From positions 264,069 through 328,068 of the IMG/VR virus record IMGVR_UViG_3300032236_001613: a stretch of DNA of 64,000 bases. One strand, given 5' to 3'. The notes under the pieces are model-generated. The model saw only the letters and a list, made by a program, of their open reading frames with translations, was not told the origin of the DNA and ran no database searches. The position numbers and the translations under genes were made by a program. Below, in pieces: positions 1 through 64,000 of this stretch; position 1 is the first letter of the stretch, and the number at the start of each line of letters is the position of its first letter.

Positions 1-1
1 A

Positions 2-802
2 GGCACTCTTAGTAAATTTGGCATGCAAATGAAGTTTGATCTATCTAAAGGATTTCCTGCAGTAACTACAAAAAAACTTGCATGGCGTGCTGTTGTTAGC
101 GAACTACTTTGGTTTATTGAAGGTAGTGGCGACGAGCTAAGGCTAAGAGAAATTCTACACGGTGATAGACATAGTAATCAAAAAACTATCTGGACTGATA
201 ATGCTAGTGCACCATATTGGGTTAAAAGAAATCATCAACGACATCCTGGTGATTTAGGACGTATATACGGAGTACAATGGCGTAGATGGCGTAAACCTGT
301 TATTAGAATTAATAAAGTTGTTTTACATAATCACGATCAACTATTAGAATTAATCAACGGTATTAAAGACGATCCTTATAGTAGACGCCATATTTTATCT
401 GCGTGGAATCCTGGTGAAATAGAGCTCATGGCTCTTCCACCGTGCCATGTAATGTGTCAATTTTATGTTAATAACGGAAAACTTAGTTGTCAAATGTACC
501 AGCGATCAGGTGATTTATTTTTAGGCGTTCCTTTTAATATTGCCAGTTATTCATTACTAACACATATGATTGCTCAAGTTTGTCATTTAGAGGTAGGAGA
601 ATTGATAATTGTTCTAGGTGATGCACACATTTACAATAATCATATTGAGCAGGTTAAAGAACAGCTGAATAGAGTACCTTTTCCATTGCCCAAATTAATG
701 CTTAATCCAGATATTGATGTTATAACAGACTTTGAAATGGACGACATCTCATTAGTTGATTATCAGTGTCACGATACGATTAAAGCTGATATGCTGATTT
801 AA
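2..802 (+). CDS. thyA: Thymidylate synthase, 5'-truncated by the window edge
   Basis: Frame is open from base 2 (GTLSKFGMQMKFDL). Motifs: PAVTTKK, ELLWFIEG, YGVQWR, SRRHILSAWNP, catalytic MALPPCH, YQRSGDLFLGVPFN, GDAHIY. Confidence 0.97.
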   Translation, partial: GTLSKFGMQMKFDLSKGFPAVTTKKLAWRAVVSELLWFIEGSGDELRLREILHGDRHSNQKTIWTDNASAPYWVKRNHQRHPGDLGRIYGVQWRRWRKPVIRINKVVLHNHDQLLELINGIKDDPYSRRHILSAWNPGEIELMALPPCHVMCQFYVNNGKLSCQMYQRSGDLFLGVPFNIASYSLLTHMIAQVCHLEVGELIIVLGDAHIYNNHIEQVKEQLNRVPFPLPKLMLNPDIDVITDFEMDDISLVDYQCHDTIKADMLI

Positions 803-2223
803 TAGCCAATTGCCATCCAATGGAAGCCGGTATAATAATTACCGGCTGTACCACTACTTTGTATATAGATAGAACATCCGGATGTAGTTATCGTAGTATG
901 TAAAATTTGTGTCCACCAATCTGCACCAGTATTAGATAAGTTTCCTAATCCTAATGTTGCATTAACGCAACTCGGCGGAGTAGTGAAAGGTGCTCCACCA
1001 AAAGAAAGAGCAACGCTTCCCTGGCCTACTGTTCCGTCATTTAATGACGAGTAAGTAACTGTTTGGTAACCCCAAGCAATAATCATTCCTCCGGGCATCT
1101 TTTGCCAGCCAGATGTCGTGGTTAATTTTTGATTACTTGCACCGGTAAACGATGCTAATCCAATAGCACCGACTGAATTAAAACTTACAATTTGACTTGT
1201 TGCAGCATTAACAACTGTACCGGGAGTTACACCGGCACCGCTACTGTTAAATGTTATTCCGTTAGATAACGATCCTGCACTAGATGCAAATGTTGCACTA
1301 CTAACTCCGCCGATAAAATTAGCAGCACGTAAATTACCTGAGCTATCTCTAGCCGCGATGGTATTTGCAGTGCTCGACGTGACTGCTGTTTGATAAGTAG
1401 AATTATTTACTAATAAAGCATTAGCTGATGTAGCAACTCCATATAGTGTTTGTGCATAAATGTTTCCATAAGGATCTCTTGCTACTATTGTGCTAGGAAC
1501 CGACCCGTCTGATGCAGAATAATAACTAACACCTTCCAGTGTGTTTACAAAAGTTGATAAACTGTCTGCCCTTAATGCGTCAGATGCGCTGCCAAAAAAT
1601 AAATATCCATCGTTAATAGTAGTTGCTGTTTTACCGTTAGCATCTGCACCAGGAAGACTAATTCCTTTGCCAATGTACGAAAAGCTTGAATATATCGTAT
1701 CACTAATATTTACAGAATATGGAGTATCTACAGAACTTAAATATACAGTATTAGTATTAATATTTGATTTTAGAACTAGATGACTAACGTTACTATTATC
1801 TTTAACTGTAGCTAATACCGACGACGATCCGCCTGACGAACCCGATCCACTTACATTTATAAAAGTTCCGCCATAGTTTATTGATAATTGATTTGTATTT
1901 GGGTTGAACCAAAAATCTCCGGTAGTCGAATTATTTGGTTGTGTTTTTGCTGTGGATGTGAATGACAATGGTTTAAAAGTCAATCCATCATAGACATTTA
2001 ATTTTAAGTTTGTTGAATCAAACCATAATTGCCCTTGTACTGGATTTTTAGGACTTGATGATTTAGAAAAATTTTCTAATAGATAAAATAAATTTTGATC
2101 TAAAATTGCACCGTACCCGGCATAGTTTCTACCTACAAATGTTAATGACGTAGAATTATCAATAGACCCATCGGCTACTGTTGTAAGAGTTTTTCCGTTT
2201 GATTTTGTTATAATATAAGGCAT
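799..2223 (-). CDS. Tail fibre / baseplate-attached fibre (paralog 4) with a C-terminal receptor-binding-type domain
   Basis: Shared N-terminal module (YxI..G..DG..D..TSL..G.N...LLENF...P..GQLWFD); S/T/N/G-rich shaft with TIxARD repeats; C-terminal GWQKMPGGMIIAWG fibre-tip motif. Confidence 0.75.
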   Translation of the reverse strand: MPYIITKSNGKTLTTVADGSIDNSTSLTFVGRNYAGYGAILDQNLFYLLENFSKSSSPKNPVQGQLWFDSTNLKLNVYDGLTFKPLSFTSTAKTQPNNSTTGDFWFNPNTNQLSINYGGTFINVSGSGSSGGSSSVLATVKDNSNVSHLVLKSNINTNTVYLSSVDTPYSVNISDTIYSSFSYIGKGISLPGADANGKTATTINDGYLFFGSASDALRADSLSTFVNTLEGVSYYSASDGSVPSTIVARDPYGNIYAQTLYGVATSANALLVNNSTYQTAVTSSTANTIAARDSSGNLRAANFIGGVSSATFASSAGSLSNGITFNSSGAGVTPGTVVNAATSQIVSFNSVGAIGLASFTGASNQKLTTTSGWQKMPGGMIIAWGYQTVTYSSLNDGTVGQGSVALSFGGAPFTTPPSCVNATLGLGNLSNTGADWWTQILHTTITTSGCSIYIQSSGTAGNYYTGFHWMAIGY

Positions 2224-2247
2224 TGTTTTTAATCCACTCTATTTAAT

Positions 2248-3846
2248 TTAAGCATAGTATCCGATTAATCTAATTGCTACAGCTTCCATACCGCCACCGT
2301 TTTGTGGCCTTGCAGGTATAGAGTAATCAAAGCTTCCGGCAGGGTAAGTATTAGATCCGTTTACCTCCGTAGTCTGTCTTACAGGTACAGTTACCTGAAC
2401 CATGTTTACTGTTTGATTCCAATATTTGTATTCTGAAGTTGCAGCTCTAGCTAATAATAAGCAATCGCTCCATGGCCAACTTGGATAAGTAGTTCCTAAT
2501 CCTGTAGTAGATAAATTTCTACCTAAAACAACGGCAGTATTATAATTATTTGACGGTGTTCCGTCACCTATCCAATGAGCAGTATAATGTATTTCGAGTA
2601 TTACTGATTTAACATTTGCTGGCAATCCTGAGGAAGATATAGTGTTGAATGTTGTCCATGGAACATTTAATACTGTAGTATTTGCACCTAAATTTTGAGA
2701 TCCAGAAAGAAAAGGTACTCCATCTCCTGTTAAATCAAAAATAGTATACGGATTTATAAATCCAAAGCTTGGTGCTAACCCTGCTACTTGTGTTAACACA
2801 CCAGATACTGCAGTATCAACATAGGTTTTAACAGCTCGTTGTGATGCTAAGTAATCGTTACGATTTGATGCTAGTGTTGCATCTGTATCAAATTTAGAAA
2901 CAACTGTTGAAAAAGGATCAACTAATTGTGCATTAAAATTAACTACAGCTGCATTAGAAGTTCCTACATTAACATTCTGAGAATATAGATTATTCCATTT
3001 ATATGAAGAAGACCCTAGATTAGAACCTAAATTTGAATAAGGTAATAAATCAGAATTTACTGACCAGTTTCCAGATAATAACCCATTTGTGCTATATATT
3101 GCCGGAGTTTGTACAGAACTAGCACTAATTGCTCCAGTACCATCACGTTGTACTAAAGTTTCAGCATTGCTAGATGTTGATGCACTTATAAAATTTGTAT
3201 TTTCAGCGTTTCTTAAAGCGTAAGAATTTTGAGAGCTATAACTGTTACCAAACAATGTAGCATCATTCGATGCTCCGTTTTTAAGAGTTATTCCTCTAAC
3301 CACTGATGGAAATCCACTAACAGCATTTGAACTATTAATACTAAATGCTGTGCTGCTTATTATTGCAACAACTTCATTATCAACATAACATTCAATTACT
3401 GGATGATAGGTATTTGTTAAATCTGCTAATTTAGTTGACACCATTCTAGTTGTGCCAAATCCAGATACTCCTTCGGGACCAATAAGACTCAAACTGGTAC
3501 CATTATAAACACTAAGTTGGTTGTTTGTTGTATCGAAATATAAATTTCCTAATGTATTTGCATTTGCAGAATTAGTTGTTAATAAAGTTAAAGTTTCCCA
3601 AGCAGACCCATTATAAACTTTTAATCCTTGCCCCGAAGTATCAAACCAAAGTTGACCTTTAACAGGTAAAGCTGGTGCAGTAGTCTTAGCAAAATTTTCT
3701 AGCAAATAAACAAAATTTTCATTTTGCAATGTTCCAAAATTGTAAAGATTTTTTCCAGGAAGAGTAAGGCTAGTACTATTATCATAAGTACCATCAGCTA
3801 TAGTTGCTAATATTGTTCCATCGCTTTTTCTAATCGTATATGCCAT
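2248..3846 (-). CDS. Tail fibre / baseplate-attached fibre (paralog 3)
   Basis: Same N-terminal module (LLENFAKTTAPALPVKGQLWFD); NLGSSSYKWNNLY and SQRAVKTYVD fibre motifs. Confidence 0.75.
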   Translation of the reverse strand: MAYTIRKSDGTILATIADGTYDNSTSLTLPGKNLYNFGTLQNENFVYLLENFAKTTAPALPVKGQLWFDTSGQGLKVYNGSAWETLTLLTTNSANANTLGNLYFDTTNNQLSVYNGTSLSLIGPEGVSGFGTTRMVSTKLADLTNTYHPVIECYVDNEVVAIISSTAFSINSSNAVSGFPSVVRGITLKNGASNDATLFGNSYSSQNSYALRNAENTNFISASTSSNAETLVQRDGTGAISASSVQTPAIYSTNGLLSGNWSVNSDLLPYSNLGSNLGSSSYKWNNLYSQNVNVGTSNAAVVNFNAQLVDPFSTVVSKFDTDATLASNRNDYLASQRAVKTYVDTAVSGVLTQVAGLAPSFGFINPYTIFDLTGDGVPFLSGSQNLGANTTVLNVPWTTFNTISSSGLPANVKSVILEIHYTAHWIGDGTPSNNYNTAVVLGRNLSTTGLGTTYPSWPWSDCLLLARAATSEYKYWNQTVNMVQVTVPVRQTTEVNGSNTYPAGSFDYSIPARPQNGGGMEAVAIRLIGYYA

Positions 3847-3856
3847 TCTCTATTCC

Positions 3857-5773
3857 TTATAACGTTATATCTGCGTTATTCCATGTCCATGCACCGAAAG
3901 TTACTACATATTCTTTAATTTTTACGTAAGTAATACTAATACTTTGATTTACAACAGTAAAACTACCTGCAACGTCAGTAACAACTTGTTGTGAATTTGG
4001 TACTCCACCTTTATCAACTGTGGTTTTTGCAGTACTAACATTAACAAATGTAGTTGGGATAGTAACTGCTGAAGTAAAGCAAATTATTCTTGCTCTCGCT
4101 CCATCAGGTAGATCATAATATGGTTGTCCAGGATTAGTAACAGGATATAGTTGTCCTAAATATGCTGCAATTATTGAGTTTTCGTTTGGACCCATTCCGG
4201 TTATATCTAAACTTAATGCAAAGCCTCTTGTTCCAACTAAATGATAAAGGTTGTCTACATATTTTTTATTAGCAGCATCAAAGTCACTTGTACATGTCGA
4301 AACGCTAGTTATTCTTGCATTTCCTACATCAACTACTCCAGTTCCGGCAGCGTGTATATTAAGATCTACATTAGAGCCAACGAAAGGAGGAACAACTGAG
4401 ATCGCTCCAGATGTTATACTAATATTAGTTACAGTTAGATAATCTAATACTCCGAGTTCTGTTACGCCCGGTGCTTTTGTTATTGTTAACCCTAAACTTG
4501 TTGAGTTAATAACAGAAACACCACCAATTAAATAAGAAGAAGTTGAATTAACTAAATTAAAATTATCATCAACTTGCCACGATTTTAATGAATTGCTCCA
4601 ATTTAAATTATGATCTCTAGAGCCAATTAATGTAATACCTCCACCATCGGCAAACGTATCACTAGGTGATGCTTGTCCGTATGCTAATTGAATATTCTTA
4701 TCTTTAACTTCTAAATTACTAGTTTGAACATTAGTTGTAGTTCCGTATACTGTTAAATTCCCTGATATCGAAATATCTTTAGCAACTGATAGTGATCCAG
4801 TTAATGTTACATCACTATTAATCTTTACAAATGTAGGTATTGAAAGATCTGGAAATAGTGAAATACTGGGCTTAGAATAAGTTAAATCATTAGGATTAAT
4901 TCTTACCGCAGTATAATAACCAGGAACTAATGTACTATTTGATCTAATATCAAAAGGTGCATTACTAATATTACTTGTAAGTACACTTGAATTGTTTGTT
5001 GAAGTTAACGATATATTATTATTTGCACCAACAATTATTCCATTATCTGATAAAATATCAAGTCTTTTTGTCGTGTATTGAGAACTAGTTGTTGGATTAA
5101 TTTGTAAGAAATTATCAGTTAAATAATTTGTAATCGAACTAACAGAGTCCGCCATTGTAGCTGTTCCTACAAATCTTATATTAGGTATGGATGTATTAAG
5201 ATTTATACCAGGCTGTACGGATGTCATTCCATTGAACGAAGTTGCAAATGTAAACGAACCGGTAGATGCAATAGCTACTAATTGGTTATTGCTATATAAG
5301 CTAGCAACAATATTAGTGTTACTGTTTGTATCAATGATATAATCTGTTTGTACTCTTGATGATGCAGTAGTGACCGGAGCCGGAGGTCCTGCTAATGTAA
5401 AATTTCTACCGTCGGTTGTAAAGTATAATAACTTATTAACTGTATCAATCCACAAATCACCAGCATTAGTAGTAGTCGGTTCGGTTGGAGATAATTGTGC
5501 CGACGATACAGATTTGAAAACATTGTCGAGACTGTAGACATATAGTCTTCCGTCTTGTCTGTTATACCACAACTGCCCGTATAAAGGCGATCTTGGTTCT
5601 ACTCCGTCAGAAGAAAAATTCTCCAACATTGCAACAAGATTATCATTGTAATACTGCCCATAAGCATTTACATTTTTACCTATTAAAGTTAAACTTGTGG
5701 CTAATTGGTCAACTGTACCATCGGCTAAAGTAAGTAAAACTGTTCCATCTGAATTTTTTATTGTATATGCCAT
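3857..5773 (-). CDS. Tail fibre / baseplate wedge-associated protein (paralog 2)
   Basis: Same N-terminal module (MLENFSS...P.YGQLWYN); GNLTVYGTTT.V....LEVKD and DAANKKYVD fibre motifs. Confidence 0.75.
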   Translation of the reverse strand: MAYTIKNSDGTVLLTLADGTVDQLATSLTLIGKNVNAYGQYYNDNLVAMLENFSSDGVEPRSPLYGQLWYNRQDGRLYVYSLDNVFKSVSSAQLSPTEPTTTNAGDLWIDTVNKLLYFTTDGRNFTLAGPPAPVTTASSRVQTDYIIDTNSNTNIVASLYSNNQLVAIASTGSFTFATSFNGMTSVQPGINLNTSIPNIRFVGTATMADSVSSITNYLTDNFLQINPTTSSQYTTKRLDILSDNGIIVGANNNISLTSTNNSSVLTSNISNAPFDIRSNSTLVPGYYTAVRINPNDLTYSKPSISLFPDLSIPTFVKINSDVTLTGSLSVAKDISISGNLTVYGTTTNVQTSNLEVKDKNIQLAYGQASPSDTFADGGGITLIGSRDHNLNWSNSLKSWQVDDNFNLVNSTSSYLIGGVSVINSTSLGLTITKAPGVTELGVLDYLTVTNISITSGAISVVPPFVGSNVDLNIHAAGTGVVDVGNARITSVSTCTSDFDAANKKYVDNLYHLVGTRGFALSLDITGMGPNENSIIAAYLGQLYPVTNPGQPYYDLPDGARARIICFTSAVTIPTTFVNVSTAKTTVDKGGVPNSQQVVTDVAGSFTVVNQSISITYVKIKEYVVTFGAWTWNNADITL

Positions 5774-5778
5774 AATTT

Positions 5779-6408
5779 TTAAGTCTTAATTATATAGGTT
5801 AACGCAGTCGAAGTATTTGAAGCAAATAATGTTTCGGTTAAATTTGGAACATTAAAATAGTCGGTTGCAGCTGAACCAAATTTTTCACCGATGATATTAT
5901 GTAAATCAGGATAAGAATATCTATAATAAGATGCTCCATTGCAAAATAACCATCCTCCTGGAGGAGATATATCAGCTGCTGGCCACGATAAAATCATTCC
6001 TGGTTGAGGAGTGACTACGTCGGATAAAAAATTAGATTTTGTAATATTATACGCTTGCCCGTTATCTGATACAGGCATTAATGCATTTTGGCTAACAGAA
6101 TTAGTGTTTGGTAAAGAAGTAATAGAATCCGTATTTAGAGAAACAATCGGATTCCACTTTAACCCGTCAAAATAATTTAAAACACTATTTCCTGAATCAT
6201 ACCATAACTGCCCAGTAGTTGGGTTATTAGGTGACGTTGGACTAGAAAAATTTTCTAATAGATGCAGAAAATTACTAGCAAAAGTCTGTCCATAATTAGG
6301 ATAATTCCTTCCTATTAAAGATAAACTAGTGTCTGTAACATTTACACTTCCCTCGGGTATTGTTACACTTGGTTGTGTAGGATCTGATCTATTAACTATA
6401 TAATCCAT
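5779..6408 (-). CDS. Short fibre with a phage tail-collar domain (paralog 1)
   Basis: Same N-terminal module plus collar motif PGMILSW...PPGGWLFCNGASY..YPDL...IG..FG....FNVPNL and terminal YIIK. Confidence 0.8.
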   Translation of the reverse strand: MDYIVNRSDPTQPSVTIPEGSVNVTDTSLSLIGRNYPNYGQTFASNFLHLLENFSSPTSPNNPTTGQLWYDSGNSVLNYFDGLKWNPIVSLNTDSITSLPNTNSVSQNALMPVSDNGQAYNITKSNFLSDVVTPQPGMILSWPAADISPPGGWLFCNGASYYRYSYPDLHNIIGEKFGSAATDYFNVPNLTETLFASNTSTALTYIIKT

Positions 6409-6410
6409 AA

Positions 6411-7079
6411 TTAGCTTCCATTAGTTAAACTTTGTATTCTAACTGTATAATCAATCTGTATTAGTCTGTTTAATGCCTTTTGAACCGGATGAAAAATCAC
6501 ATGCGTTAATAACGGTCCAGTATTTTCACCTGCAGGATTATATCCTTTGAGTCCTAATTCATCAAAAACAAAATTGTTTGTATTACTTACACTAGCATCA
6601 AATGCAGGTTGCCCTGCTGGTTCGCCGTAATCTAACAGACAACTTACTAACACATCAGAGTAATACGTGCCTGGTACGTGCCTTACTTCCATAAAATTCC
6701 TTGAAGGATCTAAATCATAAGGATTATTAGCGTCAACAACTTTATAATACGTTTGATTATAAAGAGCTGCATTTGAACCTACATTGTTAGGTGTTAGATA
6801 GGTAATAATACCTGTAGGGTCTATTCTACTACCACCATTACCAAATGCCATTTCTGAAATAAAATTTTGACCCAAATTAGCTACACTATTAGCTAAAGAA
6901 ATAGAAAAGTTTTCGTAATGAATTGCGTTTCTTTTATCTACGAAAATTTCTTTAGTAGTCGGATCGTAAATTTTTATGTGGCCCTGAATACGTAATGCTC
7001 CTGTTTCATTAGGTTTTTCATTAGTTGGCGTTGGTGTTTGCATAAATTTCTTCATATTTTTGTTATTAGAATTGTCCAT
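6411..7079 (-). CDS. Baseplate / tail-fibre attachment structural protein
   Basis: ISEMAFGNGG...FDELGL...LLTHVIFHPVQK...IDYT pattern resembles fibre-anchoring baseplate domains; located in the baseplate operon. Confidence 0.55.
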   Translation of the reverse strand: MDNSNNKNMKKFMQTPTPTNEKPNETGALRIQGHIKIYDPTTKEIFVDKRNAIHYENFSISLANSVANLGQNFISEMAFGNGGSRIDPTGIITYLTPNNVGSNAALYNQTYYKVVDANNPYDLDPSRNFMEVRHVPGTYYSDVLVSCLLDYGEPAGQPAFDASVSNTNNFVFDELGLKGYNPAGENTGPLLTHVIFHPVQKALNRLIQIDYTVRIQSLTNGS

Positions 7080-10000
7080 AGTAATATTTATCAGGGAATG
7101 TACTTGGGTTATCCTGCAAGAATGTAGAGAATAAACTATTGTCGTTAAGTACAGAAGTTCCGGTATTTCTATACATATTATTGATTGCTAACCTTTGAAC
7201 TAACATAATTTCTGTACCTGTTTTAATATTAGGCAAATTAAGAGTCAATGTTGCAGTGCTTATACTTCCATTAGAAACAATACCTGAAATAGTGAATTCT
7301 TCTGGATAGTAATCTAATCCGCTGTAAATATATCCATTTACTGCATTTGTAAGCTTAGAATTAGTATATACCCAGACCTGATTAGTCGAAGTTACTAAGT
7401 AAGCATCGTTTACAAATTTTGTTAAAACTAATGTACTAGTAGTACTCGTCGTTCCTAACAGATTAATATCTCCGCTATCATAACTTATATCAGTATTTTG
7501 TTTATAAATTCCGGCTTTTCTTAACAACTTTCCGCCATAATATACTAACAATTGATCTGCTGCAGTTGCAGTAGTTAACAGTGTTCCGTTTATTACATAA
7601 GAAATGGCATTAGTAGCAGTTAATTTTTGTTTTACAAATGTCTCTTGATACGGAGCATTTTGCTTATAACTTTGGTCTATAACTGCTGTTCCTACAAGAT
7701 ATGCATCTTTTGGCCCAGTACCGAGCGAACCGCGACGTAAATCGCTTAATTCATTACCGTTAATTGTCAAATATTCAATCCATTCGCCATCAATTAACAC
7801 AGCTCCGGGTATTTTTTTAGCTAAATTTGGTTCAGCTAACACGCTGCCGTCTTGTACAACAATTTTTGTAGATGTCGAATATAAAGTCTCAGCTAGATAA
7901 GTTGTATTACCTTTGCTAATTCGTTTAAATTGATTACGTCCTAATAAATCAGTAAAAACTCTATAACCTACACTATTTTTTTCTATAGTATTATCAGACA
8001 TACTCATAATCGATACTAACTGATTTGGTATATATGGATAATCTTCTCTGAGAACAACCATAGTTCCTGTATCATCGAGATAAAAATCAACAGTATTAAT
8101 TAATGGACTATTACCGATAGTTACCCAAATGTATCTCGAATTTAATAGTTTTCTAGTAAGAGGATATTTTCCTGAAGGTCTTGAAAGGTAAGTTTCTTCT
8201 CTAATTAAACTAGTATCACCGTCAGTAAAATCGATAACTTTGAGTAAATCATTAACTTGATAATTCGCAGTTGGTTTGATGTAAACATATCCATTAGCAA
8301 AATAATAATCGCTAAAAGTATGATTAGTGATTGCCATTGCATCGCCTGTTTGTAAGAACCCAGGTTTAAACAATATTTGATTGCTATCTTGGTCTAACAC
8401 AAAATCTATACCGTTTCTTAACTTGATTCCGTTTACATAAACCTCTAAATGTGCAAGATCAAATGTTCCTGGAGGATAATTATTAGCCGGATCAATTAAA
8501 AATGCAGTTTCTCCGGCAGATACTGAATAATATACAGTGCTAGGAGACATTAATCGTCTATTATTAATTTCTACAATAGCTTGCGAGTTAGCTGATCCGT
8601 GTTTTCCTGGATAAATTGTTAACAGATAACTTGTTGTAACACCATCGCCAACAAATGTCTGTTCATTTACCGTACTAAATTTATTTCCTCCACTAGTGAA
8701 GGACCAAGCTTGCAATGTATAATTTCCAAGAGCTAAGTTACTTACATATAAGCGTCCTCTTGATAAAGTATATTCCGTAGTTGATAATCTTCTACCATTT
8801 AATGTTGCATAAATGCTGCCAATTTCGTTAATTGTGCCAACATGCACACTTAATGCTGTTACATTAGAACCATTAGCGTAGTCATAGTAATTAAACTGAT
8901 ACCCTCCGACTCCAATCACAGAAACGCCCAATATACCAGTAATTGGTTGAGGATTGACTATTACATCTTGATTGATAAAGTCAATAGTATAATCTCGCCC
9001 ATAAGTTAAAACTGTATCGTTATAATACACCATTGTCGATGCTGTATTTGGAGGCAACATCGGTAACGCAACTATTGTATTTGTAACAGTTTGATTAATT
9101 TGAATAACTGATTGGGTGATCATCGGACTACCACTTTCGGCTCTAGTGTAAACACTAATTCCAACACTTTCGTACATTTCACCTTTAATTTGCTCTTCTG
9201 GAGCATAGCTAGTGTATATTGATACAAATTTATCAGCATCAATGATAGTGTCGCTAGGGTTAACTCCGGCAGCAGTCGTATATGATAAATTACCACCATC
9301 TAAAATAGTATCTAATACACCCGGAGTAGTATTGTATTCCCAAAATTCTAATCTAACTGTATTTGATATTATCTGATCTGCGGTAGATGTACTAAAAATA
9401 ACACTGTTAGATAGTGTGTTAATACCTGTTACAACTACGTTTGATGATAAAAACTTATTATTATTTGTAGTTAACGTAGTTAGTGCTACGGTAGTTACAC
9501 GTAACCCTGCGGTAATTCCTTGCAATGTGTTTACAACTAATGTATCTGTACCTGTTGCTGCAGTTGTTATTACAGTTGCTGTAGTATAGAAATTTGAATC
9601 ATCGCCATATAATGACTTACCAAATGGTGCCATATCCCAGTTTGTGGTATAATCAAACTCCAATCCTTGAATTTGAGATCCAGGAAACTCAACACCGCTC
9701 ATCAATTGAGCAAGATCGTTACCAGGCATACCTACTGTCGGAGAATAATAATTCTGTATTCGATCTACTGCATGGAATAATTCAATATTTTTATTATAGG
9801 AAATTACTAATGTCGTTCCAGTTGAAGGAATTGAATTTAAAACAATGTTAGAGAATAACTTATGATACCCGTTGACAACTTTTTTATATGTATCAATTGA
9901 ATACTCTGTAGCTAATATTCTGTGTCCTGTACTAGTTGTATTATATAATGTAACTTCTATATTTGCTTTTTTATTTTCAGCTGCCCAACTTAAAGGAAAA

Positions 10001-13000
10001 TTGTAAGTACGATTGTCGCCTTTGAAACTTTCTGTTACTCTTTGATTGCTGATTTCGTTATTAACAGTAATTCTATCAAATTTTAATCCAATAGTATTAG
10101 TTCTTACTTTTCCGTTAGCCATTCTTGCATACGCAGTTGCTGGAACTAACAAGGTCGACCCTCCGCCGAGGATAACAATACTTGGTGTTTTAGTATAACC
10201 ACTACCAGAATTAGTAATTTTTATTGAAGTAACTTTTCCTAAAGATATTAAAGCTTCAGCAGTAGCACCAGAACCTGTGTCACCGGGTGCAGTAATAATT
10301 TCAACTGTAGGTACAGATGTATACCCGCTACCATGAGAAGATACTACAGCACTTTCGACAAATAATTTATAATTATCATACCATGATTTCCATGGATATG
10401 TGCTTAGTAATGCATCGCCTTCGACTACTGATATAAAAGAGTTAGAGCCTTTATCGTAGTAACTAGGAGAATCGAAGTCAGTAATATACGAATTAGTAGA
10501 TTCTACAACATCGTAATTAACTTGATAATTTCTTATTTTTGTATGATAAGGTTTAACTTCCTTTATATAATTCTCGTAGTATTCACTATTTTGGAATTTA
10601 TAAACATGTCGCTGATCTAAACTGCCTGCTAAGTTCTTAACATTAATAAAGGTAGTTTTAAACGCCCAATCTAAGAATTTTTGTTCACTGAGAGCATACT
10701 TAACTGCTTTGAAGAAGAAATAATTCCAGTAAATCTTAAGAGACCCTACAAATATATCGTCTTTGAGAGCTGTTAAAATATTTAAAAGTGGTCTTTCTGG
10801 GGTTTGATCGTATAAAGTTTGATCATAGGTGTAATGGTAATCAAAATTATACCAATTATCCTTAGTATTCCATAAACTACTACTTAACTGTATTGTTCCT
10901 TTTTCGCTTAGTACTAAATCGTAATCGTTATCGTAGGTTCCATTACCATTGACTCTTTGTAAAATAATGTATCTACCATTACCTTGATTGAGAACTTTTA
11001 CATAATCACCTAAACTTACTGTAACTGTTTCTAGTGCGTACGGTTCAGGAACTGTAATTAGCGGCTTCAAAGGATCGTAGTTAGTGCTAGTCCAATCAAC
11101 ATACGACCAATATTGTGTGGTGTCATAATCTTGTGTATGTCTTTTAATCCATTTTTTATTAGATAGCTCGTACTTGGCCCACAAATTATTACTATTAATA
11201 TCAGATTCTACAATAACTGTATAAGGTCTTACTAAAAGAGTAGGTGCTACTGTAAACACACTACCAGGATTTTCAATTTCAACAGAAATAATTTCCCCAT
11301 TTTGATTTATTAATGTTTTAATACTTGCATTTGAAACTAAATCATTATTTCCTGGAATTATTTCTACGTTTGGCCCGGCCCACGAAATTGCATTTCCGTA
11401 AATATCTAGCCCGACTGGTAATAATGCACCAAACCCGTACCCTGGATTATCAATATTAATTGATGTTATCTTTCCATTAGTAATCGAGCATGATAAGGCA
11501 GCATCTTTTTTATCTACAACAACTAAACTTGTTAAACTATCGTAATCAGATAGTAATAAATCATATTCTCTAGAATAGACATCTGGAATTTCTTCTTTAG
11601 AATTTAAATTTCTAAAATTAGCTGAATAAGAAATTAAATATTTTGAAAATACTCCGTTAACATATTCAATAGCATTTCTTAATGCTTCAGTTCTATTAAC
11701 AAACATACCCTGTTTTGGTCTAATTTCTATACCATACTTTTGTCTATCGCTCAAAGATGGGTCAGGAATTAAATTTCCAAGACTATCTACTCCTACTAAA
11801 CTATCAATTAGTTTCTTATTAAGCATAGTTGTAGGCATACTATTAGCATCGCCTTCGCTTAATAACATCCATTCTGTATGTTTATTGATAGAACGATTAT
11901 AGTAATCTTTTGAAATATTCAGATAGATATTATTAGAAACTAAATCATTCTTTATATTAGTTACTGATAAAGAATTCGACGAAAGTATTGATAAAAATTT
12001 ATTACCGATGCTTGACGGATTAAAAATTATGCTAGCTACATCGCTTGCTGATATTTTTCTTCCTAACAAGTTTGGAACAATAACAGTATTCTTAACCCAA
12101 TAGAAATAAACATCTGTAGTTACTCCAGTTTCGGCATTATAATATTGTTTAACACTTATAATACTATTGTCTGGATACTTAGGTTGACCACTTACTCCTC
12201 GGTATAATCCTTCTGTAGTATCAGCTAAAGAACTCCATTGGCTAGGAAGATATTCAGTTTTAACCCATTCATATACATCAATGCTTGCCCCTGGGAATAT
12301 GGATCCCCATGCGTTCTTTCTATATTCTATTTCGCCCTGTTCGTACCAAACATACTTAACAGTACTTAGATCCCACCATAATTCGCCCACATGGTCTTCA
12401 ATCCAGCTAGTGTTAGTGTCTACTACTACTCCCTGGTTTCCGATGCTATATACCGCAGGATCAAAAGCTGTTTTGTATCTAATTTCTTGATCCGCAATTC
12501 CGATTATTTTTCCTTTAACTGGATCAATAATATCAATATAATCTACAATTTTTTCCGAGAAACTATCAATAGTGATTGCTCTCTTAATTTTATCAAGATC
12601 CACTAGTTCATCTTGATATCTATGAACACTCCAGTTATTTGATGTTAAATCTAATTTATCAAATTCATAAACCACACCGTAGTTTGGTGTAGTTGTTGGA
12701 GCTCCGACAAAAATACTTCCATTTGTTATAGCTAAACTATGTCCATATCCGGACCCACTAACCAATGAAGCAGTATCTTGAAATTCATTTGCTAGTATAA
12801 AATTAACATTCTTTCTCTCATAAGAATATACACTACCAGAATTTACAATATACTCGATAAACTCTGTAGTTTCATTGTCAAACAATGTTAATCCATTATC
12901 AAATGTTGTTGTTAGAGCTTGCTTACCAATAGTTGATACCAATAATAAATCACCGTGAGTATTAGTTTTAACAGTTGATCCAAAATACATATCAGTATCA

Positions 13001-16000
13001 TCGGTAGGATTGAAAATATAATCTGTTAAATTATATTGTGTTCCATTCCACATATATACAAATACTATTCCGGGACTATGAGTTAGATCTTTAGCAGTTA
13101 TAGATGAAGCAAAAAGATAAACTCCATTGTCAGACATTGCAATACTTTGACCAAATTTGTCATTAACAGTACATAAACTAGGGGCATTGATTGTTTGCAG
13201 TAATGTATCAGCAGAATATACATAAACTGTCGAATTGTCCGCATAAGCAATCGCTGTTCTGTCACCTGCAATATTTCCTACTATTTGATAATCTGTGCTA
13301 GTTGATGAACTAATTGATAAACTATAACTTGGAATAATAGTTGCAGTTAATGTTGCAGTTGTTGAGACGTTAATGATATCTAACAATAAATCATAAGCAT
13401 ACACTGTACCGGTACCTGGGGCCCCGACTAATAATGTTTTATTTCCGTTAACTGCCTGCTGCGAAAGATAGATAGTGCTGCCGTATCTAGCATTCGAACC
13501 AGGATAAACTTCATTATCTAAAATAAAGGTTCCATCTATACTGTTTATTTGAATTAGATTGGCTGATGGAGCTCCGGCTACAATTACGCTGTAATCCATG
13601 TCATAAGATACTGAATACCCAAAGTTAGTTACTGTAGAACTAAGTGTACTATTAACTGTTATAAGCCCTATAGGAGTTAAATTTTGTGTTTTGACTCCGT
13701 TATAGGCAAACACTGCTCCATAACCTGTTGCTGGAGTATAATATCCTGGAGCACCTATTATTAATACATCAGCAGTTTCTCTTGATGCAAGACTTTGCCC
13801 AAATAGCTGATGTATATGCTGATACCCATTAAAGATTTCTTTTAATTTTGAATAATTATTCTGTTTTTTATATACAGTCCACTTATCGCTAATTCCATCG
13901 CCATTGTCTGCCCAAATAGTATCACCGAATTTAAATTTGATCTTTTCTTGTAAATCTCTGATAGTATCAAAAGAATTAACTCGGACACTTTCGAATTTAA
14001 AGAGTAAAGCTACTGTTGTTGGTAGCGAAGCTGATGTTAAAGTAGTAGAGACACTAAAACTACTTAAAGACGGTATTCTGGTTATCTCATAAATCCCATC
14101 AGTTTCATTATCTAACCCATAAACAGAAACTATATCTCCAACAGATAAATTATGCTTATGACTTGTTGTAAAAGTTAACTCCGATGATGGCAATGTTACT
14201 GAAGAGCTTAGTACTCGAGTGTTTTGTACAGTATACCTATAGACATCCCAACTACCATTATCTTTAAACCCAAGCCAGAATGTATCACCTTCGTTCAAAC
14301 TACCTATATTGGCAATATCAAATAAACTTGTTTTATTATAGATTGTTGAAGTTACATCATCTAATCTTACATATCCAGCAACTGGTAATATAATATTATT
14401 GTTTCTATAAGTAGAAGAAGTAGTGGTTTCAAAAACCATTTCGCTATTATAATTTTGACTCTTAATACTTAGATCACTAGGAGTAATATAAGAATTAATG
14501 TCGTCAGGAACGGCAGGAGCAGTGTCAACAAACTTCACAATTTGACTATTTTCTCTAAAATCAGATTCTCTTAATGGAAATTCGATCTCATTATAAGAAT
14601 TAAAATTACCATATGATCCGATTCTAAATGCCCATTCTTCTGTAAACTCAATCTGTCCCTGAAGATTGTGCATGCTAGCTTTAGCCAATTTTTGTATCGA
14701 ATTTGCTGTGCCTTTCTCCTTAATAAATCCTTGATAGAATTTATATTGAGCAATAGGATCAACAAAGATATTTGTTAAGTAAAGACGAGGAGTATACCCA
14801 GTTAAATGCTGAGCCATCTTTTGTTGGCTTTGATCAAAGTTATCAATGTCTAAGCTATAAAAATCTTCAAATTGATTTATTTTGTATTCAAAGTTTGGAA
14901 GAAGCTGAGCTACAGGAGCGGATCCTAATAATGACCATTGAGTGTAATCAAAATTTAAAGATCCGATAATATTTTGAGTAGCTGAATAATATTTTCCATA
15001 GTACTTAACTATGTCGCCTACTGAATAATCAGTATAATTTGTCCAGTCACTAATTATTGCTTCATCATATATAAATCCAGGACTTAAAAAATCACCATTC
15101 CAGTCACTGGTAATAAATCCAGCAAGTTTCATTCTGCTTTGTCTATATCCTGTTTTAATATCGTACACAATATCACCGAACATACTTTTGTTATTCATAA
15201 CAATAACATGTTCTTTTTGTATAAGATTTAATCTAGCAAAATAAATTCCTTCCGGTGAATTAAATGATTTAATAGTGCAAACTTGATTTTCTCTACTAAG
15301 AGTAAAATTCTTTATAGGGTACGGCGATCCGTCAGATTTTAACAATGAGTAATCATAAAAACTGTCAAGTACATTATCGACTACAGCATCGGTAAATTGA
15401 TATTCAATTGTATCCGCAAAAGGACTTAATGTAATGACAGAACCTGCTGCCCATCCTTGAGTGGTCCAATATAAAAATTCTTTACCACTGAATTTCCAAT
15501 CAATAACTGCTCCTAAATCTGAGTTAAACTGATTAAAAATAAATCCTTGATTAGTTAACCATTGCCCATACCCAACAATAAGATCATAAACTTCTTGTAA
15601 AGTTTTATATTGAGTACCGTACGGCACTGAAGTTACTTCGGAATTAAAATCTAAAGTAGAGAGTACTGTAGCTCCGCCAACTGTTGGTAATCTCGATAAC
15701 TTAATATAATTTGATGTATTAAAACTAGTGCCAGAGTTAGCACTGTTTACTACAGTATAAAATACTCCTGAATATTTTACAATTTGTCCTGATTGATAAT
15801 ATGTATTTTCTGTCCATGTTAGATAAGCTGAGGATTTTCCACCAACGTTAACAACACTATCATTATTTCTATGTCTAGGAGCGTTGATATTAAAGAAAGC
15901 ATTTTGTCTATCGTATCCTTTAACAGTAAAATACCCATCACCTTTTTCAATTATTATTCCAGATATTGAAACAGATTTAATAGGATTACTAGTGTTAAAC

Positions 16001-19000
16001 AATAATGTATAATCTTCATTAGGTAGAAGTACACCAGGATTTATAGAAGCTGGGTTAACCGAATCAATTATAATTTCTAATTTATCTTTACTTAAAAATC
16101 CTCCAGCTTTATAACTTAAATTAAAGTTTACTGTAGACAGATCCTGTTTAAGTTCAGATAGATACTTTTTATTTCTCTTTAATCCATTTTCGATTACCCA
16201 AACACTGTAACCAGAGGAAGGAACAGATGATCCTAAATTGTCAATATCAGAATACAACATAACAGTAGCTGGATCAAGGAATAACTTATCGCTGCCGTAT
16301 CTATATTGGCCAGTTGCATTTTTAGACAATCTTATAGGATCAAACATTTTAGCAGCATAATCTGCTGGTTTAGCAAGAGCACAAATTATTTGTACTGCGA
16401 AAGGCCACAGACTGCTACGTCTCCAAGCAGTTTCAACCGGACCGTGATCGCCGTAGACCCAATCGGCATCAGGCGACGGTATGTATCCGTTTTGAGCGAT
16501 TCCTGCCCACTCTCTAACATCAACTACATTACCGCTAGCATCAACAGGAATTACTTGACTTAGCCCCAGACGAATATAAACTGGATCTATTCCTGCTCGA
16601 TCTCCTTGTCTAATTAAGCCTGCTTCGAGATCTTGCCATAAGTTTAAATTTCCTGCGGTGTAAGGAGCCGGCCCATATTCTGATTCCCACCATGATGGTT
16701 TAACACTAAATCCGAGCATTTCCCAAGGATGAGTATTTGGACGGTCAGTATCGAAATAATACTTATAGATACCTCTCCAGTTTCCAGCAGGAAGACTATC
16801 TGCAAAGGTATAATCATATGCTTGCTTAAAGTTATAAGTTTTATGATTATTAACATTATAGTATAAATTTTTTGTAAAATCTAGACCGTAAATAGAACTC
16901 CATTGAGTAAAATCACCTTGAACTAACTTATAAATTTCACTATAAGAATATTCTGATTTTCTAAATACCGAAGGTAGAATTTTATTAATATTAAAAATTT
17001 CTGGATTATAGTTTGCTTTTATGTTGTTGTAAACACGTTTCTCAAATTCAAGCAATGCAATATCTCTATAATCATAATTTCCTTGATCTGCATCCTTTAC
17101 TAATGTATATGCTACAGTTAAACTTCCGTCGTGTCCTTGTATTATCATTACAGGATCGTTAGCATAACTATAATCTTTATATATCTCAGGAACATACTTA
17201 GGATATAATCCTAATTTAGTAGGTGTCGGCGGTACATATGATCCTATTGTTGAAAAATAATCAACAATAGTGATTACATCTTGCACATTTAAAGTAGTAA
17301 TAATTTTTACATTAGGGTTAACAGTATCAAATGTATAATCTCTTCCATATATTAATTGAGTACCGTTAAGATATATTAGTATAGATCTATTCGATGGAGC
17401 TGTAATATCAAATATACTTGTAAGAGGGTAGATAACATTGCGAGAATCAGTCACTGTGTAGGATTTTGAAGTTGAATTGTTACCAAACCCAATCATATCG
17501 CTTTGACTATAAGGAAATGAAGAATTTTTACTGTAGTTTATTAAGTTGATTGCCTGATCTAAAATTTGATCTGTAGTAAGACTCATATCAATCTGAGAGA
17601 TCGAATCAATAAGTTTTAACTTAAATCCATAGTAATCATTAGCTGATGCACGAGTTGCATTAATTAAACTATTTTTTACATCAGTTATAAAAAGTTGAGC
17701 AAAAGATAAAGGATTATTATTGGTAATTAATCTTGTTCCGTATTTTGAAATATCTGGAAGACTCTTTAAATTACTTACACCAGGAAAATAACCAACGAAA
17801 TTAGGTTCTCTCTGCACCATTGTTTGCACATGATCTGAGATTTCACTTAATGTAAACTGATTTATCTCACCGTTTAGTGGATTGTTTGTTAAATTCAATG
17901 GTGTCTCGTAAACCCCTGTACTGTTAGGTGCAGCACTTGAATAGCAATTTAACAATAGATTAGTTGTTGTGCTAAAAGATTTATTAAGTTTTACATTTAA
18001 AACATTTTGCGTTGATGTAAAAACATAATCAGTTGATTCAATTAATTTTATATTATTAGCAAATACTGATACAGTAAGATCACTAATTAATCCGCTGTTA
18101 TCGTAAACTGTTATTGGTACAATAGTAGTATTTGTATCTAAAACTTGGAACTGCTGTACTGCAAGTTTATAAGATTCTCCTTTGACCCATATATTAACAA
18201 GTGCATTATTCTGTTTTAAGTAAGTACTTGATGTCGGAACTGCTGTTACCTGGTTCGTGCTTAATAAAGAGATTGTATCACTACTAAAAAAGTTTTGAAA
18301 CAAGTAAGATCCTTCAACTCCTACATTCATATAGCTTAAAGGAAATCCTAGTACAGGATCGTTTGCACCAGTACCTATTACATAACCAAATAGCTTATTT
18401 CCATTAAAAATAGAATCATAATAATTTTTATTACTATAGCTGTTGCCATCGGCATCAAACAAATCAAAAAGAGGAGCTTGATTTAACTTAGTTCGTTGTT
18501 GAGCTAATACCCATTCCAATCCATTAAACCACAACTCAGTGCCTTGACCTAATGTTCCAGTCGTTATTACAGTAGTGTTTCCAAAAACAGGTTCAACAGA
18601 TTCAACAAGATTTATTTTATAAAATCCGTTGATTGAACTAAATGTAACTTCGAATACTTTTGATTTTACTAAAGGATCTTTATCAGCAGTAAAAATTATT
18701 TTTTGACCCGCAGAAAGTGCAACACCGTCAACAGTATACGAACTCGAGCCTTCGATAGTCTGAAAAACATTGGTAGTTGTTCGATCGATTAAATCGACCG
18801 TCGAAATACTGTTATTTCCAAAATTATATAGTTGTAAATCAGCTTCGAACTCAACGATCGGTCGGCTAGCTCTCATATTAATTGGTAAAACTGGTACAAC
18901 ACCATTTGCTGCGGCTGATACATTAACTACATCAATATGAAACCATCTGTTATATCTAGACCATGGATTTAAATCTCGGCTAGCACGATTAATTGTAACA

Positions 19001-20088
19001 TACTCAGGAGTTAACGGAAGATTTTTAAAATTATCAAACGGATAATCATCAAAAGGAGTTGCATCAAAATCGGCATCATACTGTGTTGCTAAATTTTCAG
19101 GAGTTTGCAATAAATTAAAGTCAATTAACTTAATTGCACTACCTACTCCTTCGACTATAAACTCTTTATTTTGATAATATGACGGTGAAACATTACCTGC
19201 AAATACAATTTTTAATCCATTAATAAATTCTATTCCAGCAGAAGTTTTGTACTGAGCTTTACCAACAATGTCTTCGTCAACATTAATGGATGAATTTTCA
19301 GTAATAACTTTTACTAAGATTGTTCCAGGAACAACTAACCCATCGTCGGAAGTATAATAAATGACACTCGGAACAGTTTCATTAACTGTAAAAATAATCT
19401 GACCGTTACTAACACCTGCTCCGGTTAATGAGCCTAGATTATTTGGTTCGTTATTTGTTTTAATATAAAAATTATGTTTAGAGTTAATATTGAAAACATA
19501 TGTAACTCCTCTATAAAAAGTTAAGATTGGATCTTCGGTTACACCATCTGGAGTAAAAATAAAATAACTGCCATCGGCAGAATCTGTCACAGTATATGTG
19601 CTTACTGTATTTCTTTGTGTGCCGGTAACTGTTATTGAATCTGGACCTAATGGTAACCAATAATACTCTCTAAAATTAACAAACTTATCCCAATCAATAT
19701 GCGGATTGTAGCTATTAACATCAGGCGATAGTAATCTATTATAATCATTTACCGTTGACCCGTAATAACCTAATTGATTGACGAGATCATCGAATCCAAA
19801 TGCGTTCTTAATCGTACCTTCGGTATCGGCTAAAGTTAAAGACGGTTGAAATGGATACTTATTTCGTAATTCCGAAGCATTAATAGTTGAATTTGATATG
19901 TATACATCTGAATTTGAATTATAGTTAGGAGTTAATTTACTTCCAACGAATCCGTTGATTCTTGTTAGCGAGGGTGTTTTATATAATTGGTCAAGAGTAC
20001 TAGATAAAAACTTATTATTTTTTTCAGTTTGAAAATAAGTTGGTAATAGGTTTATTGATTTTCTAGTGTTTTTTGATGATTTATCCAT
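7066..20088 (-). CDS. Giant multidomain baseplate/virion structural protein (4340 aa)
   Basis: 13-kb uninterrupted ORF downstream of the gp6-like gene. Contains FG-GAP-like repeats, two W-x5-Y-x2-G-x-IVKY-x-G-x2-Y modules, GSGYT..P.V.I virion repeats and LNG..L..G.DY repeats. Confidence 0.75.
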   Translation of the reverse strand: MDKSSKNTRKSINLLPTYFQTEKNNKFLSSTLDQLYKTPSLTRINGFVGSKLTPNYNSNSDVYISNSTINASELRNKYPFQPSLTLADTEGTIKNAFGFDDLVNQLGYYGSTVNDYNRLLSPDVNSYNPHIDWDKFVNFREYYWLPLGPDSITVTGTQRNTVSTYTVTDSADGSYFIFTPDGVTEDPILTFYRGVTYVFNINSKHNFYIKTNNEPNNLGSLTGAGVSNGQIIFTVNETVPSVIYYTSDDGLVVPGTILVKVITENSSINVDEDIVGKAQYKTSAGIEFINGLKIVFAGNVSPSYYQNKEFIVEGVGSAIKLIDFNLLQTPENLATQYDADFDATPFDDYPFDNFKNLPLTPEYVTINRASRDLNPWSRYNRWFHIDVVNVSAAANGVVPVLPINMRASRPIVEFEADLQLYNFGNNSISTVDLIDRTTTNVFQTIEGSSSYTVDGVALSAGQKIIFTADKDPLVKSKVFEVTFSSINGFYKINLVESVEPVFGNTTVITTGTLGQGTELWFNGLEWVLAQQRTKLNQAPLFDLFDADGNSYSNKNYYDSIFNGNKLFGYVIGTGANDPVLGFPLSYMNVGVEGSYLFQNFFSSDTISLLSTNQVTAVPTSSTYLKQNNALVNIWVKGESYKLAVQQFQVLDTNTTIVPITVYDNSGLISDLTVSVFANNIKLIESTDYVFTSTQNVLNVKLNKSFSTTTNLLLNCYSSAAPNSTGVYETPLNLTNNPLNGEINQFTLSEISDHVQTMVQREPNFVGYFPGVSNLKSLPDISKYGTRLITNNNPLSFAQLFITDVKNSLINATRASANDYYGFKLKLIDSISQIDMSLTTDQILDQAINLINYSKNSSFPYSQSDMIGFGNNSTSKSYTVTDSRNVIYPLTSIFDITAPSNRSILIYLNGTQLIYGRDYTFDTVNPNVKIITTLNVQDVITIVDYFSTIGSYVPPTPTKLGLYPKYVPEIYKDYSYANDPVMIIQGHDGSLTVAYTLVKDADQGNYDYRDIALLEFEKRVYNNIKANYNPEIFNINKILPSVFRKSEYSYSEIYKLVQGDFTQWSSIYGLDFTKNLYYNVNNHKTYNFKQAYDYTFADSLPAGNWRGIYKYYFDTDRPNTHPWEMLGFSVKPSWWESEYGPAPYTAGNLNLWQDLEAGLIRQGDRAGIDPVYIRLGLSQVIPVDASGNVVDVREWAGIAQNGYIPSPDADWVYGDHGPVETAWRRSSLWPFAVQIICALAKPADYAAKMFDPIRLSKNATGQYRYGSDKLFLDPATVMLYSDIDNLGSSVPSSGYSVWVIENGLKRNKKYLSELKQDLSTVNFNLSYKAGGFLSKDKLEIIIDSVNPASINPGVLLPNEDYTLLFNTSNPIKSVSISGIIIEKGDGYFTVKGYDRQNAFFNINAPRHRNNDSVVNVGGKSSAYLTWTENTYYQSGQIVKYSGVFYTVVNSANSGTSFNTSNYIKLSRLPTVGGATVLSTLDFNSEVTSVPYGTQYKTLQEVYDLIVGYGQWLTNQGFIFNQFNSDLGAVIDWKFSGKEFLYWTTQGWAAGSVITLSPFADTIEYQFTDAVVDNVLDSFYDYSLLKSDGSPYPIKNFTLSRENQVCTIKSFNSPEGIYFARLNLIQKEHVIVMNNKSMFGDIVYDIKTGYRQSRMKLAGFITSDWNGDFLSPGFIYDEAIISDWTNYTDYSVGDIVKYYGKYYSATQNIIGSLNFDYTQWSLLGSAPVAQLLPNFEYKINQFEDFYSLDIDNFDQSQQKMAQHLTGYTPRLYLTNIFVDPIAQYKFYQGFIKEKGTANSIQKLAKASMHNLQGQIEFTEEWAFRIGSYGNFNSYNEIEFPLRESDFRENSQIVKFVDTAPAVPDDINSYITPSDLSIKSQNYNSEMVFETTTSSTYRNNNIILPVAGYVRLDDVTSTIYNKTSLFDIANIGSLNEGDTFWLGFKDNGSWDVYRYTVQNTRVLSSSVTLPSSELTFTTSHKHNLSVGDIVSVYGLDNETDGIYEITRIPSLSSFSVSTTLTSASLPTTVALLFKFESVRVNSFDTIRDLQEKIKFKFGDTIWADNGDGISDKWTVYKKQNNYSKLKEIFNGYQHIHQLFGQSLASRETADVLIIGAPGYYTPATGYGAVFAYNGVKTQNLTPIGLITVNSTLSSTVTNFGYSVSYDMDYSVIVAGAPSANLIQINSIDGTFILDNEVYPGSNARYGSTIYLSQQAVNGNKTLLVGAPGTGTVYAYDLLLDIINVSTTATLTATIIPSYSLSISSSTSTDYQIVGNIAGDRTAIAYADNSTVYVYSADTLLQTINAPSLCTVNDKFGQSIAMSDNGVYLFASSITAKDLTHSPGIVFVYMWNGTQYNLTDYIFNPTDDTDMYFGSTVKTNTHGDLLLVSTIGKQALTTTFDNGLTLFDNETTEFIEYIVNSGSVYSYERKNVNFILANEFQDTASLVSGSGYGHSLAITNGSIFVGAPTTTPNYGVVYEFDKLDLTSNNWSVHRYQDELVDLDKIKRAITIDSFSEKIVDYIDIIDPVKGKIIGIADQEIRYKTAFDPAVYSIGNQGVVVDTNTSWIEDHVGELWWDLSTVKYVWYEQGEIEYRKNAWGSIFPGASIDVYEWVKTEYLPSQWSSLADTTEGLYRGVSGQPKYPDNSIISVKQYYNAETGVTTDVYFYWVKNTVIVPNLLGRKISASDVASIIFNPSSIGNKFLSILSSNSLSVTNIKNDLVSNNIYLNISKDYYNRSINKHTEWMLLSEGDANSMPTTMLNKKLIDSLVGVDSLGNLIPDPSLSDRQKYGIEIRPKQGMFVNRTEALRNAIEYVNGVFSKYLISYSANFRNLNSKEEIPDVYSREYDLLLSDYDSLTSLVVVDKKDAALSCSITNGKITSINIDNPGYGFGALLPVGLDIYGNAISWAGPNVEIIPGNNDLVSNASIKTLINQNGEIISVEIENPGSVFTVAPTLLVRPYTVIVESDINSNNLWAKYELSNKKWIKRHTQDYDTTQYWSYVDWTSTNYDPLKPLITVPEPYALETVTVSLGDYVKVLNQGNGRYIILQRVNGNGTYDNDYDLVLSEKGTIQLSSSLWNTKDNWYNFDYHYTYDQTLYDQTPERPLLNILTALKDDIFVGSLKIYWNYFFFKAVKYALSEQKFLDWAFKTTFINVKNLAGSLDQRHVYKFQNSEYYENYIKEVKPYHTKIRNYQVNYDVVESTNSYITDFDSPSYYDKGSNSFISVVEGDALLSTYPWKSWYDNYKLFVESAVVSSHGSGYTSVPTVEIITAPGDTGSGATAEALISLGKVTSIKITNSGSGYTKTPSIVILGGGSTLLVPATAYARMANGKVRTNTIGLKFDRITVNNEISNQRVTESFKGDNRTYNFPLSWAAENKKANIEVTLYNTTSTGHRILATEYSIDTYKKVVNGYHKLFSNIVLNSIPSTGTTLVISYNKNIELFHAVDRIQNYYSPTVGMPGNDLAQLMSGVEFPGSQIQGLEFDYTTNWDMAPFGKSLYGDDSNFYTTATVITTAATGTDTLVVNTLQGITAGLRVTTVALTTLTTNNNKFLSSNVVVTGINTLSNSVIFSTSTADQIISNTVRLEFWEYNTTPGVLDTILDGGNLSYTTAAGVNPSDTIIDADKFVSIYTSYAPEEQIKGEMYESVGISVYTRAESGSPMITQSVIQINQTVTNTIVALPMLPPNTASTMVYYNDTVLTYGRDYTIDFINQDVIVNPQPITGILGVSVIGVGGYQFNYYDYANGSNVTALSVHVGTINEIGSIYATLNGRRLSTTEYTLSRGRLYVSNLALGNYTLQAWSFTSGGNKFSTVNEQTFVGDGVTTSYLLTIYPGKHGSANSQAIVEINNRRLMSPSTVYYSVSAGETAFLIDPANNYPPGTFDLAHLEVYVNGIKLRNGIDFVLDQDSNQILFKPGFLQTGDAMAITNHTFSDYYFANGYVYIKPTANYQVNDLLKVIDFTDGDTSLIREETYLSRPSGKYPLTRKLLNSRYIWVTIGNSPLINTVDFYLDDTGTMVVLREDYPYIPNQLVSIMSMSDNTIEKNSVGYRVFTDLLGRNQFKRISKGNTTYLAETLYSTSTKIVVQDGSVLAEPNLAKKIPGAVLIDGEWIEYLTINGNELSDLRRGSLGTGPKDAYLVGTAVIDQSYKQNAPYQETFVKQKLTATNAISYVINGTLLTTATAADQLLVYYGGKLLRKAGIYKQNTDISYDSGDINLLGTTSTTSTLVLTKFVNDAYLVTSTNQVWVYTNSKLTNAVNGYIYSGLDYYPEEFTISGIVSNGSISTATLTLNLPNIKTGTEIMLVQRLAINNMYRNTGTSVLNDNSLFSTFLQDNPSTFPDKYYYGQF
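7085..7090 (-). promoter_or_regulatory. Putative late promoter TAAATA, 5 nt before the ATG at 7079
   Basis: Minus strand reads GATAAATATTACTATG; matches the core of the T4 gp55 promoter TATAAATA. Confidence 0.6.
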
Positions 20089-20101
20089 TATTCATTAATC
20101 C

Positions 20102-23100
20102 TTAACTACTGGTCACTATTGATGTTGAATTTAATTCTGATGCTGTTAAACTATTAATAATCTGTATGTCGCTAACTGTTGCTCCGCTAACAAAGATTTC
20201 ATTGCTTTGGCAAGTTATTTGAAATAAACTGCCAAACCCACTGTTAGTAGACTTTGGAACAATAACAAAGTTAGTTATGTCAGGAGTCATAATATTCATA
20301 ACGTAAGCTACCAATTCTCCAAAATTAAATGTTTGTCCGAAATCCCAGTTATCAATAGCAAAAAAATTATCAATAGCAGACAGAATTCTTGTTTGTAAAC
20401 TAGTTATGCTAGCTGTACTTGAAGGACTTTGCACAGCTTTGAATGTTGCTTGTAAAGGCAAAGGAGCCTGGCTACCAAACAATACTTTATATCTTGCAGG
20501 ATGATATACAATCTCATCACTAATGCTCTTAATAGGTTCCAAAGTCTGAGAATAATTATTTTCTAAACTTTGTGTTGTCGGTGGTAGTGGTTCGTTACCA
20601 GTACCACTAAGTAACCAATTTCGATATTCAAGGTCATAACTTTTACTCAATAAGTAAACGTCTATGATATTCATCTTGCTTGGATCGAGTCTTCTTTCGT
20701 TACCGCTATTATGTAAATAGTGAAATTTTAAATTAGCTCTACCTGCTCGAGCATAATACAATGGTTCAACATTATAAGAATTTGATACTGCAGAATAACT
20801 TTGTATAACATCAGTGTTATAAAAATAATATAAATTTCCGTCAACAGGATTAGATACGCCCGATTGACTTGCATAAGCTAACACGTTTCCTGTATAAAGA
20901 GAATATCTTGTTCCATCAGCCGATTTTTGAAAATAAACAAACTTGCTTCTAGCATTTGTTTGTGGGCTAATATAAGATGGATTTACAATATTATTAAATG
21001 CATCTGGATCGTCAATTTGACCATCATCACTGTGATCATAGAAACTAACATATACTTTTTTAGGCTCTATATATCCGTCCGGTTCGACTACTCCGCTATT
21101 AATCTGCCATGAGTAATCAATACCTAGTGCTTGAGAGGTGCTAGGTTGTTTATTAATCGAAAGCACATCAATACGATCTTTAATAACTGTGTCTGTTACA
21201 AAATCGTAATTCTTTTTCGAATCATCAACATAAAAAGCTGTTTGTGCTTGACTTTCGAAAACATATTCTAATCCTCGAGAACGAACAGTGTATTCTTTAC
21301 CCGACCATTGAAACGCTAGTAACCAACTAGCATCTCTATTAGAGTTAGTTAAATCGCCTTGGTAAGTAAGACTAAATGAATTAATTAAATCAATGTTAGT
21401 ATCTAAAACTATATTCCATGATACTGTATTAGCGTTATAACTTAGCCCAAAATTTCGCTTAGACTGAGCTAAATTTACAATTTCTGTTTGTAAACTATAA
21501 GATAAAGTTGTTACAAATGGTGGAATAATAGACTGTAATACAGCACTATTTGGTATTATAAAAGTATAAGGATTAACAATACCATCGCCGGGTATAGTTC
21601 CTGTTAAAATAACCGGACCTGTGCCGTCACTTAAATTACCGATACCACTATTTGATCCGTCACCAACTACATTTACAACTTTAGTCCACAAGTATGATAC
21701 AGTTGTATCATCAGCAATTGACGTTAATGTTCCATTAGGTAAGAAATATTGATTTGGTGGTGGAATTAATTTTAATAATGCTCCGGGTATAACAGATGAC
21801 AGAGAGCCTGACCCAAAATATCCTAATGTTACTGGGCCACTGGCACTACTAAAATAACCTCTAGTTTGGTTGGTAGTTATGTTGGACTGATGCCATGCAA
21901 TATATGATGCATCTAAAACAACTCTCGGGTAAGAATCTAAATAAAATGATTTTAGTCTCGGCGAGTTAATTATAGGTGCAACGCTATTTTGTACAACCGA
22001 AAATATTTCGTTTCGTGTAGTAAAACTAAATTGGAAACTGTTTTCTAAATAATCTTTATATAAAATTCCATCAGTAGCAAAAATATCAGTAGAGCTGTAA
22101 GCGCCGCTGATATCACTTAATTCATAATATTTGCTTATTCCGCTACTAATTCTATTGATACTTTTAATTTTAATAACGTCAGGGTTGACATTAAGAGGAG
22201 CAATATTATAATCCTCTCCAGTAATCATACGATTCTGTGTATAATAAGTCTGTGGCGCTTTTAATTTAATATCGCTGTTAGATTCGCTAGCCGAAGAATT
22301 ATTAACAGTATATTGTAAACTTACAATTATTGTTAATGTTTGAGTTTGCCCAGAAGCGTTATAATAAGGAATCTGAAGAGTAATATTACTCATTTGATTT
22401 GGTTTTATTGATAACGTTGCGCCGTCACTTTGTCTGTAGTAAAGTGTAAAGTTGCCGTTAGGTAAATTTCCAAAACTACCATCCGCAAATGATAAATCAA
22501 TCTGATCGTTAATTCTAGTTAACACAGTATAAAGATTTCTGTCGTTTAAACTATTGCTGTTGTAAATGACATTATTACCAGACAAACTACTAACTTTAGT
22601 CCATAGAGTCTGTGGCGAATTAGTTGAATCTAGCTGCCATAACCATACATCAGAATCATTAACATTAGGAGTATTAACAGATATTAATTCGTTAGGCACC
22701 GGGCTTGTAACAGAAAAATTAACATTTGATAAAGATCCTTGTCGAAAATGTACAAAAAATCCTGTATTATTACTACCGCTGCCTTGATTATCATTTTGGA
22801 ACAATAAAGCAAAGCTATTGCCCGGAGCAGGCGGTTCTTCGTAAATGAAGGTTTGACCTGCAAATGTTGACGAGACTATCTCAAAATTTAACTGAGTTCC
22901 GCCAATACTTTTTGTAAATCCGTAAACAGGAACATTTGAGTTAGTGCTATTAATTCTATATTGCTCAGTTACAATGTTATTAATAACAGTGCTTAAATTT
23001 GGTTTTCCAAATTGTTGCGGCGCAATCATGGCAGAATTCATTATGGAAATAAACTGATCGTACCAATTTAAATTTGTCGGATCATTCCAACTTACTATAG

Positions 23101-23515
23101 AGTTGGAAAGATTAACTCCGTTTGAATCGTAGATACTATCTGAAGTTGATACCGAAACAATTTTTAACAATCCCGACGAAGGAACATTTCTTTTTGGATT
23201 GTAACTGATTAACTGCGCTAATCGTAGAATACTATCTCTTCTTTCAGCAGTTTCTAAAAAGTTTTCTCTAGCATTTAAGTCTATTCTAAAACTTAAATTT
23301 TGACCTAAAAATGCAATAAGATCAACTAGTGCTATAAATTCACTACTATCGATATAATCATTGAATTCTTCAGGATAACTTTCTTTTAAGTAAGTTATTA
23401 ATGTGCGACGTAGAGTTTCAAAGTCATAGCTTGTGAAATCAGCATTTTTAAAACTTTGATATATTTTTTTCCAATCTTCAGCGACTAGCAATTGATTAGT
23501 TGTTGATGGTATCAT
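20102..23515 (-). CDS. Baseplate wedge subunit, T4 gp6-like
   Basis: DFTSYDFETLR, FNDYIDSSE, NARENFLETAERRDSILRLAQLISYNPKR, ES..DIKLKAP..Y.TQNRMITGEDY. Confidence 0.85.
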   Translation of the reverse strand: MIPSTTNQLLVAEDWKKIYQSFKNADFTSYDFETLRRTLITYLKESYPEEFNDYIDSSEFIALVDLIAFLGQNLSFRIDLNARENFLETAERRDSILRLAQLISYNPKRNVPSSGLLKIVSVSTSDSIYDSNGVNLSNSIVSWNDPTNLNWYDQFISIMNSAMIAPQQFGKPNLSTVINNIVTEQYRINSTNSNVPVYGFTKSIGGTQLNFEIVSSTFAGQTFIYEEPPAPGNSFALLFQNDNQGSGSNNTGFFVHFRQGSLSNVNFSVTSPVPNELISVNTPNVNDSDVWLWQLDSTNSPQTLWTKVSSLSGNNVIYNSNSLNDRNLYTVLTRINDQIDLSFADGSFGNLPNGNFTLYYRQSDGATLSIKPNQMSNITLQIPYYNASGQTQTLTIIVSLQYTVNNSSASESNSDIKLKAPQTYYTQNRMITGEDYNIAPLNVNPDVIKIKSINRISSGISKYYELSDISGAYSSTDIFATDGILYKDYLENSFQFSFTTRNEIFSVVQNSVAPIINSPRLKSFYLDSYPRVVLDASYIAWHQSNITTNQTRGYFSSASGPVTLGYFGSGSLSSVIPGALLKLIPPPNQYFLPNGTLTSIADDTTVSYLWTKVVNVVGDGSNSGIGNLSDGTGPVILTGTIPGDGIVNPYTFIIPNSAVLQSIIPPFVTTLSYSLQTEIVNLAQSKRNFGLSYNANTVSWNIVLDTNIDLINSFSLTYQGDLTNSNRDASWLLAFQWSGKEYTVRSRGLEYVFESQAQTAFYVDDSKKNYDFVTDTVIKDRIDVLSINKQPSTSQALGIDYSWQINSGVVEPDGYIEPKKVYVSFYDHSDDGQIDDPDAFNNIVNPSYISPQTNARSKFVYFQKSADGTRYSLYTGNVLAYASQSGVSNPVDGNLYYFYNTDVIQSYSAVSNSYNVEPLYYARAGRANLKFHYLHNSGNERRLDPSKMNIIDVYLLSKSYDLEYRNWLLSGTGNEPLPPTTQSLENNYSQTLEPIKSISDEIVYHPARYKVLFGSQAPLPLQATFKAVQSPSSTASITSLQTRILSAIDNFFAIDNWDFGQTFNFGELVAYVMNIMTPDITNFVIVPKSTNSGFGSLFQITCQSNEIFVSGATVSDIQIINSLTASELNSTSIVTSS

Positions 23516-23568
23516 AATAACAATTTCTCATAGATACCTATATTTATTGATGTTATTAAATACGTATA

Positions 23569-24009
23569 TTATTGGAGAATTAACCCAAGCTCTTTGTTAA
23601 AAGCTAAGGATAAATTCTCTGTTTGATCAGAACCTACAACCTGAAGTGTAAGTTCAAGTAGAATTCCGTATTCTTGTTCGTCGATAATTATTTGTACTGG
23701 AACAACTCTAGGATCTGCATTAACAATTCTGTTAATATCATCAGAAATTACTTGCTTGATACTATCTGTAAATGGTTCAAATATTGTTTCCCATATTATA
23801 GTACCAAACTCCGGCAGCATAACACGCTCGCCTTGTCTAGTATTAAACTGATTTATAAGATCTTGCTTAATTAAATCATAATCATAAAGTCTAGTATCAC
23901 CTAATGTACCAACATTTACTGAACTATACCCGACATAAAACTGACTTGTTTTCTGTGGATTTGTTGAACTGTACTGGGTTGGATTAAGTTCTAGATTTTT
24001 ATAAGGCAT
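23569..24009 (-). CDS. Baseplate wedge subunit, gp25/GPW-like
   Basis: LIKQDLINQFNTRQGERVMLPEFGT..W..IFEP...DPRV signature. Confidence 0.9.
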   Translation of the reverse strand: MPYKNLELNPTQYSSTNPQKTSQFYVGYSSVNVGTLGDTRLYDYDLIKQDLINQFNTRQGERVMLPEFGTIIWETIFEPFTDSIKQVISDDINRIVNADPRVVPVQIIIDEQEYGILLELTLQVVGSDQTENLSLAFNKELGLILQ

Positions 24010-24014
24010 ACGTT

Positions 24015-24020
24015 TATTTA
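24015..24020 (-). promoter_or_regulatory. Putative late promoter TAAATA, 5 nt before the ATG at 24009
   Basis: Minus strand reads AATAAATAAACGTATG. Confidence 0.6.
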
Positions 24021-26327
24021 TTAAGTACCTAATCCAACAGTTGTAGCGACAGTATTAGTTGTTAGAGGGTCACCTGCACTATTAGTAAGAGTTGTTTGTG
24101 GTCCTGTAGTAGTTGATTTATTCTGTAACTGCATTAAGAAACATTGATAAAATCCTAATTTTGTATTGTATATATCAGGAGTACAATATCCCACTGCTCT
24201 AACAGCAGCATTAAAATATGCAGGATCTTCTTGATCTAAAGATACTCTATCTAACAAATAAGCAACAGCAATAGCAGCACCTATATTAACGTCAAGAGCT
24301 AATAAAGGATTATCTACTAGATCTGTTTCATTTTTTAGAATACCTTTTTGGAAAAGTATTTTACTATATCTTGTATAGTTACTTCTTCCAGTTAATTGTA
24401 TATAACCCCTATCAACAAAAGAATTACCGTCACCAGGTTGAGTATTTCCTAAAATTTTTGATTTATTACCAGGAGCACCTGCTGGAGGAGGATCGTATAT
24501 AAAAGGTACTAGTGCCGATGAATTATAAGCATATTGGTTGGCTAACTCTTGATCTCCTCTAAAAATACTAGGGAATACTTGAAGTAGTCGATCCGCAGAG
24601 TAATTATAACTGGCTTGTAAAGGTCTCCAAAGGCTTTCGCCGCCACAAACACCTAATAAACTTGCTAACGCTTGCTTTCCTGTTAATCCTAATGTAGCTG
24701 CTGCCGATTTAAGAGCATTGATTCCGTTTTGACTTACAGGATCCGCAATCTTGCTAGCAAATTTCGGGTCGCAAGTACCTTCAACAACAGCAGGATAGTT
24801 AGTAGAAGCGAATCCAGATAATTCAATGTTTGATGGGATTCCACTAGACGATCTTGACTGTTGCGTTACATCGGTATTTGATGGTGTAAATGTATCAGGA
24901 CTAATACTTTCGTGCTGATCCCAGGGTTCGTGTGTTGGTGCTCTTTGCATAATAGAGGTTAAGGGAGCAGCCTTATAAAATTTACCGTTTGCCCAACCAG
25001 ATGCAACTTGTCTATTTGGTAAAGAATAAAGAGGTAATTGCGTAGGAATCAATGCCGAATCTGCTTTTTGCGCTGGAGTAGCATTTTGATTTATTTGTAT
25101 AGCAGTTGCATAATAGTTTGCCGATGCATAATTATGAATATTGGCGCCGGCTGTTTGTTTAATATCACCTGTTTTAGTTTTTAAATGCATATTATTATCA
25201 ACTGTTATTTTTAAGTCGCCGCCAACTGACTCATCCTTGTTATTTTTAATTGAAATTTTTGCATAATCATCGACCAATAAATTATAAAATCCTGCAACAT
25301 TAGTTTCCATATTCCCAACAGCACGAACGTTAAAATTTCTACCTGCTTCGAGATTTATATCTCTCTCAGCTTTAAAATTAAAATCGTTTTCCGTATGAAT
25401 GCTTACGCTATCATGCGCATAGATATCAATTTTTCCATTACTAGTAAGCTCAATCCATGCAGTTCCTTTACTGTTTGCAATATATATTAGATCGTTTGTA
25501 TTATGCATCAGTATTTGATGCCCTGTACGTGTTCTAATTCTTACTAATTCGTTCTGTCCGTTTTCGTCGCCGTCGTCCATAACAAATTGAGAACCGCCTA
25601 ATCTAGTAACAGGCACAGAAACTTTCTGCTCATTATTACCTACTGTACCTTTCCTGCCTTTAGGATCAAGCGGGCCTGGTGTACTAATTCCAAAGATTTT
25701 GCTAGGAATTTCTCTTCTAGCCGAGCTAGATGTTACACCTCTTATTAAATCTTTTAATAGACCTTGCTCTAACAACCTATCGGCAAAAGGATGTACAGGT
25801 CTTTGTTGTGAGGATGGAACAATATTATCGTGTGCAACAGTTCTAGAAAATTCTGCAACAGGCAAATAGTTTACATCACCATACTTTGCACGTTGTTCTT
25901 GATTTAAATAAACTTTATCGCTAGCTGCTATTCCTGGGATCATATGGTTTTGATATGTCTCAGGAACACACCCTATCCAATATCCTTGTTTAATATCGCC
26001 TTCGACAAAGATTACTAATACCTTGGTTCCAATTTCGGGAGTAACCATCCACATACCATGGCTTTTTTGTACATCTTCAAATTTTCTAGGATCGCCGCCG
26101 TTATAAGAAGCATCTGATACACCATAAAAAGGATTTAAATATCTTGCATGAATCGCATTAGATGGTAGATCAGAATTACTTGTTCCATCTTTTTTAATTA
26201 ATGTAACGTGCAATCCTCCCATATATGTAGTATCATTGTTGTTAACAACTTTAGCAAGATAAGGGCCATTCGATAGAGGAATATTTGTACTGTCTAATGG
26301 GTCTCCGTTTCTTTGTGTAATTGGCAT
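24021..26327 (-). CDS. Baseplate hub/central spike, gp5/VgrG-like, with a C-terminal GH19-like (chitinase/lysozyme) domain
   Basis: OB-fold motif GMWMVTPEIGTKVLVIFVEGD..QGYWIG; RTRTGHQILM and beta-repeat stretch; C-terminal GES...NYSADRL...GN...GDG...RGYIQLTGRSNY. Confidence 0.8.
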   Translation of the reverse strand: MPITQRNGDPLDSTNIPLSNGPYLAKVVNNNDTTYMGGLHVTLIKKDGTSNSDLPSNAIHARYLNPFYGVSDASYNGGDPRKFEDVQKSHGMWMVTPEIGTKVLVIFVEGDIKQGYWIGCVPETYQNHMIPGIAASDKVYLNQEQRAKYGDVNYLPVAEFSRTVAHDNIVPSSQQRPVHPFADRLLEQGLLKDLIRGVTSSSARREIPSKIFGISTPGPLDPKGRKGTVGNNEQKVSVPVTRLGGSQFVMDDGDENGQNELVRIRTRTGHQILMHNTNDLIYIANSKGTAWIELTSNGKIDIYAHDSVSIHTENDFNFKAERDINLEAGRNFNVRAVGNMETNVAGFYNLLVDDYAKISIKNNKDESVGGDLKITVDNNMHLKTKTGDIKQTAGANIHNYASANYYATAIQINQNATPAQKADSALIPTQLPLYSLPNRQVASGWANGKFYKAAPLTSIMQRAPTHEPWDQHESISPDTFTPSNTDVTQQSRSSSGIPSNIELSGFASTNYPAVVEGTCDPKFASKIADPVSQNGINALKSAAATLGLTGKQALASLLGVCGGESLWRPLQASYNYSADRLLQVFPSIFRGDQELANQYAYNSSALVPFIYDPPPAGAPGNKSKILGNTQPGDGNSFVDRGYIQLTGRSNYTRYSKILFQKGILKNETDLVDNPLLALDVNIGAAIAVAYLLDRVSLDQEDPAYFNAAVRAVGYCTPDIYNTKLGFYQCFLMQLQNKSTTTGPQTTLTNSAGDPLTTNTVATTVGLGT

Positions 26328-26330
26328 AGT

Positions 26331-29300
26331 TTAATAGTTTTGAGTAGCTTTAATTAATGCTGTTAGTATAGCCGAGCTACCTCCTTTACTTCCGTATTTA
26401 CTAACCGCCGATTTCGAAAGGTCGCCGGTATTGGGCACATCTTTACCAGTAAGATTAGAGACATTATTAATTTCTGTTTCTCTACTTACTGTTGTATTTG
26501 TTATACGTCTTAACCCTGCTTGTATAGTAGATAATTTATCAGCTACTACTTGAGGTTTAGCTCCTACACTTGAAATATTCGATAATTTAACATTAGATAA
26601 TATTTGATCTAAATTAGAAATATCCGATACTCCAGATATATTATTTAGATTGCCTCCTCTATTAACAATATATCTTAAATCGCTAGAATTAATCCTTGGT
26701 TCTGGAGCAATAGCTTTAGGTTGTGTCGGAGGAATATTACCTAATCCATCAATAGGTAGATTATTAATATTCAACCCATTTTGTATTTCAGCATTAATAT
26801 CAACATTGCTAGGTATTTTATTAGCAGCATCTGTAATAGTCTTTAAAATTCTTGACTTTAGATTCGGGCTAAGTCCTGATATTACACTTGAATTAATTCC
26901 TAACTGTCCTTCAAGTGCAGCAAAATTTCCATTAAGATTATTAACATTTGAACTTACATTTGAAACTAAGCCAGCAGCTTGAGAAGAAAGATTTGTAACT
27001 TTAGCTATCTGGCTCGAACCTAAACTATTAACTAAATTATTATTATTTGCTAATAATGTCTTAGATAAATTCGCTGGTGTAACTTTTGATAGCCCTAAAG
27101 ATTGTGCAGTATTGCTTATTTCATTTACAGAACCGCCGACTTGATTTACATTGTTTGATAATGCAGATAATCCTGCATTTGCTAGTCTTATAGAACTACC
27201 AACATTTGAAAGTCCTGCCGACGGTAACCCACTTACTCTATTAACTAACGAACCTACATTGTTTGAGGCACCGGATTTTAAAGAATTTATAATGCTAGCA
27301 ACTGTTAGCCCGGCTGCTGCTGCTCCGGCCAAGCTGTTTATTCCTCCAGGAACTAAATTTGATAAAGCACCAGGCAATCCTTTTACTGAATTTGATGTTT
27401 TCAAAAGCTTTTGTGTAGTGCTAGCTAAGGTATTATCTGTTGCTCGCATCGATGACACTTCGGCAGGCGGGGCCGGAGAAGGAGTTCTTTCCGCTACAGG
27501 TGATGTACCAACTGTTTCTGGAGTGGAAGGAGTGGAACTAGTGTCTTCGAGTTGACCTGGGATTCTCACAAGTTGCAAAATTTGCTTGAAAACTCCGTCA
27601 TTAAATGTGCTGTTTACTTGAATAACTCTAAACACTCCGCTGTAAGATGCTACTTTAGTATTTGTTTTACCCAGTGTTTCGTAATAAACAAATCCAGTCT
27701 TTTCATTAATATCAGTAGGAGTATTGAACCTAATCACAATATTAGTGTCTTGGTAAGTGTACGGAACTTCTCCGTTGCTAATCATTCCTGTTGTTTGATC
27801 AAATGTTAATCTTTGATTACCGATAGAATCGGTAAGAAGATAACACGGATCACCTATAATTTCTAATTCTCCTGTAGCAAGATCAACATTTTCTAAAATT
27901 CCTTGATGCATACTTTTTGCTAAGTCGTAAAAGGGATCAATTTGTCCTTCCACTGCACCAATATTAGTTGTAGATCTGTCAGCTAATGTAGAGATTGATG
28001 CTTTTCCATGTATATCTTTTTGAACTTCTTTTTTTGTTACCTTTGGTAATTTTACATCTGGAGTTGTTTGCCCTTCGACACTATCCATAGGAACAGTTAC
28101 ATTAGGTTTATTTCCTAGATTAGACGGCACAGCTTGATAGTAAAGTGTGTTAAACTTTAATCTAAACTTTTCAATATCAACATTCTGTCCTGTATAAAGG
28201 TAATTGTAGCTTCTCTGCGCATATGCTGCTGCTACCGTAGTATCAATGGCCACAGAAGATAATGGTTGAATTCTAGAATAGTGTATCTTATAAGGTTGCA
28301 CAATATATCGATAATTTCTAAAAGGCTTACGAAGATATTCGTTATAATCTTCTCGATCTTCAACTTCAACTAAAACAATAAAATAATCTATATATCCTAA
28401 CTTATCAGGAGTAGGATTATGTAATATTCTTCTTACATAGGAACTATCTCTTATAATTGATGCAATAATTTCTGTAATATCACAACCTTTACCAAACTGT
28501 GCAGCAATTGATCTAGGGGTTGGGTCGTATATCTTTTGTCCTTTTTCGTTAACACCTAAATAAGTTAAATGAAGCTTAGACGGCGACTCAGTTATAAACT
28601 TTAGTTTATCTTCTTCCGAAACAAAATCAAAATGTTGTTGTTGTGTTAAAAAATTTACAGTCGATGCGTCGCTAATTAAATTATTATCATCATTTCTTAT
28701 TATAATCTCATAGTGATCTGATTTAACATTGGAATCTTTGGTAATAAGTTCCATTTCATCTTGTTTTTGTTGGTTGATACGTATCGCTAAACTACCTAAT
28801 AAATCTTTAACAGTGTTACCTGTACACAATACATTATCTAATAACTTTCCAGAGTTATTACTAAATCCTAACTCGTTAGTTGGAACTCCGGCACAGCGAT
28901 ATCTTGTGCCTGTTTCGTTAATATCAATTTCAACTTGAGTAAATCTAAAGACGAAATATCTAGAGAACGGAATATTTTCAATTTTATTATTATCGTCCCT
29001 ATATCCGATAAACTCTAACTTTAATAGGAAAGGACAATTTAAATAGCTGTCATGATCTGCAGAAACTGCTGCCACATGCAATGCTTCGATAAATCCTGTC
29101 ATACTGTAAGGCTCAAATAAATCAAATTCTATTTGAGTAGCAATTGACATATTTGTTGACAAACTTCCGCCACAAACTGTGTTAATTCTTACATTATTGA
29201 TAAAAAAATCAAATCTTCCTGGGCTATTTTTATTGAATCCTTGCACTAGGTCGTCATATTCAGGACTTGCAGTTGGTGTACTTGCATCTGCAGTTTTGCC

Positions 29301-29618
29301 GCCTGACTTAGCAATAACGAAAATATTTTTATCATTTTTATAATCAAACGTGCTATCGTAAAGCGCCTTCTTAGGCAACGATGCTAAAGTAAATTTGTAA
29401 TTATACGAGGTATAATTATTTAAAATGTTTGTCTTTTTACTTTCTGTGACTATACCTTTAGTTTTATCCCTAGTAATATAATCTTTAGCATATGGTGATA
29501 CTGCCATATTTTCTGCGATACTAGATTGTCTAACAATTGTACCTCTTCGAGGACCTGTAGGTGTAAGTTTATCTTTTACACCGGACCACTTGTCTGGAGG
29601 CAAATAACCAACTGCCAT
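26331..29618 (-). CDS. Putative baseplate hub protein with a long low-complexity C-terminal tail
   Basis: Lies between gp53-like and gp5-like genes; FEPYS, PFLLKLEFIG, LEIIGDP and YSGVFRVIQV.STF.DG.F.Q.L motifs resemble hub (gp27/gpD-type) proteins. Confidence 0.55.
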   Translation of the reverse strand: MAVGYLPPDKWSGVKDKLTPTGPRRGTIVRQSSIAENMAVSPYAKDYITRDKTKGIVTESKKTNILNNYTSYNYKFTLASLPKKALYDSTFDYKNDKNIFVIAKSGGKTADASTPTASPEYDDLVQGFNKNSPGRFDFFINNVRINTVCGGSLSTNMSIATQIEFDLFEPYSMTGFIEALHVAAVSADHDSYLNCPFLLKLEFIGYRDDNNKIENIPFSRYFVFRFTQVEIDINETGTRYRCAGVPTNELGFSNNSGKLLDNVLCTGNTVKDLLGSLAIRINQQKQDEMELITKDSNVKSDHYEIIIRNDDNNLISDASTVNFLTQQQHFDFVSEEDKLKFITESPSKLHLTYLGVNEKGQKIYDPTPRSIAAQFGKGCDITEIIASIIRDSSYVRRILHNPTPDKLGYIDYFIVLVEVEDREDYNEYLRKPFRNYRYIVQPYKIHYSRIQPLSSVAIDTTVAAAYAQRSYNYLYTGQNVDIEKFRLKFNTLYYQAVPSNLGNKPNVTVPMDSVEGQTTPDVKLPKVTKKEVQKDIHGKASISTLADRSTTNIGAVEGQIDPFYDLAKSMHQGILENVDLATGELEIIGDPCYLLTDSIGNQRLTFDQTTGMISNGEVPYTYQDTNIVIRFNTPTDINEKTGFVYYETLGKTNTKVASYSGVFRVIQVNSTFNDGVFKQILQLVRIPGQLEDTSSTPSTPETVGTSPVAERTPSPAPPAEVSSMRATDNTLASTTQKLLKTSNSVKGLPGALSNLVPGGINSLAGAAAAGLTVASIINSLKSGASNNVGSLVNRVSGLPSAGLSNVGSSIRLANAGLSALSNNVNQVGGSVNEISNTAQSLGLSKVTPANLSKTLLANNNNLVNSLGSSQIAKVTNLSSQAAGLVSNVSSNVNNLNGNFAALEGQLGINSSVISGLSPNLKSRILKTITDAANKIPSNVDINAEIQNGLNINNLPIDGLGNIPPTQPKAIAPEPRINSSDLRYIVNRGGNLNNISGVSDISNLDQILSNVKLSNISSVGAKPQVVADKLSTIQAGLRRITNTTVSRETEINNVSNLTGKDVPNTGDLSKSAVSKYGSKGGSSAILTALIKATQNY

Positions 29619-29619
29619 A

Positions 29620-29922
29620 TTATAGTCCTAATACCGAATTTAAAGTAGTCATTTGAGGAAGATAAATTGTTTGTCCTGCATATAAGTCATATATAGGATC
29701 TTTGATTACGTCCTTATTTCTCACAGAAAATACCCACCATAAATTTACATCACCATATAAATCATATGCTAATAAATCTGGTCTATATTCGTATTGAGTA
29801 GTTACGGTGTATTGTACATCATCGGCAACCACAGGTATATTTCTAAACGTTGCTACGTCTAAATAAAAACTACTAATATTAGTTTTATAATAAGGACTTG
29901 AATTAGAGTACATTGCTGACAT
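29620..29922 (-). CDS. Baseplate wedge protein, T4 gp53/LysM-like
   Basis: YRPDLLAYDLYGDVNLWWVFSVRN...DP......G..IYLP motif. Confidence 0.85.
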   Translation of the reverse strand: MSAMYSNSSPYYKTNISSFYLDVATFRNIPVVADDVQYTVTTQYEYRPDLLAYDLYGDVNLWWVFSVRNKDVIKDPIYDLYAGQTIYLPQMTTLNSVLGL

Positions 29923-31004
29923 TATAGATATCCCTCAGATCTCTTGCCACCAGAATTCTCATTTAACCATCCATTAACAGTACCATTTAATAGTTGTTGT
30001 CTGCTGAATAGCGGTATTAACGTTAATTTGATTGTAGTAATAACCGGCACAGAAGTGATTCCAACCGAGGTAAAACTTTTATATATAGCATTACTTGGAT
30101 CAACTGTGTAATAGTCAACGTTGTCAGGAAATTCTACAGAAAAGTTTTTAACAACTACCGGAGTATTGTTAAACATATAGTCGCCATGTGCAAATAATCT
30201 ACAAACCGGCGGTGGTGCACCGGCATTATCATCACTTCCAAATTTCATCTTAACTAAACTACGCCCTAAATGTATTGTTGAAATTACATATGCAGCATCT
30301 TGTTCATTTTGTACAACAAATTTACCAGTAATGCTAATCTCACTCACTGCACTATTTTTATAAAAATATTGAGTATAATTTGAATGCATTGCATTTAATG
30401 ACGAATAATTTGCAGTGTGCTCTATGGTTATTTGAGGTGTAAAAGGAAATAATATTCCTTCAAGACTACTTAAATTCTTTGCAGGTCCGAAATTATTAAC
30501 ATATTCTGTTGGAACTTTTAATCTAACTCTTTGAGTATCATCACCTTTAAATTTTGGTTGTGCAGCAGTAGGCCTTGACATGGCGGGATTAGCTGAGGGT
30601 TTTTTCTTTTTAGATAGCTTATCTAAAGCAGAACCTAGACTACCGACTAATCCGCCGATTGCTGCACCTTTTTTTCCACCAATAAGTGCACCAAGTACGA
30701 TACCACCAGTTAAATTTCTTGATGCTCTAGTTAGATCAGATTGACTTGCATTTGTTGTGTTGTCTAAAACAGGTTGATCAACTGTAGTTTGAGTACCGTC
30801 GGCATTTGTTGTTGTAGTAGTACCATCGGCATTTTGCTGTGCTGATCCACCGGTCGGTGCCGGAACTGGATCTGGAAAATTATTACCCGATATTAATACA
30901 CTAACAGGAACGTCTTGTTGCGCTGCTGATTCGCGGAGTTGACGAGCGACATCAGCCTTCTGATCTGGAGTTAAAGTTTTAATATATTCAAGAAATGTCG
31001 CCAT
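29922..31004 (-). CDS. Tail tube initiator / baseplate-tube junction protein (gp48/gp54-like)
   Basis: FPFTPQI....ANY.....HSNY, ISITGKF and APPPVCRL...G..MF...PVVV..F motifs of tube-fold baseplate proteins; precedes the gp53-like gene. Confidence 0.6.
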   Translation of the reverse strand: MATFLEYIKTLTPDQKADVARQLRESAAQQDVPVSVLISGNNFPDPVPAPTGGSAQQNADGTTTTTNADGTQTTVDQPVLDNTTNASQSDLTRASRNLTGGIVLGALIGGKKGAAIGGLVGSLGSALDKLSKKKKPSANPAMSRPTAAQPKFKGDDTQRVRLKVPTEYVNNFGPAKNLSSLEGILFPFTPQITIEHTANYSSLNAMHSNYTQYFYKNSAVSEISITGKFVVQNEQDAAYVISTIHLGRSLVKMKFGSDDNAGAPPPVCRLFAHGDYMFNNTPVVVKNFSVEFPDNVDYYTVDPSNAIYKSFTSVGITSVPVITTIKLTLIPLFSRQQLLNGTVNGWLNENSGGKRSEGYL

Positions 31005-31027
31005 TAGTAAAAATCCTTTATCATGTG

Positions 31028-31044
31028 TATTTAACCAATAAATA
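31028..31044. promoter_or_regulatory. Back-to-back late promoters (minus TAAATA at 31028-31033; plus TAAATA at 31039-31044)
   Basis: TATTTA-ACCAA-TAAATA in the divergent intergenic region between the baseplate operon and gp55. Confidence 0.55.
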
Positions 31045-31061
31045 ATCTACCTACATAATGG

Positions 31062-31090
31062 TTGACCTACTGTTGTTTTTATGCTACAGT
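31062..31090 (+). promoter_or_regulatory. Sigma70-type promoter upstream of gp55
   Basis: TTGACC (31062-67), 17-bp spacer, TACAGT (31085-90) with extended -10 TG at 31082-83; AGGAG RBS downstream. Confidence 0.65.
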
Positions 31091-31116
31091 AACGAAATTA
31101 GGAGATTCCGAGAAGA

Positions 31117-32034
31117 ATGACAATAACAATAACACCCACCGGAAGAAAGGTAAAATATTTAAACAATAGAGACTTATTAGCAGAAATCCATAGAAGTAAA
31201 TGTAGTTATTCTAGCTTTTCTAGCCCCGAATATAATCAATACGACATCATATTAACTAGCCTCGATAAGATTAATATAAGAACAATAGCCGAAGCAAAAC
31301 GTAATAGAGCTAAAAGATTAGGTCTTGAAGCATTTAATTTAGCAAGGATTGGCGGAGATAAAAAGATTAAACTTACAGACTGCACTCCTGATTATAAAAC
31401 CATTGCTAAAAATGATATTATTATTAGAATAATGACTTTTGATCACATTCCACTTTCCCCAAATCGTAAAAAGACTGCTAAAACTACTGCAGATCGTCAT
31501 GAGAAGGTAAATTTTCCTCCTTTTCAACACTGGAAGTTTAATGATAACGACGAATTAGAGTGCGTAGGTAAAAGTCATTGGAAAGGCACATTAGATAACG
31601 GCAAGTTTAGTAAAGATCACGGAAGAATTACAGAAAATCTAGGCAGAATGTATATCAAATTAAGCGAGAGATATGCACAACGTAGTAACTGGAGAGGTTA
31701 TACTTACGTTGACGAAATGCGTGGCCAAGCAATTCTGCAGTTAAGCCAAATTGGATTACAGTTTGACGAATCAAAAAGCGAAAACCCATTCGCATATTAC
31801 ACAGCAGCAGTAACTAATTCGTTTACTCGTGTACTTAATCTAGAGAAAAAGAGCCAAAATATTAGAGACGATTTACTCGAAGTTAACGGACTGACCCCAA
31901 GCCTAACTCGTCAAACACGGGATGAATTTGCTGACGAAACTGCAAAGCAAGCAGAAATTTACAAAAATACTCGCATGCCAAAAAGTAACGAAAGCGATTT
32001 TGCTTCAGAGGACGACTCATCAGAAAACGATTGA
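31117..32034 (+). CDS. gp55: Late-transcription sigma factor, T4 gp55-like
   Basis: YLNNRDLLAEI; ITENLG.M..KL.ERY..R.NWRGYTY.DEM; FDESKSENPFAYYT....NSF; gene order 55-47-46 as in T4. Confidence 0.85.
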   Translation: MTITITPTGRKVKYLNNRDLLAEIHRSKCSYSSFSSPEYNQYDIILTSLDKINIRTIAEAKRNRAKRLGLEAFNLARIGGDKKIKLTDCTPDYKTIAKNDIIIRIMTFDHIPLSPNRKKTAKTTADRHEKVNFPPFQHWKFNDNDELECVGKSHWKGTLDNGKFSKDHGRITENLGRMYIKLSERYAQRSNWRGYTYVDEMRGQAILQLSQIGLQFDESKSENPFAYYTAAVTNSFTRVLNLEKKSQNIRDDLLEVNGLTPSLTRQTRDEFADETAKQAEIYKNTRMPKSNESDFASEDDSSEND

Positions 32035-32059
32035 TTTATTCTTTAAAGTTAGCTAAAAT
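32031..32059 (+). promoter_or_regulatory. Possible sigma70-type promoter upstream of gp47
   Basis: TTGATT, 17-bp spacer, TAAAAT, followed by an AAGGAG RBS. Confidence 0.45.
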
Positions 32060-32077
32060 TACTCAAGGAGAATATTA

Positions 32078-33091
32078 ATGTCGTTGTTTAAGAAAGTTGC
32101 AGCTTTTACAGATCTGCATGTTGGCCTAAAAGGCAATAGTCTAACTCATCTACAAGACTGTGAAGAATTTGTAGACTGGTTTATTAAGCAAGCTAAAGAT
32201 GCTGGTTGTGATACCGGCATCTTTCTAGGCGACTGGCATCACCAGAGAAATTCCATTAATCTTGTTACTCTCGACACTAGTGTGCGTCTTTTGGAAAAAC
32301 TTGGAAAAGCTTTTGACCAATTTATTTGGTTTCCTGGTAATCACGATTTATTTTTTAGAGATAAACGCGATGTGCACAGTTCATCTTTTGGACGACATAT
32401 TCCTGGTGTTACAGTAGTAGACTCTGTAACCACTATTAACGACGTTACTCTAGTTCCTTGGTTAGTTAAGGAAGAATGGAAGGCTATTTCGAAATCTAAA
32501 AGTAGATATATTTTTGGACATCTTGAGTTACCTACGTTCATGATGAATGCTATGGTTGCTGCTCCAGATCACGGATTATTGCAACCTAACCATTTTCAAA
32601 ATCAAGAACTAGTTTTTAGTGGTCACTTTCATAAAAGACAGAATAAAGGTAAAATTTGGTACATCGGCAACGCATTTCCGCATGACTTTGCAGATTCTTG
32701 GGATGATGAAAGAGGAATGATGATTATGGAATGGGGAGGAACTCCTGAATTCCATTCATGGAAAGACGCTCCTAAGTATCGTTCCGTTAAACTTAGTCAA
32801 TTAATTGAGGATAAAGATAATATTTTAAAATCTAAAATGTATCTTAAAGTTACAGCCGATGTAGAATTAAATTATGAAGAAGCTATTTTCTTAAAAGAAA
32901 GCTTTATGTCTGAAGAAACTGTGAGAGAATTTAGTATGATTAGAGATCGTGTTACATTAGACGGAGTTGAAGAAGCTCCAACAGAAGCTGCAATACAAAG
33001 TGTTGACCAAATCGTAACACAAGAATTACTTAATATTTCAAGCGAACAGTTTAGTTCTGCAACATTATTGGATATATGGCAACGTCTATGA
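32078..33091 (+). CDS. gp47: Recombination endonuclease subunit (gp47 / Mre11-SbcD metallophosphoesterase)
   Basis: DLH, LGDWHH, PGNHD, FGHLE and SGHFH motifs. Confidence 0.92.
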   Translation: MSLFKKVAAFTDLHVGLKGNSLTHLQDCEEFVDWFIKQAKDAGCDTGIFLGDWHHQRNSINLVTLDTSVRLLEKLGKAFDQFIWFPGNHDLFFRDKRDVHSSSFGRHIPGVTVVDSVTTINDVTLVPWLVKEEWKAISKSKSRYIFGHLELPTFMMNAMVAAPDHGLLQPNHFQNQELVFSGHFHKRQNKGKIWYIGNAFPHDFADSWDDERGMMIMEWGGTPEFHSWKDAPKYRSVKLSQLIEDKDNILKSKMYLKVTADVELNYEEAIFLKESFMSEETVREFSMIRDRVTLDGVEEAPTEAAIQSVDQIVTQELLNISSEQFSSATLLDIWQRL

Positions 33092-34878
33092 CAAACATTG
33101 AACTTGAAAGTATGACACTTAAGAATTTCATGAGCGTAGGTAATCAAACGCAATCCATAAATTTCAAAAGTGACTTCTTAACTTTGGTTTTAGGTACTAA
33201 CCTCGATCTTGGTGGAGAAGATACCGGTAGCCGTAACGGAACAGGTAAAACTACAATGGTTAATGGATTAAGTTACTTGTTCTACGGCGAAGCATTATCG
33301 AGAATTAAGAAAGAAAATTTAATTAATAAAACTAACGGTAAGAATATGCTGCTTACCGGATCGTTTCGAGTAAACGGCGTAAGACATCGTATTGAAAGAG
33401 GAAGAAAACCTACTTTTCTTAAACTTTATATCGACGATAAAGAACATGTTGGTAAAGATGAAGAAGAATCTCAAGGCGATAGTCGAGAAACTCAAAAATA
33501 TATCGAAAATGTAATCGGTATGAGCCACACAATGTTTAAACACATTGTGGCTCTCAACACTTATACAGAACCATTCCTTAGTTTAAAGGCTGCTGACCAA
33601 CGAGAAGTTATTGAAGAACTTATCGGAAGCACAATGTTAAGCACTAAGGCAGAATCTCTAAGACTACTAATTAAAGAAAATAAAGATGCGATTGCTGCTG
33701 AACAGATAAAAATTGATAGCATTAAAAATGCTAACGAAGGTATTCAACGTAGTATTAATTCTTTAATTCTTAAAAAAGACACGTGGGATAAGAAAAAAGA
33801 TACAGACTTAATGGAGCTAGCTAATGCAATTTCCGAACTAGAAAGTTTAGATATTAATGCCGAACTTGAAGCACATAAAAATCTAAAAGTATGGAAAGAT
33901 AATAATACTCAACTGCAAAATCTAAAAAAGCAAAAAGCTAGTGCGGATTTATCTTTAGTACAAGCTGATAGAAATGTTAAAAAATATACTGCAGAATTGG
34001 AAAAGTTAGCAGACAATAAGTGTCCTCAGTGTGAGCAAGACTTGCACAATGACACACATATTAACTTACTTGCTAATGCTGAAAAGAATTTGTCCGATGC
34101 TGTCGATTATTACAATACCGTAAAGAATAATATTGATGAGCTAAACACTCAAATTAATACTATTGGAGATATCGGTACATGTCCTACGACATTCTATGCA
34201 ACTGAAGCAGAGGCGTTGGGGCATCAAAATCAATTAACAAATTTAGAACAAGCATTAATCGACCGTAACTCACAAATTAATCCCTATACAGATCAGATTG
34301 AGGAGTTGGAAAAAACTGCCTTGCAAACTATATCTTGGGATAAGATTAATGAGTTGACAAAATTAAAAGAGCATCAAGACTTTTTACTTAAACTATTAAC
34401 TAACAAAGATAGTTTTATTCGTAAAAAGATCATTGATCAAAATCTCGCGCATTTAAATCATAGACTTAGTTACTATTTGGATAAGCTAAAACTTCCGCAT
34501 CTAGTTAAATTTAAAAATGATTTAGAAGTAGAGATTACAGATTTTGGTAAAGACCTAGACTTTGACAACCTTTCTAGAGGTGAACGCAACAGACTTATCT
34601 TAAGTATGAGCTTCGCTTTCAGAGATGTTTGGGAAAGTTTATACCAAAGTGTTAACTTGTTGTTTGTTGACGAGTTAATGGACTCAGGTATGGACTCTGC
34701 TGGAGTCGAAGCAGGGTTAAGATTATTAAAAGAAATGGCTCGTGAAGGCGGTAAAAACATTTACTTGATTTCTCATAAAGATGAATTAGTCAGTAGAGTT
34801 GACAGTATCTTGAGAGTAGTTAAAGAAAATGGTTTTACCTCGTATTCAAATTCGACCGAGCCGGTGGGATTAGTATGA
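33088..34878 (+). CDS. gp46: Recombination ATPase subunit (gp46 / Rad50-SbcC)
   Basis: KNFMSVG, Walker A NGTGKTT, coiled coil with CPQC zinc hook, LSRGE signature, LLFVDE Walker B, ISH. ATG at 33088 overlaps the gp47 stop (ATGA), so it is preferred over 33076. Confidence 0.93.
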   Translation: MTNIELESMTLKNFMSVGNQTQSINFKSDFLTLVLGTNLDLGGEDTGSRNGTGKTTMVNGLSYLFYGEALSRIKKENLINKTNGKNMLLTGSFRVNGVRHRIERGRKPTFLKLYIDDKEHVGKDEEESQGDSRETQKYIENVIGMSHTMFKHIVALNTYTEPFLSLKAADQREVIEELIGSTMLSTKAESLRLLIKENKDAIAAEQIKIDSIKNANEGIQRSINSLILKKDTWDKKKDTDLMELANAISELESLDINAELEAHKNLKVWKDNNTQLQNLKKQKASADLSLVQADRNVKKYTAELEKLADNKCPQCEQDLHNDTHINLLANAEKNLSDAVDYYNTVKNNIDELNTQINTIGDIGTCPTTFYATEAEALGHQNQLTNLEQALIDRNSQINPYTDQIEELEKTALQTISWDKINELTKLKEHQDFLLKLLTNKDSFIRKKIIDQNLAHLNHRLSYYLDKLKLPHLVKFKNDLEVEITDFGKDLDFDNLSRGERNRLILSMSFAFRDVWESLYQSVNLLFVDELMDSGMDSAGVEAGLRLLKEMAREGGKNIYLISHKDELVSRVDSILRVVKENGFTSYSNSTEPVGLV

Positions 34879-35159
34879 TAAACAAGTATATAGAATTACA
34901 TAATGAACTTATTGATCTTTTAGTAACTTATCATAATGCTCATCTAAACTTTATTAAACGACCTTCTGCTTACAGTATGGATCCTGTAATTAGAACAACA
35001 GCAAAGATATCTAGAGCATTAAGAGAAATAAAACGTTACAATAGAATATTGAGACCAGTTTTATTAGATCAAAAAAGAAAGCATGTAGAAAATAAAAGAG
35101 CCAAAAAGGAGGCAAGAAAAAATGAGCGACTCAACAGAACAAATGAAAACCGCACTTAA
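34875..35159 (+). CDS. Hypothetical basic helical protein
   Basis: ATGA-coupled to gp46; Lys/Arg-rich C-terminus. Confidence 0.6.
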   Translation: MINKYIELHNELIDLLVTYHNAHLNFIKRPSAYSMDPVIRTTAKISRALREIKRYNRILRPVLLDQKRKHVENKRAKKEARKNERLNRTNENRT

Positions 35160-35319
35160 CAGTTACCTAGCCGAGAATGACAAGTTTGTCGGTGGAAATT
35201 CAGCAGCAGGAACTCGTGCTCGCAAGGCATTAGCTGAACTCGGTAAGTTAGTTAAGGCACGTCGTAATGAAATTACAGCAGAAAAGAATGCTCGCAAGGC
35301 GTCTAAGTCTGCATCGTAA
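35122..35319 (+). CDS. Small basic protein resembling the histone H1-like (Hc1-type) family
   Basis: GNSAAGTRARKALAELGKLVKARRNEI motif; AGGAGG RBS upstream. Confidence 0.7.
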   Translation: MSDSTEQMKTALNSYLAENDKFVGGNSAAGTRARKALAELGKLVKARRNEITAEKNARKASKSAS

Positions 35320-35322
35320 ACA

Positions 35323-35748
35323 GTGACTTGGTTCTATCAAGAACAAATTGTTACTGAACTGCCCGAAGATTGTGTTGGATTTATATATCTTATTACTAAT
35401 ACAATCTCGGGCCGTATGTACGTCGGAAAAAAATTGGCTAAGTTTAGTAAAACCAAATATAAAACAGTAAAACTTAAAAACGGCAACAAGAAAAGAAAAA
35501 AAATTAAGAGCAAAATAGATTCAGATTGGCAAACATATTATGGCTCCAGTGATGAACTATCAAAAGATATAGAAAAATTAGGCAAAGAAAACTTTCGAAG
35601 AGAAATATTACATTACTGTACTAGTAAGGCACAAACATCATATCTCGAAGCAAAAGAACAATTCGACCGTCGTGTGTTAGAAACCAATGAATATTACAAT
35701 GGTCACATACGTGTTAGAATCCATGGCTCACATATAATCAAAAAATAG
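35323..35748 (+). CDS. Minimal GIY-YIG (Seg-like) endonuclease domain protein
   Basis: GFIYLITN...GRMYVGKK, YYGSS, ENFRREIL, LEAKEQ, YYN; GTG start; no appended DNA-binding domain. Confidence 0.85.
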   Translation: MTWFYQEQIVTELPEDCVGFIYLITNTISGRMYVGKKLAKFSKTKYKTVKLKNGNKKRKKIKSKIDSDWQTYYGSSDELSKDIEKLGKENFRREILHYCTSKAQTSYLEAKEQFDRRVLETNEYYNGHIRVRIHGSHIIKK

Positions 35749-35764
35749 GCAAATACACAGTTAA

Positions 35765-36125
35765 GGCTAGCATCGGCCAACCTCGGATGCCCATGATAAC
35801 CACACGAAAGTGATGGGGACGGAAATTCTCTGCGCTGTACAGAGTGTTCAACTACTATCCTTTACAGGACGAAGATCGCAAACGCCGCGGTTTAGTTGTT
35901 TAAAAGAATTTAAAGGCACAAAGATGGGGAGCGAAACCCCGAACTATTATATAAGACTAGCGGGTATATAATAGTTACCGTCATAAAGAACGCTGCTCGA
36001 GGTACCGGATGACCGCCTCTGTAATGCAGTAACGCTAGGGTTGTGATACTCAGATAATAATCACAGAAATCTTACCCATATGGTGGGTAAGTATGGCTGA
36101 TTAATCTAGATAATCTTAAATCAGT
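35765..36125 (+). ncRNA. Large structured ncRNA candidate, family not recognised
   Basis: ORF-free, GC-enriched interval with more than 10 helices readable by eye, a GAAA tetraloop, a three-way junction and a 6-bp loop pseudoknot (see findings). Strand is inferred from G-U pairs and the GNRA loop; ends are approximate. Confidence 0.7.
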
Positions 36126-36193
36126 TCTATCTTTTCTAGAAAATGGCTACGAGCGTGAGCGAAGTAGCGAGCTAGCGTAGCTGGCTCTAATAA

Positions 36194-36201
36194 TATAAAT
36201 A
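36194..36201 (+). promoter_or_regulatory. Late promoter TATAAATA
   Basis: Exact T4 late consensus 24 nt upstream of the ATG at 36226. Confidence 0.7.
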
Positions 36202-36225
36202 AATTTATTGCTGTAGGATATTAAA

Positions 36226-36939
36226 ATGAAATTATCTGATGTGTTTTCCGAAAGTGCTCTTAATGAGTTAGGGATTATTAAATCTTTTAAAGCTGGATAT
36301 CGAGCAGGTAAAAATAAAGTTCTAAATTTACCAACCGGATCACAAGTCGATAACGAACCAGCGCAAGCAACAACTAATCAAGCTGCACAACAGCAGCCTG
36401 CTCAACAGCCAAATGCTCAAAATACAACACAACAACCTTCTCGCACAACGACACAAGCAGCAACTACTCCAGCGGAACCACCTACCGCTGCACAAAACAT
36501 TGCATCTCAACAAGCACTTAATCAAAAATTATCGGCAGGTAATCAAAACACTAACGATTATCTTAAAAGTATAGCTGCACAGATAAAGTCTGAGCCAGAT
36601 ACTAACAAGAAAATTGAATTAGGTAGAGAATTAATTAACTTTGTTGCAGATCGTCATAGTCAGCCTAACTGGGGGACTTTATCAGGCGTAGCTGGCAGTA
36701 TAATTAAAAAGAATATACCGGATCCAAATTTTGTTAAGCCAGCATTAGAAAAAATTAAGGACGGTGGACATATCGGTACTGACGAATTAGAATCCATAAA
36801 TTACATGCTTGAAACTGTAGGATTAAGCCTATTAGACTTAGGATTAGAAGCTGTTCTAACAGAAAGCAAAGGTTCTTATATTTTAAGACGTGTAGTAGAT
36901 ACATCTATTTTAGATTTACGTAAGCTAGCAGGACTATAA
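36226..36939 (+). CDS. Hypothetical late protein, probably an internal head protein
   Basis: Late promoter and AGGA RBS; Q/T/A/P-rich linker; C-terminus LRKLAGL nearly identical to the scaffold C-terminus. Confidence 0.65.
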   Translation: MKLSDVFSESALNELGIIKSFKAGYRAGKNKVLNLPTGSQVDNEPAQATTNQAAQQQPAQQPNAQNTTQQPSRTTTQAATTPAEPPTAAQNIASQQALNQKLSAGNQNTNDYLKSIAAQIKSEPDTNKKIELGRELINFVADRHSQPNWGTLSGVAGSIIKKNIPDPNFVKPALEKIKDGGHIGTDELESINYMLETVGLSLLDLGLEAVLTESKGSYILRRVVDTSILDLRKLAGL

Positions 36940-37158
36940 TTAGAAGAAAGGTAGTCCACTTTCCTTAGTAGTTTCTAAGTTGTTTTCGATGATCTTACTA
37001 ATAACCGATCGATCCTGATAGTCTAGCTGATATGCTTCGGTAATAGTTACACCACCACGCATAAACCAGCAAATTCTAAATAGTTCATCTTTAATGGCCT
37101 TTGTTTCTTTTTCTAAGTCTTGTGATAACTGGTCAATTTCATTAAGACTAAGAGACAA
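36940..37158 (-). CDS. gp51-like baseplate hub / tail assembly chaperone, probably the -1 frameshift extension of the upstream ORF
   Basis: ELFRICWFMRGGVT.TEAYQL...DR..I pattern; only a TTG start with no well-spaced RBS; frame stays open back through the slippery site. Confidence 0.7.
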   Translation of the reverse strand: MSLSLNEIDQLSQDLEKETKAIKDELFRICWFMRGGVTITEAYQLDYQDRSVISKIIENNLETTKESGLPFF

Positions 37159-37163
37159 AAGCC

Positions 37164-38024
37164 TTACCCGAAAAAAGTTGCAGGATCGAATACAATAGGA
37201 ATCTCAATATCAGCAGTTGATCCAAGTGCAATCATTTCTTCAGATGCTTGAACTCGTAAAGGTTTGATAGAATTTTGTTCTCTTAGAAGATCTATATGAT
37301 CTTTAATAATGTTAAACATACTTCTGTCACAGTTTTCTATAAATTCTTTTATAAATTCTTGATCAGTTACTACTCCTGATGTAGTTTCAATAGCTACTAT
37401 AGAATCAGTAATTACATTTAGTGTAAGGTCAGTTAATTTATTAAAGCTCTTTTTAAATAATTCAGTTTTTTCTTCCTCGCTTAACTCATTATCGTTAACT
37501 AAATTAAAAATTCTTTGAGTTTCAAATGTTTGGCTAGCAGCTTGAGATAACTTTTTATAATTTAATGGGCGTACATGTACTTTTAAATTTGTAGATATTT
37601 CAATTAACTCGTTCCATTTAACATTAGAATATAAGCTATCGATAATTTGTTTTAAATCTACAGAATATGCAGCTTCGATACCTTTAACTGTTACATTAGC
37701 ATCCATTTTTTCGCCATAAGTAGCTAATCTTATTGCTACTAAAATAATATCTAAATCAATTTGGGGACATTCCCATGCATTTATTACATTAGGTAAACAA
37801 CTTTGTATAACATCAACTACAGCCTGTCCGTTTAATAGTGCATCAGGAGTTTTTAAAATTAACTCATCTTTAGCAGTCATGGAATAAACCGGGTATTCAC
37901 CATTTGCGCTAACATTTAAAGATCCTTCAGGCCAATAATTTCCGTTACTTGGAAACCGAATATAAATCTTTGGTTGCCTCATCATGCCCATTAAGGGATT
38001 GATTTTTTGAGGGGAATTTTGCAT
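37164..38024 (-). CDS. gp26-like baseplate hub subunit / tail assembly chaperone
   Basis: RQPKIYIRFPS.G, MTAKDELILK, IQSC, DLDIILVAIRLATYGE motifs. Confidence 0.75.
   Translation of the reverse strand: MQNSPQKINPLMGMMRQPKIYIRFPSNGNYWPEGSLNVSANGEYPVYSMTAKDELILKTPDALLNGQAVVDVIQSCLPNVINAWECPQIDLDIILVAIRLATYGEKMDANVTVKGIEAAYSVDLKQIIDSLYSNVKWNELIEISTNLKVHVRPLNYKKLSQAASQTFETQRIFNLVNDNELSEEEKTELFKKSFNKLTDLTLNVITDSIVAIETTSGVVTDQEFIKEFIENCDRSMFNIIKDHIDLLREQNSIKPLRVQASEEMIALGSTADIEIPIVFDPATFFG
37170..37176 (-). other. Putative programmed -1 ribosomal frameshift site (T TTT TTC)
   Basis: In-frame X XXY YYZ heptamer one codon before the stop; the -1 frame is the 36940-37158 ORF. Confidence 0.7.
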
Positions 38025-38036
38025 ATGTTAGACTCC

Positions 38037-38070
38037 GATAAATAATTGATGCTTTATAAAAATATTTATC
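38037..38070. promoter_or_regulatory. Face-to-face late promoters GATAAATA (plus 38037-44; minus 38063-70)
   Basis: Perfect 8-bp inverted pair in the divergent intergenic region. Confidence 0.6.
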
Positions 38071-38098
38071 TACGCAGTTAACCTGGAATTTTAAATAC

Positions 38099-40216
38099 AT
38101 GGCACCAGTATCGGGTACATTCGGAGATCAACAAGTAAATCTTGAAAATGCAGCTACAGAAGCTACATTACAAAAATTACTAGTTGCTATTACCGCAACT
38201 AGCAAAGAAGCTGCGGATGCTGTTGCTAAAATGGCAAAAAATGCTGGATTAGATCCAGAAAAAGTTAAACTTACAACAGCGTCTTTAACTGAATTAGAAA
38301 AATCTGCTGCTATTTTAGGTGGTGCATATGCTGGGTTAGAATACGCCAGTGATCAGTTAAAAGCTAAATTAACAGCCGCTGCAGGTCTTGTTGGTACTTT
38401 TACTTCTGGTACTGGCAAAGCTAGTGATTTATTTGGAGCTTTAGGAAAATTACCTGGACCTTTAGGCCTTGTCGGTACAGGATTTCAATTAGTATCTCAG
38501 TTTCAAGAACAACTTTTAAAAAGTTATCAAGAAATAAGTGCTTCGGGTGTTAATTTTAGCGGTAGTCTTATACAAATGCGAGTAGCTGCATCTAGCATGT
38601 ACTTGTCAATGGACCAGTTTAGTACTTTAGTAAAAAAGAATTCTGAATCATTTATTAATCTCGGCGGTGGAGTTGATAAGGGATTTCAAACTTTTTCTAG
38701 ATTAAGCAATAATTTGATTAATAGTCAACTAGGTGATCGTTTACTATCGTTAGGATATAGTTTTGAAGAAATAAATCAAGGATTAGCTAGCTATATCGGA
38801 ATGAGTGGACCACGTAGGGCCATAGACTTAGCTGATGAAAAAACTAAAGCAGCAATACTTACATCGTCGTCTGAATACTTAGAAAATTTAAATGCATTAT
38901 CTGAAATTACTGGTAAAAGTCGAGACAAACAGCAAGAAGAGCTAGATGCTGCTAGTAAAAATGCTGCTTTTCAAGCTAAACTAGCAACTATGTCGGAGGA
39001 CGAACGTAAAAAAGCATTAGCAGGAATGGCAAATGCATTAGCAATCGGTGGAAAAGGTGCTGTTGATGCGTTCCAATCTAAGTTAATGGGAATAGCACCA
39101 GATAAAGCCGGTGCCTTATTCCTTGCTACTGCAAGTAATGCAGCAAGAGTAGTTGAAGATTCTGTTGATATGGTTTATAATACTAGTATTGGTGTAAAAC
39201 AAATGGCTAGTACTACATTAAGAGAAGGGCTCAAAGCTGCTGGTCTTGATTTTCAAAAATTTTCTAATCAAACATTATATGCAATTATAAGACAAGGCGG
39301 ACCACTCGCTGATAGCTTACAGCAATTAGGGATTACAGCAAACAAAGCATCTACTATGACTGAAGAGCAAATACAGCAGATAATTGATAAAGCTGATGCC
39401 GATAGTAATGCTGCTGCCGAAGCTAGAGAAGCAGCCGAAAATCAAAAAGAAATTATGAAGATGGGACAAGAGTTATTAAAAGATTTAATGCCTATTTTCC
39501 GTGATTTAAAACCTTTAATACCTGGATTTTTAAGAAGTGTTACAGATATGATAGGGTTAATTAATAAAATTCCTGGTGGTTTAACAACATTGCTCGAAGC
39601 TATCGTAGCATTTTCTATTGGATCGAATGTGCTTAAAGGAGCATCTGCAGTTAAAAGTCTTATAAACGCCGGAGGTGCTGCTGCTGCTATTGGAAAAGAA
39701 GTTCCGGTTCTTACCGAAGCAGTTACTGCCGGTAAGGTTGCAACTAGCGCCGCTACCGGTACCGGGTTATTGGCTAAAGGCTCTGCTAAGTTGGGCGGTA
39801 AAATGCTATCTAAATTCATACCTGGTATTGGATTACTTGCTGGCGGAGCTGATGCCTATATGAGATTAGGAGAAGGAGATTATTTTGGAGCAGGACTAGC
39901 AGCAGCAGGAGGACTTGCCTCGTTAATACCCGGTGTTGGCGGAATAGTAGCAGCTGGATTTGACGTAGCAAATTTAGCAAGAGACTTGCATAAAAAGTCT
40001 GACGATAATAAAAAAGAAGAAAAATCCAAAAAAGATGATGCAAGCATACTTGATAATAAGGATGACGATATTAATAAAGAATTAATAACCGAATTAAAAC
40101 GGTTAAATACAATATCCGAAAATATGCTGCATACAATGCAACTAGTATCAAACGATATGAAACGCAGTGTTAGTGCTATTAATGGGTTAAACAAAAATTT
40201 ATATCCTGTGAGTTAA
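38099..40216 (+). CDS. Tape-measure-like protein
   Basis: Ala/Leu/Gly/Lys-rich and helical in composition, with Gly-rich hydrophobic C-terminal segments (IPGIGLLAGG...LIPGVGGIVAAG); adjacent to the chaperone pair. Confidence 0.6.
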   Translation: MAPVSGTFGDQQVNLENAATEATLQKLLVAITATSKEAADAVAKMAKNAGLDPEKVKLTTASLTELEKSAAILGGAYAGLEYASDQLKAKLTAAAGLVGTFTSGTGKASDLFGALGKLPGPLGLVGTGFQLVSQFQEQLLKSYQEISASGVNFSGSLIQMRVAASSMYLSMDQFSTLVKKNSESFINLGGGVDKGFQTFSRLSNNLINSQLGDRLLSLGYSFEEINQGLASYIGMSGPRRAIDLADEKTKAAILTSSSEYLENLNALSEITGKSRDKQQEELDAASKNAAFQAKLATMSEDERKKALAGMANALAIGGKGAVDAFQSKLMGIAPDKAGALFLATASNAARVVEDSVDMVYNTSIGVKQMASTTLREGLKAAGLDFQKFSNQTLYAIIRQGGPLADSLQQLGITANKASTMTEEQIQQIIDKADADSNAAAEAREAAENQKEIMKMGQELLKDLMPIFRDLKPLIPGFLRSVTDMIGLINKIPGGLTTLLEAIVAFSIGSNVLKGASAVKSLINAGGAAAAIGKEVPVLTEAVTAGKVATSAATGTGLLAKGSAKLGGKMLSKFIPGIGLLAGGADAYMRLGEGDYFGAGLAAAGGLASLIPGVGGIVAAGFDVANLARDLHKKSDDNKKEEKSKKDDASILDNKDDDINKELITELKRLNTISENMLHTMQLVSNDMKRSVSAINGLNKNLYPVS

Positions 40217-40219
40217 AAT

Positions 40220-41962
40220 ATGTCATGGAAACGTTACTTTACACCTGTTAATACCACAGGACAGATGAGTCCTGTAAGTCAATCAAGCCGTGCCAATCCT
40301 ACTAGAACTAATTATAGTTCTTATTTGCCCGATGTTTATAGCGGGCATCCTAATCGTTTAGAAAGATACGCACAGTATGATACTATGGACATGGATCCTG
40401 AAGTTAATGCTGCTTTTGACATTTTAGCTGAATTTTGTACACAAATGAACGATGAGAATGGTACTCCATTCCAAGTATTCTTCAAAGATCAAGCTACTAG
40501 CACCGAAGTTAAGATTATTAAGAAGTATATGCAGCAATGGTCTAAACTAAACAAGTTTGGAACACGTATTTTTAAGATTGTACGCAATACTTTTAAGTAT
40601 GGTGACTGCTTTTTTATTAGAGATCCCGAAACATTATCATGGTTTTACATAGATCCTAGTAAGGTTGATAAAGTTATTGTCAACGAAAGTGAAGGTAAAA
40701 AACCCGAACAGTATGTTATACGTGACATAAATGTTAATTTTCAAAATTTAACAGTAACACAGATTAATCCTAGCAATCAAAATACTACTCCTGGCGGCAC
40801 AGCATATGTTACAGGCGGTGCACAACAACGAGGAATGGTTGGTGCTTACCCACAAAGTGCTGGAAATCGTTTCCAAATCAATCAAAATCAATGGGCAATT
40901 GATGCAGAACATGTTATTCACCTTAGCTTAAGCGAAGGAATTGATAACAATTTTCCGTTTGGCAATAGTTTAATGGAAACAATCTTCAAAGTCTATAAAC
41001 AAAAAGAACTTTTAGAAGACGCTATTATTATATATCGTGTACAACGTGCACCAGAAAGACGTATATTCTACATTGATGTAGGTAACATGCCATCGCACTT
41101 AGCAATGAGCTTTGTAGAACGTGTTAAAAATGAAGTAAATCAACGACGTATTCCTAGTGTTACAGGTGGTGGACAAAGCGTTATAGACTCAGGTTTCAAT
41201 CCTTTATCTATTAACGAAGACTATTTCTTCCCACAAACTGCAGAAGGACGTGGAAGTAAGGTAACAACTTTACCTGGCGGCACAAATTTAGGTGAAATTA
41301 GCGATTTGCTATTCTTTACACAGAAATTAATGCGTGCATTGCGTATTCCTAGTAGCTATTTGCCTACAGGAACTAGCGATAGCGAAACTGTTTTTAGTGA
41401 TGGCAGAGTAGGTACAGCTTATATTCAAGAACTACGCTTTAACAATTACTGCGAGCGTTTACAAAGCTTAATGAATGAACAGTTTGATACTGAATTTAAG
41501 ATGTATTTGTACAAAAAGGGTATGAATATTGACCCTAACTTGTTCGAAGTTAAGTTTAATCCGCCACAAAACTTTGCTGCACATCGTCAAGTAGAAATGG
41601 ATACTGCTAGAGTTTCGACCTACGGAGCAATATCTGAAGTACCTCACTTAAGCAAACGTTTTGCTCTAAAGAGATTCTTAGGATTAACCGCAGAAGAAAT
41701 TGCAGAAAACGAACAAATGTGGCGAGAAGAAAATGTTGATGTTGATTCTAAAGGTGATGCACAAAGCGATTTACGCTCTGTTGGTATAACAAGTGCAGGG
41801 CTTGGTGGCGATTTAGATACATTAGGTGGCTCAGATTTGGGTCCAGAATCGTTGCAAAATGCAGACATGACCACACCTGGAGCATCTCCTGTAGGAACAA
41901 CTGCACCTGCTGGCGGAGCAGCAGCACCCGCTGGTGGCGGAGCAGCACCTCCTGCACCATAA
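40220..41962 (+). CDS. gp20: Portal protein, T4 gp20-like
   Basis: LLEDAIIIYRVQRAPERRIFYIDVGNMP, EDYFFP..EGRGS.V.TLPGG.NLGEI.D, AL.IP.S, ELRF..YC.RLQ. Confidence 0.95.
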   Translation: MSWKRYFTPVNTTGQMSPVSQSSRANPTRTNYSSYLPDVYSGHPNRLERYAQYDTMDMDPEVNAAFDILAEFCTQMNDENGTPFQVFFKDQATSTEVKIIKKYMQQWSKLNKFGTRIFKIVRNTFKYGDCFFIRDPETLSWFYIDPSKVDKVIVNESEGKKPEQYVIRDINVNFQNLTVTQINPSNQNTTPGGTAYVTGGAQQRGMVGAYPQSAGNRFQINQNQWAIDAEHVIHLSLSEGIDNNFPFGNSLMETIFKVYKQKELLEDAIIIYRVQRAPERRIFYIDVGNMPSHLAMSFVERVKNEVNQRRIPSVTGGGQSVIDSGFNPLSINEDYFFPQTAEGRGSKVTTLPGGTNLGEISDLLFFTQKLMRALRIPSSYLPTGTSDSETVFSDGRVGTAYIQELRFNNYCERLQSLMNEQFDTEFKMYLYKKGMNIDPNLFEVKFNPPQNFAAHRQVEMDTARVSTYGAISEVPHLSKRFALKRFLGLTAEEIAENEQMWREENVDVDSKGDAQSDLRSVGITSAGLGGDLDTLGGSDLGPESLQNADMTTPGASPVGTTAPAGGAAAPAGGGAAPPAP

Positions 41963-41964
41963 AA

Positions 41965-41972
41965 TATAAATA
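41965..41972 (+). promoter_or_regulatory. Late promoter TATAAATA, 5 nt before the ATG at 41978
   Basis: Exact T4 late consensus. Confidence 0.7.
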
Positions 41973-41977
41973 AGAAT

Positions 41978-42223
41978 ATGCTATTAAGAGAATTTGTATA
42001 CTTTGATGCAGACGAAGCCGGGATGAAAGAGAAGAATCGCTATGATTCCGATCATGATTTAAGCATCTTAAAGATGAGCGATCTTAGAAAAAGCCGTTTA
42101 ACTCTACGCATGTTAAACGATTTACGTAAAGCAGGCGATGCTAAAGAGAAAGAACAAAAAGAAGATCTAGAGCTAGTAAGAAAAATGTACGCAGCACCTG
42201 CACCACAACAAGGTGCAATGTAA
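41978..42223 (+). CDS. Small head-module protein
   Basis: Lies between portal and core genes; RKSRLTLRMLNDLRK...MY motif. Confidence 0.7.
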   Translation: MLLREFVYFDADEAGMKEKNRYDSDHDLSILKMSDLRKSRLTLRMLNDLRKAGDAKEKEQKEDLELVRKMYAAPAPQQGAM

Positions 42224-42361
42224 AATTATAAAAATTTGAGATTTTTCTATCTCAAAGACCAAAATCTTCAGTTTTTGGCCTATTTGGCATAAGTATTCTA
42301 CAATGTCTGTAAATAATAAACGACAGCCTTGCTAGTTTTTAAAACATAAGGAGACCACGCA

Positions 42362-43378
42362 ATGTCTAATAAATTTGAAAAGTTACTAGACTATCTAGTC
42401 AACGAAGAGCATGAAAAAGCTAACGAGCTTTTCCATGAGATCGTTGTAGAAAAGTCAAGATCAATCTACGAAAATCTAATTTCTGAAGAAGCTGATGACG
42501 AGGAAATGGACGAGTCACGCGAAGAAGATGACGAGGAAATGGACGAGTCACGCGAAGAAGATGACGAGGAAATGGACGAGTCACGCGAAGAAGATGACGA
42601 GGAAATGGACGAGTCAATGATGGACGACGAAGAAATGGATGAGTCAATGATGGACGACGAAAGCATGTACGAAATCGGCGGAGATGCATCCGACGATATG
42701 GTCGGTGACGTTTCAGATGATTCAATGGACGGCGGCATGGGCGGCATGGACGATATGCACGACCTAGGCGACGAACCAAGCCTTGGCACCGAATTAGGTA
42801 GCGAAGGTACAGAACAGAATTTACTTGATAAACTCGATCAGCTAGAAGCCAAGCTTGATGCAATCATTGCTGGTGAAAAGCATGAAGAAGAGGAAAATCC
42901 AGATATTCACGGTCATGAAATGGACAGTCTAACCACTAGCGACGAAGACGAATCGGACGATATGGATATGGATATGGACAGCGAAGAAGACAGTGAAGAA
43001 GAAGATGAAGAAGATATGGACGAACAGCTAGTACGTGAGTACAGAGAAATCGTTCGTAAAGGCAAAGATTACACAGCCGGAAGTCCAAACGAGGAAGGTA
43101 GTGTACATAAGAAGAGTGCTATTAACACCAATCTATCAAGTCTACCAAGTTCAAAAGCAAATGCTAAAAACATTGCTCAGAACGGTAAAGGTGATAGCGA
43201 AGACGGAAATAAGACCAATATGGGTCCTAATGCCAAGAGTCTTGCTGGTGGCGTAAAAGGTAAGTTTACTGACGGGTCGACATTAAATGTTGACGGAAAG
43301 CAAACTAAGGGTTACGACAAGAGCACTAAGAAGCCAGCTAAGGAAAAGAGCGTTAATAGTAAAGACGTTCTTCCATAA
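42362..43378 (+). CDS. Highly acidic prohead core / scaffolding-type protein
   Basis: D/E/M-rich; between portal and protease (the position of T4 gp67/gp68); TAAATA at 42310-15 and an AAGGAG RBS. Confidence 0.7.
   Translation: MSNKFEKLLDYLVNEEHEKANELFHEIVVEKSRSIYENLISEEADDEEMDESREEDDEEMDESREEDDEEMDESREEDDEEMDESMMDDEEMDESMMDDESMYEIGGDASDDMVGDVSDDSMDGGMGGMDDMHDLGDEPSLGTELGSEGTEQNLLDKLDQLEAKLDAIIAGEKHEEEENPDIHGHEMDSLTTSDEDESDDMDMDMDSEEDSEEEDEEDMDEQLVREYREIVRKGKDYTAGSPNEEGSVHKKSAINTNLSSLPSSKANAKNIAQNGKGDSEDGNKTNMGPNAKSLAGGVKGKFTDGSTLNVDGKQTKGYDKSTKKPAKEKSVNSKDVLP
42494..42661 (+). repeat. Coding tandem repeat: three perfect 33-bp units plus degenerate units (DDEEMDESREE)
   Basis: GATGACGAGGAAATGGACGAGTCACGCGAAGAA at 42494, 42527 and 42560; partial unit at 42593; then 30-bp variants. 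Confidence 0.95.
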
Positions 43379-43390
43379 TAAGGAACAGGG

Positions 43391-44020
43391 ATGAAATTAT
43401 CTTACTTAAGAGAGCATCTAAGTTTCGATCAGGCAAGAGTTGTACTTGAGTCTGACGATAAGGATGGCAAGAATCTTTATCTTAAAGGTATTGCCATCCA
43501 AGGCGGAATACGTAATGCAAATCAACGTGTTTATCCTGTCGAAGAAATTACCAATGCTGTCAAAACTCTAAATGATCAGATCCAAAATGGATACTCAGTA
43601 TTAGGTGAGGTTGATCATCCTGATGACCTTAAAGTTAATTTGGACCGCGTCAGCCATATGATTACAGATATGTGGATGGACGGTCCTAACGGATATGGGA
43701 AGATGAAAATTCTTCCCACTCCTATGGGCAATCTTATTCGTACCATGCTCGAAAGTGGTGTAAAACTAGGCGTCAGTAGCAGAGGCAGCGGCAACGTTGA
43801 CGAACGCACCGGCCAAGTAGCTGATTTTGAGATTATCACAGTCGATATAGTAGCTCAACCTTCTGCGCCAGGAGCTTATCCTACACCGGTTTATGAACAC
43901 TTAATGAACGCAAGAGGTGGTCATAGAGCTTATAGGGTCGCGCAAGAAAGTAAAGAAGATCCAAAAACTCAGCAGTATCTCCGTGAGGCGATGCTGAATA
44001 TTATTAAAGGTTTGAAATAA
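43391..44020 (+). CDS. gp21: Prohead protease, T4 gp21-like
   Basis: NANQRVYP, LGEVDHP, RVSH, GVSSRGSG and DIVAQPSAPGAY motifs. Confidence 0.95.
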   Translation: MKLSYLREHLSFDQARVVLESDDKDGKNLYLKGIAIQGGIRNANQRVYPVEEITNAVKTLNDQIQNGYSVLGEVDHPDDLKVNLDRVSHMITDMWMDGPNGYGKMKILPTPMGNLIRTMLESGVKLGVSSRGSGNVDERTGQVADFEIITVDIVAQPSAPGAYPTPVYEHLMNARGGHRAYRVAQESKEDPKTQQYLREAMLNIIKGLK

Positions 44021-44037
44021 CCTTAAAGGGAGATGTG

Positions 44038-45129
44038 ATGTTGGACGCATTCAAACAATTAGTAGAATCAGGCGTAATGACAGAAGAGACGAAATCAGTA
44101 GTCGAAGCTGCTTTTGCTGCTAAAATTCAAGAGAATCGCGATCAAATCACCGCTCAACTTCGTGAAGAATTTGCTCAAAAATATACACACGATAAGGGTG
44201 TTATGGTTGAAGCAATCGACAAGATGTTAAGCGAGAGATTGGCCGCCGAAATGGCTGAGCTTGTAGAAGATAAAAAGACACTAGTTCAGGCTAGTGTTGA
44301 TTATCAAAACAAAATGACTGATGATGCTAAAGTATTAGAATCATTTGTTATGAGCCAGCTAGGAAAAGAATTAGTAGAATTCCAAAGCGATCGTAAGAAA
44401 GTTGCTGAGAATTTTTCTAAATTAGAACAATTTGTTGTACATGCATTAGCTAAAGAAATTTCAGAATTTGCTCAAGACAAGAAAGACCTTGCTGAAACCA
44501 AAGTTAAACTTGTTAGAGAAGCTAAAGCAAAGTTTGAACAGATTAAAAACGAGTTTATTGAACGTGGTGCTAAAGTCGTTGAAAACGCAGTAACTAAGAA
44601 TCTTAATAGAGAGATCACTCAATTGAAAGAAGATATCGATAGTGCTCGTAACAACGAATTTGGACGTCGTTTATTTGAAGCATTTGCTAACGAATATTCA
44701 ACTTCTTATCTTAACGAAAAATCAGAAACAAGTAAATTGTTAAAGATTATCGAAAAGAAAGAACAAGAACTTTCCGAAGCAAAAACAGCTTTAAAAGAGA
44801 AAGAAACTATTGTTGAGTCAAAGGAACGCGAAATTCGTGTTGCTAAAGACACAGCAGAGCGTAAGGCTCTATTAGGCGAAATGTTAGCTCCATTAGGTGC
44901 TGACAAAAGAGAGATTATGCGCAGTCTATTAGAAAACGTACAGACTTCTAAATTGAGTGTTGCATTTGACAAATACCTACCCGCAGTGATGGAAGGCGAT
45001 AAGAAGAAAGTGGCGAAAGCTACTTTAACTGAGTCGACTGCTGTAACAGGCGATCGCGAAGTAAAGAGTCAGCCACAGGTAGGCTCAGATAACATTTTAG
45101 AGATCCGCAAGTTAGCGGGACTAAAGTAA
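44038..45129 (+). CDS. gp22: Prohead scaffold protein, T4 gp22-like
   Basis: Coiled-coil, E/K-rich; between protease and capsid genes. ATG 44038 is best spaced from the GGGAG RBS (alternative GTG at 44035). Confidence 0.8.
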   Translation: MLDAFKQLVESGVMTEETKSVVEAAFAAKIQENRDQITAQLREEFAQKYTHDKGVMVEAIDKMLSERLAAEMAELVEDKKTLVQASVDYQNKMTDDAKVLESFVMSQLGKELVEFQSDRKKVAENFSKLEQFVVHALAKEISEFAQDKKDLAETKVKLVREAKAKFEQIKNEFIERGAKVVENAVTKNLNREITQLKEDIDSARNNEFGRRLFEAFANEYSTSYLNEKSETSKLLKIIEKKEQELSEAKTALKEKETIVESKEREIRVAKDTAERKALLGEMLAPLGADKREIMRSLLENVQTSKLSVAFDKYLPAVMEGDKKKVAKATLTESTAVTGDREVKSQPQVGSDNILEIRKLAGLK

Positions 45130-45150
45130 CTATTATTCAAGGAGACATTA

Positions 45151-46326
45151 ATGTCACAGTTATTAAATGAAAGATGGTCCGAGACAAAGGAAGCTCTGCT
45201 TGAAGGCCTATCGGGTAATCGTCGTGCTTCTATGCAGGTTTGCTTAGAGAACACACGCAAGTACTTGGCAGAAGCCGCAACAGCAGGAGCAACAAGCTCT
45301 GGTAACGTAGCAACACTTAATCGTGTTATTCTACCAGTTATCAGACGTGTAATGCCAACAGTTATTGCCAACGAAATCATCGGCGTACAGCCAATGACAG
45401 GCCCTGTTGGGCAGATCCACACACTACGTGTACGTTACGCCGATGGCGACGGTACTGTAGTAGCTGGCGAAGAAGCACTAAGCCCATTCAAGATTGCTGC
45501 TGCTTACTCCGGTAACGGCGTTGACGGCACACCAAAAGCCGCTCAAACAGCACAACTTGAAGGTCAACCGGGTAAGAGAATGAGCATCCAGATTCTCAAA
45601 GCTCCAGTAGAAGCCAAGAGCCGCAAGCTCTCAGCTCGTTGGACATTTGAAGCTGCACAAGATGCACAGGCTCAACAAGGTATTGATATTGAAGCAGAAA
45701 TTATGGCAGCACTAGCTCAGGAAATCACTGTCGAAATCGACCAGGAAATCCTAACTTCACTACGTGGTTTAGCTTCAGTTGAACAGTCATATGACCAAAG
45801 TCTAGTTTCTGGTACAGCAACATTCGTCGGCGACGAACATGCTGCACTAGCAATTCAGATCAATCGCGTAAGCAACCTAATTGCACAGCGTACACGTCGT
45901 GGCGCAGGCAACTGGGCAGTTGTTTCAAACCAGGCTCTAACAATTCTACAGTCTGCAACTACAAGCGCATTTGCTCGTACAACAGAAGGTACATTTGAAG
46001 CCCCAACTAACACTAAGTTTGTTGGTACACTAAACGGTGCTATGAAGATCTATGTTGACAGCTACAAGGCTGACAGCGATGACAACAACCAGGTTCTAAT
46101 CGGATACAAAGGCACAAGCGAAGCTGACGCACCAGCGTTCTATTGCCCATACATTCCGCTAATGAGTTCTGGTGTTGTACTAGATCCAGCAACCTTCGAA
46201 CCAGTCGTAGGCTTCCTAACACGCTACGGTTATGTTGAACTCAGCAACACCGCAAGCAGCTTAGGTAACGCAGCTGACTACCTCGGTAAGGTCGCTATCG
46301 TAAGCGCAACAGTAAGCTTCAAGTAA
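45151..46326 (+). CDS. gp23: Major capsid protein, T4 gp23-like
   Basis: IRRVMP..IA.EIIGVQPMTGPVGQI, VEAKSRKL.ARWT.EAAQD, EI..EID.EI, RRGAGN, FYCPYIPL, F.P.VG..TRYG; GC-richer, biased codon usage. Confidence 0.97.
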   Translation: MSQLLNERWSETKEALLEGLSGNRRASMQVCLENTRKYLAEAATAGATSSGNVATLNRVILPVIRRVMPTVIANEIIGVQPMTGPVGQIHTLRVRYADGDGTVVAGEEALSPFKIAAAYSGNGVDGTPKAAQTAQLEGQPGKRMSIQILKAPVEAKSRKLSARWTFEAAQDAQAQQGIDIEAEIMAALAQEITVEIDQEILTSLRGLASVEQSYDQSLVSGTATFVGDEHAALAIQINRVSNLIAQRTRRGAGNWAVVSNQALTILQSATTSAFARTTEGTFEAPTNTKFVGTLNGAMKIYVDSYKADSDDNNQVLIGYKGTSEADAPAFYCPYIPLMSSGVVLDPATFEPVVGFLTRYGYVELSNTASSLGNAADYLGKVAIVSATVSFK

Positions 46327-46351
46327 TAAAATTACTTGTAAATTTACACAG

Positions 46352-46376
46352 AAAGCCCGCCCTGTGCGGGCTTTTT
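46352..46376 (+). terminator. Rho-independent terminator after the capsid gene
   Basis: AAAGCCCGC-CCTGT-GCGGGCTTT-TT. Confidence 0.9.
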
Positions 46377-46399
46377 GCTGATTGTCGATTAAATACAAC

Positions 46400-46603
46400 A
46401 TGAGAATAAACGAACTTATATTTGAAATCGGTGTAGGACAACCAAAAACATTTAAAGGTTCTACATGTACAAAAGATTGCTCGGGTCATACTGCAGGGTA
46501 TAATTGGGGTAAAAATAAAAATGTTAAAAATCCTAATAATTGCCCACCAGGCGGAAGCAAAAGTTTTAATAACGGCTGCAAAATTGCAGGTTCCGGTAAA
46601 TAA
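46400..46603 (+). CDS. Small Cys-rich late protein (67 aa)
   Basis: Start reassigned to ATG 46400, 4 nt after TAAATA at 46390-95; CTKDCSGH.AGY.W...C...SF..GC. Confidence 0.7.
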   Translation: MRINELIFEIGVGQPKTFKGSTCTKDCSGHTAGYNWGKNKNVKNPNNCPPGGSKSFNNGCKIAGSGK

Positions 46604-46608
46604 TAACA

Positions 46609-46678
46609 GTTCGCTCGAAAAGAGAGTTTATGCAGTACCCACTGCGTAGATCCTAGAACGATCTTATAAAATAAGGAG
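46609..46678 (+). promoter_or_regulatory. Structured 5' leader RNA candidate
   Basis: Three-way junction starting just after late promoter TAAATA (46597-602), plus a hairpin overlapping the AAGGAG RBS. Confidence 0.55.
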
Positions 46679-46684
46679 AAACAA

Positions 46685-47356
46685 ATGGGACGTCCGATTA
46701 AAAAGAGATTTTTTGCTGGCACAGCAGTTGTTGCTGACACTGCAGGTATGGGAGTTGTTGCACCAAACGGTGTTGCTATTCTTACAAGTGGTACTAATTT
46801 TACTATTGTACCGACAGTAACATTTAGCCAACCAGATATTTTAGGTGGTACAGTTGCAACTGGACACGTTACAGTTAACGGAGCTGGTAATCTTGCTAGT
46901 TTTGTTGTTGATTCTAGCGGTTCTGGTTATACATTAGATCCTGATATTGTGTTAACAGGTTCAACAGGAACAGGTGCAACATTTAGTGTTACATTAGCAG
47001 GAGTTAGTAATACAGGAAAAATTACAACTTCCGCATACTTACCGAGAAAGTCGTCTGTTGCTAGAACATCAACAATTCTAAAGCAAGAATCGAGTCATCG
47101 TTATCTTGTGCAAAACAGAGACGGTGACGGCATTTGTAAATTAACTGCATCTGGTAGTTTAACTGCTGGTCAAATGAGTATTACTGCAACTGATAGCGCA
47201 GGTGGTACATATTATGTAACAAAGTTAACATCTCGTAAAGCATTGTTAACTCCGATTAACGGAACACAGTTTCCTACTAACACTTATGCAAAATGGTTAC
47301 GTTCTAGTGACGGCTCGCCAGTTGCAAATGTTAGTGTAACTATTCCTGTTGCTTAA
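46685..47356 (+). CDS. Virion structural protein (head decoration or fibre-like)
   Basis: SGTNFT.VPTVTF and GSGYT.DP.I virion repeats; strong RBS; has its own promoter and terminator. Confidence 0.6.
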   Translation: MGRPIKKRFFAGTAVVADTAGMGVVAPNGVAILTSGTNFTIVPTVTFSQPDILGGTVATGHVTVNGAGNLASFVVDSSGSGYTLDPDIVLTGSTGTGATFSVTLAGVSNTGKITTSAYLPRKSSVARTSTILKQESSHRYLVQNRDGDGICKLTASGSLTAGQMSITATDSAGGTYYVTKLTSRKALLTPINGTQFPTNTYAKWLRSSDGSPVANVSVTIPVA

Positions 47357-47376
47357 TACGTTATTTTAAATAACAT

Positions 47377-47407
47377 AAAAATAGCTGCCTTGTGCAGCTA
47401 TTTTTTT
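47377..47407 (+). terminator. Rho-independent (bidirectional-type) terminator
   Basis: AAAAATAGCTGC-CTTGT-GCAGCTATTTTTTT. Confidence 0.9.
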
Positions 47408-47421
47408 GGTTAAATAAGAAT

Positions 47422-47940
47422 ATGTCAACTGATTGGTCATACTCAACTATAATAACTCAATATGCTGAAGTAGAGCAGCATATCCCGTGGAAAGATAACG
47501 GAACAAATTTTGTTGATGCAATGTATTGCGATAATAGTTTTTTAGAAACTACCTCACCTTTATTGCATATTTCAAGAACTCCTAATAATGATTTAAAAAT
47601 GAAAACCTGGTTTCTTAAGTTTACCGGGTTTTCATTTAATAATCTTCCATTATCAATTTCAGGTTTAGAAGCAGAATTAGGTATGAATAGGGAAGGTAGA
47701 ATTACTGATGAAACTATTCAACTAACTTATAATAATACGGACATTGGAAAAAATCAAGCAGATTTTCGATTGGATATGTTTAAATTATATGGCGGACCTA
47801 ACGATCTTTGGGATTTTAGTTTAACTAGCACAGTAATAAATGATCCTAGTTTCGGTATTATTTTAAGATTTCAAAGTCATCCTAGTTGGCCTCATAAATC
47901 AACGCCGATGATCGACTACATACGGCTGAGAGTTTACTAA
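47422..47940 (+). CDS. Hypothetical late protein (beta-rich)
   Basis: Start reassigned to ATG 47422, because the track's 47392 start lies inside the terminator; TAAATA at 47411-16. Confidence 0.7.
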   Translation: MSTDWSYSTIITQYAEVEQHIPWKDNGTNFVDAMYCDNSFLETTSPLLHISRTPNNDLKMKTWFLKFTGFSFNNLPLSISGLEAELGMNREGRITDETIQLTYNNTDIGKNQADFRLDMFKLYGGPNDLWDFSLTSTVINDPSFGIILRFQSHPSWPHKSTPMIDYIRLRVY

Positions 47941-47968
47941 ACCAATAAATACACAAAAGGAAATCTAA

Positions 47969-48997
47969 ATGACTACCGATGTTTTAAAAGTAGAAGGGAA
48001 TTATCTAGTTTATGCACCTAACGGTGACATTACTTTAAACGTCACGAGTCCTACTACTACCGGAACGGTACGTATCGTTGGAAATTTAGATATTGTCGGA
48101 CAAACTACGCAAATTGAAAGTACAAGTTCTTTAATAAATGATAACATAATTGTTTTAAATGCTAACGAACCAAATAACTATATTACATTGCAAACTAGTG
48201 GAATAGCAATTGATCGCGGTAGTAACACCGATCTAACAAATGCTGCTACTTTTTTATATGTTGATAGTGTATTAGGTACTCCAGTGTACTGGACTATGAC
48301 TTCCGGTAGTTCAGGAACTTATACAACAACTCAGTATCGAGGATATTTTGAATTAAAATCTGCTTCACAAGAAACAGCATTAACAGTAGCAGCAATAAGA
48401 ACAAATAGTCCAACTGGAACATTAAATTTACTAGGCAGTGACAATCCTGGTGGAATGTTAAACGTTAAAGGAGCTGTAAATTATTCTTCTAGAGTAATTG
48501 ATCCGAACGATATTCCTAATAAAGATTATGTCGACAACGCAGTATATACAGGCACTGTTTATGCTAAAAAATTACAAGTTGGAAACTCATTTGTCGAATT
48601 AAATGACAATAGTGTAGCATATACTGATCCTTTTTATGCAGCACAAGACCGTATGTTTGTAGGGCTAGGATCATCAGCTAATATTGTTTTAGATTTAAGA
48701 GCTAACGGTATCGCTAAGTTTTCAGGATTAACGCTAGACAATCAATCAATTGAAGTTAACTCTGGCACAACTAATGATTTAACATTGATACCATCGGTTG
48801 GAAAAGGAATTGTGCTTAATGGTCCTATAAAACTTCAAGCTCAATCGATTGCTTTTACTGCTACAAATAACTACAGCACTATCTATTATACAACAAACGT
48901 AGGCGGAGGCGGTACCGGATTACATTTTGTAAATACACAACAAAGCGACGAATTAGTAAGCCGTAGAAAAGCAATCATTTACGGTATAATATTTTAA
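47969..48997 (+). CDS. Fibre/virion structural protein
   Basis: GNLDIVGQTT...DNIIVLN..E, SGIAIDRG and IPNKDYVD fibre motifs; TAAATA at 47946-51. Confidence 0.7.
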   Translation: MTTDVLKVEGNYLVYAPNGDITLNVTSPTTTGTVRIVGNLDIVGQTTQIESTSSLINDNIIVLNANEPNNYITLQTSGIAIDRGSNTDLTNAATFLYVDSVLGTPVYWTMTSGSSGTYTTTQYRGYFELKSASQETALTVAAIRTNSPTGTLNLLGSDNPGGMLNVKGAVNYSSRVIDPNDIPNKDYVDNAVYTGTVYAKKLQVGNSFVELNDNSVAYTDPFYAAQDRMFVGLGSSANIVLDLRANGIAKFSGLTLDNQSIEVNSGTTNDLTLIPSVGKGIVLNGPIKLQAQSIAFTATNNYSTIYYTTNVGGGGTGLHFVNTQQSDELVSRRKAIIYGIIF

Positions 48998-49007
48998 GGA
49001 ATGAAAA

Positions 49008-49328
49008 ATGGCAATAACTAATGTTACTGTAGGAATTACAACAACACAACTGTTCTTATCACCTACTAATACTGAACAAGCAGTTACCACAATGTTTTTT
49101 TGTAATACTTCTGCTACAACCGATGCTACTATAGATATATATGTAACACCGGGAGGTCAAGCAGTTGGAGCAAGTAATCAGATTATAAAATCATTACCTT
49201 TGCCAAAATCGGAAACATTTGTGTTTGATGCAGAAAAGATAATTTTAGAAAGCGGAGACAGTATTAACGCCGTTGCTAGTGTAGGTAGTATCATCGTTGC
49301 AACAATCAGTTCCGTACAAACATCATGA
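49008..49328 (+). CDS. Small beta-rich virion protein, paralog of 61790-62173
   Basis: T.LF.SP.....TTMFFCN...LP..ETF....KIILE.GDSI pattern. Confidence 0.65.
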   Translation: MAITNVTVGITTTQLFLSPTNTEQAVTTMFFCNTSATTDATIDIYVTPGGQAVGASNQIIKSLPLPKSETFVFDAEKIILESGDSINAVASVGSIIVATISSVQTS

Positions 49329-50113
49329 AATATATTAAGAAACTTGCTCTTTATAGTAAAAGTCCTATGGATGACAGATTTTCTGTGCTACAGGATTCTC
49401 GTATTGTAACTAATAGCACATCAACTATGCAGTTACCAACTGGCCCGTCGGCATCTCGCCCAATTACATTAGTAGACGGAACCGTTCGTTATAATAATAC
49501 TATTAAAGAATTTGAAGTTTATAATAGTGCAAATCCGGGATATACCTCCCCGTGGCAGATTTTAAGAACTATAAAACCAGCTAACATTACACCACAAAAT
49601 TTAGGATACGGAAATTACAATGATACTATTTTCGGTCCATTATCGTATACTGTAGATCCTACTAAACCTCAGAATATACTTGTTTTTGTAGACAATGTAT
49701 ACCAAATACCAACAACAAATTATACATTAACTGTGAATCCTAGTTCAGTCACTTCCACCTTATCAATTGATGCTCCTTCATCGACTACTACACTATATCT
49801 TAACACTCTAACTAATATCGATGCTGGTGAACCTGGAATTTGGAGAACAATAACTGCTCCAGGCGGACTACAAGCCAATACTACTATAACTAATGTAAAT
49901 TTTGTTTTCAATATTCCAAATAATGGATATGCAGTAGGAATATCTTTACCAACTACTGGAATTATTTCGTCAGGAACAACTGTAACTGTAAATTATGGTG
50001 CAGGTACTTATATACAGTTTACTGGGCCTGTGCCAGCTAAACCTGTATTTGCGTTATTAGGGTTTGATGGATACTTCCCTGCCGGTGCATCTGGCAACGT
50101 TTTTGAACCCTAA
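49325..50113 (+). CDS. Fibre/virion structural protein
   Basis: LPTGPSASRP....GTVRYN....FEVY and ILVFVDNVYQIP..NY motifs; ATGA-coupled to the upstream gene. Confidence 0.7.
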   Translation: MKYIKKLALYSKSPMDDRFSVLQDSRIVTNSTSTMQLPTGPSASRPITLVDGTVRYNNTIKEFEVYNSANPGYTSPWQILRTIKPANITPQNLGYGNYNDTIFGPLSYTVDPTKPQNILVFVDNVYQIPTTNYTLTVNPSSVTSTLSIDAPSSTTTLYLNTLTNIDAGEPGIWRTITAPGGLQANTTITNVNFVFNIPNNGYAVGISLPTTGIISSGTTVTVNYGAGTYIQFTGPVPAKPVFALLGFDGYFPAGASGNVFEP

Positions 50114-50149
50114 CAATACCATTTAACAAAACAATAATAAATATAACGA

Positions 50150-50237
50150 TGCTAGGAAAGTTTTTCTTAGCAGGAACATACTGTATTAAACCCGCAATGT
50201 AAGGTGGTTACCCGTGAAACTCGGTGTTGACAAGGAG
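50150..50237 (+). promoter_or_regulatory. Structured 5' leader RNA candidate
   Basis: 10-bp hairpin and a multi-stem junction between late promoter TAAATA (50138-43) and the AAGGAG RBS. Confidence 0.5.
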
Positions 50238-50242
50238 CCACA

Positions 50243-53200
50243 ATGGCTATTGGTCGTATATCTGGTCCATTACTGGCCAAAAATCTAATACGCGATGGCG
50301 TAGATTTAGCATTCGAAACAGATCTCCTATATCTTGATGTAACGACTGGTAGAATAGGTATTCGTAAAAGCAATCCTGCCTACGAATTAGATGTCAACGG
50401 AACGATTAATGCTAATAATTTAAAAGTTGTTTATACTGGTCCTGGAACCGGGCAGAGTCAATTAGGCAACTTAATTATATCTACAGGAACCATTAGTACA
50501 ACAGTAGGCCCGATTGCTTTACAACCGAGTGGTAATGAATCGATTAACTTAGTCGGTAATACAAATGTATTTGGGAACTTGCACGCGACCGGAAACATAA
50601 CCGCCGATGGTAACATTACATTAGGAAATAATACAGCAACTGATGTAGTTGTTTTTGAATCAGAAATCGGTTCAAACATTACTCCATCTGTTGACAACGG
50701 ATTTTCTATAGGCAGTATCGAACGTAACTGGTTAAATGCTTACGTATCAAATCTTGTTACTAACGAAATTAGTAGTACTGGTACAATTAATATTAATGCT
50801 GGTAGCGATTTATTACAAATTAACTCAGAAATTAGAGTAACTGGTAAAAATCCGATTGGTACTTCGCCTGTTATTACAAACGTTCTTCACGTTAATTTAG
50901 ACGGAAACGACACTAATGACGGTAGAGCTGCAGATCCAAGTCGAGCATGTCGCACGATTACTGGAGCAACACGCAGTCCTTATTACCGACCTGGAACACT
51001 AATTAAAGTATATAGCGGACATTATTTAGAAAACAATCCTATTTTATTACAACCAAATACAGCGGTTGTTGGCGACGATTTAAGAACAACTAGTATCGAA
51101 CCAATTAATAAAACTCAAGATTTGTTCCATGTGCAGAGCGGATGCTACCTTGCACAAATGCAATTCTTTAATGGAAGAAGCGGTCTTTTACCTGGACCAT
51201 ATGTTAATGGTACTAATAGAGGAGCATATTGCACAGCTTTTCCGCCTCAAGTTAATGGAGCAAAAATTGATCTTTATCAATCTCCTTATGTACAGAATTG
51301 TACAAATCAGAGCGGACCTTGGTTGGTTGACGGAACAATGTTTGTTCCTAACCAAACTGTGCAGGTTCCACAAGCAGTTGGTATAGCACAGTTTAGTGCA
51401 AACACAACAACAATCACTGTTACATTAACAAATGGTTCAATCGAACCAGGATTAAATGTTATTAGCGGGCCACAAGATCCGGGATTTTTTAATGCTAGAA
51501 CATTGATGCTATCTAACATCACGTTCATTCAAGAACAAGTAGTTGCATTTGTTAATCAACAAGTAGCTAATGCATTACCTGGATCACCTTTTTATCAATT
51601 TACATATAATCAAGCAAAATGCTATCGAGATGTTGGATTAATTGTACAAAATATTGCTTACGATGTTACGTTTGGTGGCAACGAAAAAGCAGTTGAGGCT
51701 GGATTATCATATTGGAACGGAGTTGTTAATTATATCGAAGGTCAACAAGTTCAAACCACTGATGCGATAAATTATATCGGTGAGTTATCTCAGTCAATAA
51801 TTGTAAATCAAGTTGCTCCAGTTATTACTACCGGAACAGCTCAGATTATTAATACTGCGCTCATCGGCGGAGGAATCGCTAGCGATGAAATTACAAATGC
51901 TATTAACATTATTACAACAATTATTAACAAAGGACCATCTTCTGCACCGACTGTCTTTAATAGTTGCGGTCCAGAAGCTCCATTGGTTAGTGCTGAACTA
52001 TTATTACAAGCCAATAGAAATTTCCTGCAGAACGAAGTAGTAGCGTATGTAAATTCAACATATCCTAATTTTGTTTATAAACAAGATTATTGCTTTAGAG
52101 ATACTGGATTAATTGTTGATGCTGTAAGTCAAGATATTATTGTTGGAGGCAATACAAAAAGTATTGAATGTGGATTAAGTTACTTTACTGGTGGCAAAGG
52201 CGACAGTAGCGTTGCTGAAACTGCTATTATTAATAATATTAATTTAATCAAAAATATAATACTGAATGGCCCTAGTGTTGCTCCACCGCCAATTGTTGGT
52301 CCAAATCTCGGCGGTGGATACTCGAACGCACAAGATATCTTAAAGAAAAATTTATTATTTGTACAAAGCGAAGTAAGCGCATATGTACGCAGCTTGTTCA
52401 ATAGCAATTTTAGATTAACGCAAAAGCAACAAAATTTATGCTACAGAGATATTGGTACTATATTAACTGCTATTGCCGACGATGTGGCAGCAGGCGGAAA
52501 TATTAATACATTAAATTCAGCATTATCATATTATAGTAATGGTTTAATTATTCTGCCAGGAAATCAACCCGCCGAGACATTAAAGTCGCTTGATTATTTG
52601 CAATATCTAGCAGTGAACATTGTTAAAAATAAAAAATTAACTAATTTATATCAAAACTATATTAAACAAGCGACCAATCCAGTTGTTGGAAATGCAAATC
52701 AAATTATTTCTATTGGATCAAATATTGATCGAATTATCGATATTATTAATAATGGTCCAACAACTATTATTAACGGTAGCCCAGTTATTCCAAGTCCTAT
52801 TGGCTTAATAGCAAGCGGCGATGCAGCAACACAAACTTCAGCTACATTATTACATGCAAACCGTTATTTTATACAATCAGAAATTGTTGCCTATATTGAT
52901 AATGTTATAAACAATGGCAGCGGTTATTATCAAAATTACAGCAGATCTAAATGCCTTAGAGATACAGGACTAATTGTTGACGCACTTGTACAAGATTTAT
53001 TATTTGGAGGTACAAGTCAAACTGACTTTGCTGGATTACAATATTGGAATCAAAACGGTTATACTGGTCAGATAACAGTTGAATTAACAGAAACTATTAA
53101 TGCGATAAATTACCTTTCATATCTTGCACAACAGATTGTGCAAAATATAACTAGTGGAACAAGATATACTGCAACATATCATCCGAGTGGTCCGACTGCT

Positions 53201-56200
53201 CATTCTCAGAACACTAGCTTAACTTCTGCAACTTCTGCCGAAGCAGCGATTATTTCTAGTGAATTTACAGTTATTACAAATATCTTAAACAACGGAACCG
53301 CAGGAGTAACAGATATCATTGTTCCTAACGGAATTGTAACTGGAACTGGTAATATTACTAGTGCTGTAAAACTATTACAAGCAAATAAAATTTATATTCA
53401 GGAGCAAGTTGTAGGATTTGTTGAAGCTACAAAACCAGGAGGATTTACATACGATCAATCTAAATGTTATCGTGACGCAGGATATATGGTCGATAGTGTT
53501 TGCTTTGATTTACTTTATGGTGGAAACAGACAAGCTGTTCAAAGCGGAGTTTATTATTATGCGTTTTCCTCAACCGGTGCTGCAATTGCTGACTCAGAAA
53601 AGTCTCAAACAACTGCAGCTTACAACTATATTAAAACATTAGTTTCGTATATTGTTAAAGGAAGCGCAGTACCGTCTCTGTATCAAACAGCAGTACAGCA
53701 AGTACTTCCTGGCTCTGTTGGTACATCAATTGAATCAGAGAAGATAAATGCTAATCTTGATTTAATTACTGATATTATTACAGTAGGACCAGGAATAGCT
53801 CCACCACCAATTCCGATTAGCAATCAGTTAACTTATAACTATAACGAAATTAATGCGTTTAATTTATTAACATCAAATAAAGATTTCTTAGCGGCAGAGC
53901 TAACTGGATGGATAGATGACACATTTAGTGTAGGGTTTAACTACAATGCAAACAATTGTCATAGAGATACCGGATTAATAGTTGATAGTATCGCGTTTGA
54001 CCTTTTACAACAAGATAACAGCCAGGCAATTTTTGCCGGATTACAGTATTGGAATCAAGCAGGATATACCGGAGCAATCGGAAAAGAACTAACAACAACT
54101 ACTGCCGCCATTAATTATGCAAAATGGTTAGCACAAAAAGTTGTAGTTAATTCCACAGTAACAAATTTACAAACAGGCACTACGCAGACTTTTAATTTTG
54201 CATCACCGGGATCGACTACTGCTAGTACAATTATTGGTAACCTTTTCTCTACTGTTACTAACATTTTGATTAACGGAACTACTGGAGTTACAAATCAAAT
54301 TGTTCCAAATACTACTGCAACAACTAATACAGCAACTTATAACGCTTATAATTTATTACAGGCAAATAAGAAATTTATTGAAGAAGAAGTTATTGCATTT
54401 GTTGATAATAACCTGTCTCAATATTATTATGATAAGACTAAATGTTCGAGAGACACAGGATTAATTATTGATGCTATTGCACTTGATTTGTTATATAACG
54501 GAACTAGTCAAAGCGATTTTGCTGGTCTACAGTATTGGAACCAATCTGGATACACCGGACAGATTACTGTTGAACTAGATCAAACAGTTTCTGCAATTAA
54601 TTTTGCTAGCTCTCTTGCACAACAAGTAGTACAAAATATTACTGCTGGTGTAAGATTTACCCCGACATATTATTTAGGAGGTACTCCAACTGCACAGACT
54701 ACTGGAACTGCAGCTACTTCAGCTGAAGCCGGAATTATTGCAACTGATTTTTCTGTAATCACTAACATTTTAATTAACGGAACAGCCGGAGTTACTGATA
54801 TTATAGTACCAAACGGTTACAGTGCAATCGGAGGAACTGTCGGTAATGCATATGCATTGCTAACTGCTAATAAGACCTTTATTCAGGAACAAACTGTTGC
54901 ATATGTTGAAACAAATAAACCATCGTGGTTTGTTTATAATACTGCTACATGTTACCGTGATGTCGGATATATCATCGATAGTATTAGATTTGATTTAAAA
55001 TATGGTGGCAACAAACAAGCAGTTCACAGTGGAGTCTACTACTATTCATTCTCGTCTTCGAGTAGTGCAATAGCACCTACTGAGAAAAATCAGATAACTG
55101 CTGCTTATAATTATATAAAAACATTAGTCGGATACATTGTAACAAATCAGACAGTTCCGGCACCGTATCAAACTACTGTTGTACAGAGTAAGCAAGGAGT
55201 AATCGCAACTAGTGCAGAAGTAACAGCACTAGATAATAATATTAATCGTATTACTACAATTATTAATAACGGCCCAAATACTACTATTAATGGATCGACG
55301 ATTACTCCAACTCCGATTAATTTATCCTTTAATCCTACACTTAATTCTCAGCATGCAGTTGCACAATTATCAGCCAATAGAGATTTTATAAGAGCAGAAG
55401 TTATTGCATACCTTGATTACTTTATTACTACACAAGCTAAACCGGTTTTTGTATACGACCAAGTTAAGTGCGAAAGAGACGTTGGGTTGATTGTCGATGC
55501 ATTAGCTCAAGATTTATTGTTTAATGGAACTAGTCAAAGTAATTTCTCTGGATCTCAATACTGGGCGCAAAGCGGATATACTGGAGCTATCGGCTCAGAG
55601 TTAACTACTACTACGTCAGCAATTAATTACATTAGAGATCTAGCAGTTAAAGTCATTAAGAACGATACAACAGGTTTAAGATACCAGTCAAACGTATCTC
55701 AATTTACTAATACCTCTATTGTTGTAACTACTACTGAACAACAAAAAGTTTATGACGAGTTTAACCTGATTGTTGATATAATTCTTAATGGAACTGCTAA
55801 TGTTACTGATAGAATTGTACCAAATAATTTATTTGCAAGTTCGATTTTATCTGTACAAGGTGCGTATACATTATTAGAAAATAATAAATCATACCTACAA
55901 GCAGAAGCAGTTGCATTTGTTGAAACAACAAAGACATACGGATTTGTTTACGATCAAACTAAATGTAGACGAGACATTGGCTATATGGTTGATAGCGTAA
56001 GCTTTGATTTACTATACGGTGGAAATAGACAAGCTATTCAAAGCGGTGTTTATTATTATGGATTTAGTAACATAACTGCTGTACCAAACGAGCAAGTGCA
56101 AGTTACAGCCGCATATAATTTCATAAAGAATATAAGTTCTTACATTATAACTGGTCAAAGAATTCCAGCACAATACCAAAATAACATAAGTCAAGTAACA

Positions 56201-59200
56201 AGTTATAATACTGGAACTAACGTACAAGTTACTACTGTAACTAATAATATTAATTTAATTACTAGTATTATTAACGGTGGTATTGGCAATGCATTAACTC
56301 CGACTCCGATTTCAATTACACCAAGTACGAATCCTGCAACATTAAATGCTGCAGTTTTACTAAATGCTAACCGTGCATTTATTCAAGCAGAAACTGTAGC
56401 TTATATCAACACAATGTATCCTGCAGGATTTAATTATAATAGAGATACATGCCGTCGAGATGTTGGATACATTATTGATAGTGTTAGCTTTGACTTGCTT
56501 CATGGTGGCAATAGACAAAGCGTTCAAAGCGGTGTCTACTACTACGGATATAATAGTAACAGCAGTGTTATTACATACGAGTTAGCACAAGTTACTGCTG
56601 CTTATGATAGAATCAAACAACTTGCTCGAGGTATTATAACAAATAATACAGTAACCACTACCATTGGAAATTCTACTCCGCAACAGTTTATATTGTCAGC
56701 TAATAGTGCAACAAGTGTTCAGATATCATATGTTGAAAACGAAATTGATATTATTACTGATATTATCAATAATGGTCCTAATCCTTATTATCCAAAGAAA
56801 CCTATTAACTTAGCATCAAGTTCTAATAAAGGTGATAGCGACGCTTATAAATTATTATTAGCTAACCGTCAGTTTATTCAAGATGAACTGATTGCTTATA
56901 TTAATTACTGGTTTGCTAAACCTTTCAATTATAATAAAGCAACATGCCAGAGAGATACTGGATTAATTATTGATGCATTGGCACAAGATTTATTATTTGG
57001 CGGATCGAGTCAAAGTGACTTTGCAGCTATACAGTACTGGAATCAAACAGGCTACACCGGCCTTATTGCAGTCGAATCTGCACAAACAATAGAAGCCGTT
57101 ACCTATCTTAAAAATTTAGCAGCAGAAGTAGTTCAAAATCAAACTACCGGAACTACTGTTCGATATATTACAGCCGCTAGTCAAAATACATCATACACTG
57201 CTGGTACATTAGCTAATGCAACAGCATTAAAAACTGATTTTGATTATGTAATTAATATTTTATCTAATGGAATCACCGGAGTAACTGATCTAATAGTTCC
57301 AAATAGTTTAACAGCTAGTAGCGATACAACCAATGCTGTAACAGTATTGCAAGCTAATAGAACTTACCTACAACAGCAGGTAGTAGCACATGTTAACAGC
57401 CTTTACACAGGGTTCGTTTATAATTCAACTAAATGTAGTCGAGATACAGGATTAATTGTTGATGCATTAGCACAAGATTTATACTTTCCTGGAACTAGCG
57501 GAAACAGTCAGATTGTATTCTCGGCGTTGCAGTATTGGGCACAAGGTGGTAATTTAAATATTCAAGGGACAGAACTTGCAGCAACCGAATATGCAATCGC
57601 TCAATTAAGCACAGCAACTGCAGCAGTTGTTACAACAAGTTTAGAAAAATCATTTGTACAAAGTGAATTTGCATTAATTCTTAATTTACTAAACGGTACA
57701 ACTAATCCAGCTACTATAACCGATGCTATCGTACCAAATGCAACTACTGCCGGAATAGGTGTTGTTCTTGCAGCATATAATGCTATACAGTCTAACAGAG
57801 ATAGTATCATATCTTCGGTTGCTAATTCGATAAAAGCGACTTATCCATATGTTTGGGGAAGCATTGACCAGGCAATATGCCGAAGAGATATGGGATTCAT
57901 AATTGATAGTATAAGTTATGATTTACTATATAATGTTGATCCGACATATGTTGCTCCGTCTAACAGACAAGCAATACAGAGTGGAATTTATTATTTAGGA
58001 TTCTCGAATACAACTAATATTCCAAACGAATTACCGCAAACTACTGCGGCATACACATATCTAAAGAGAGTAGTTAGTTACGTTATTTCGGCACAAGCTC
58101 TACCAAACAAATACAGTGGTGCAAGTCAAAATATCAGTTTAACTGCAGGTACTAGTGCAGACATTACTGCTGTTACAAATAATATTAACTTGCTATTAAA
58201 TGTTATTAAAAACGGTCCTTCGGCTGCTGGAGGAATTTATACTCCAATAGGTCTAACACCGAACTCTGCTTCAGCAAATGCATTTGCTCTTCTACATGCT
58301 AATCGATCATTTATACAAGCAGAAATTATTGCTTATATTAACGGATTTACTTATAATGCAACAACTTGTGCAAGAGATGTCGGATATATAGTTGATAGTG
58401 TAACTTTTGATTTAACATACGGAGGCAATAGACAAGCTATACAAAGCGGTGTTTACTATTATACATTTGCCAATTCAACAAGTGTGCTTCCAACATCAGA
58501 AGTTCCGCAAACAACTGCAGCGTATAACTATATTCAAACTTTAACAAACTATATTGTTCAAGGAATACCATTACCGTTACCTTATCAAACCAAAGTTTCT
58601 CAAGTTACTAGTAGTTCGGTAGGGACTAGTGCTGAAATTTCCGCGATTGATTCTAACATTAATCGTATTACAACTATTATTAATAACGGGCCAACAATTG
58701 GTGGTAATCCGGTTACTCCAACTCCGATTGGATTAACACCGAGTGTTACTCCTGCGGTAATAAATGCTGCTAATTTATTAGAATCTAATCGAGCATTTAT
58801 ACAAGCAGAAGTAATTGCTTATATTGATACTACATTCCCAAGTGTATTCATTTACGATAAAATTAAATGTGCAAGAGACACTAAGTTAATTATTGATAGT
58901 GTAGCATTGGATTTAGTGTATGGTGGCAATACACAAAGCACATTTGCAGGGTTGCAGTATTGGGCACAAGGTGATTATACCGGTGCAATTGCATCTGAAA
59001 TAACTACAACTACTAATGCTATTCGATATGCACAATCATTAGTAACTGCAACAATAGCCGGATTTACATCTGCTATTAACAGTGTTAATTCAAATTTTGA
59101 TGAAATAGTGACAATTATTAATACCGGAACAAACGGTATTACAGATATAATTGTTCCTAACGGATTACCAATAACAAATACTGCAACTGTTACAGCGTAC

Positions 59201-61780
59201 ACTTTAATACAAGCAGCTAAACTGTCTATACAACAACAAACAGTTAATTGGGTAACTACAAATAACCCTGGATTCGTTTATAATACCTCAACTTGTTATC
59301 GAGATGTTGGATACATTATTGACTGTGTTAGTTTTGATTTACTTAACGGTGGGAATCGTCAAAGTATACAAGCAGGTGCATATTATTATGTGTCAAGTTA
59401 TACAGCAACTAATATTGTTAACGAAATACCTCAAGTAGTTGCTGCTTATAATCAACTTAAGTATCTAATTAGTTCTGTTATACAGAGCCAGAGATTGCCA
59501 AAAACTTATCAAAAAGTTTATGATCAGACTATTATTCCGGCATATATGGGCGTTGCGAGTGCTATTTACGGTGAAGAACTTATCACAGTAGACGCATTAC
59601 GCTATCTAAATGAAATTAGTCAGAAAGTAATAAGTAACACTCCAGTACCTGTTGTAAGATCAACTGCAACACAAACCTTTAATTCTGCGTTTGAGGGAGG
59701 TGTTCATGCTAGTGGACCGGTTGCAAGAAATTACGGAATTATTTCAGATATTATTTCTAATGGTCCAGAAGCTGCTCCGGTATCATTTGTTGGATCGGGA
59801 TTATTTGCTACCACCGGTGTAAGTACTGACGATGTAAGAAATAGTCCTACTATTACTTCAATTACAACACAAAGTAATAACACTTATATTATAACATTGT
59901 CTGGCCCAACAGTTGGTGATTCTCAGAACGGAACATTATATTTCGGTAACACATTAGTTTTCCCTGCTACTGATGCTCAAGTTGAAGAATTGAGCTTAAA
60001 GTATACAGGAAATACTAGTACTTGGAATAGCCGAAAAGTTGATACTATTGGAGCAATGGGAGGCACATTAATCGATGGAGCAGTAATTAGCGATCGAAGC
60101 CCGATCCAATCATATGTATTCGACGCCTTTACACAGATTAACCAAGGTGGTAGGGGAGTACACATTACTAATAATGGATATGCTCAGTTGGTATCTGTAT
60201 TCACAATCTTCTGTAGCGTTGGTGTCCAAACTGATAACGGTGGTATTGCTAGTATTGTTAATAGTAATGCTAACTTCGGTGATATCTGCTTGCTATCTAA
60301 CGGGTTTGGTAAGAAAGAATTCGGCGGAACAATTTATAATCCGCCTTATCCGACTTATCAGCCTAATGGAAAATATTACCCATTTGGCTTCTATCCGCAA
60401 AATGGAAAAGTTGAAATTTATCTACCAGATAAAGCAAATAGACCCCACATCGCTCTTATCATGGAAGTTGAACCACCTGAAACATATATTGATTATTCAG
60501 GTAATGTGGTTCCTTATAAGAACGATCAAGGGTTTCCTGGGTTCTTAAATGCAACTCCGAGTGTTGCGTACTTAACTACAGGAAGCAATATATTATCACC
60601 AATTGACACTAATAGTATTGCTGTAGGTAATGCTGTATACGTTAGAGATCAATACGGTAATACCGGCACAACAGTTAATAATGTTTTTACTCCTTATGTT
60701 TACCCAGGAACTGTTGTAACTGATGTAAGTTATCAAACTGTAACATTGAACAAAGGACTCGGTAGCGGAGGTCAAGATCCTAAGAATACAGCACAGTCAG
60801 TTAACACTGATTACTTTAATGTTTATTTCTGCGGTAATGCCTACTATACAGTACTATCGAGCACTTTAAGTGATAACTTTGCAAATACATTAAACGATGA
60901 CGGAACTATAACTACAAAATATCAGTTAGGTAGTAATATATTAAGTGCTGTTAATACTGCACAACATACTAATCAAATACCATACGAAATCGATATCCTA
61001 GATAATTTATCATTCTTACTTGTTGACGGTGGTAGTGGTCTTTTAAATTCTTTATTAGTTCCAGCACCGGCGGTAGCTTTTGTTAATACTTGTATAGGAA
61101 TTATGAAAGGAATTGTTCAAGCAGCTGATATACTTGCTGCAGAAAATTATCTTGTGCCAACTAAGAAAGGCACTCCGCCAATTGGGGCAAGTGTTGCTAT
61201 TTCTGTGCTGAATACACCATCGGTAATCGAGCAGCTTGTAAATGATACAATTTATTATCTTACTAATATATTGCTTTTTCCGGCCACTTCGTACAATCAG
61301 GAAAAATGTAAAAGAGATATTAAACTTACATTAAAACAGATTACATTTGATCTTGAAACTGGTGGAAATTACTATAGCTATTACTCGGGATTAAGTTATT
61401 GGTATCGATCTGGAACACATCATATTGTTACACTTGAAGAAAATGTAACAAATACTGCACTATTCCCTGACGGAGCTACAGTTAACTTCTATCAAAGAAG
61501 TTATCAAAGTGCAGCAGGTTATACATTTGAATATGTAGGCGCAGGTGTAACTTACAGCGCATTACCTCAACGAGGAATTAAAGATCCTGTTCAAGGTAAA
61601 GAAGTAGTTCAAGTAAATAATGGTAAGGTGTTCTTTACTTCAACCGACCAAAACGGTGATTTTAGAATAGGCCCCGAACTAGTTATTAGCCAGGCAACTG
61701 GTGTGTTAAGTGGTAGAACGTTTACAAAGAGTTTATTCGCTAACATGACTCCGTTCATTCTAGCAATTGAAGGAGGTTAA
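50243..61780 (+). CDS. Giant fibre/tailspike-like virion protein (3845 aa): pectin-lyase-type beta-helix interrupted by 18 CxRD helical repeats
   Basis: Fibre-type N-terminus; GNDTNDG...RTI..A, VVGDDLR, QSPYVQNCT and DAFTQINQGG.GVHITNNGYAQLVSVFTIFC beta-helix motifs; repeated CxRDxGxIxD...DL..GG. Confidence 0.8.
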   Translation: MAIGRISGPLLAKNLIRDGVDLAFETDLLYLDVTTGRIGIRKSNPAYELDVNGTINANNLKVVYTGPGTGQSQLGNLIISTGTISTTVGPIALQPSGNESINLVGNTNVFGNLHATGNITADGNITLGNNTATDVVVFESEIGSNITPSVDNGFSIGSIERNWLNAYVSNLVTNEISSTGTININAGSDLLQINSEIRVTGKNPIGTSPVITNVLHVNLDGNDTNDGRAADPSRACRTITGATRSPYYRPGTLIKVYSGHYLENNPILLQPNTAVVGDDLRTTSIEPINKTQDLFHVQSGCYLAQMQFFNGRSGLLPGPYVNGTNRGAYCTAFPPQVNGAKIDLYQSPYVQNCTNQSGPWLVDGTMFVPNQTVQVPQAVGIAQFSANTTTITVTLTNGSIEPGLNVISGPQDPGFFNARTLMLSNITFIQEQVVAFVNQQVANALPGSPFYQFTYNQAKCYRDVGLIVQNIAYDVTFGGNEKAVEAGLSYWNGVVNYIEGQQVQTTDAINYIGELSQSIIVNQVAPVITTGTAQIINTALIGGGIASDEITNAINIITTIINKGPSSAPTVFNSCGPEAPLVSAELLLQANRNFLQNEVVAYVNSTYPNFVYKQDYCFRDTGLIVDAVSQDIIVGGNTKSIECGLSYFTGGKGDSSVAETAIINNINLIKNIILNGPSVAPPPIVGPNLGGGYSNAQDILKKNLLFVQSEVSAYVRSLFNSNFRLTQKQQNLCYRDIGTILTAIADDVAAGGNINTLNSALSYYSNGLIILPGNQPAETLKSLDYLQYLAVNIVKNKKLTNLYQNYIKQATNPVVGNANQIISIGSNIDRIIDIINNGPTTIINGSPVIPSPIGLIASGDAATQTSATLLHANRYFIQSEIVAYIDNVINNGSGYYQNYSRSKCLRDTGLIVDALVQDLLFGGTSQTDFAGLQYWNQNGYTGQITVELTETINAINYLSYLAQQIVQNITSGTRYTATYHPSGPTAHSQNTSLTSATSAEAAIISSEFTVITNILNNGTAGVTDIIVPNGIVTGTGNITSAVKLLQANKIYIQEQVVGFVEATKPGGFTYDQSKCYRDAGYMVDSVCFDLLYGGNRQAVQSGVYYYAFSSTGAAIADSEKSQTTAAYNYIKTLVSYIVKGSAVPSLYQTAVQQVLPGSVGTSIESEKINANLDLITDIITVGPGIAPPPIPISNQLTYNYNEINAFNLLTSNKDFLAAELTGWIDDTFSVGFNYNANNCHRDTGLIVDSIAFDLLQQDNSQAIFAGLQYWNQAGYTGAIGKELTTTTAAINYAKWLAQKVVVNSTVTNLQTGTTQTFNFASPGSTTASTIIGNLFSTVTNILINGTTGVTNQIVPNTTATTNTATYNAYNLLQANKKFIEEEVIAFVDNNLSQYYYDKTKCSRDTGLIIDAIALDLLYNGTSQSDFAGLQYWNQSGYTGQITVELDQTVSAINFASSLAQQVVQNITAGVRFTPTYYLGGTPTAQTTGTAATSAEAGIIATDFSVITNILINGTAGVTDIIVPNGYSAIGGTVGNAYALLTANKTFIQEQTVAYVETNKPSWFVYNTATCYRDVGYIIDSIRFDLKYGGNKQAVHSGVYYYSFSSSSSAIAPTEKNQITAAYNYIKTLVGYIVTNQTVPAPYQTTVVQSKQGVIATSAEVTALDNNINRITTIINNGPNTTINGSTITPTPINLSFNPTLNSQHAVAQLSANRDFIRAEVIAYLDYFITTQAKPVFVYDQVKCERDVGLIVDALAQDLLFNGTSQSNFSGSQYWAQSGYTGAIGSELTTTTSAINYIRDLAVKVIKNDTTGLRYQSNVSQFTNTSIVVTTTEQQKVYDEFNLIVDIILNGTANVTDRIVPNNLFASSILSVQGAYTLLENNKSYLQAEAVAFVETTKTYGFVYDQTKCRRDIGYMVDSVSFDLLYGGNRQAIQSGVYYYGFSNITAVPNEQVQVTAAYNFIKNISSYIITGQRIPAQYQNNISQVTSYNTGTNVQVTTVTNNINLITSIINGGIGNALTPTPISITPSTNPATLNAAVLLNANRAFIQAETVAYINTMYPAGFNYNRDTCRRDVGYIIDSVSFDLLHGGNRQSVQSGVYYYGYNSNSSVITYELAQVTAAYDRIKQLARGIITNNTVTTTIGNSTPQQFILSANSATSVQISYVENEIDIITDIINNGPNPYYPKKPINLASSSNKGDSDAYKLLLANRQFIQDELIAYINYWFAKPFNYNKATCQRDTGLIIDALAQDLLFGGSSQSDFAAIQYWNQTGYTGLIAVESAQTIEAVTYLKNLAAEVVQNQTTGTTVRYITAASQNTSYTAGTLANATALKTDFDYVINILSNGITGVTDLIVPNSLTASSDTTNAVTVLQANRTYLQQQVVAHVNSLYTGFVYNSTKCSRDTGLIVDALAQDLYFPGTSGNSQIVFSALQYWAQGGNLNIQGTELAATEYAIAQLSTATAAVVTTSLEKSFVQSEFALILNLLNGTTNPATITDAIVPNATTAGIGVVLAAYNAIQSNRDSIISSVANSIKATYPYVWGSIDQAICRRDMGFIIDSISYDLLYNVDPTYVAPSNRQAIQSGIYYLGFSNTTNIPNELPQTTAAYTYLKRVVSYVISAQALPNKYSGASQNISLTAGTSADITAVTNNINLLLNVIKNGPSAAGGIYTPIGLTPNSASANAFALLHANRSFIQAEIIAYINGFTYNATTCARDVGYIVDSVTFDLTYGGNRQAIQSGVYYYTFANSTSVLPTSEVPQTTAAYNYIQTLTNYIVQGIPLPLPYQTKVSQVTSSSVGTSAEISAIDSNINRITTIINNGPTIGGNPVTPTPIGLTPSVTPAVINAANLLESNRAFIQAEVIAYIDTTFPSVFIYDKIKCARDTKLIIDSVALDLVYGGNTQSTFAGLQYWAQGDYTGAIASEITTTTNAIRYAQSLVTATIAGFTSAINSVNSNFDEIVTIINTGTNGITDIIVPNGLPITNTATVTAYTLIQAAKLSIQQQTVNWVTTNNPGFVYNTSTCYRDVGYIIDCVSFDLLNGGNRQSIQAGAYYYVSSYTATNIVNEIPQVVAAYNQLKYLISSVIQSQRLPKTYQKVYDQTIIPAYMGVASAIYGEELITVDALRYLNEISQKVISNTPVPVVRSTATQTFNSAFEGGVHASGPVARNYGIISDIISNGPEAAPVSFVGSGLFATTGVSTDDVRNSPTITSITTQSNNTYIITLSGPTVGDSQNGTLYFGNTLVFPATDAQVEELSLKYTGNTSTWNSRKVDTIGAMGGTLIDGAVISDRSPIQSYVFDAFTQINQGGRGVHITNNGYAQLVSVFTIFCSVGVQTDNGGIASIVNSNANFGDICLLSNGFGKKEFGGTIYNPPYPTYQPNGKYYPFGFYPQNGKVEIYLPDKANRPHIALIMEVEPPETYIDYSGNVVPYKNDQGFPGFLNATPSVAYLTTGSNILSPIDTNSIAVGNAVYVRDQYGNTGTTVNNVFTPYVYPGTVVTDVSYQTVTLNKGLGSGGQDPKNTAQSVNTDYFNVYFCGNAYYTVLSSTLSDNFANTLNDDGTITTKYQLGSNILSAVNTAQHTNQIPYEIDILDNLSFLLVDGGSGLLNSLLVPAPAVAFVNTCIGIMKGIVQAADILAAENYLVPTKKGTPPIGASVAISVLNTPSVIEQLVNDTIYYLTNILLFPATSYNQEKCKRDIKLTLKQITFDLETGGNYYSYYSGLSYWYRSGTHHIVTLEENVTNTALFPDGATVNFYQRSYQSAAGYTFEYVGAGVTYSALPQRGIKDPVQGKEVVQVNNGKVFFTSTDQNGDFRIGPELVISQATGVLSGRTFTKSLFANMTPFILAIEGG

Positions 61781-61789
61781 AGGAATTTT

Positions 61790-62173
61790 ATGGCACAATT
61801 ACCGTTAAATGTATTCAAAACTAAAACAGCAAAATTATCTAACGATACATCTGCTACTGTTTATACTGCTCCGATTGGAGTAACATCGATTATTTTGATG
61901 ACTCAAGTTGCAAATATTGATAGTGTTCCGCATGCTGTAACTTTTGCTCACCGTAGAAATTTGCCTATACTTCCAAATGCACAAGGTACCGGCGGCCAGC
62001 CAGCTGGTATAACAACTGAGTTAGTATTAGATTATCTAATACCTCCGAATGATGCTGCAAGTATGACTACCGGTAAAATGATTATCGAACAATTAGATAG
62101 CGTCATTTGTTATGCTGACACTACAGGAACTTGCAAATTAACTTTGAGTGTATTGGAGACAGCTAATGCTTAA
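61790..62173 (+). CDS. Small beta-rich virion protein, paralog of 49008-49328
   Basis: VYTAPIGVTSIILMTQVAN...IPPNDA....GKMIIE..DS...L.LSVLE. Confidence 0.7.
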   Translation: MAQLPLNVFKTKTAKLSNDTSATVYTAPIGVTSIILMTQVANIDSVPHAVTFAHRRNLPILPNAQGTGGQPAGITTELVLDYLIPPNDAASMTTGKMIIEQLDSVICYADTTGTCKLTLSVLETANA

Positions 62174-62197
62174 TTTTATTAAGGATGGAGAAATTTA

Positions 62198-64000
62198 ATG
62201 CCAGGTCTTATTAGCGGTCGTACACTTGTTACCCCTGGCAGTCAACTAAGTCCATCACGTAACCAATTTTTAGGTCTAAATAATGCTCAGCCAGCGTTAG
62301 GTCCGTCGCCGTCAACTAGTACTGGTTATACTCTAATAACCTATAATACAGGAACTGTATATTCAAGTAGTTTAGGTAATTTAGATTTTAATCTCGGGGT
62401 TATTACTCCAAATCTTGCTAGTTTAAGTACAATTACTTTACAAGTTTCGACGATTACCGGAAATATTAGCTTAATTAGTCAATCAGTATCGTTAACAGGA
62501 TACCTAACATTTACAAATACTGTTTCTAGTTTTATCAATCTCGGCGGAAGACCGAGTCCAAGAATTCCTAACTATTACGAAGGTGTATCGCCGCCGACTA
62601 ATACAATATTTTGGGATGGTGATCAATGGTATGATCCAGTAAACGATGTTCTTTATGAATATATTTTAGACAACAATGGCGAAAGGTGGGTCGATATCAC
62701 TGGGCCTTTTTTCAGCACAGATGTAGCACAATTTGGATATGTAGGTAGTACAGGTGCAGGTTATACCGGAAGTCAAGGTCCGCAAGGTCCTGCAGGTGGG
62801 TATACCGGAAGCCAAGGATATATAGGGTATACTGGAAGCCAAGGCGACCAAGGATTACCAGGCGTAATTGGATATAAAGGAAGCACCGGATACACAGGTA
62901 GTGCAAGTACAGCATCGGGATACGCCGGATCATTAGGGTACGCAGGAAGTATTGGATATACAGGAAGTGCAAGCACAGTAACTGGATACACCGGATCATT
63001 AGGATATATAGGAAGTATTGGGTATTATGGTAGCATTGGGTATACCGGTTCGGCAAGTACGGTAATCGGATATACCGGATCGAGAGGATATACCGGATCA
63101 ACAGGATATTACGGTAGCCAAGGCAATACTGGATATACCGGATCATTAGGATACGTTGGATCAGTTGGATATTACGGAAGTATTGGATACATAGGTAGCC
63201 AAGGGCTTACCGGATACACCGGATCTCTTGGATATATTGGAAGTATTGGATATATCGGCAGTATTGGATACACCGGATATTACGGTAGCCAAGGCAATAC
63301 TGGATATACCGGATCTCTAGGATATATCGGCAGTATTGGATATATCGGCAGTATTGGATACACTGGATCAGCAAGTACTGCAATTGGATACAGTGGTTCA
63401 ATTGGTTATGTTGGTTCTATAGGTTATATCGGTTCATCGGGCGTAGGATATGCAGGTAGCGTAGGATATATCGGATCAGCATATACCGGTAGCATTGGAT
63501 ATACTGGGTCGGCAAGTACTATAATTGGTTATACTGGAAGTTTTGGATACACCGGGAGCATTGGTTATTATGGTAGCATTGGTTATACCGGATCAGCAAG
63601 TACTGTAATCGGTTATACTGGAAGTATCGGATATTATGGATCTATTGGATACACCGGATCAGCAAGTACTGTAATTGGGTATACCGGTAGCATCGGATAT
63701 ACCGGCTCAATTGGGTACGTCGGTTCATCTGGGCTTGGATATGTAGGTAGCGCAGGATACGTTGGATCGGCTTATACCGGTAGTATCGGTTACACCGGTA
63801 GTATTGGTTACAGTGGTAGTATTGGTTACAGTGGTAGTATTGGTTACAGTGGTAGTATCGGATATTATGGTAGTATTGGATATACCGGATCTGCTGGTCC
63901 AGGTTATGCAGGCAGTGTTGGCTATATTGGATCAGCTTATACAGGATCAATCGGATATACCGGATCAGCAAGCACAGTAATTGGATATACTGGATCAGCA
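62198..64000 (+). CDS. Gly-X-Y (collagen-like) repeat fibre protein, 3'-truncated; absent from the ORF track
   Basis: GGAG RBS and ATG at 62198; the frame reads open for 601 codons to the window end: MPGLISGRTLV...GDQWYDP...then GYTGS/GYIGSI repeats. Confidence 0.9.
   Translation, partial: MPGLISGRTLVTPGSQLSPSRNQFLGLNNAQPALGPSPSTSTGYTLITYNTGTVYSSSLGNLDFNLGVITPNLASLSTITLQVSTITGNISLISQSVSLTGYLTFTNTVSSFINLGGRPSPRIPNYYEGVSPPTNTIFWDGDQWYDPVNDVLYEYILDNNGERWVDITGPFFSTDVAQFGYVGSTGAGYTGSQGPQGPAGGYTGSQGYIGYTGSQGDQGLPGVIGYKGSTGYTGSASTASGYAGSLGYAGSIGYTGSASTVTGYTGSLGYIGSIGYYGSIGYTGSASTVIGYTGSRGYTGSTGYYGSQGNTGYTGSLGYVGSVGYYGSIGYIGSQGLTGYTGSLGYIGSIGYIGSIGYTGYYGSQGNTGYTGSLGYIGSIGYIGSIGYTGSASTAIGYSGSIGYVGSIGYIGSSGVGYAGSVGYIGSAYTGSIGYTGSASTIIGYTGSFGYTGSIGYYGSIGYTGSASTVIGYTGSIGYYGSIGYTGSASTVIGYTGSIGYTGSIGYVGSSGLGYVGSAGYVGSAYTGSIGYTGSIGYSGSIGYSGSIGYSGSIGYYGSIGYTGSAGPGYAGSVGYIGSAYTGSIGYTGSASTVIGYTGSA
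62735..64000 (+). repeat. Degenerate 9/18-bp coding repeats (G-Y-x-G-S-x)
   Basis: Recurrent GGATATACCGGATCA and GGTAGTATTGGTTACAGT units; SASTVI spacer repeated many times. Confidence 0.9.

Follow-up and report, generated by a model that had tools for sequence, protein, structure and literature searches.

A probable programmed -1 frameshift in a gp26/gp51-family tail-assembly gene of a jumbo phage

In phage T4, baseplate-hub assembly involves the products of two separate genes, 26 and 51, which belong to one protein family. We asked whether a jumbo phage that carries a single gene of this family, followed by a short open reading frame (ORF) in a different frame, makes both forms from one gene. 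The DNA analyzed was a 64,000-nt stretch (hereafter, the window) covering positions 264,069 to 328,068 of IMG/VR record IMGVR_UViG_3300032236_001613. An initial annotation, made from the sequence alone, had proposed that a lambda G/GT-style -1 frameshift joins a 286-aa gp26-like ORF to a 72-aa gp51-like ORF beside a tape-measure-like gene, and that the products are G/GT-equivalent chaperones. Each sequence feature it described was confirmed on re-examination. Its interpretation was supported, although the correspondence to gp26 and gp51 needs refining and the functional equivalence to G/GT is still an inference.

A slippery heptamer and a -1 reading frame on the minus strand

The minus strand reads GAT CCT GCA ACT TTT TTC GGG TAA at the end of the 286-aa ORF, and the locus comprises the following features.

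37164..38024 (-): 0-frame ORF of 286 aa, the short product, a member of the gp26/gp51 family (PF12322, phrog_150) and the counterpart of T4 gp26
38033..38036 (-): GGAG Shine-Dalgarno sequence, 8 nt upstream of the ATG at 38024-38022
37170..37176 (-): slippery heptamer T_TTT_TTC in X_XXY_YYZ phase, the proposed site of the tandem -1 slip by tRNA-Phe
37164..37169 (-): 6-nt spacer GGGTAA, containing the 0-frame stop TAA (37166-37164)
37152..37163 (-): 5' arm (GGCTTTTGTCTC) of a putative stimulatory RNA stem
37096..37107 (-): 3' arm (GAAACAAAGGCC) of the same putative stem
36940..37170 (-): -1 frame extension of 76 codons, from CGG at 37170 to the stop TAA at 36942-36940, forming the predicted helical C-terminal domain of the long product
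36940..38024 (-): transframe coding sequence, 38024..37170 joined to 37170..36940, encoding a 361-aa long product, the counterpart of T4 gp51
38099..40216 (+): divergently transcribed 705-aa tape-measure-like gene, the presumed client of the chaperone pair, followed by the portal gene

The last 72 codons of the extension form the separately called ORF (37158..36940), whose only early start is a TTG; its first ATG is at codon 38 counted from the heptamer. The fusion built in silico is 361 aa and reads ...PATFFRVRLLSLSLNEID...GLPFF. The 286-aa ORF scores 32.2 bits against the PF12322 profile (cut-off 24.5; E = 1.1e-7) and matches phrog_150 (E = 7.1e-14), and a six-frame search of the 328-kb genome, which also passed the cut-off, found no other PF12322 gene. 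Its AlphaFold2 (AF2) model (pLDDT 91.5) matches 59 BFVD models named baseplate hub or hub assembly protein at E ≤ 1e-3, with top hits at TM 0.81–0.86 (best hit, TM 0.85), and so has the same predicted fold as other family members. The extension is modeled as three helices (pLDDT 86.9). The neighboring 705-aa product was assigned as tape-measure-like because a feature-based search placed it nearest to named clusters of tape measure proteins (score 0.93, a lead only), the RaK2 homolog is annotated as TMP-like, and the PA5oct and CBB homologs were found in virions by mass spectrometry.

Conservation of the signal and of the extension among relatives

The heptamer alone is not unusual in this AT-rich window, where TTTTTTC occurs 19 times against 26.8 expected, and its significance comes from comparison. 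A conserved slippery heptamer with a -1 overlap in homologs had been named in advance as the test of the proposal, and it was fully positive. All 181 related loci examined, comprising 96 of 96 in the jumbo clade (24–57% amino acid identity), 80 of 80 in the Kyanoviridae-like clade and 5 of 5 named T4-like phages from other groups (S-PM2, KVP40, Cr30, RHph_I46 and pf16), carry T_TTT_TTN in the same phase, followed by a -1 ORF of 59–82 codons; SCTP-2, RAS14 and Melnitz carry it as well. The heptamer was thus present in every gp26-like locus examined outside the T-even type and Immutovirus, the latter having a +1 variant. Its last base varies (C, A, T, G) while the T6 run does not, and the preceding codon is always NNT across eight different codons, although its amino acid varies and codons for those amino acids end in T only 56–64% of the time within the same ORFs. 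In 84 of 96 jumbo-clade loci the 0-frame stop lies two codons after the heptamer. None of the best 150 representative proteins carries an in-frame C-terminal extension, and a contig from an independent metagenome sample spans the site without any indel.

A different relative frame with an independent start codon and ribosome-binding site in homologs had been set beforehand as grounds for rejecting the proposal, and neither a conserved start nor a conserved ribosome-binding site was found in the extension. The first possible start codon (ATG, GTG or TTG) ranges from codon 3 to codon 38 of the -1 ORF, and PA5oct has none. In contrast, the extension is conserved as protein from the first residue after the slip, including the peptide FFRxRLL, which lies upstream of any start codon.

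A putative stimulatory RNA stem begins 6 nt after the heptamer. RNAalifold returned no single consensus over all 74 aligned junctions, because subclades pair in different registers, and we therefore tested a named stem (columns 14–25 with 70–81 of our alignment A2). Ten of its 12 pairs show compensatory changes, 76% of cells are paired compared with 32–49% when the partner is slid, and 0 of 500 shuffles reached the observed score. The window itself forms 11 of 12 pairs and its minimum free energy fold contains this helix, but that fold is not significant on its own (z = -1.6). The same helix gave z-scores of -6.1 and -3.5 in Atu_ph07 and Phosso, respectively, whereas single-sequence folds of RaK2-like and PA5oct junctions were not significant and RaK2-like relatives show no clear stem. 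An analogous stem in the Kyanoviridae-like clade shows compensation at synonymous sites.

Correspondence to T4 gp26 and gp51

PF12322 contains both T4 gp26 and T4 gp51, and the comparisons indicate that gp51 corresponds to the whole transframe fusion rather than to the 72-aa ORF alone, which corresponds only to the Gp51_C end of gp51, a match that is weak for this jumbo clade when the extension is tested on its own. T4 gp51 (249 aa) matches PF12322 over its full length and covers phrog_150 positions 13–280, T4 gp26 (208 aa) covers positions 14–235, and in Melnitz the 0-frame product covers 5–232 and the extension 231–277. T4 gp51 aligns with the Melnitz fusion in a single HSP across the junction, while gp26 ends three residues after the same FF motif, like the short product. 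Profile–profile alignment (hhalign) of jumbo fusions against Kyanoviridae-type fusions gave Prob 98.1, and of Kyanoviridae-type fusions against the T4 gp51 family Prob 98.9, both running across the junction. The jumbo fusion compared directly with the T-even gp26 and gp51 families gave only weak matches, and the link had to go through the Kyanoviridae-type fusions.

Whether the long form of the window carries the Gp51_C domain (PF28602, phrog_634) was left undecided by these comparisons. The fusion alignment runs through the extension, but the extension on its own gave only E = 0.015 against the correct gp51 region, and against a single T4 gp51 sequence it picked an N-terminal segment at Prob 4.8%, which we regard as spurious. 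Searches of the extension against a copy of Pfam without PF28602, PHROGs and NCBIfam returned no hit, a PDB profile search found nothing, its close homolog has no Pfam hit on record, and a Foldseek search of BFVD with the extension model found nothing significant apart from the truncated Atu_ph07 ORF. In S-PM2, by comparison, T_TTT_TTC lies three codons before the gp26 stop and is followed by a 62-codon -1 ORF. The cyanophage extension belongs to phrog_634/Gp51_C and is recognizably gp51-like, whereas the jumbo-clade extension has diverged.

T-even-type phages provide a natural control. T4 and four other T-even-type loci carry two family genes (26 and 51) and encode the FF motif as TTC TTT, TTC TTA or TTA TTG, with no heptamer, T4 itself using TTC TTT. 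The window's genome, KVP40, S-PM2, PA5oct and 121Q each have one family gene plus the heptamer.

Proposed mechanism, alternatives and related systems

We propose, with good confidence, that one gene makes two proteins sharing an N-terminus. In this view, most ribosomes translate the 286-aa ORF and stop at TAA, while a fraction pause over U_UUU_UUC, probably helped by the RNA stem and by the stop codon two codons after the heptamer; both tRNA-Phe then slip back one base and translation continues for 76 codons, yielding a 361-aa protein with an extra three-helix C-terminal domain. The short form would correspond to T4 gp26 and the long form to T4 gp51, which T-even phages have hard-wired as two paralogous genes. 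By inference, both proteins are non-virion assembly factors for the central hub, tape measure and tail-tube initiation complex, working in a fixed ratio as lambda G/GT or P2 E/E+E' do. Our analysis demonstrates the signal, its conservation, the coding nature of the extension, the RNA covariation and the homology to gp26 and gp51, whereas actual slippage and its efficiency, and the chaperone role and its partners, are inferred; no junction peptide, reporter assay or ribosome profiling is available for this or any relative.

Other origins of the two-frame layout appear unlikely. Current GenBank records annotate the extension as a separate gene ('gp51 baseplate hub assembly catalyst' or 'hypothetical protein'), gene callers call a separate ORF in most records, and in the window a TTG preceded by AAGG lies 5 nt after the stop, which could permit its own initiation or termination-reinitiation. 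However, the AAGG-to-TTG spacing is only 3 nt, and the variable or missing start codons, the conserved peptide before them, the invariant T6 run with its NNT codon, and the in-frame fusion of the equivalent segment in T4 gp51 make this reading very unlikely. Transcriptional slippage, in which RNA polymerase adds one U on the T6 run, would give the same -1 reading, as expected from slippage on A/T runs, but is also improbable: the run is kept at exactly six T in 94 of 96 jumbo-clade loci (Z = C) rather than lengthened as efficient transcriptional slippage would favor, it is always in X_XXY_YYZ phase, and a covarying stem lies downstream with the classical 6-nt spacer. No RNA sequencing run contained the window, so U7 transcripts were not examined. 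A chance overlap or an assembly error in a continuous gene might be suspected, since TTTTTTC is common in the window and homopolymer runs are prone to indel errors, but it is refuted by the 181 loci, which include finished genomes of cultured phages, and by the independent contig and the lack of in-frame extensions.

A real frameshift with a different function is the least unlikely of the alternatives, although we consider it doubtful. Some older genetic and biochemical work on T4 places gp26 in the hub as a structural subunit (PMC3004832), GenBank labels CBB_250 a 'structural protein', and we detected no sequence or fold similarity to known tail assembly chaperones (TACs): no TAC family was found in Pfam, PHROGs or NCBIfam, and the structural comparison suggested at the outset gave nothing at E ≤ 0.001 in a Foldseek search of the PDB with the 286-aa model (HK97 TAC 2ob9 ranked 34th at E = 0.65) and only generic helical hairpins in a wide VIA-align search. 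On the other hand, the same review lists gp26 and gp51 as hub assembly chaperones and states that gp51 is absent from the particle, the CBB virion mass-spectrometry table lists the TMP-like CBB_251 with 29 peptides but not CBB_250 or CBB_249, and the PA5oct record gives a mass-spectrometry note for the TMP-like protein and the portal but not for the gp26-like protein. This evidence on virion content and on a requirement in hub assembly is indirect, and neither was measured here. Binding of the short form to the tape measure and of the extension to the tube protein was likewise not assayed, and a complex prediction with the 705-aa and 286-aa proteins gave no answer (score 0.00), which is not evidence either way. 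Gene order is tube-gp26-extension-(small ORF)-TMP in KVP40, pf16 and immuto, which places the gene in the canonical chaperone slot between tube and tape measure, and gp26-extension-(small ORF)-TMP in Cr30. In the window the gene adjoins the TMP-like gene but is divergent from it and has no tube gene beside it, so that position gives no clear answer for this locus.

Frameshifted tail assembly chaperones are a hallmark of long-tailed phages, but none has been recognized for T4-type tails, and the roles of T4 gp26 and gp51 have stayed obscure for decades. We found no description of a gp26/gp51 frameshift in the literature, although the searchable part is limited, and a 2016 recoding review mentions no T4-like, cyanophage or baseplate case (PMC5009743). 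A broader reading, which we consider somewhat more likely than not, is that the frameshift is the ancestral and near-universal state across the T4 superfamily, being present in RaK2-, PA5oct- and Atu_ph07-like jumbo phages, Kyanoviridae cyanophages and pelagiphages, KVP40, and Rhizobium, Caulobacter and Pseudomonas T4-likes, and that the T-even lineage replaced it by duplicating the gene into gene 26 (short form) and gene 51 (long form). On this reading, gp26/gp51 is the so far unrecognized chaperone pair of T4-type tails, and hundreds of database genomes mis-annotate the extension as an independent 'gp51' or leave it out; the cyanophage-type extension alone is found in 578 records. The locus and its relatives link the two problems, offer a testable model for how the hub, tape measure and tube-initiation complex is built and a defined signal (heptamer, 6-nt spacer and covarying stem), and would be a natural example of a frameshift being swapped for a gene duplication.

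The conserved -1 site near the 3' end with a downstream ORF lacking its own start is shared with frameshifted chaperones of the lambda G/GT type (the Xu-Hendrix-Duda class), as judged by comparison alone. In lambda, a -1 frameshift near the 3' end of a gene beside the tape measure gene yields a short and a long protein with a common N-terminus, in a ratio set by the frameshift, and neither is expected in the virion (PMC5009743). The protein family and fold of lambda gpG/gpGT are unrelated to those found here, the short form of the window is about twice as large, the slippery site is U_UUU_UUC rather than G_GGA_AAG, and the gene is divergent from the tape measure gene rather than upstream of it. 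Phage P2 is a myovirus with the order sheath-tube-chaperone-TMP, and its E+E' extension lacks its own start and is reached by a -1 slip on the T-rich heptamer TTTTTTG; a higher frameshift efficiency has been noted in P2-like phages (PMC5009743). There is no detectable homology to the P2 proteins, which are much smaller, and no relation of these to the T4-type hub genes is known. T4 differs in using two divergent paralogous genes without a frameshift, and it also makes gp26' from an internal start.

The gp26-like gene and its genomic setting

We first examined the initial annotation's observation of a slippery heptamer at which a gp26-like ORF and a small downstream ORF could be joined by a -1 frameshift, and this observation is confirmed. 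The minus strand of the window reads GAT CCT GCA ACT TTT TTC GGG TAA at the end of a 286-aa ORF, and from the heptamer T_TTT_TTC in this stretch the -1 frame stays open for 78 codons. ORF finding reports that frame as a 72-aa ORF with a TTG start. While the upstream gene has a good GGAG-N8-ATG start, the small ORF has only AAGG-N3-TTG. Built in silico, the fusion is 361 aa and reads ...PATFFRVRLLSLSLNEID...GLPFF. The heptamer alone carries no weight here, since TTTTTTC occurs 19 times in this AT-rich window against 26.8 expected by chance. The features of the locus are as follows.

38069-38063, minus strand: ATAAATA motif about 40 nt upstream of the gp26-like ATG, a possible T4-type late promoter
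38024..37164, minus strand: 286-aa gp26-like ORF
37176..37170, minus strand: heptamer T_TTT_TTC in X_XXY_YYZ phase
37163-37152 with 37107-37096, minus strand: arms of the putative RNA stem
36942..36940, minus strand: stop codon that closes the -1 frame

The window is the end of a 328-kb, about 92% complete IMG/VR virus record, whose closest cultured relatives are the jumbo myoviruses Atu_ph07, Phosso, PA5oct and the RaK2/121Q/GAP32/CBB group. The 286-aa protein passes the curated cut-off of PF12322 (T4_baseplate) and matches phrog_150, 'baseplate hub'. Its AlphaFold model is confident (pLDDT 91.5) and matches 59 BFVD models named baseplate hub or hub assembly protein, with top TM scores of 0.81-0.86, whereas structure searches found no match in the PDB. 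The protein and its close IMG/VR relatives lack four cysteines (CPxC ... CxxC, apparently a zinc ribbon) that most homologues have; T4 gp26 has them, and T4 gp51 has a comparable pair (CPKC ... CC).

Across a short intergenic gap, transcribed divergently, lies a gene for a 705-aa protein whose nearest named clusters are tape measure proteins, followed by the T4-type portal, the prohead protease and the major head protein. Two giant ORFs of 4340 aa (7066-20088, minus strand) and 3845 aa (50243-61780, plus strand) were not examined. A 141-aa GIY-YIG (SegE-like) homing-endonuclease-type ORF (35323-35748, plus strand) and a 65-aa Hc1-like, lysine-rich histone-like ORF (35122-35319, plus strand) lie between the Rad50-like gene and the gp26-like gene; these assignments come from the Pfam hits of the corresponding genes in L183, the locus around a 76%-identical gp26-like protein. 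A T4 gp55-type late sigma factor (phrog_12791, E 8e-86) is encoded at 31117-32031 (plus strand).

Conservation of the heptamer and of a putative downstream RNA stem

The initial annotation had named conservation of the heptamer and of the -1 overlap in homologues as a test of its proposal, and we carried out this comparison. In 96 of 96 homologous loci from GenBank phages and IMG/VR (24-57% aa identity), the gp26-like ORF carries T_TTT_TTC (94 loci) or T_TTT_TTT (2 loci) in the same phase, at the invariant FF motif. The 0-frame stop follows 2 to 12 codons after the heptamer, and a -1 ORF of 72-81 codons follows. SCTP-2 and RAS14 show the same arrangement. The codon before the TTT is always NNT (AAT, ACT, AGT, GAT, CAT, GCT, CGT, TCT) although the amino acid varies; within the same ORFs, codons for those amino acids end in T only 56% of the time, and Phe is TTT only 80% of the time. 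The first possible start codon of the -1 ORF lies anywhere from codon 3 to codon 38, and PA5oct has none, yet the peptide right after the slip, FFRxRLL, is conserved. None of the best 150 cluster representatives of the family carries the extension in frame, and a contig from another sample spans the site without an indel. The GenBank records of PA5oct (locus L003, 3831-4058) and RaK2 (locus L014, 2328-2549) leave the conserved -1 extension unannotated, and that of Atu_ph07 (locus L001, 3816-4052) annotates only its last 40 codons.

In an ungapped alignment of 74 junctions, a 12-bp stem (columns 14-25 with 70-81) starts 6 nt after the heptamer. Of its cells, 76% are paired, against 32-49% when the partner is slid by 1-3 columns; 10 of 12 pairs show compensatory changes, and no shuffle out of 500 reaches the observed covariation score. 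In the window 11 of 12 pairs form, and the helix appears in the MFE fold, although that fold is not significant on its own (z -1.6). RNAalifold found no overall consensus because some subclades pair the same 5' arm with a different 3' partner, and RaK2-like phages show no clear stem. In Atu_ph07 and Phosso, the same helix gives z-scores of -6.1 and -3.5.

A weak hit led us to a wider clade, beginning with Methylophilales phage Melnitz (Kyanoviridae), whose gp26-like gene ends AGT TTT TTT TAA and in which the tail of a 68-codon -1 ORF is annotated 'baseplate hub assembly'. In 80 of 80 IMG/VR relatives the heptamer is T_TTT_TTN (C 28, A 28, T 23, G 1), 1-2 codons before the stop. A tblastn search with the extension found 578 phage records, mostly cyanophages, where it is annotated 'gp51 baseplate hub assembly catalyst', which is the source of the gp51 label. 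S-PM2, KVP40, Cr30, Rhizobium phage RHph_I46 and Pseudomonas phage pf16 all have the heptamer and a 59-67-codon -1 ORF. This clade also has a long-range stem with a 6-nt spacer (CCCTCTC pairing with GAGAGGG): in locus L100 (2543-2680) and the Kyanoviridae-like loci L103-L182, a stem CCCTCTC(CC)/(GG)GAGAGGG joins the ALSH codons and the PWERE codons of the cyanophage-type extension, with CG-to-UA compensation at two synonymous positions.

A different arrangement was seen in Flavobacterium phage vB_FspM_immuto_2-6A (locus L099, 2638-2960), where the gp26-like ORF has no X_XXY_YYZ heptamer and the homologous extension (..GGYSFETVYEFPIWLRKYI..) lies in the +1 frame. A candidate +1 shift at AGC TTT CTT TGG (UUU_C) would restore the SFFG motif.

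Relation to T4 genes 26 and 51

T4 gp51 (249 aa) matches PF12322 over its full length (E 4e-52) and covers phrog_150 positions 13-280, whereas T4 gp26 (208 aa) covers positions 14-235. The Melnitz 0-frame product covers 5-232, and its extension covers 231-277 and also matches phrog_634. gp51 and gp26 are detectably similar to each other (BLASTP E 2e-6), and gp51 aligns with the Melnitz fusion in a single HSP that crosses the shift site. In profile-profile comparisons, Kyanoviridae-type fusions against the gp51 family gave Prob 98.9 (E 1.6e-17) and jumbo fusions against Kyanoviridae-type fusions gave Prob 98.1 (E 7e-14), with both alignments running through the junction, although the jumbo extension alone hit the correct gp51 C-terminal region only weakly (E 0.015). 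T-even gp51 proteins carry PF12322 plus PF28602 (Gp51_C), and T4 gp26 ends ...EFFELL, three residues after the FF motif, exactly like the short product. Thus, the short product corresponds to gp26 and the long product to gp51. T4 additionally makes gp26' from an internal start (gene 26', locus L018, 2303-2590), so that the T4 gp26/gp51 family yields three nested or paralogous products; whether gp26' has a counterpart in the frameshifting phages is not known.

The T-even phages provide a natural control. In T4 and four diverged T-even-type contigs, gene 26 sits divergently next to gene 51, the FF motif is encoded TTC TTT, TTC TTA or TTA TTG, and there is no in-frame slippery heptamer. T4 has two PF12322 genes, while KVP40, S-PM2, PA5oct, 121Q and the window's genome each have one. 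Within this sample the pattern is perfect, one gene occurring with the heptamer and two genes without it. KVP40 belongs to Straboviridae and has the one-gene state, from which we infer that the duplication is probably the derived condition.

Inferred function and novelty

The extension is predicted with confidence to be a small three-helix domain (pLDDT 86.9). Gene order is tube-gp26-extension-(small ORF)-tape measure in KVP40 and pf16, sheath-tube-gp26-like-extension-tape measure in immuto, and gp26-extension-(small ORF)-tape measure in Cr30, which is the canonical chaperone slot. A review of the T4 tail lists gp26 and gp51 as hub assembly chaperones and states that gp51 is not in the particle, but also notes conflicting reports that gp26 is a hub subunit (PMC3004832). 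The mass-spectrometry table of the CBB virion lists the tape-measure-like CBB_251 (29 peptides) but not CBB_250 or CBB_249, and the PA5oct record carries mass-spectrometry notes for the tape-measure-like protein and the portal but not for the gp26-like protein.

The initial annotation's interpretation is strongly supported by comparative evidence as regards the frameshift itself, which we consider very likely, while its further proposal of a G/GT-like chaperone role we regard as only somewhat more likely than not. The observations above fit a G/GT-like division of labour, but this is an inference: the family has no sequence or fold similarity to known chaperones, and binding was not assayed. 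A -1 PRF in a tail assembly gene is an established mechanism. What appears to be new is the protein family, its breadth across the T4 superfamily, and the frameshift-versus-duplication relationship with T4 genes 26 and 51. Full-text literature searches and the 2016 recoding review gave no description of a gp26/gp51 frameshift, although the literature searched was incomplete and an earlier description cannot be excluded. All GenBank records inspected annotate two separate ORFs or omit the extension.
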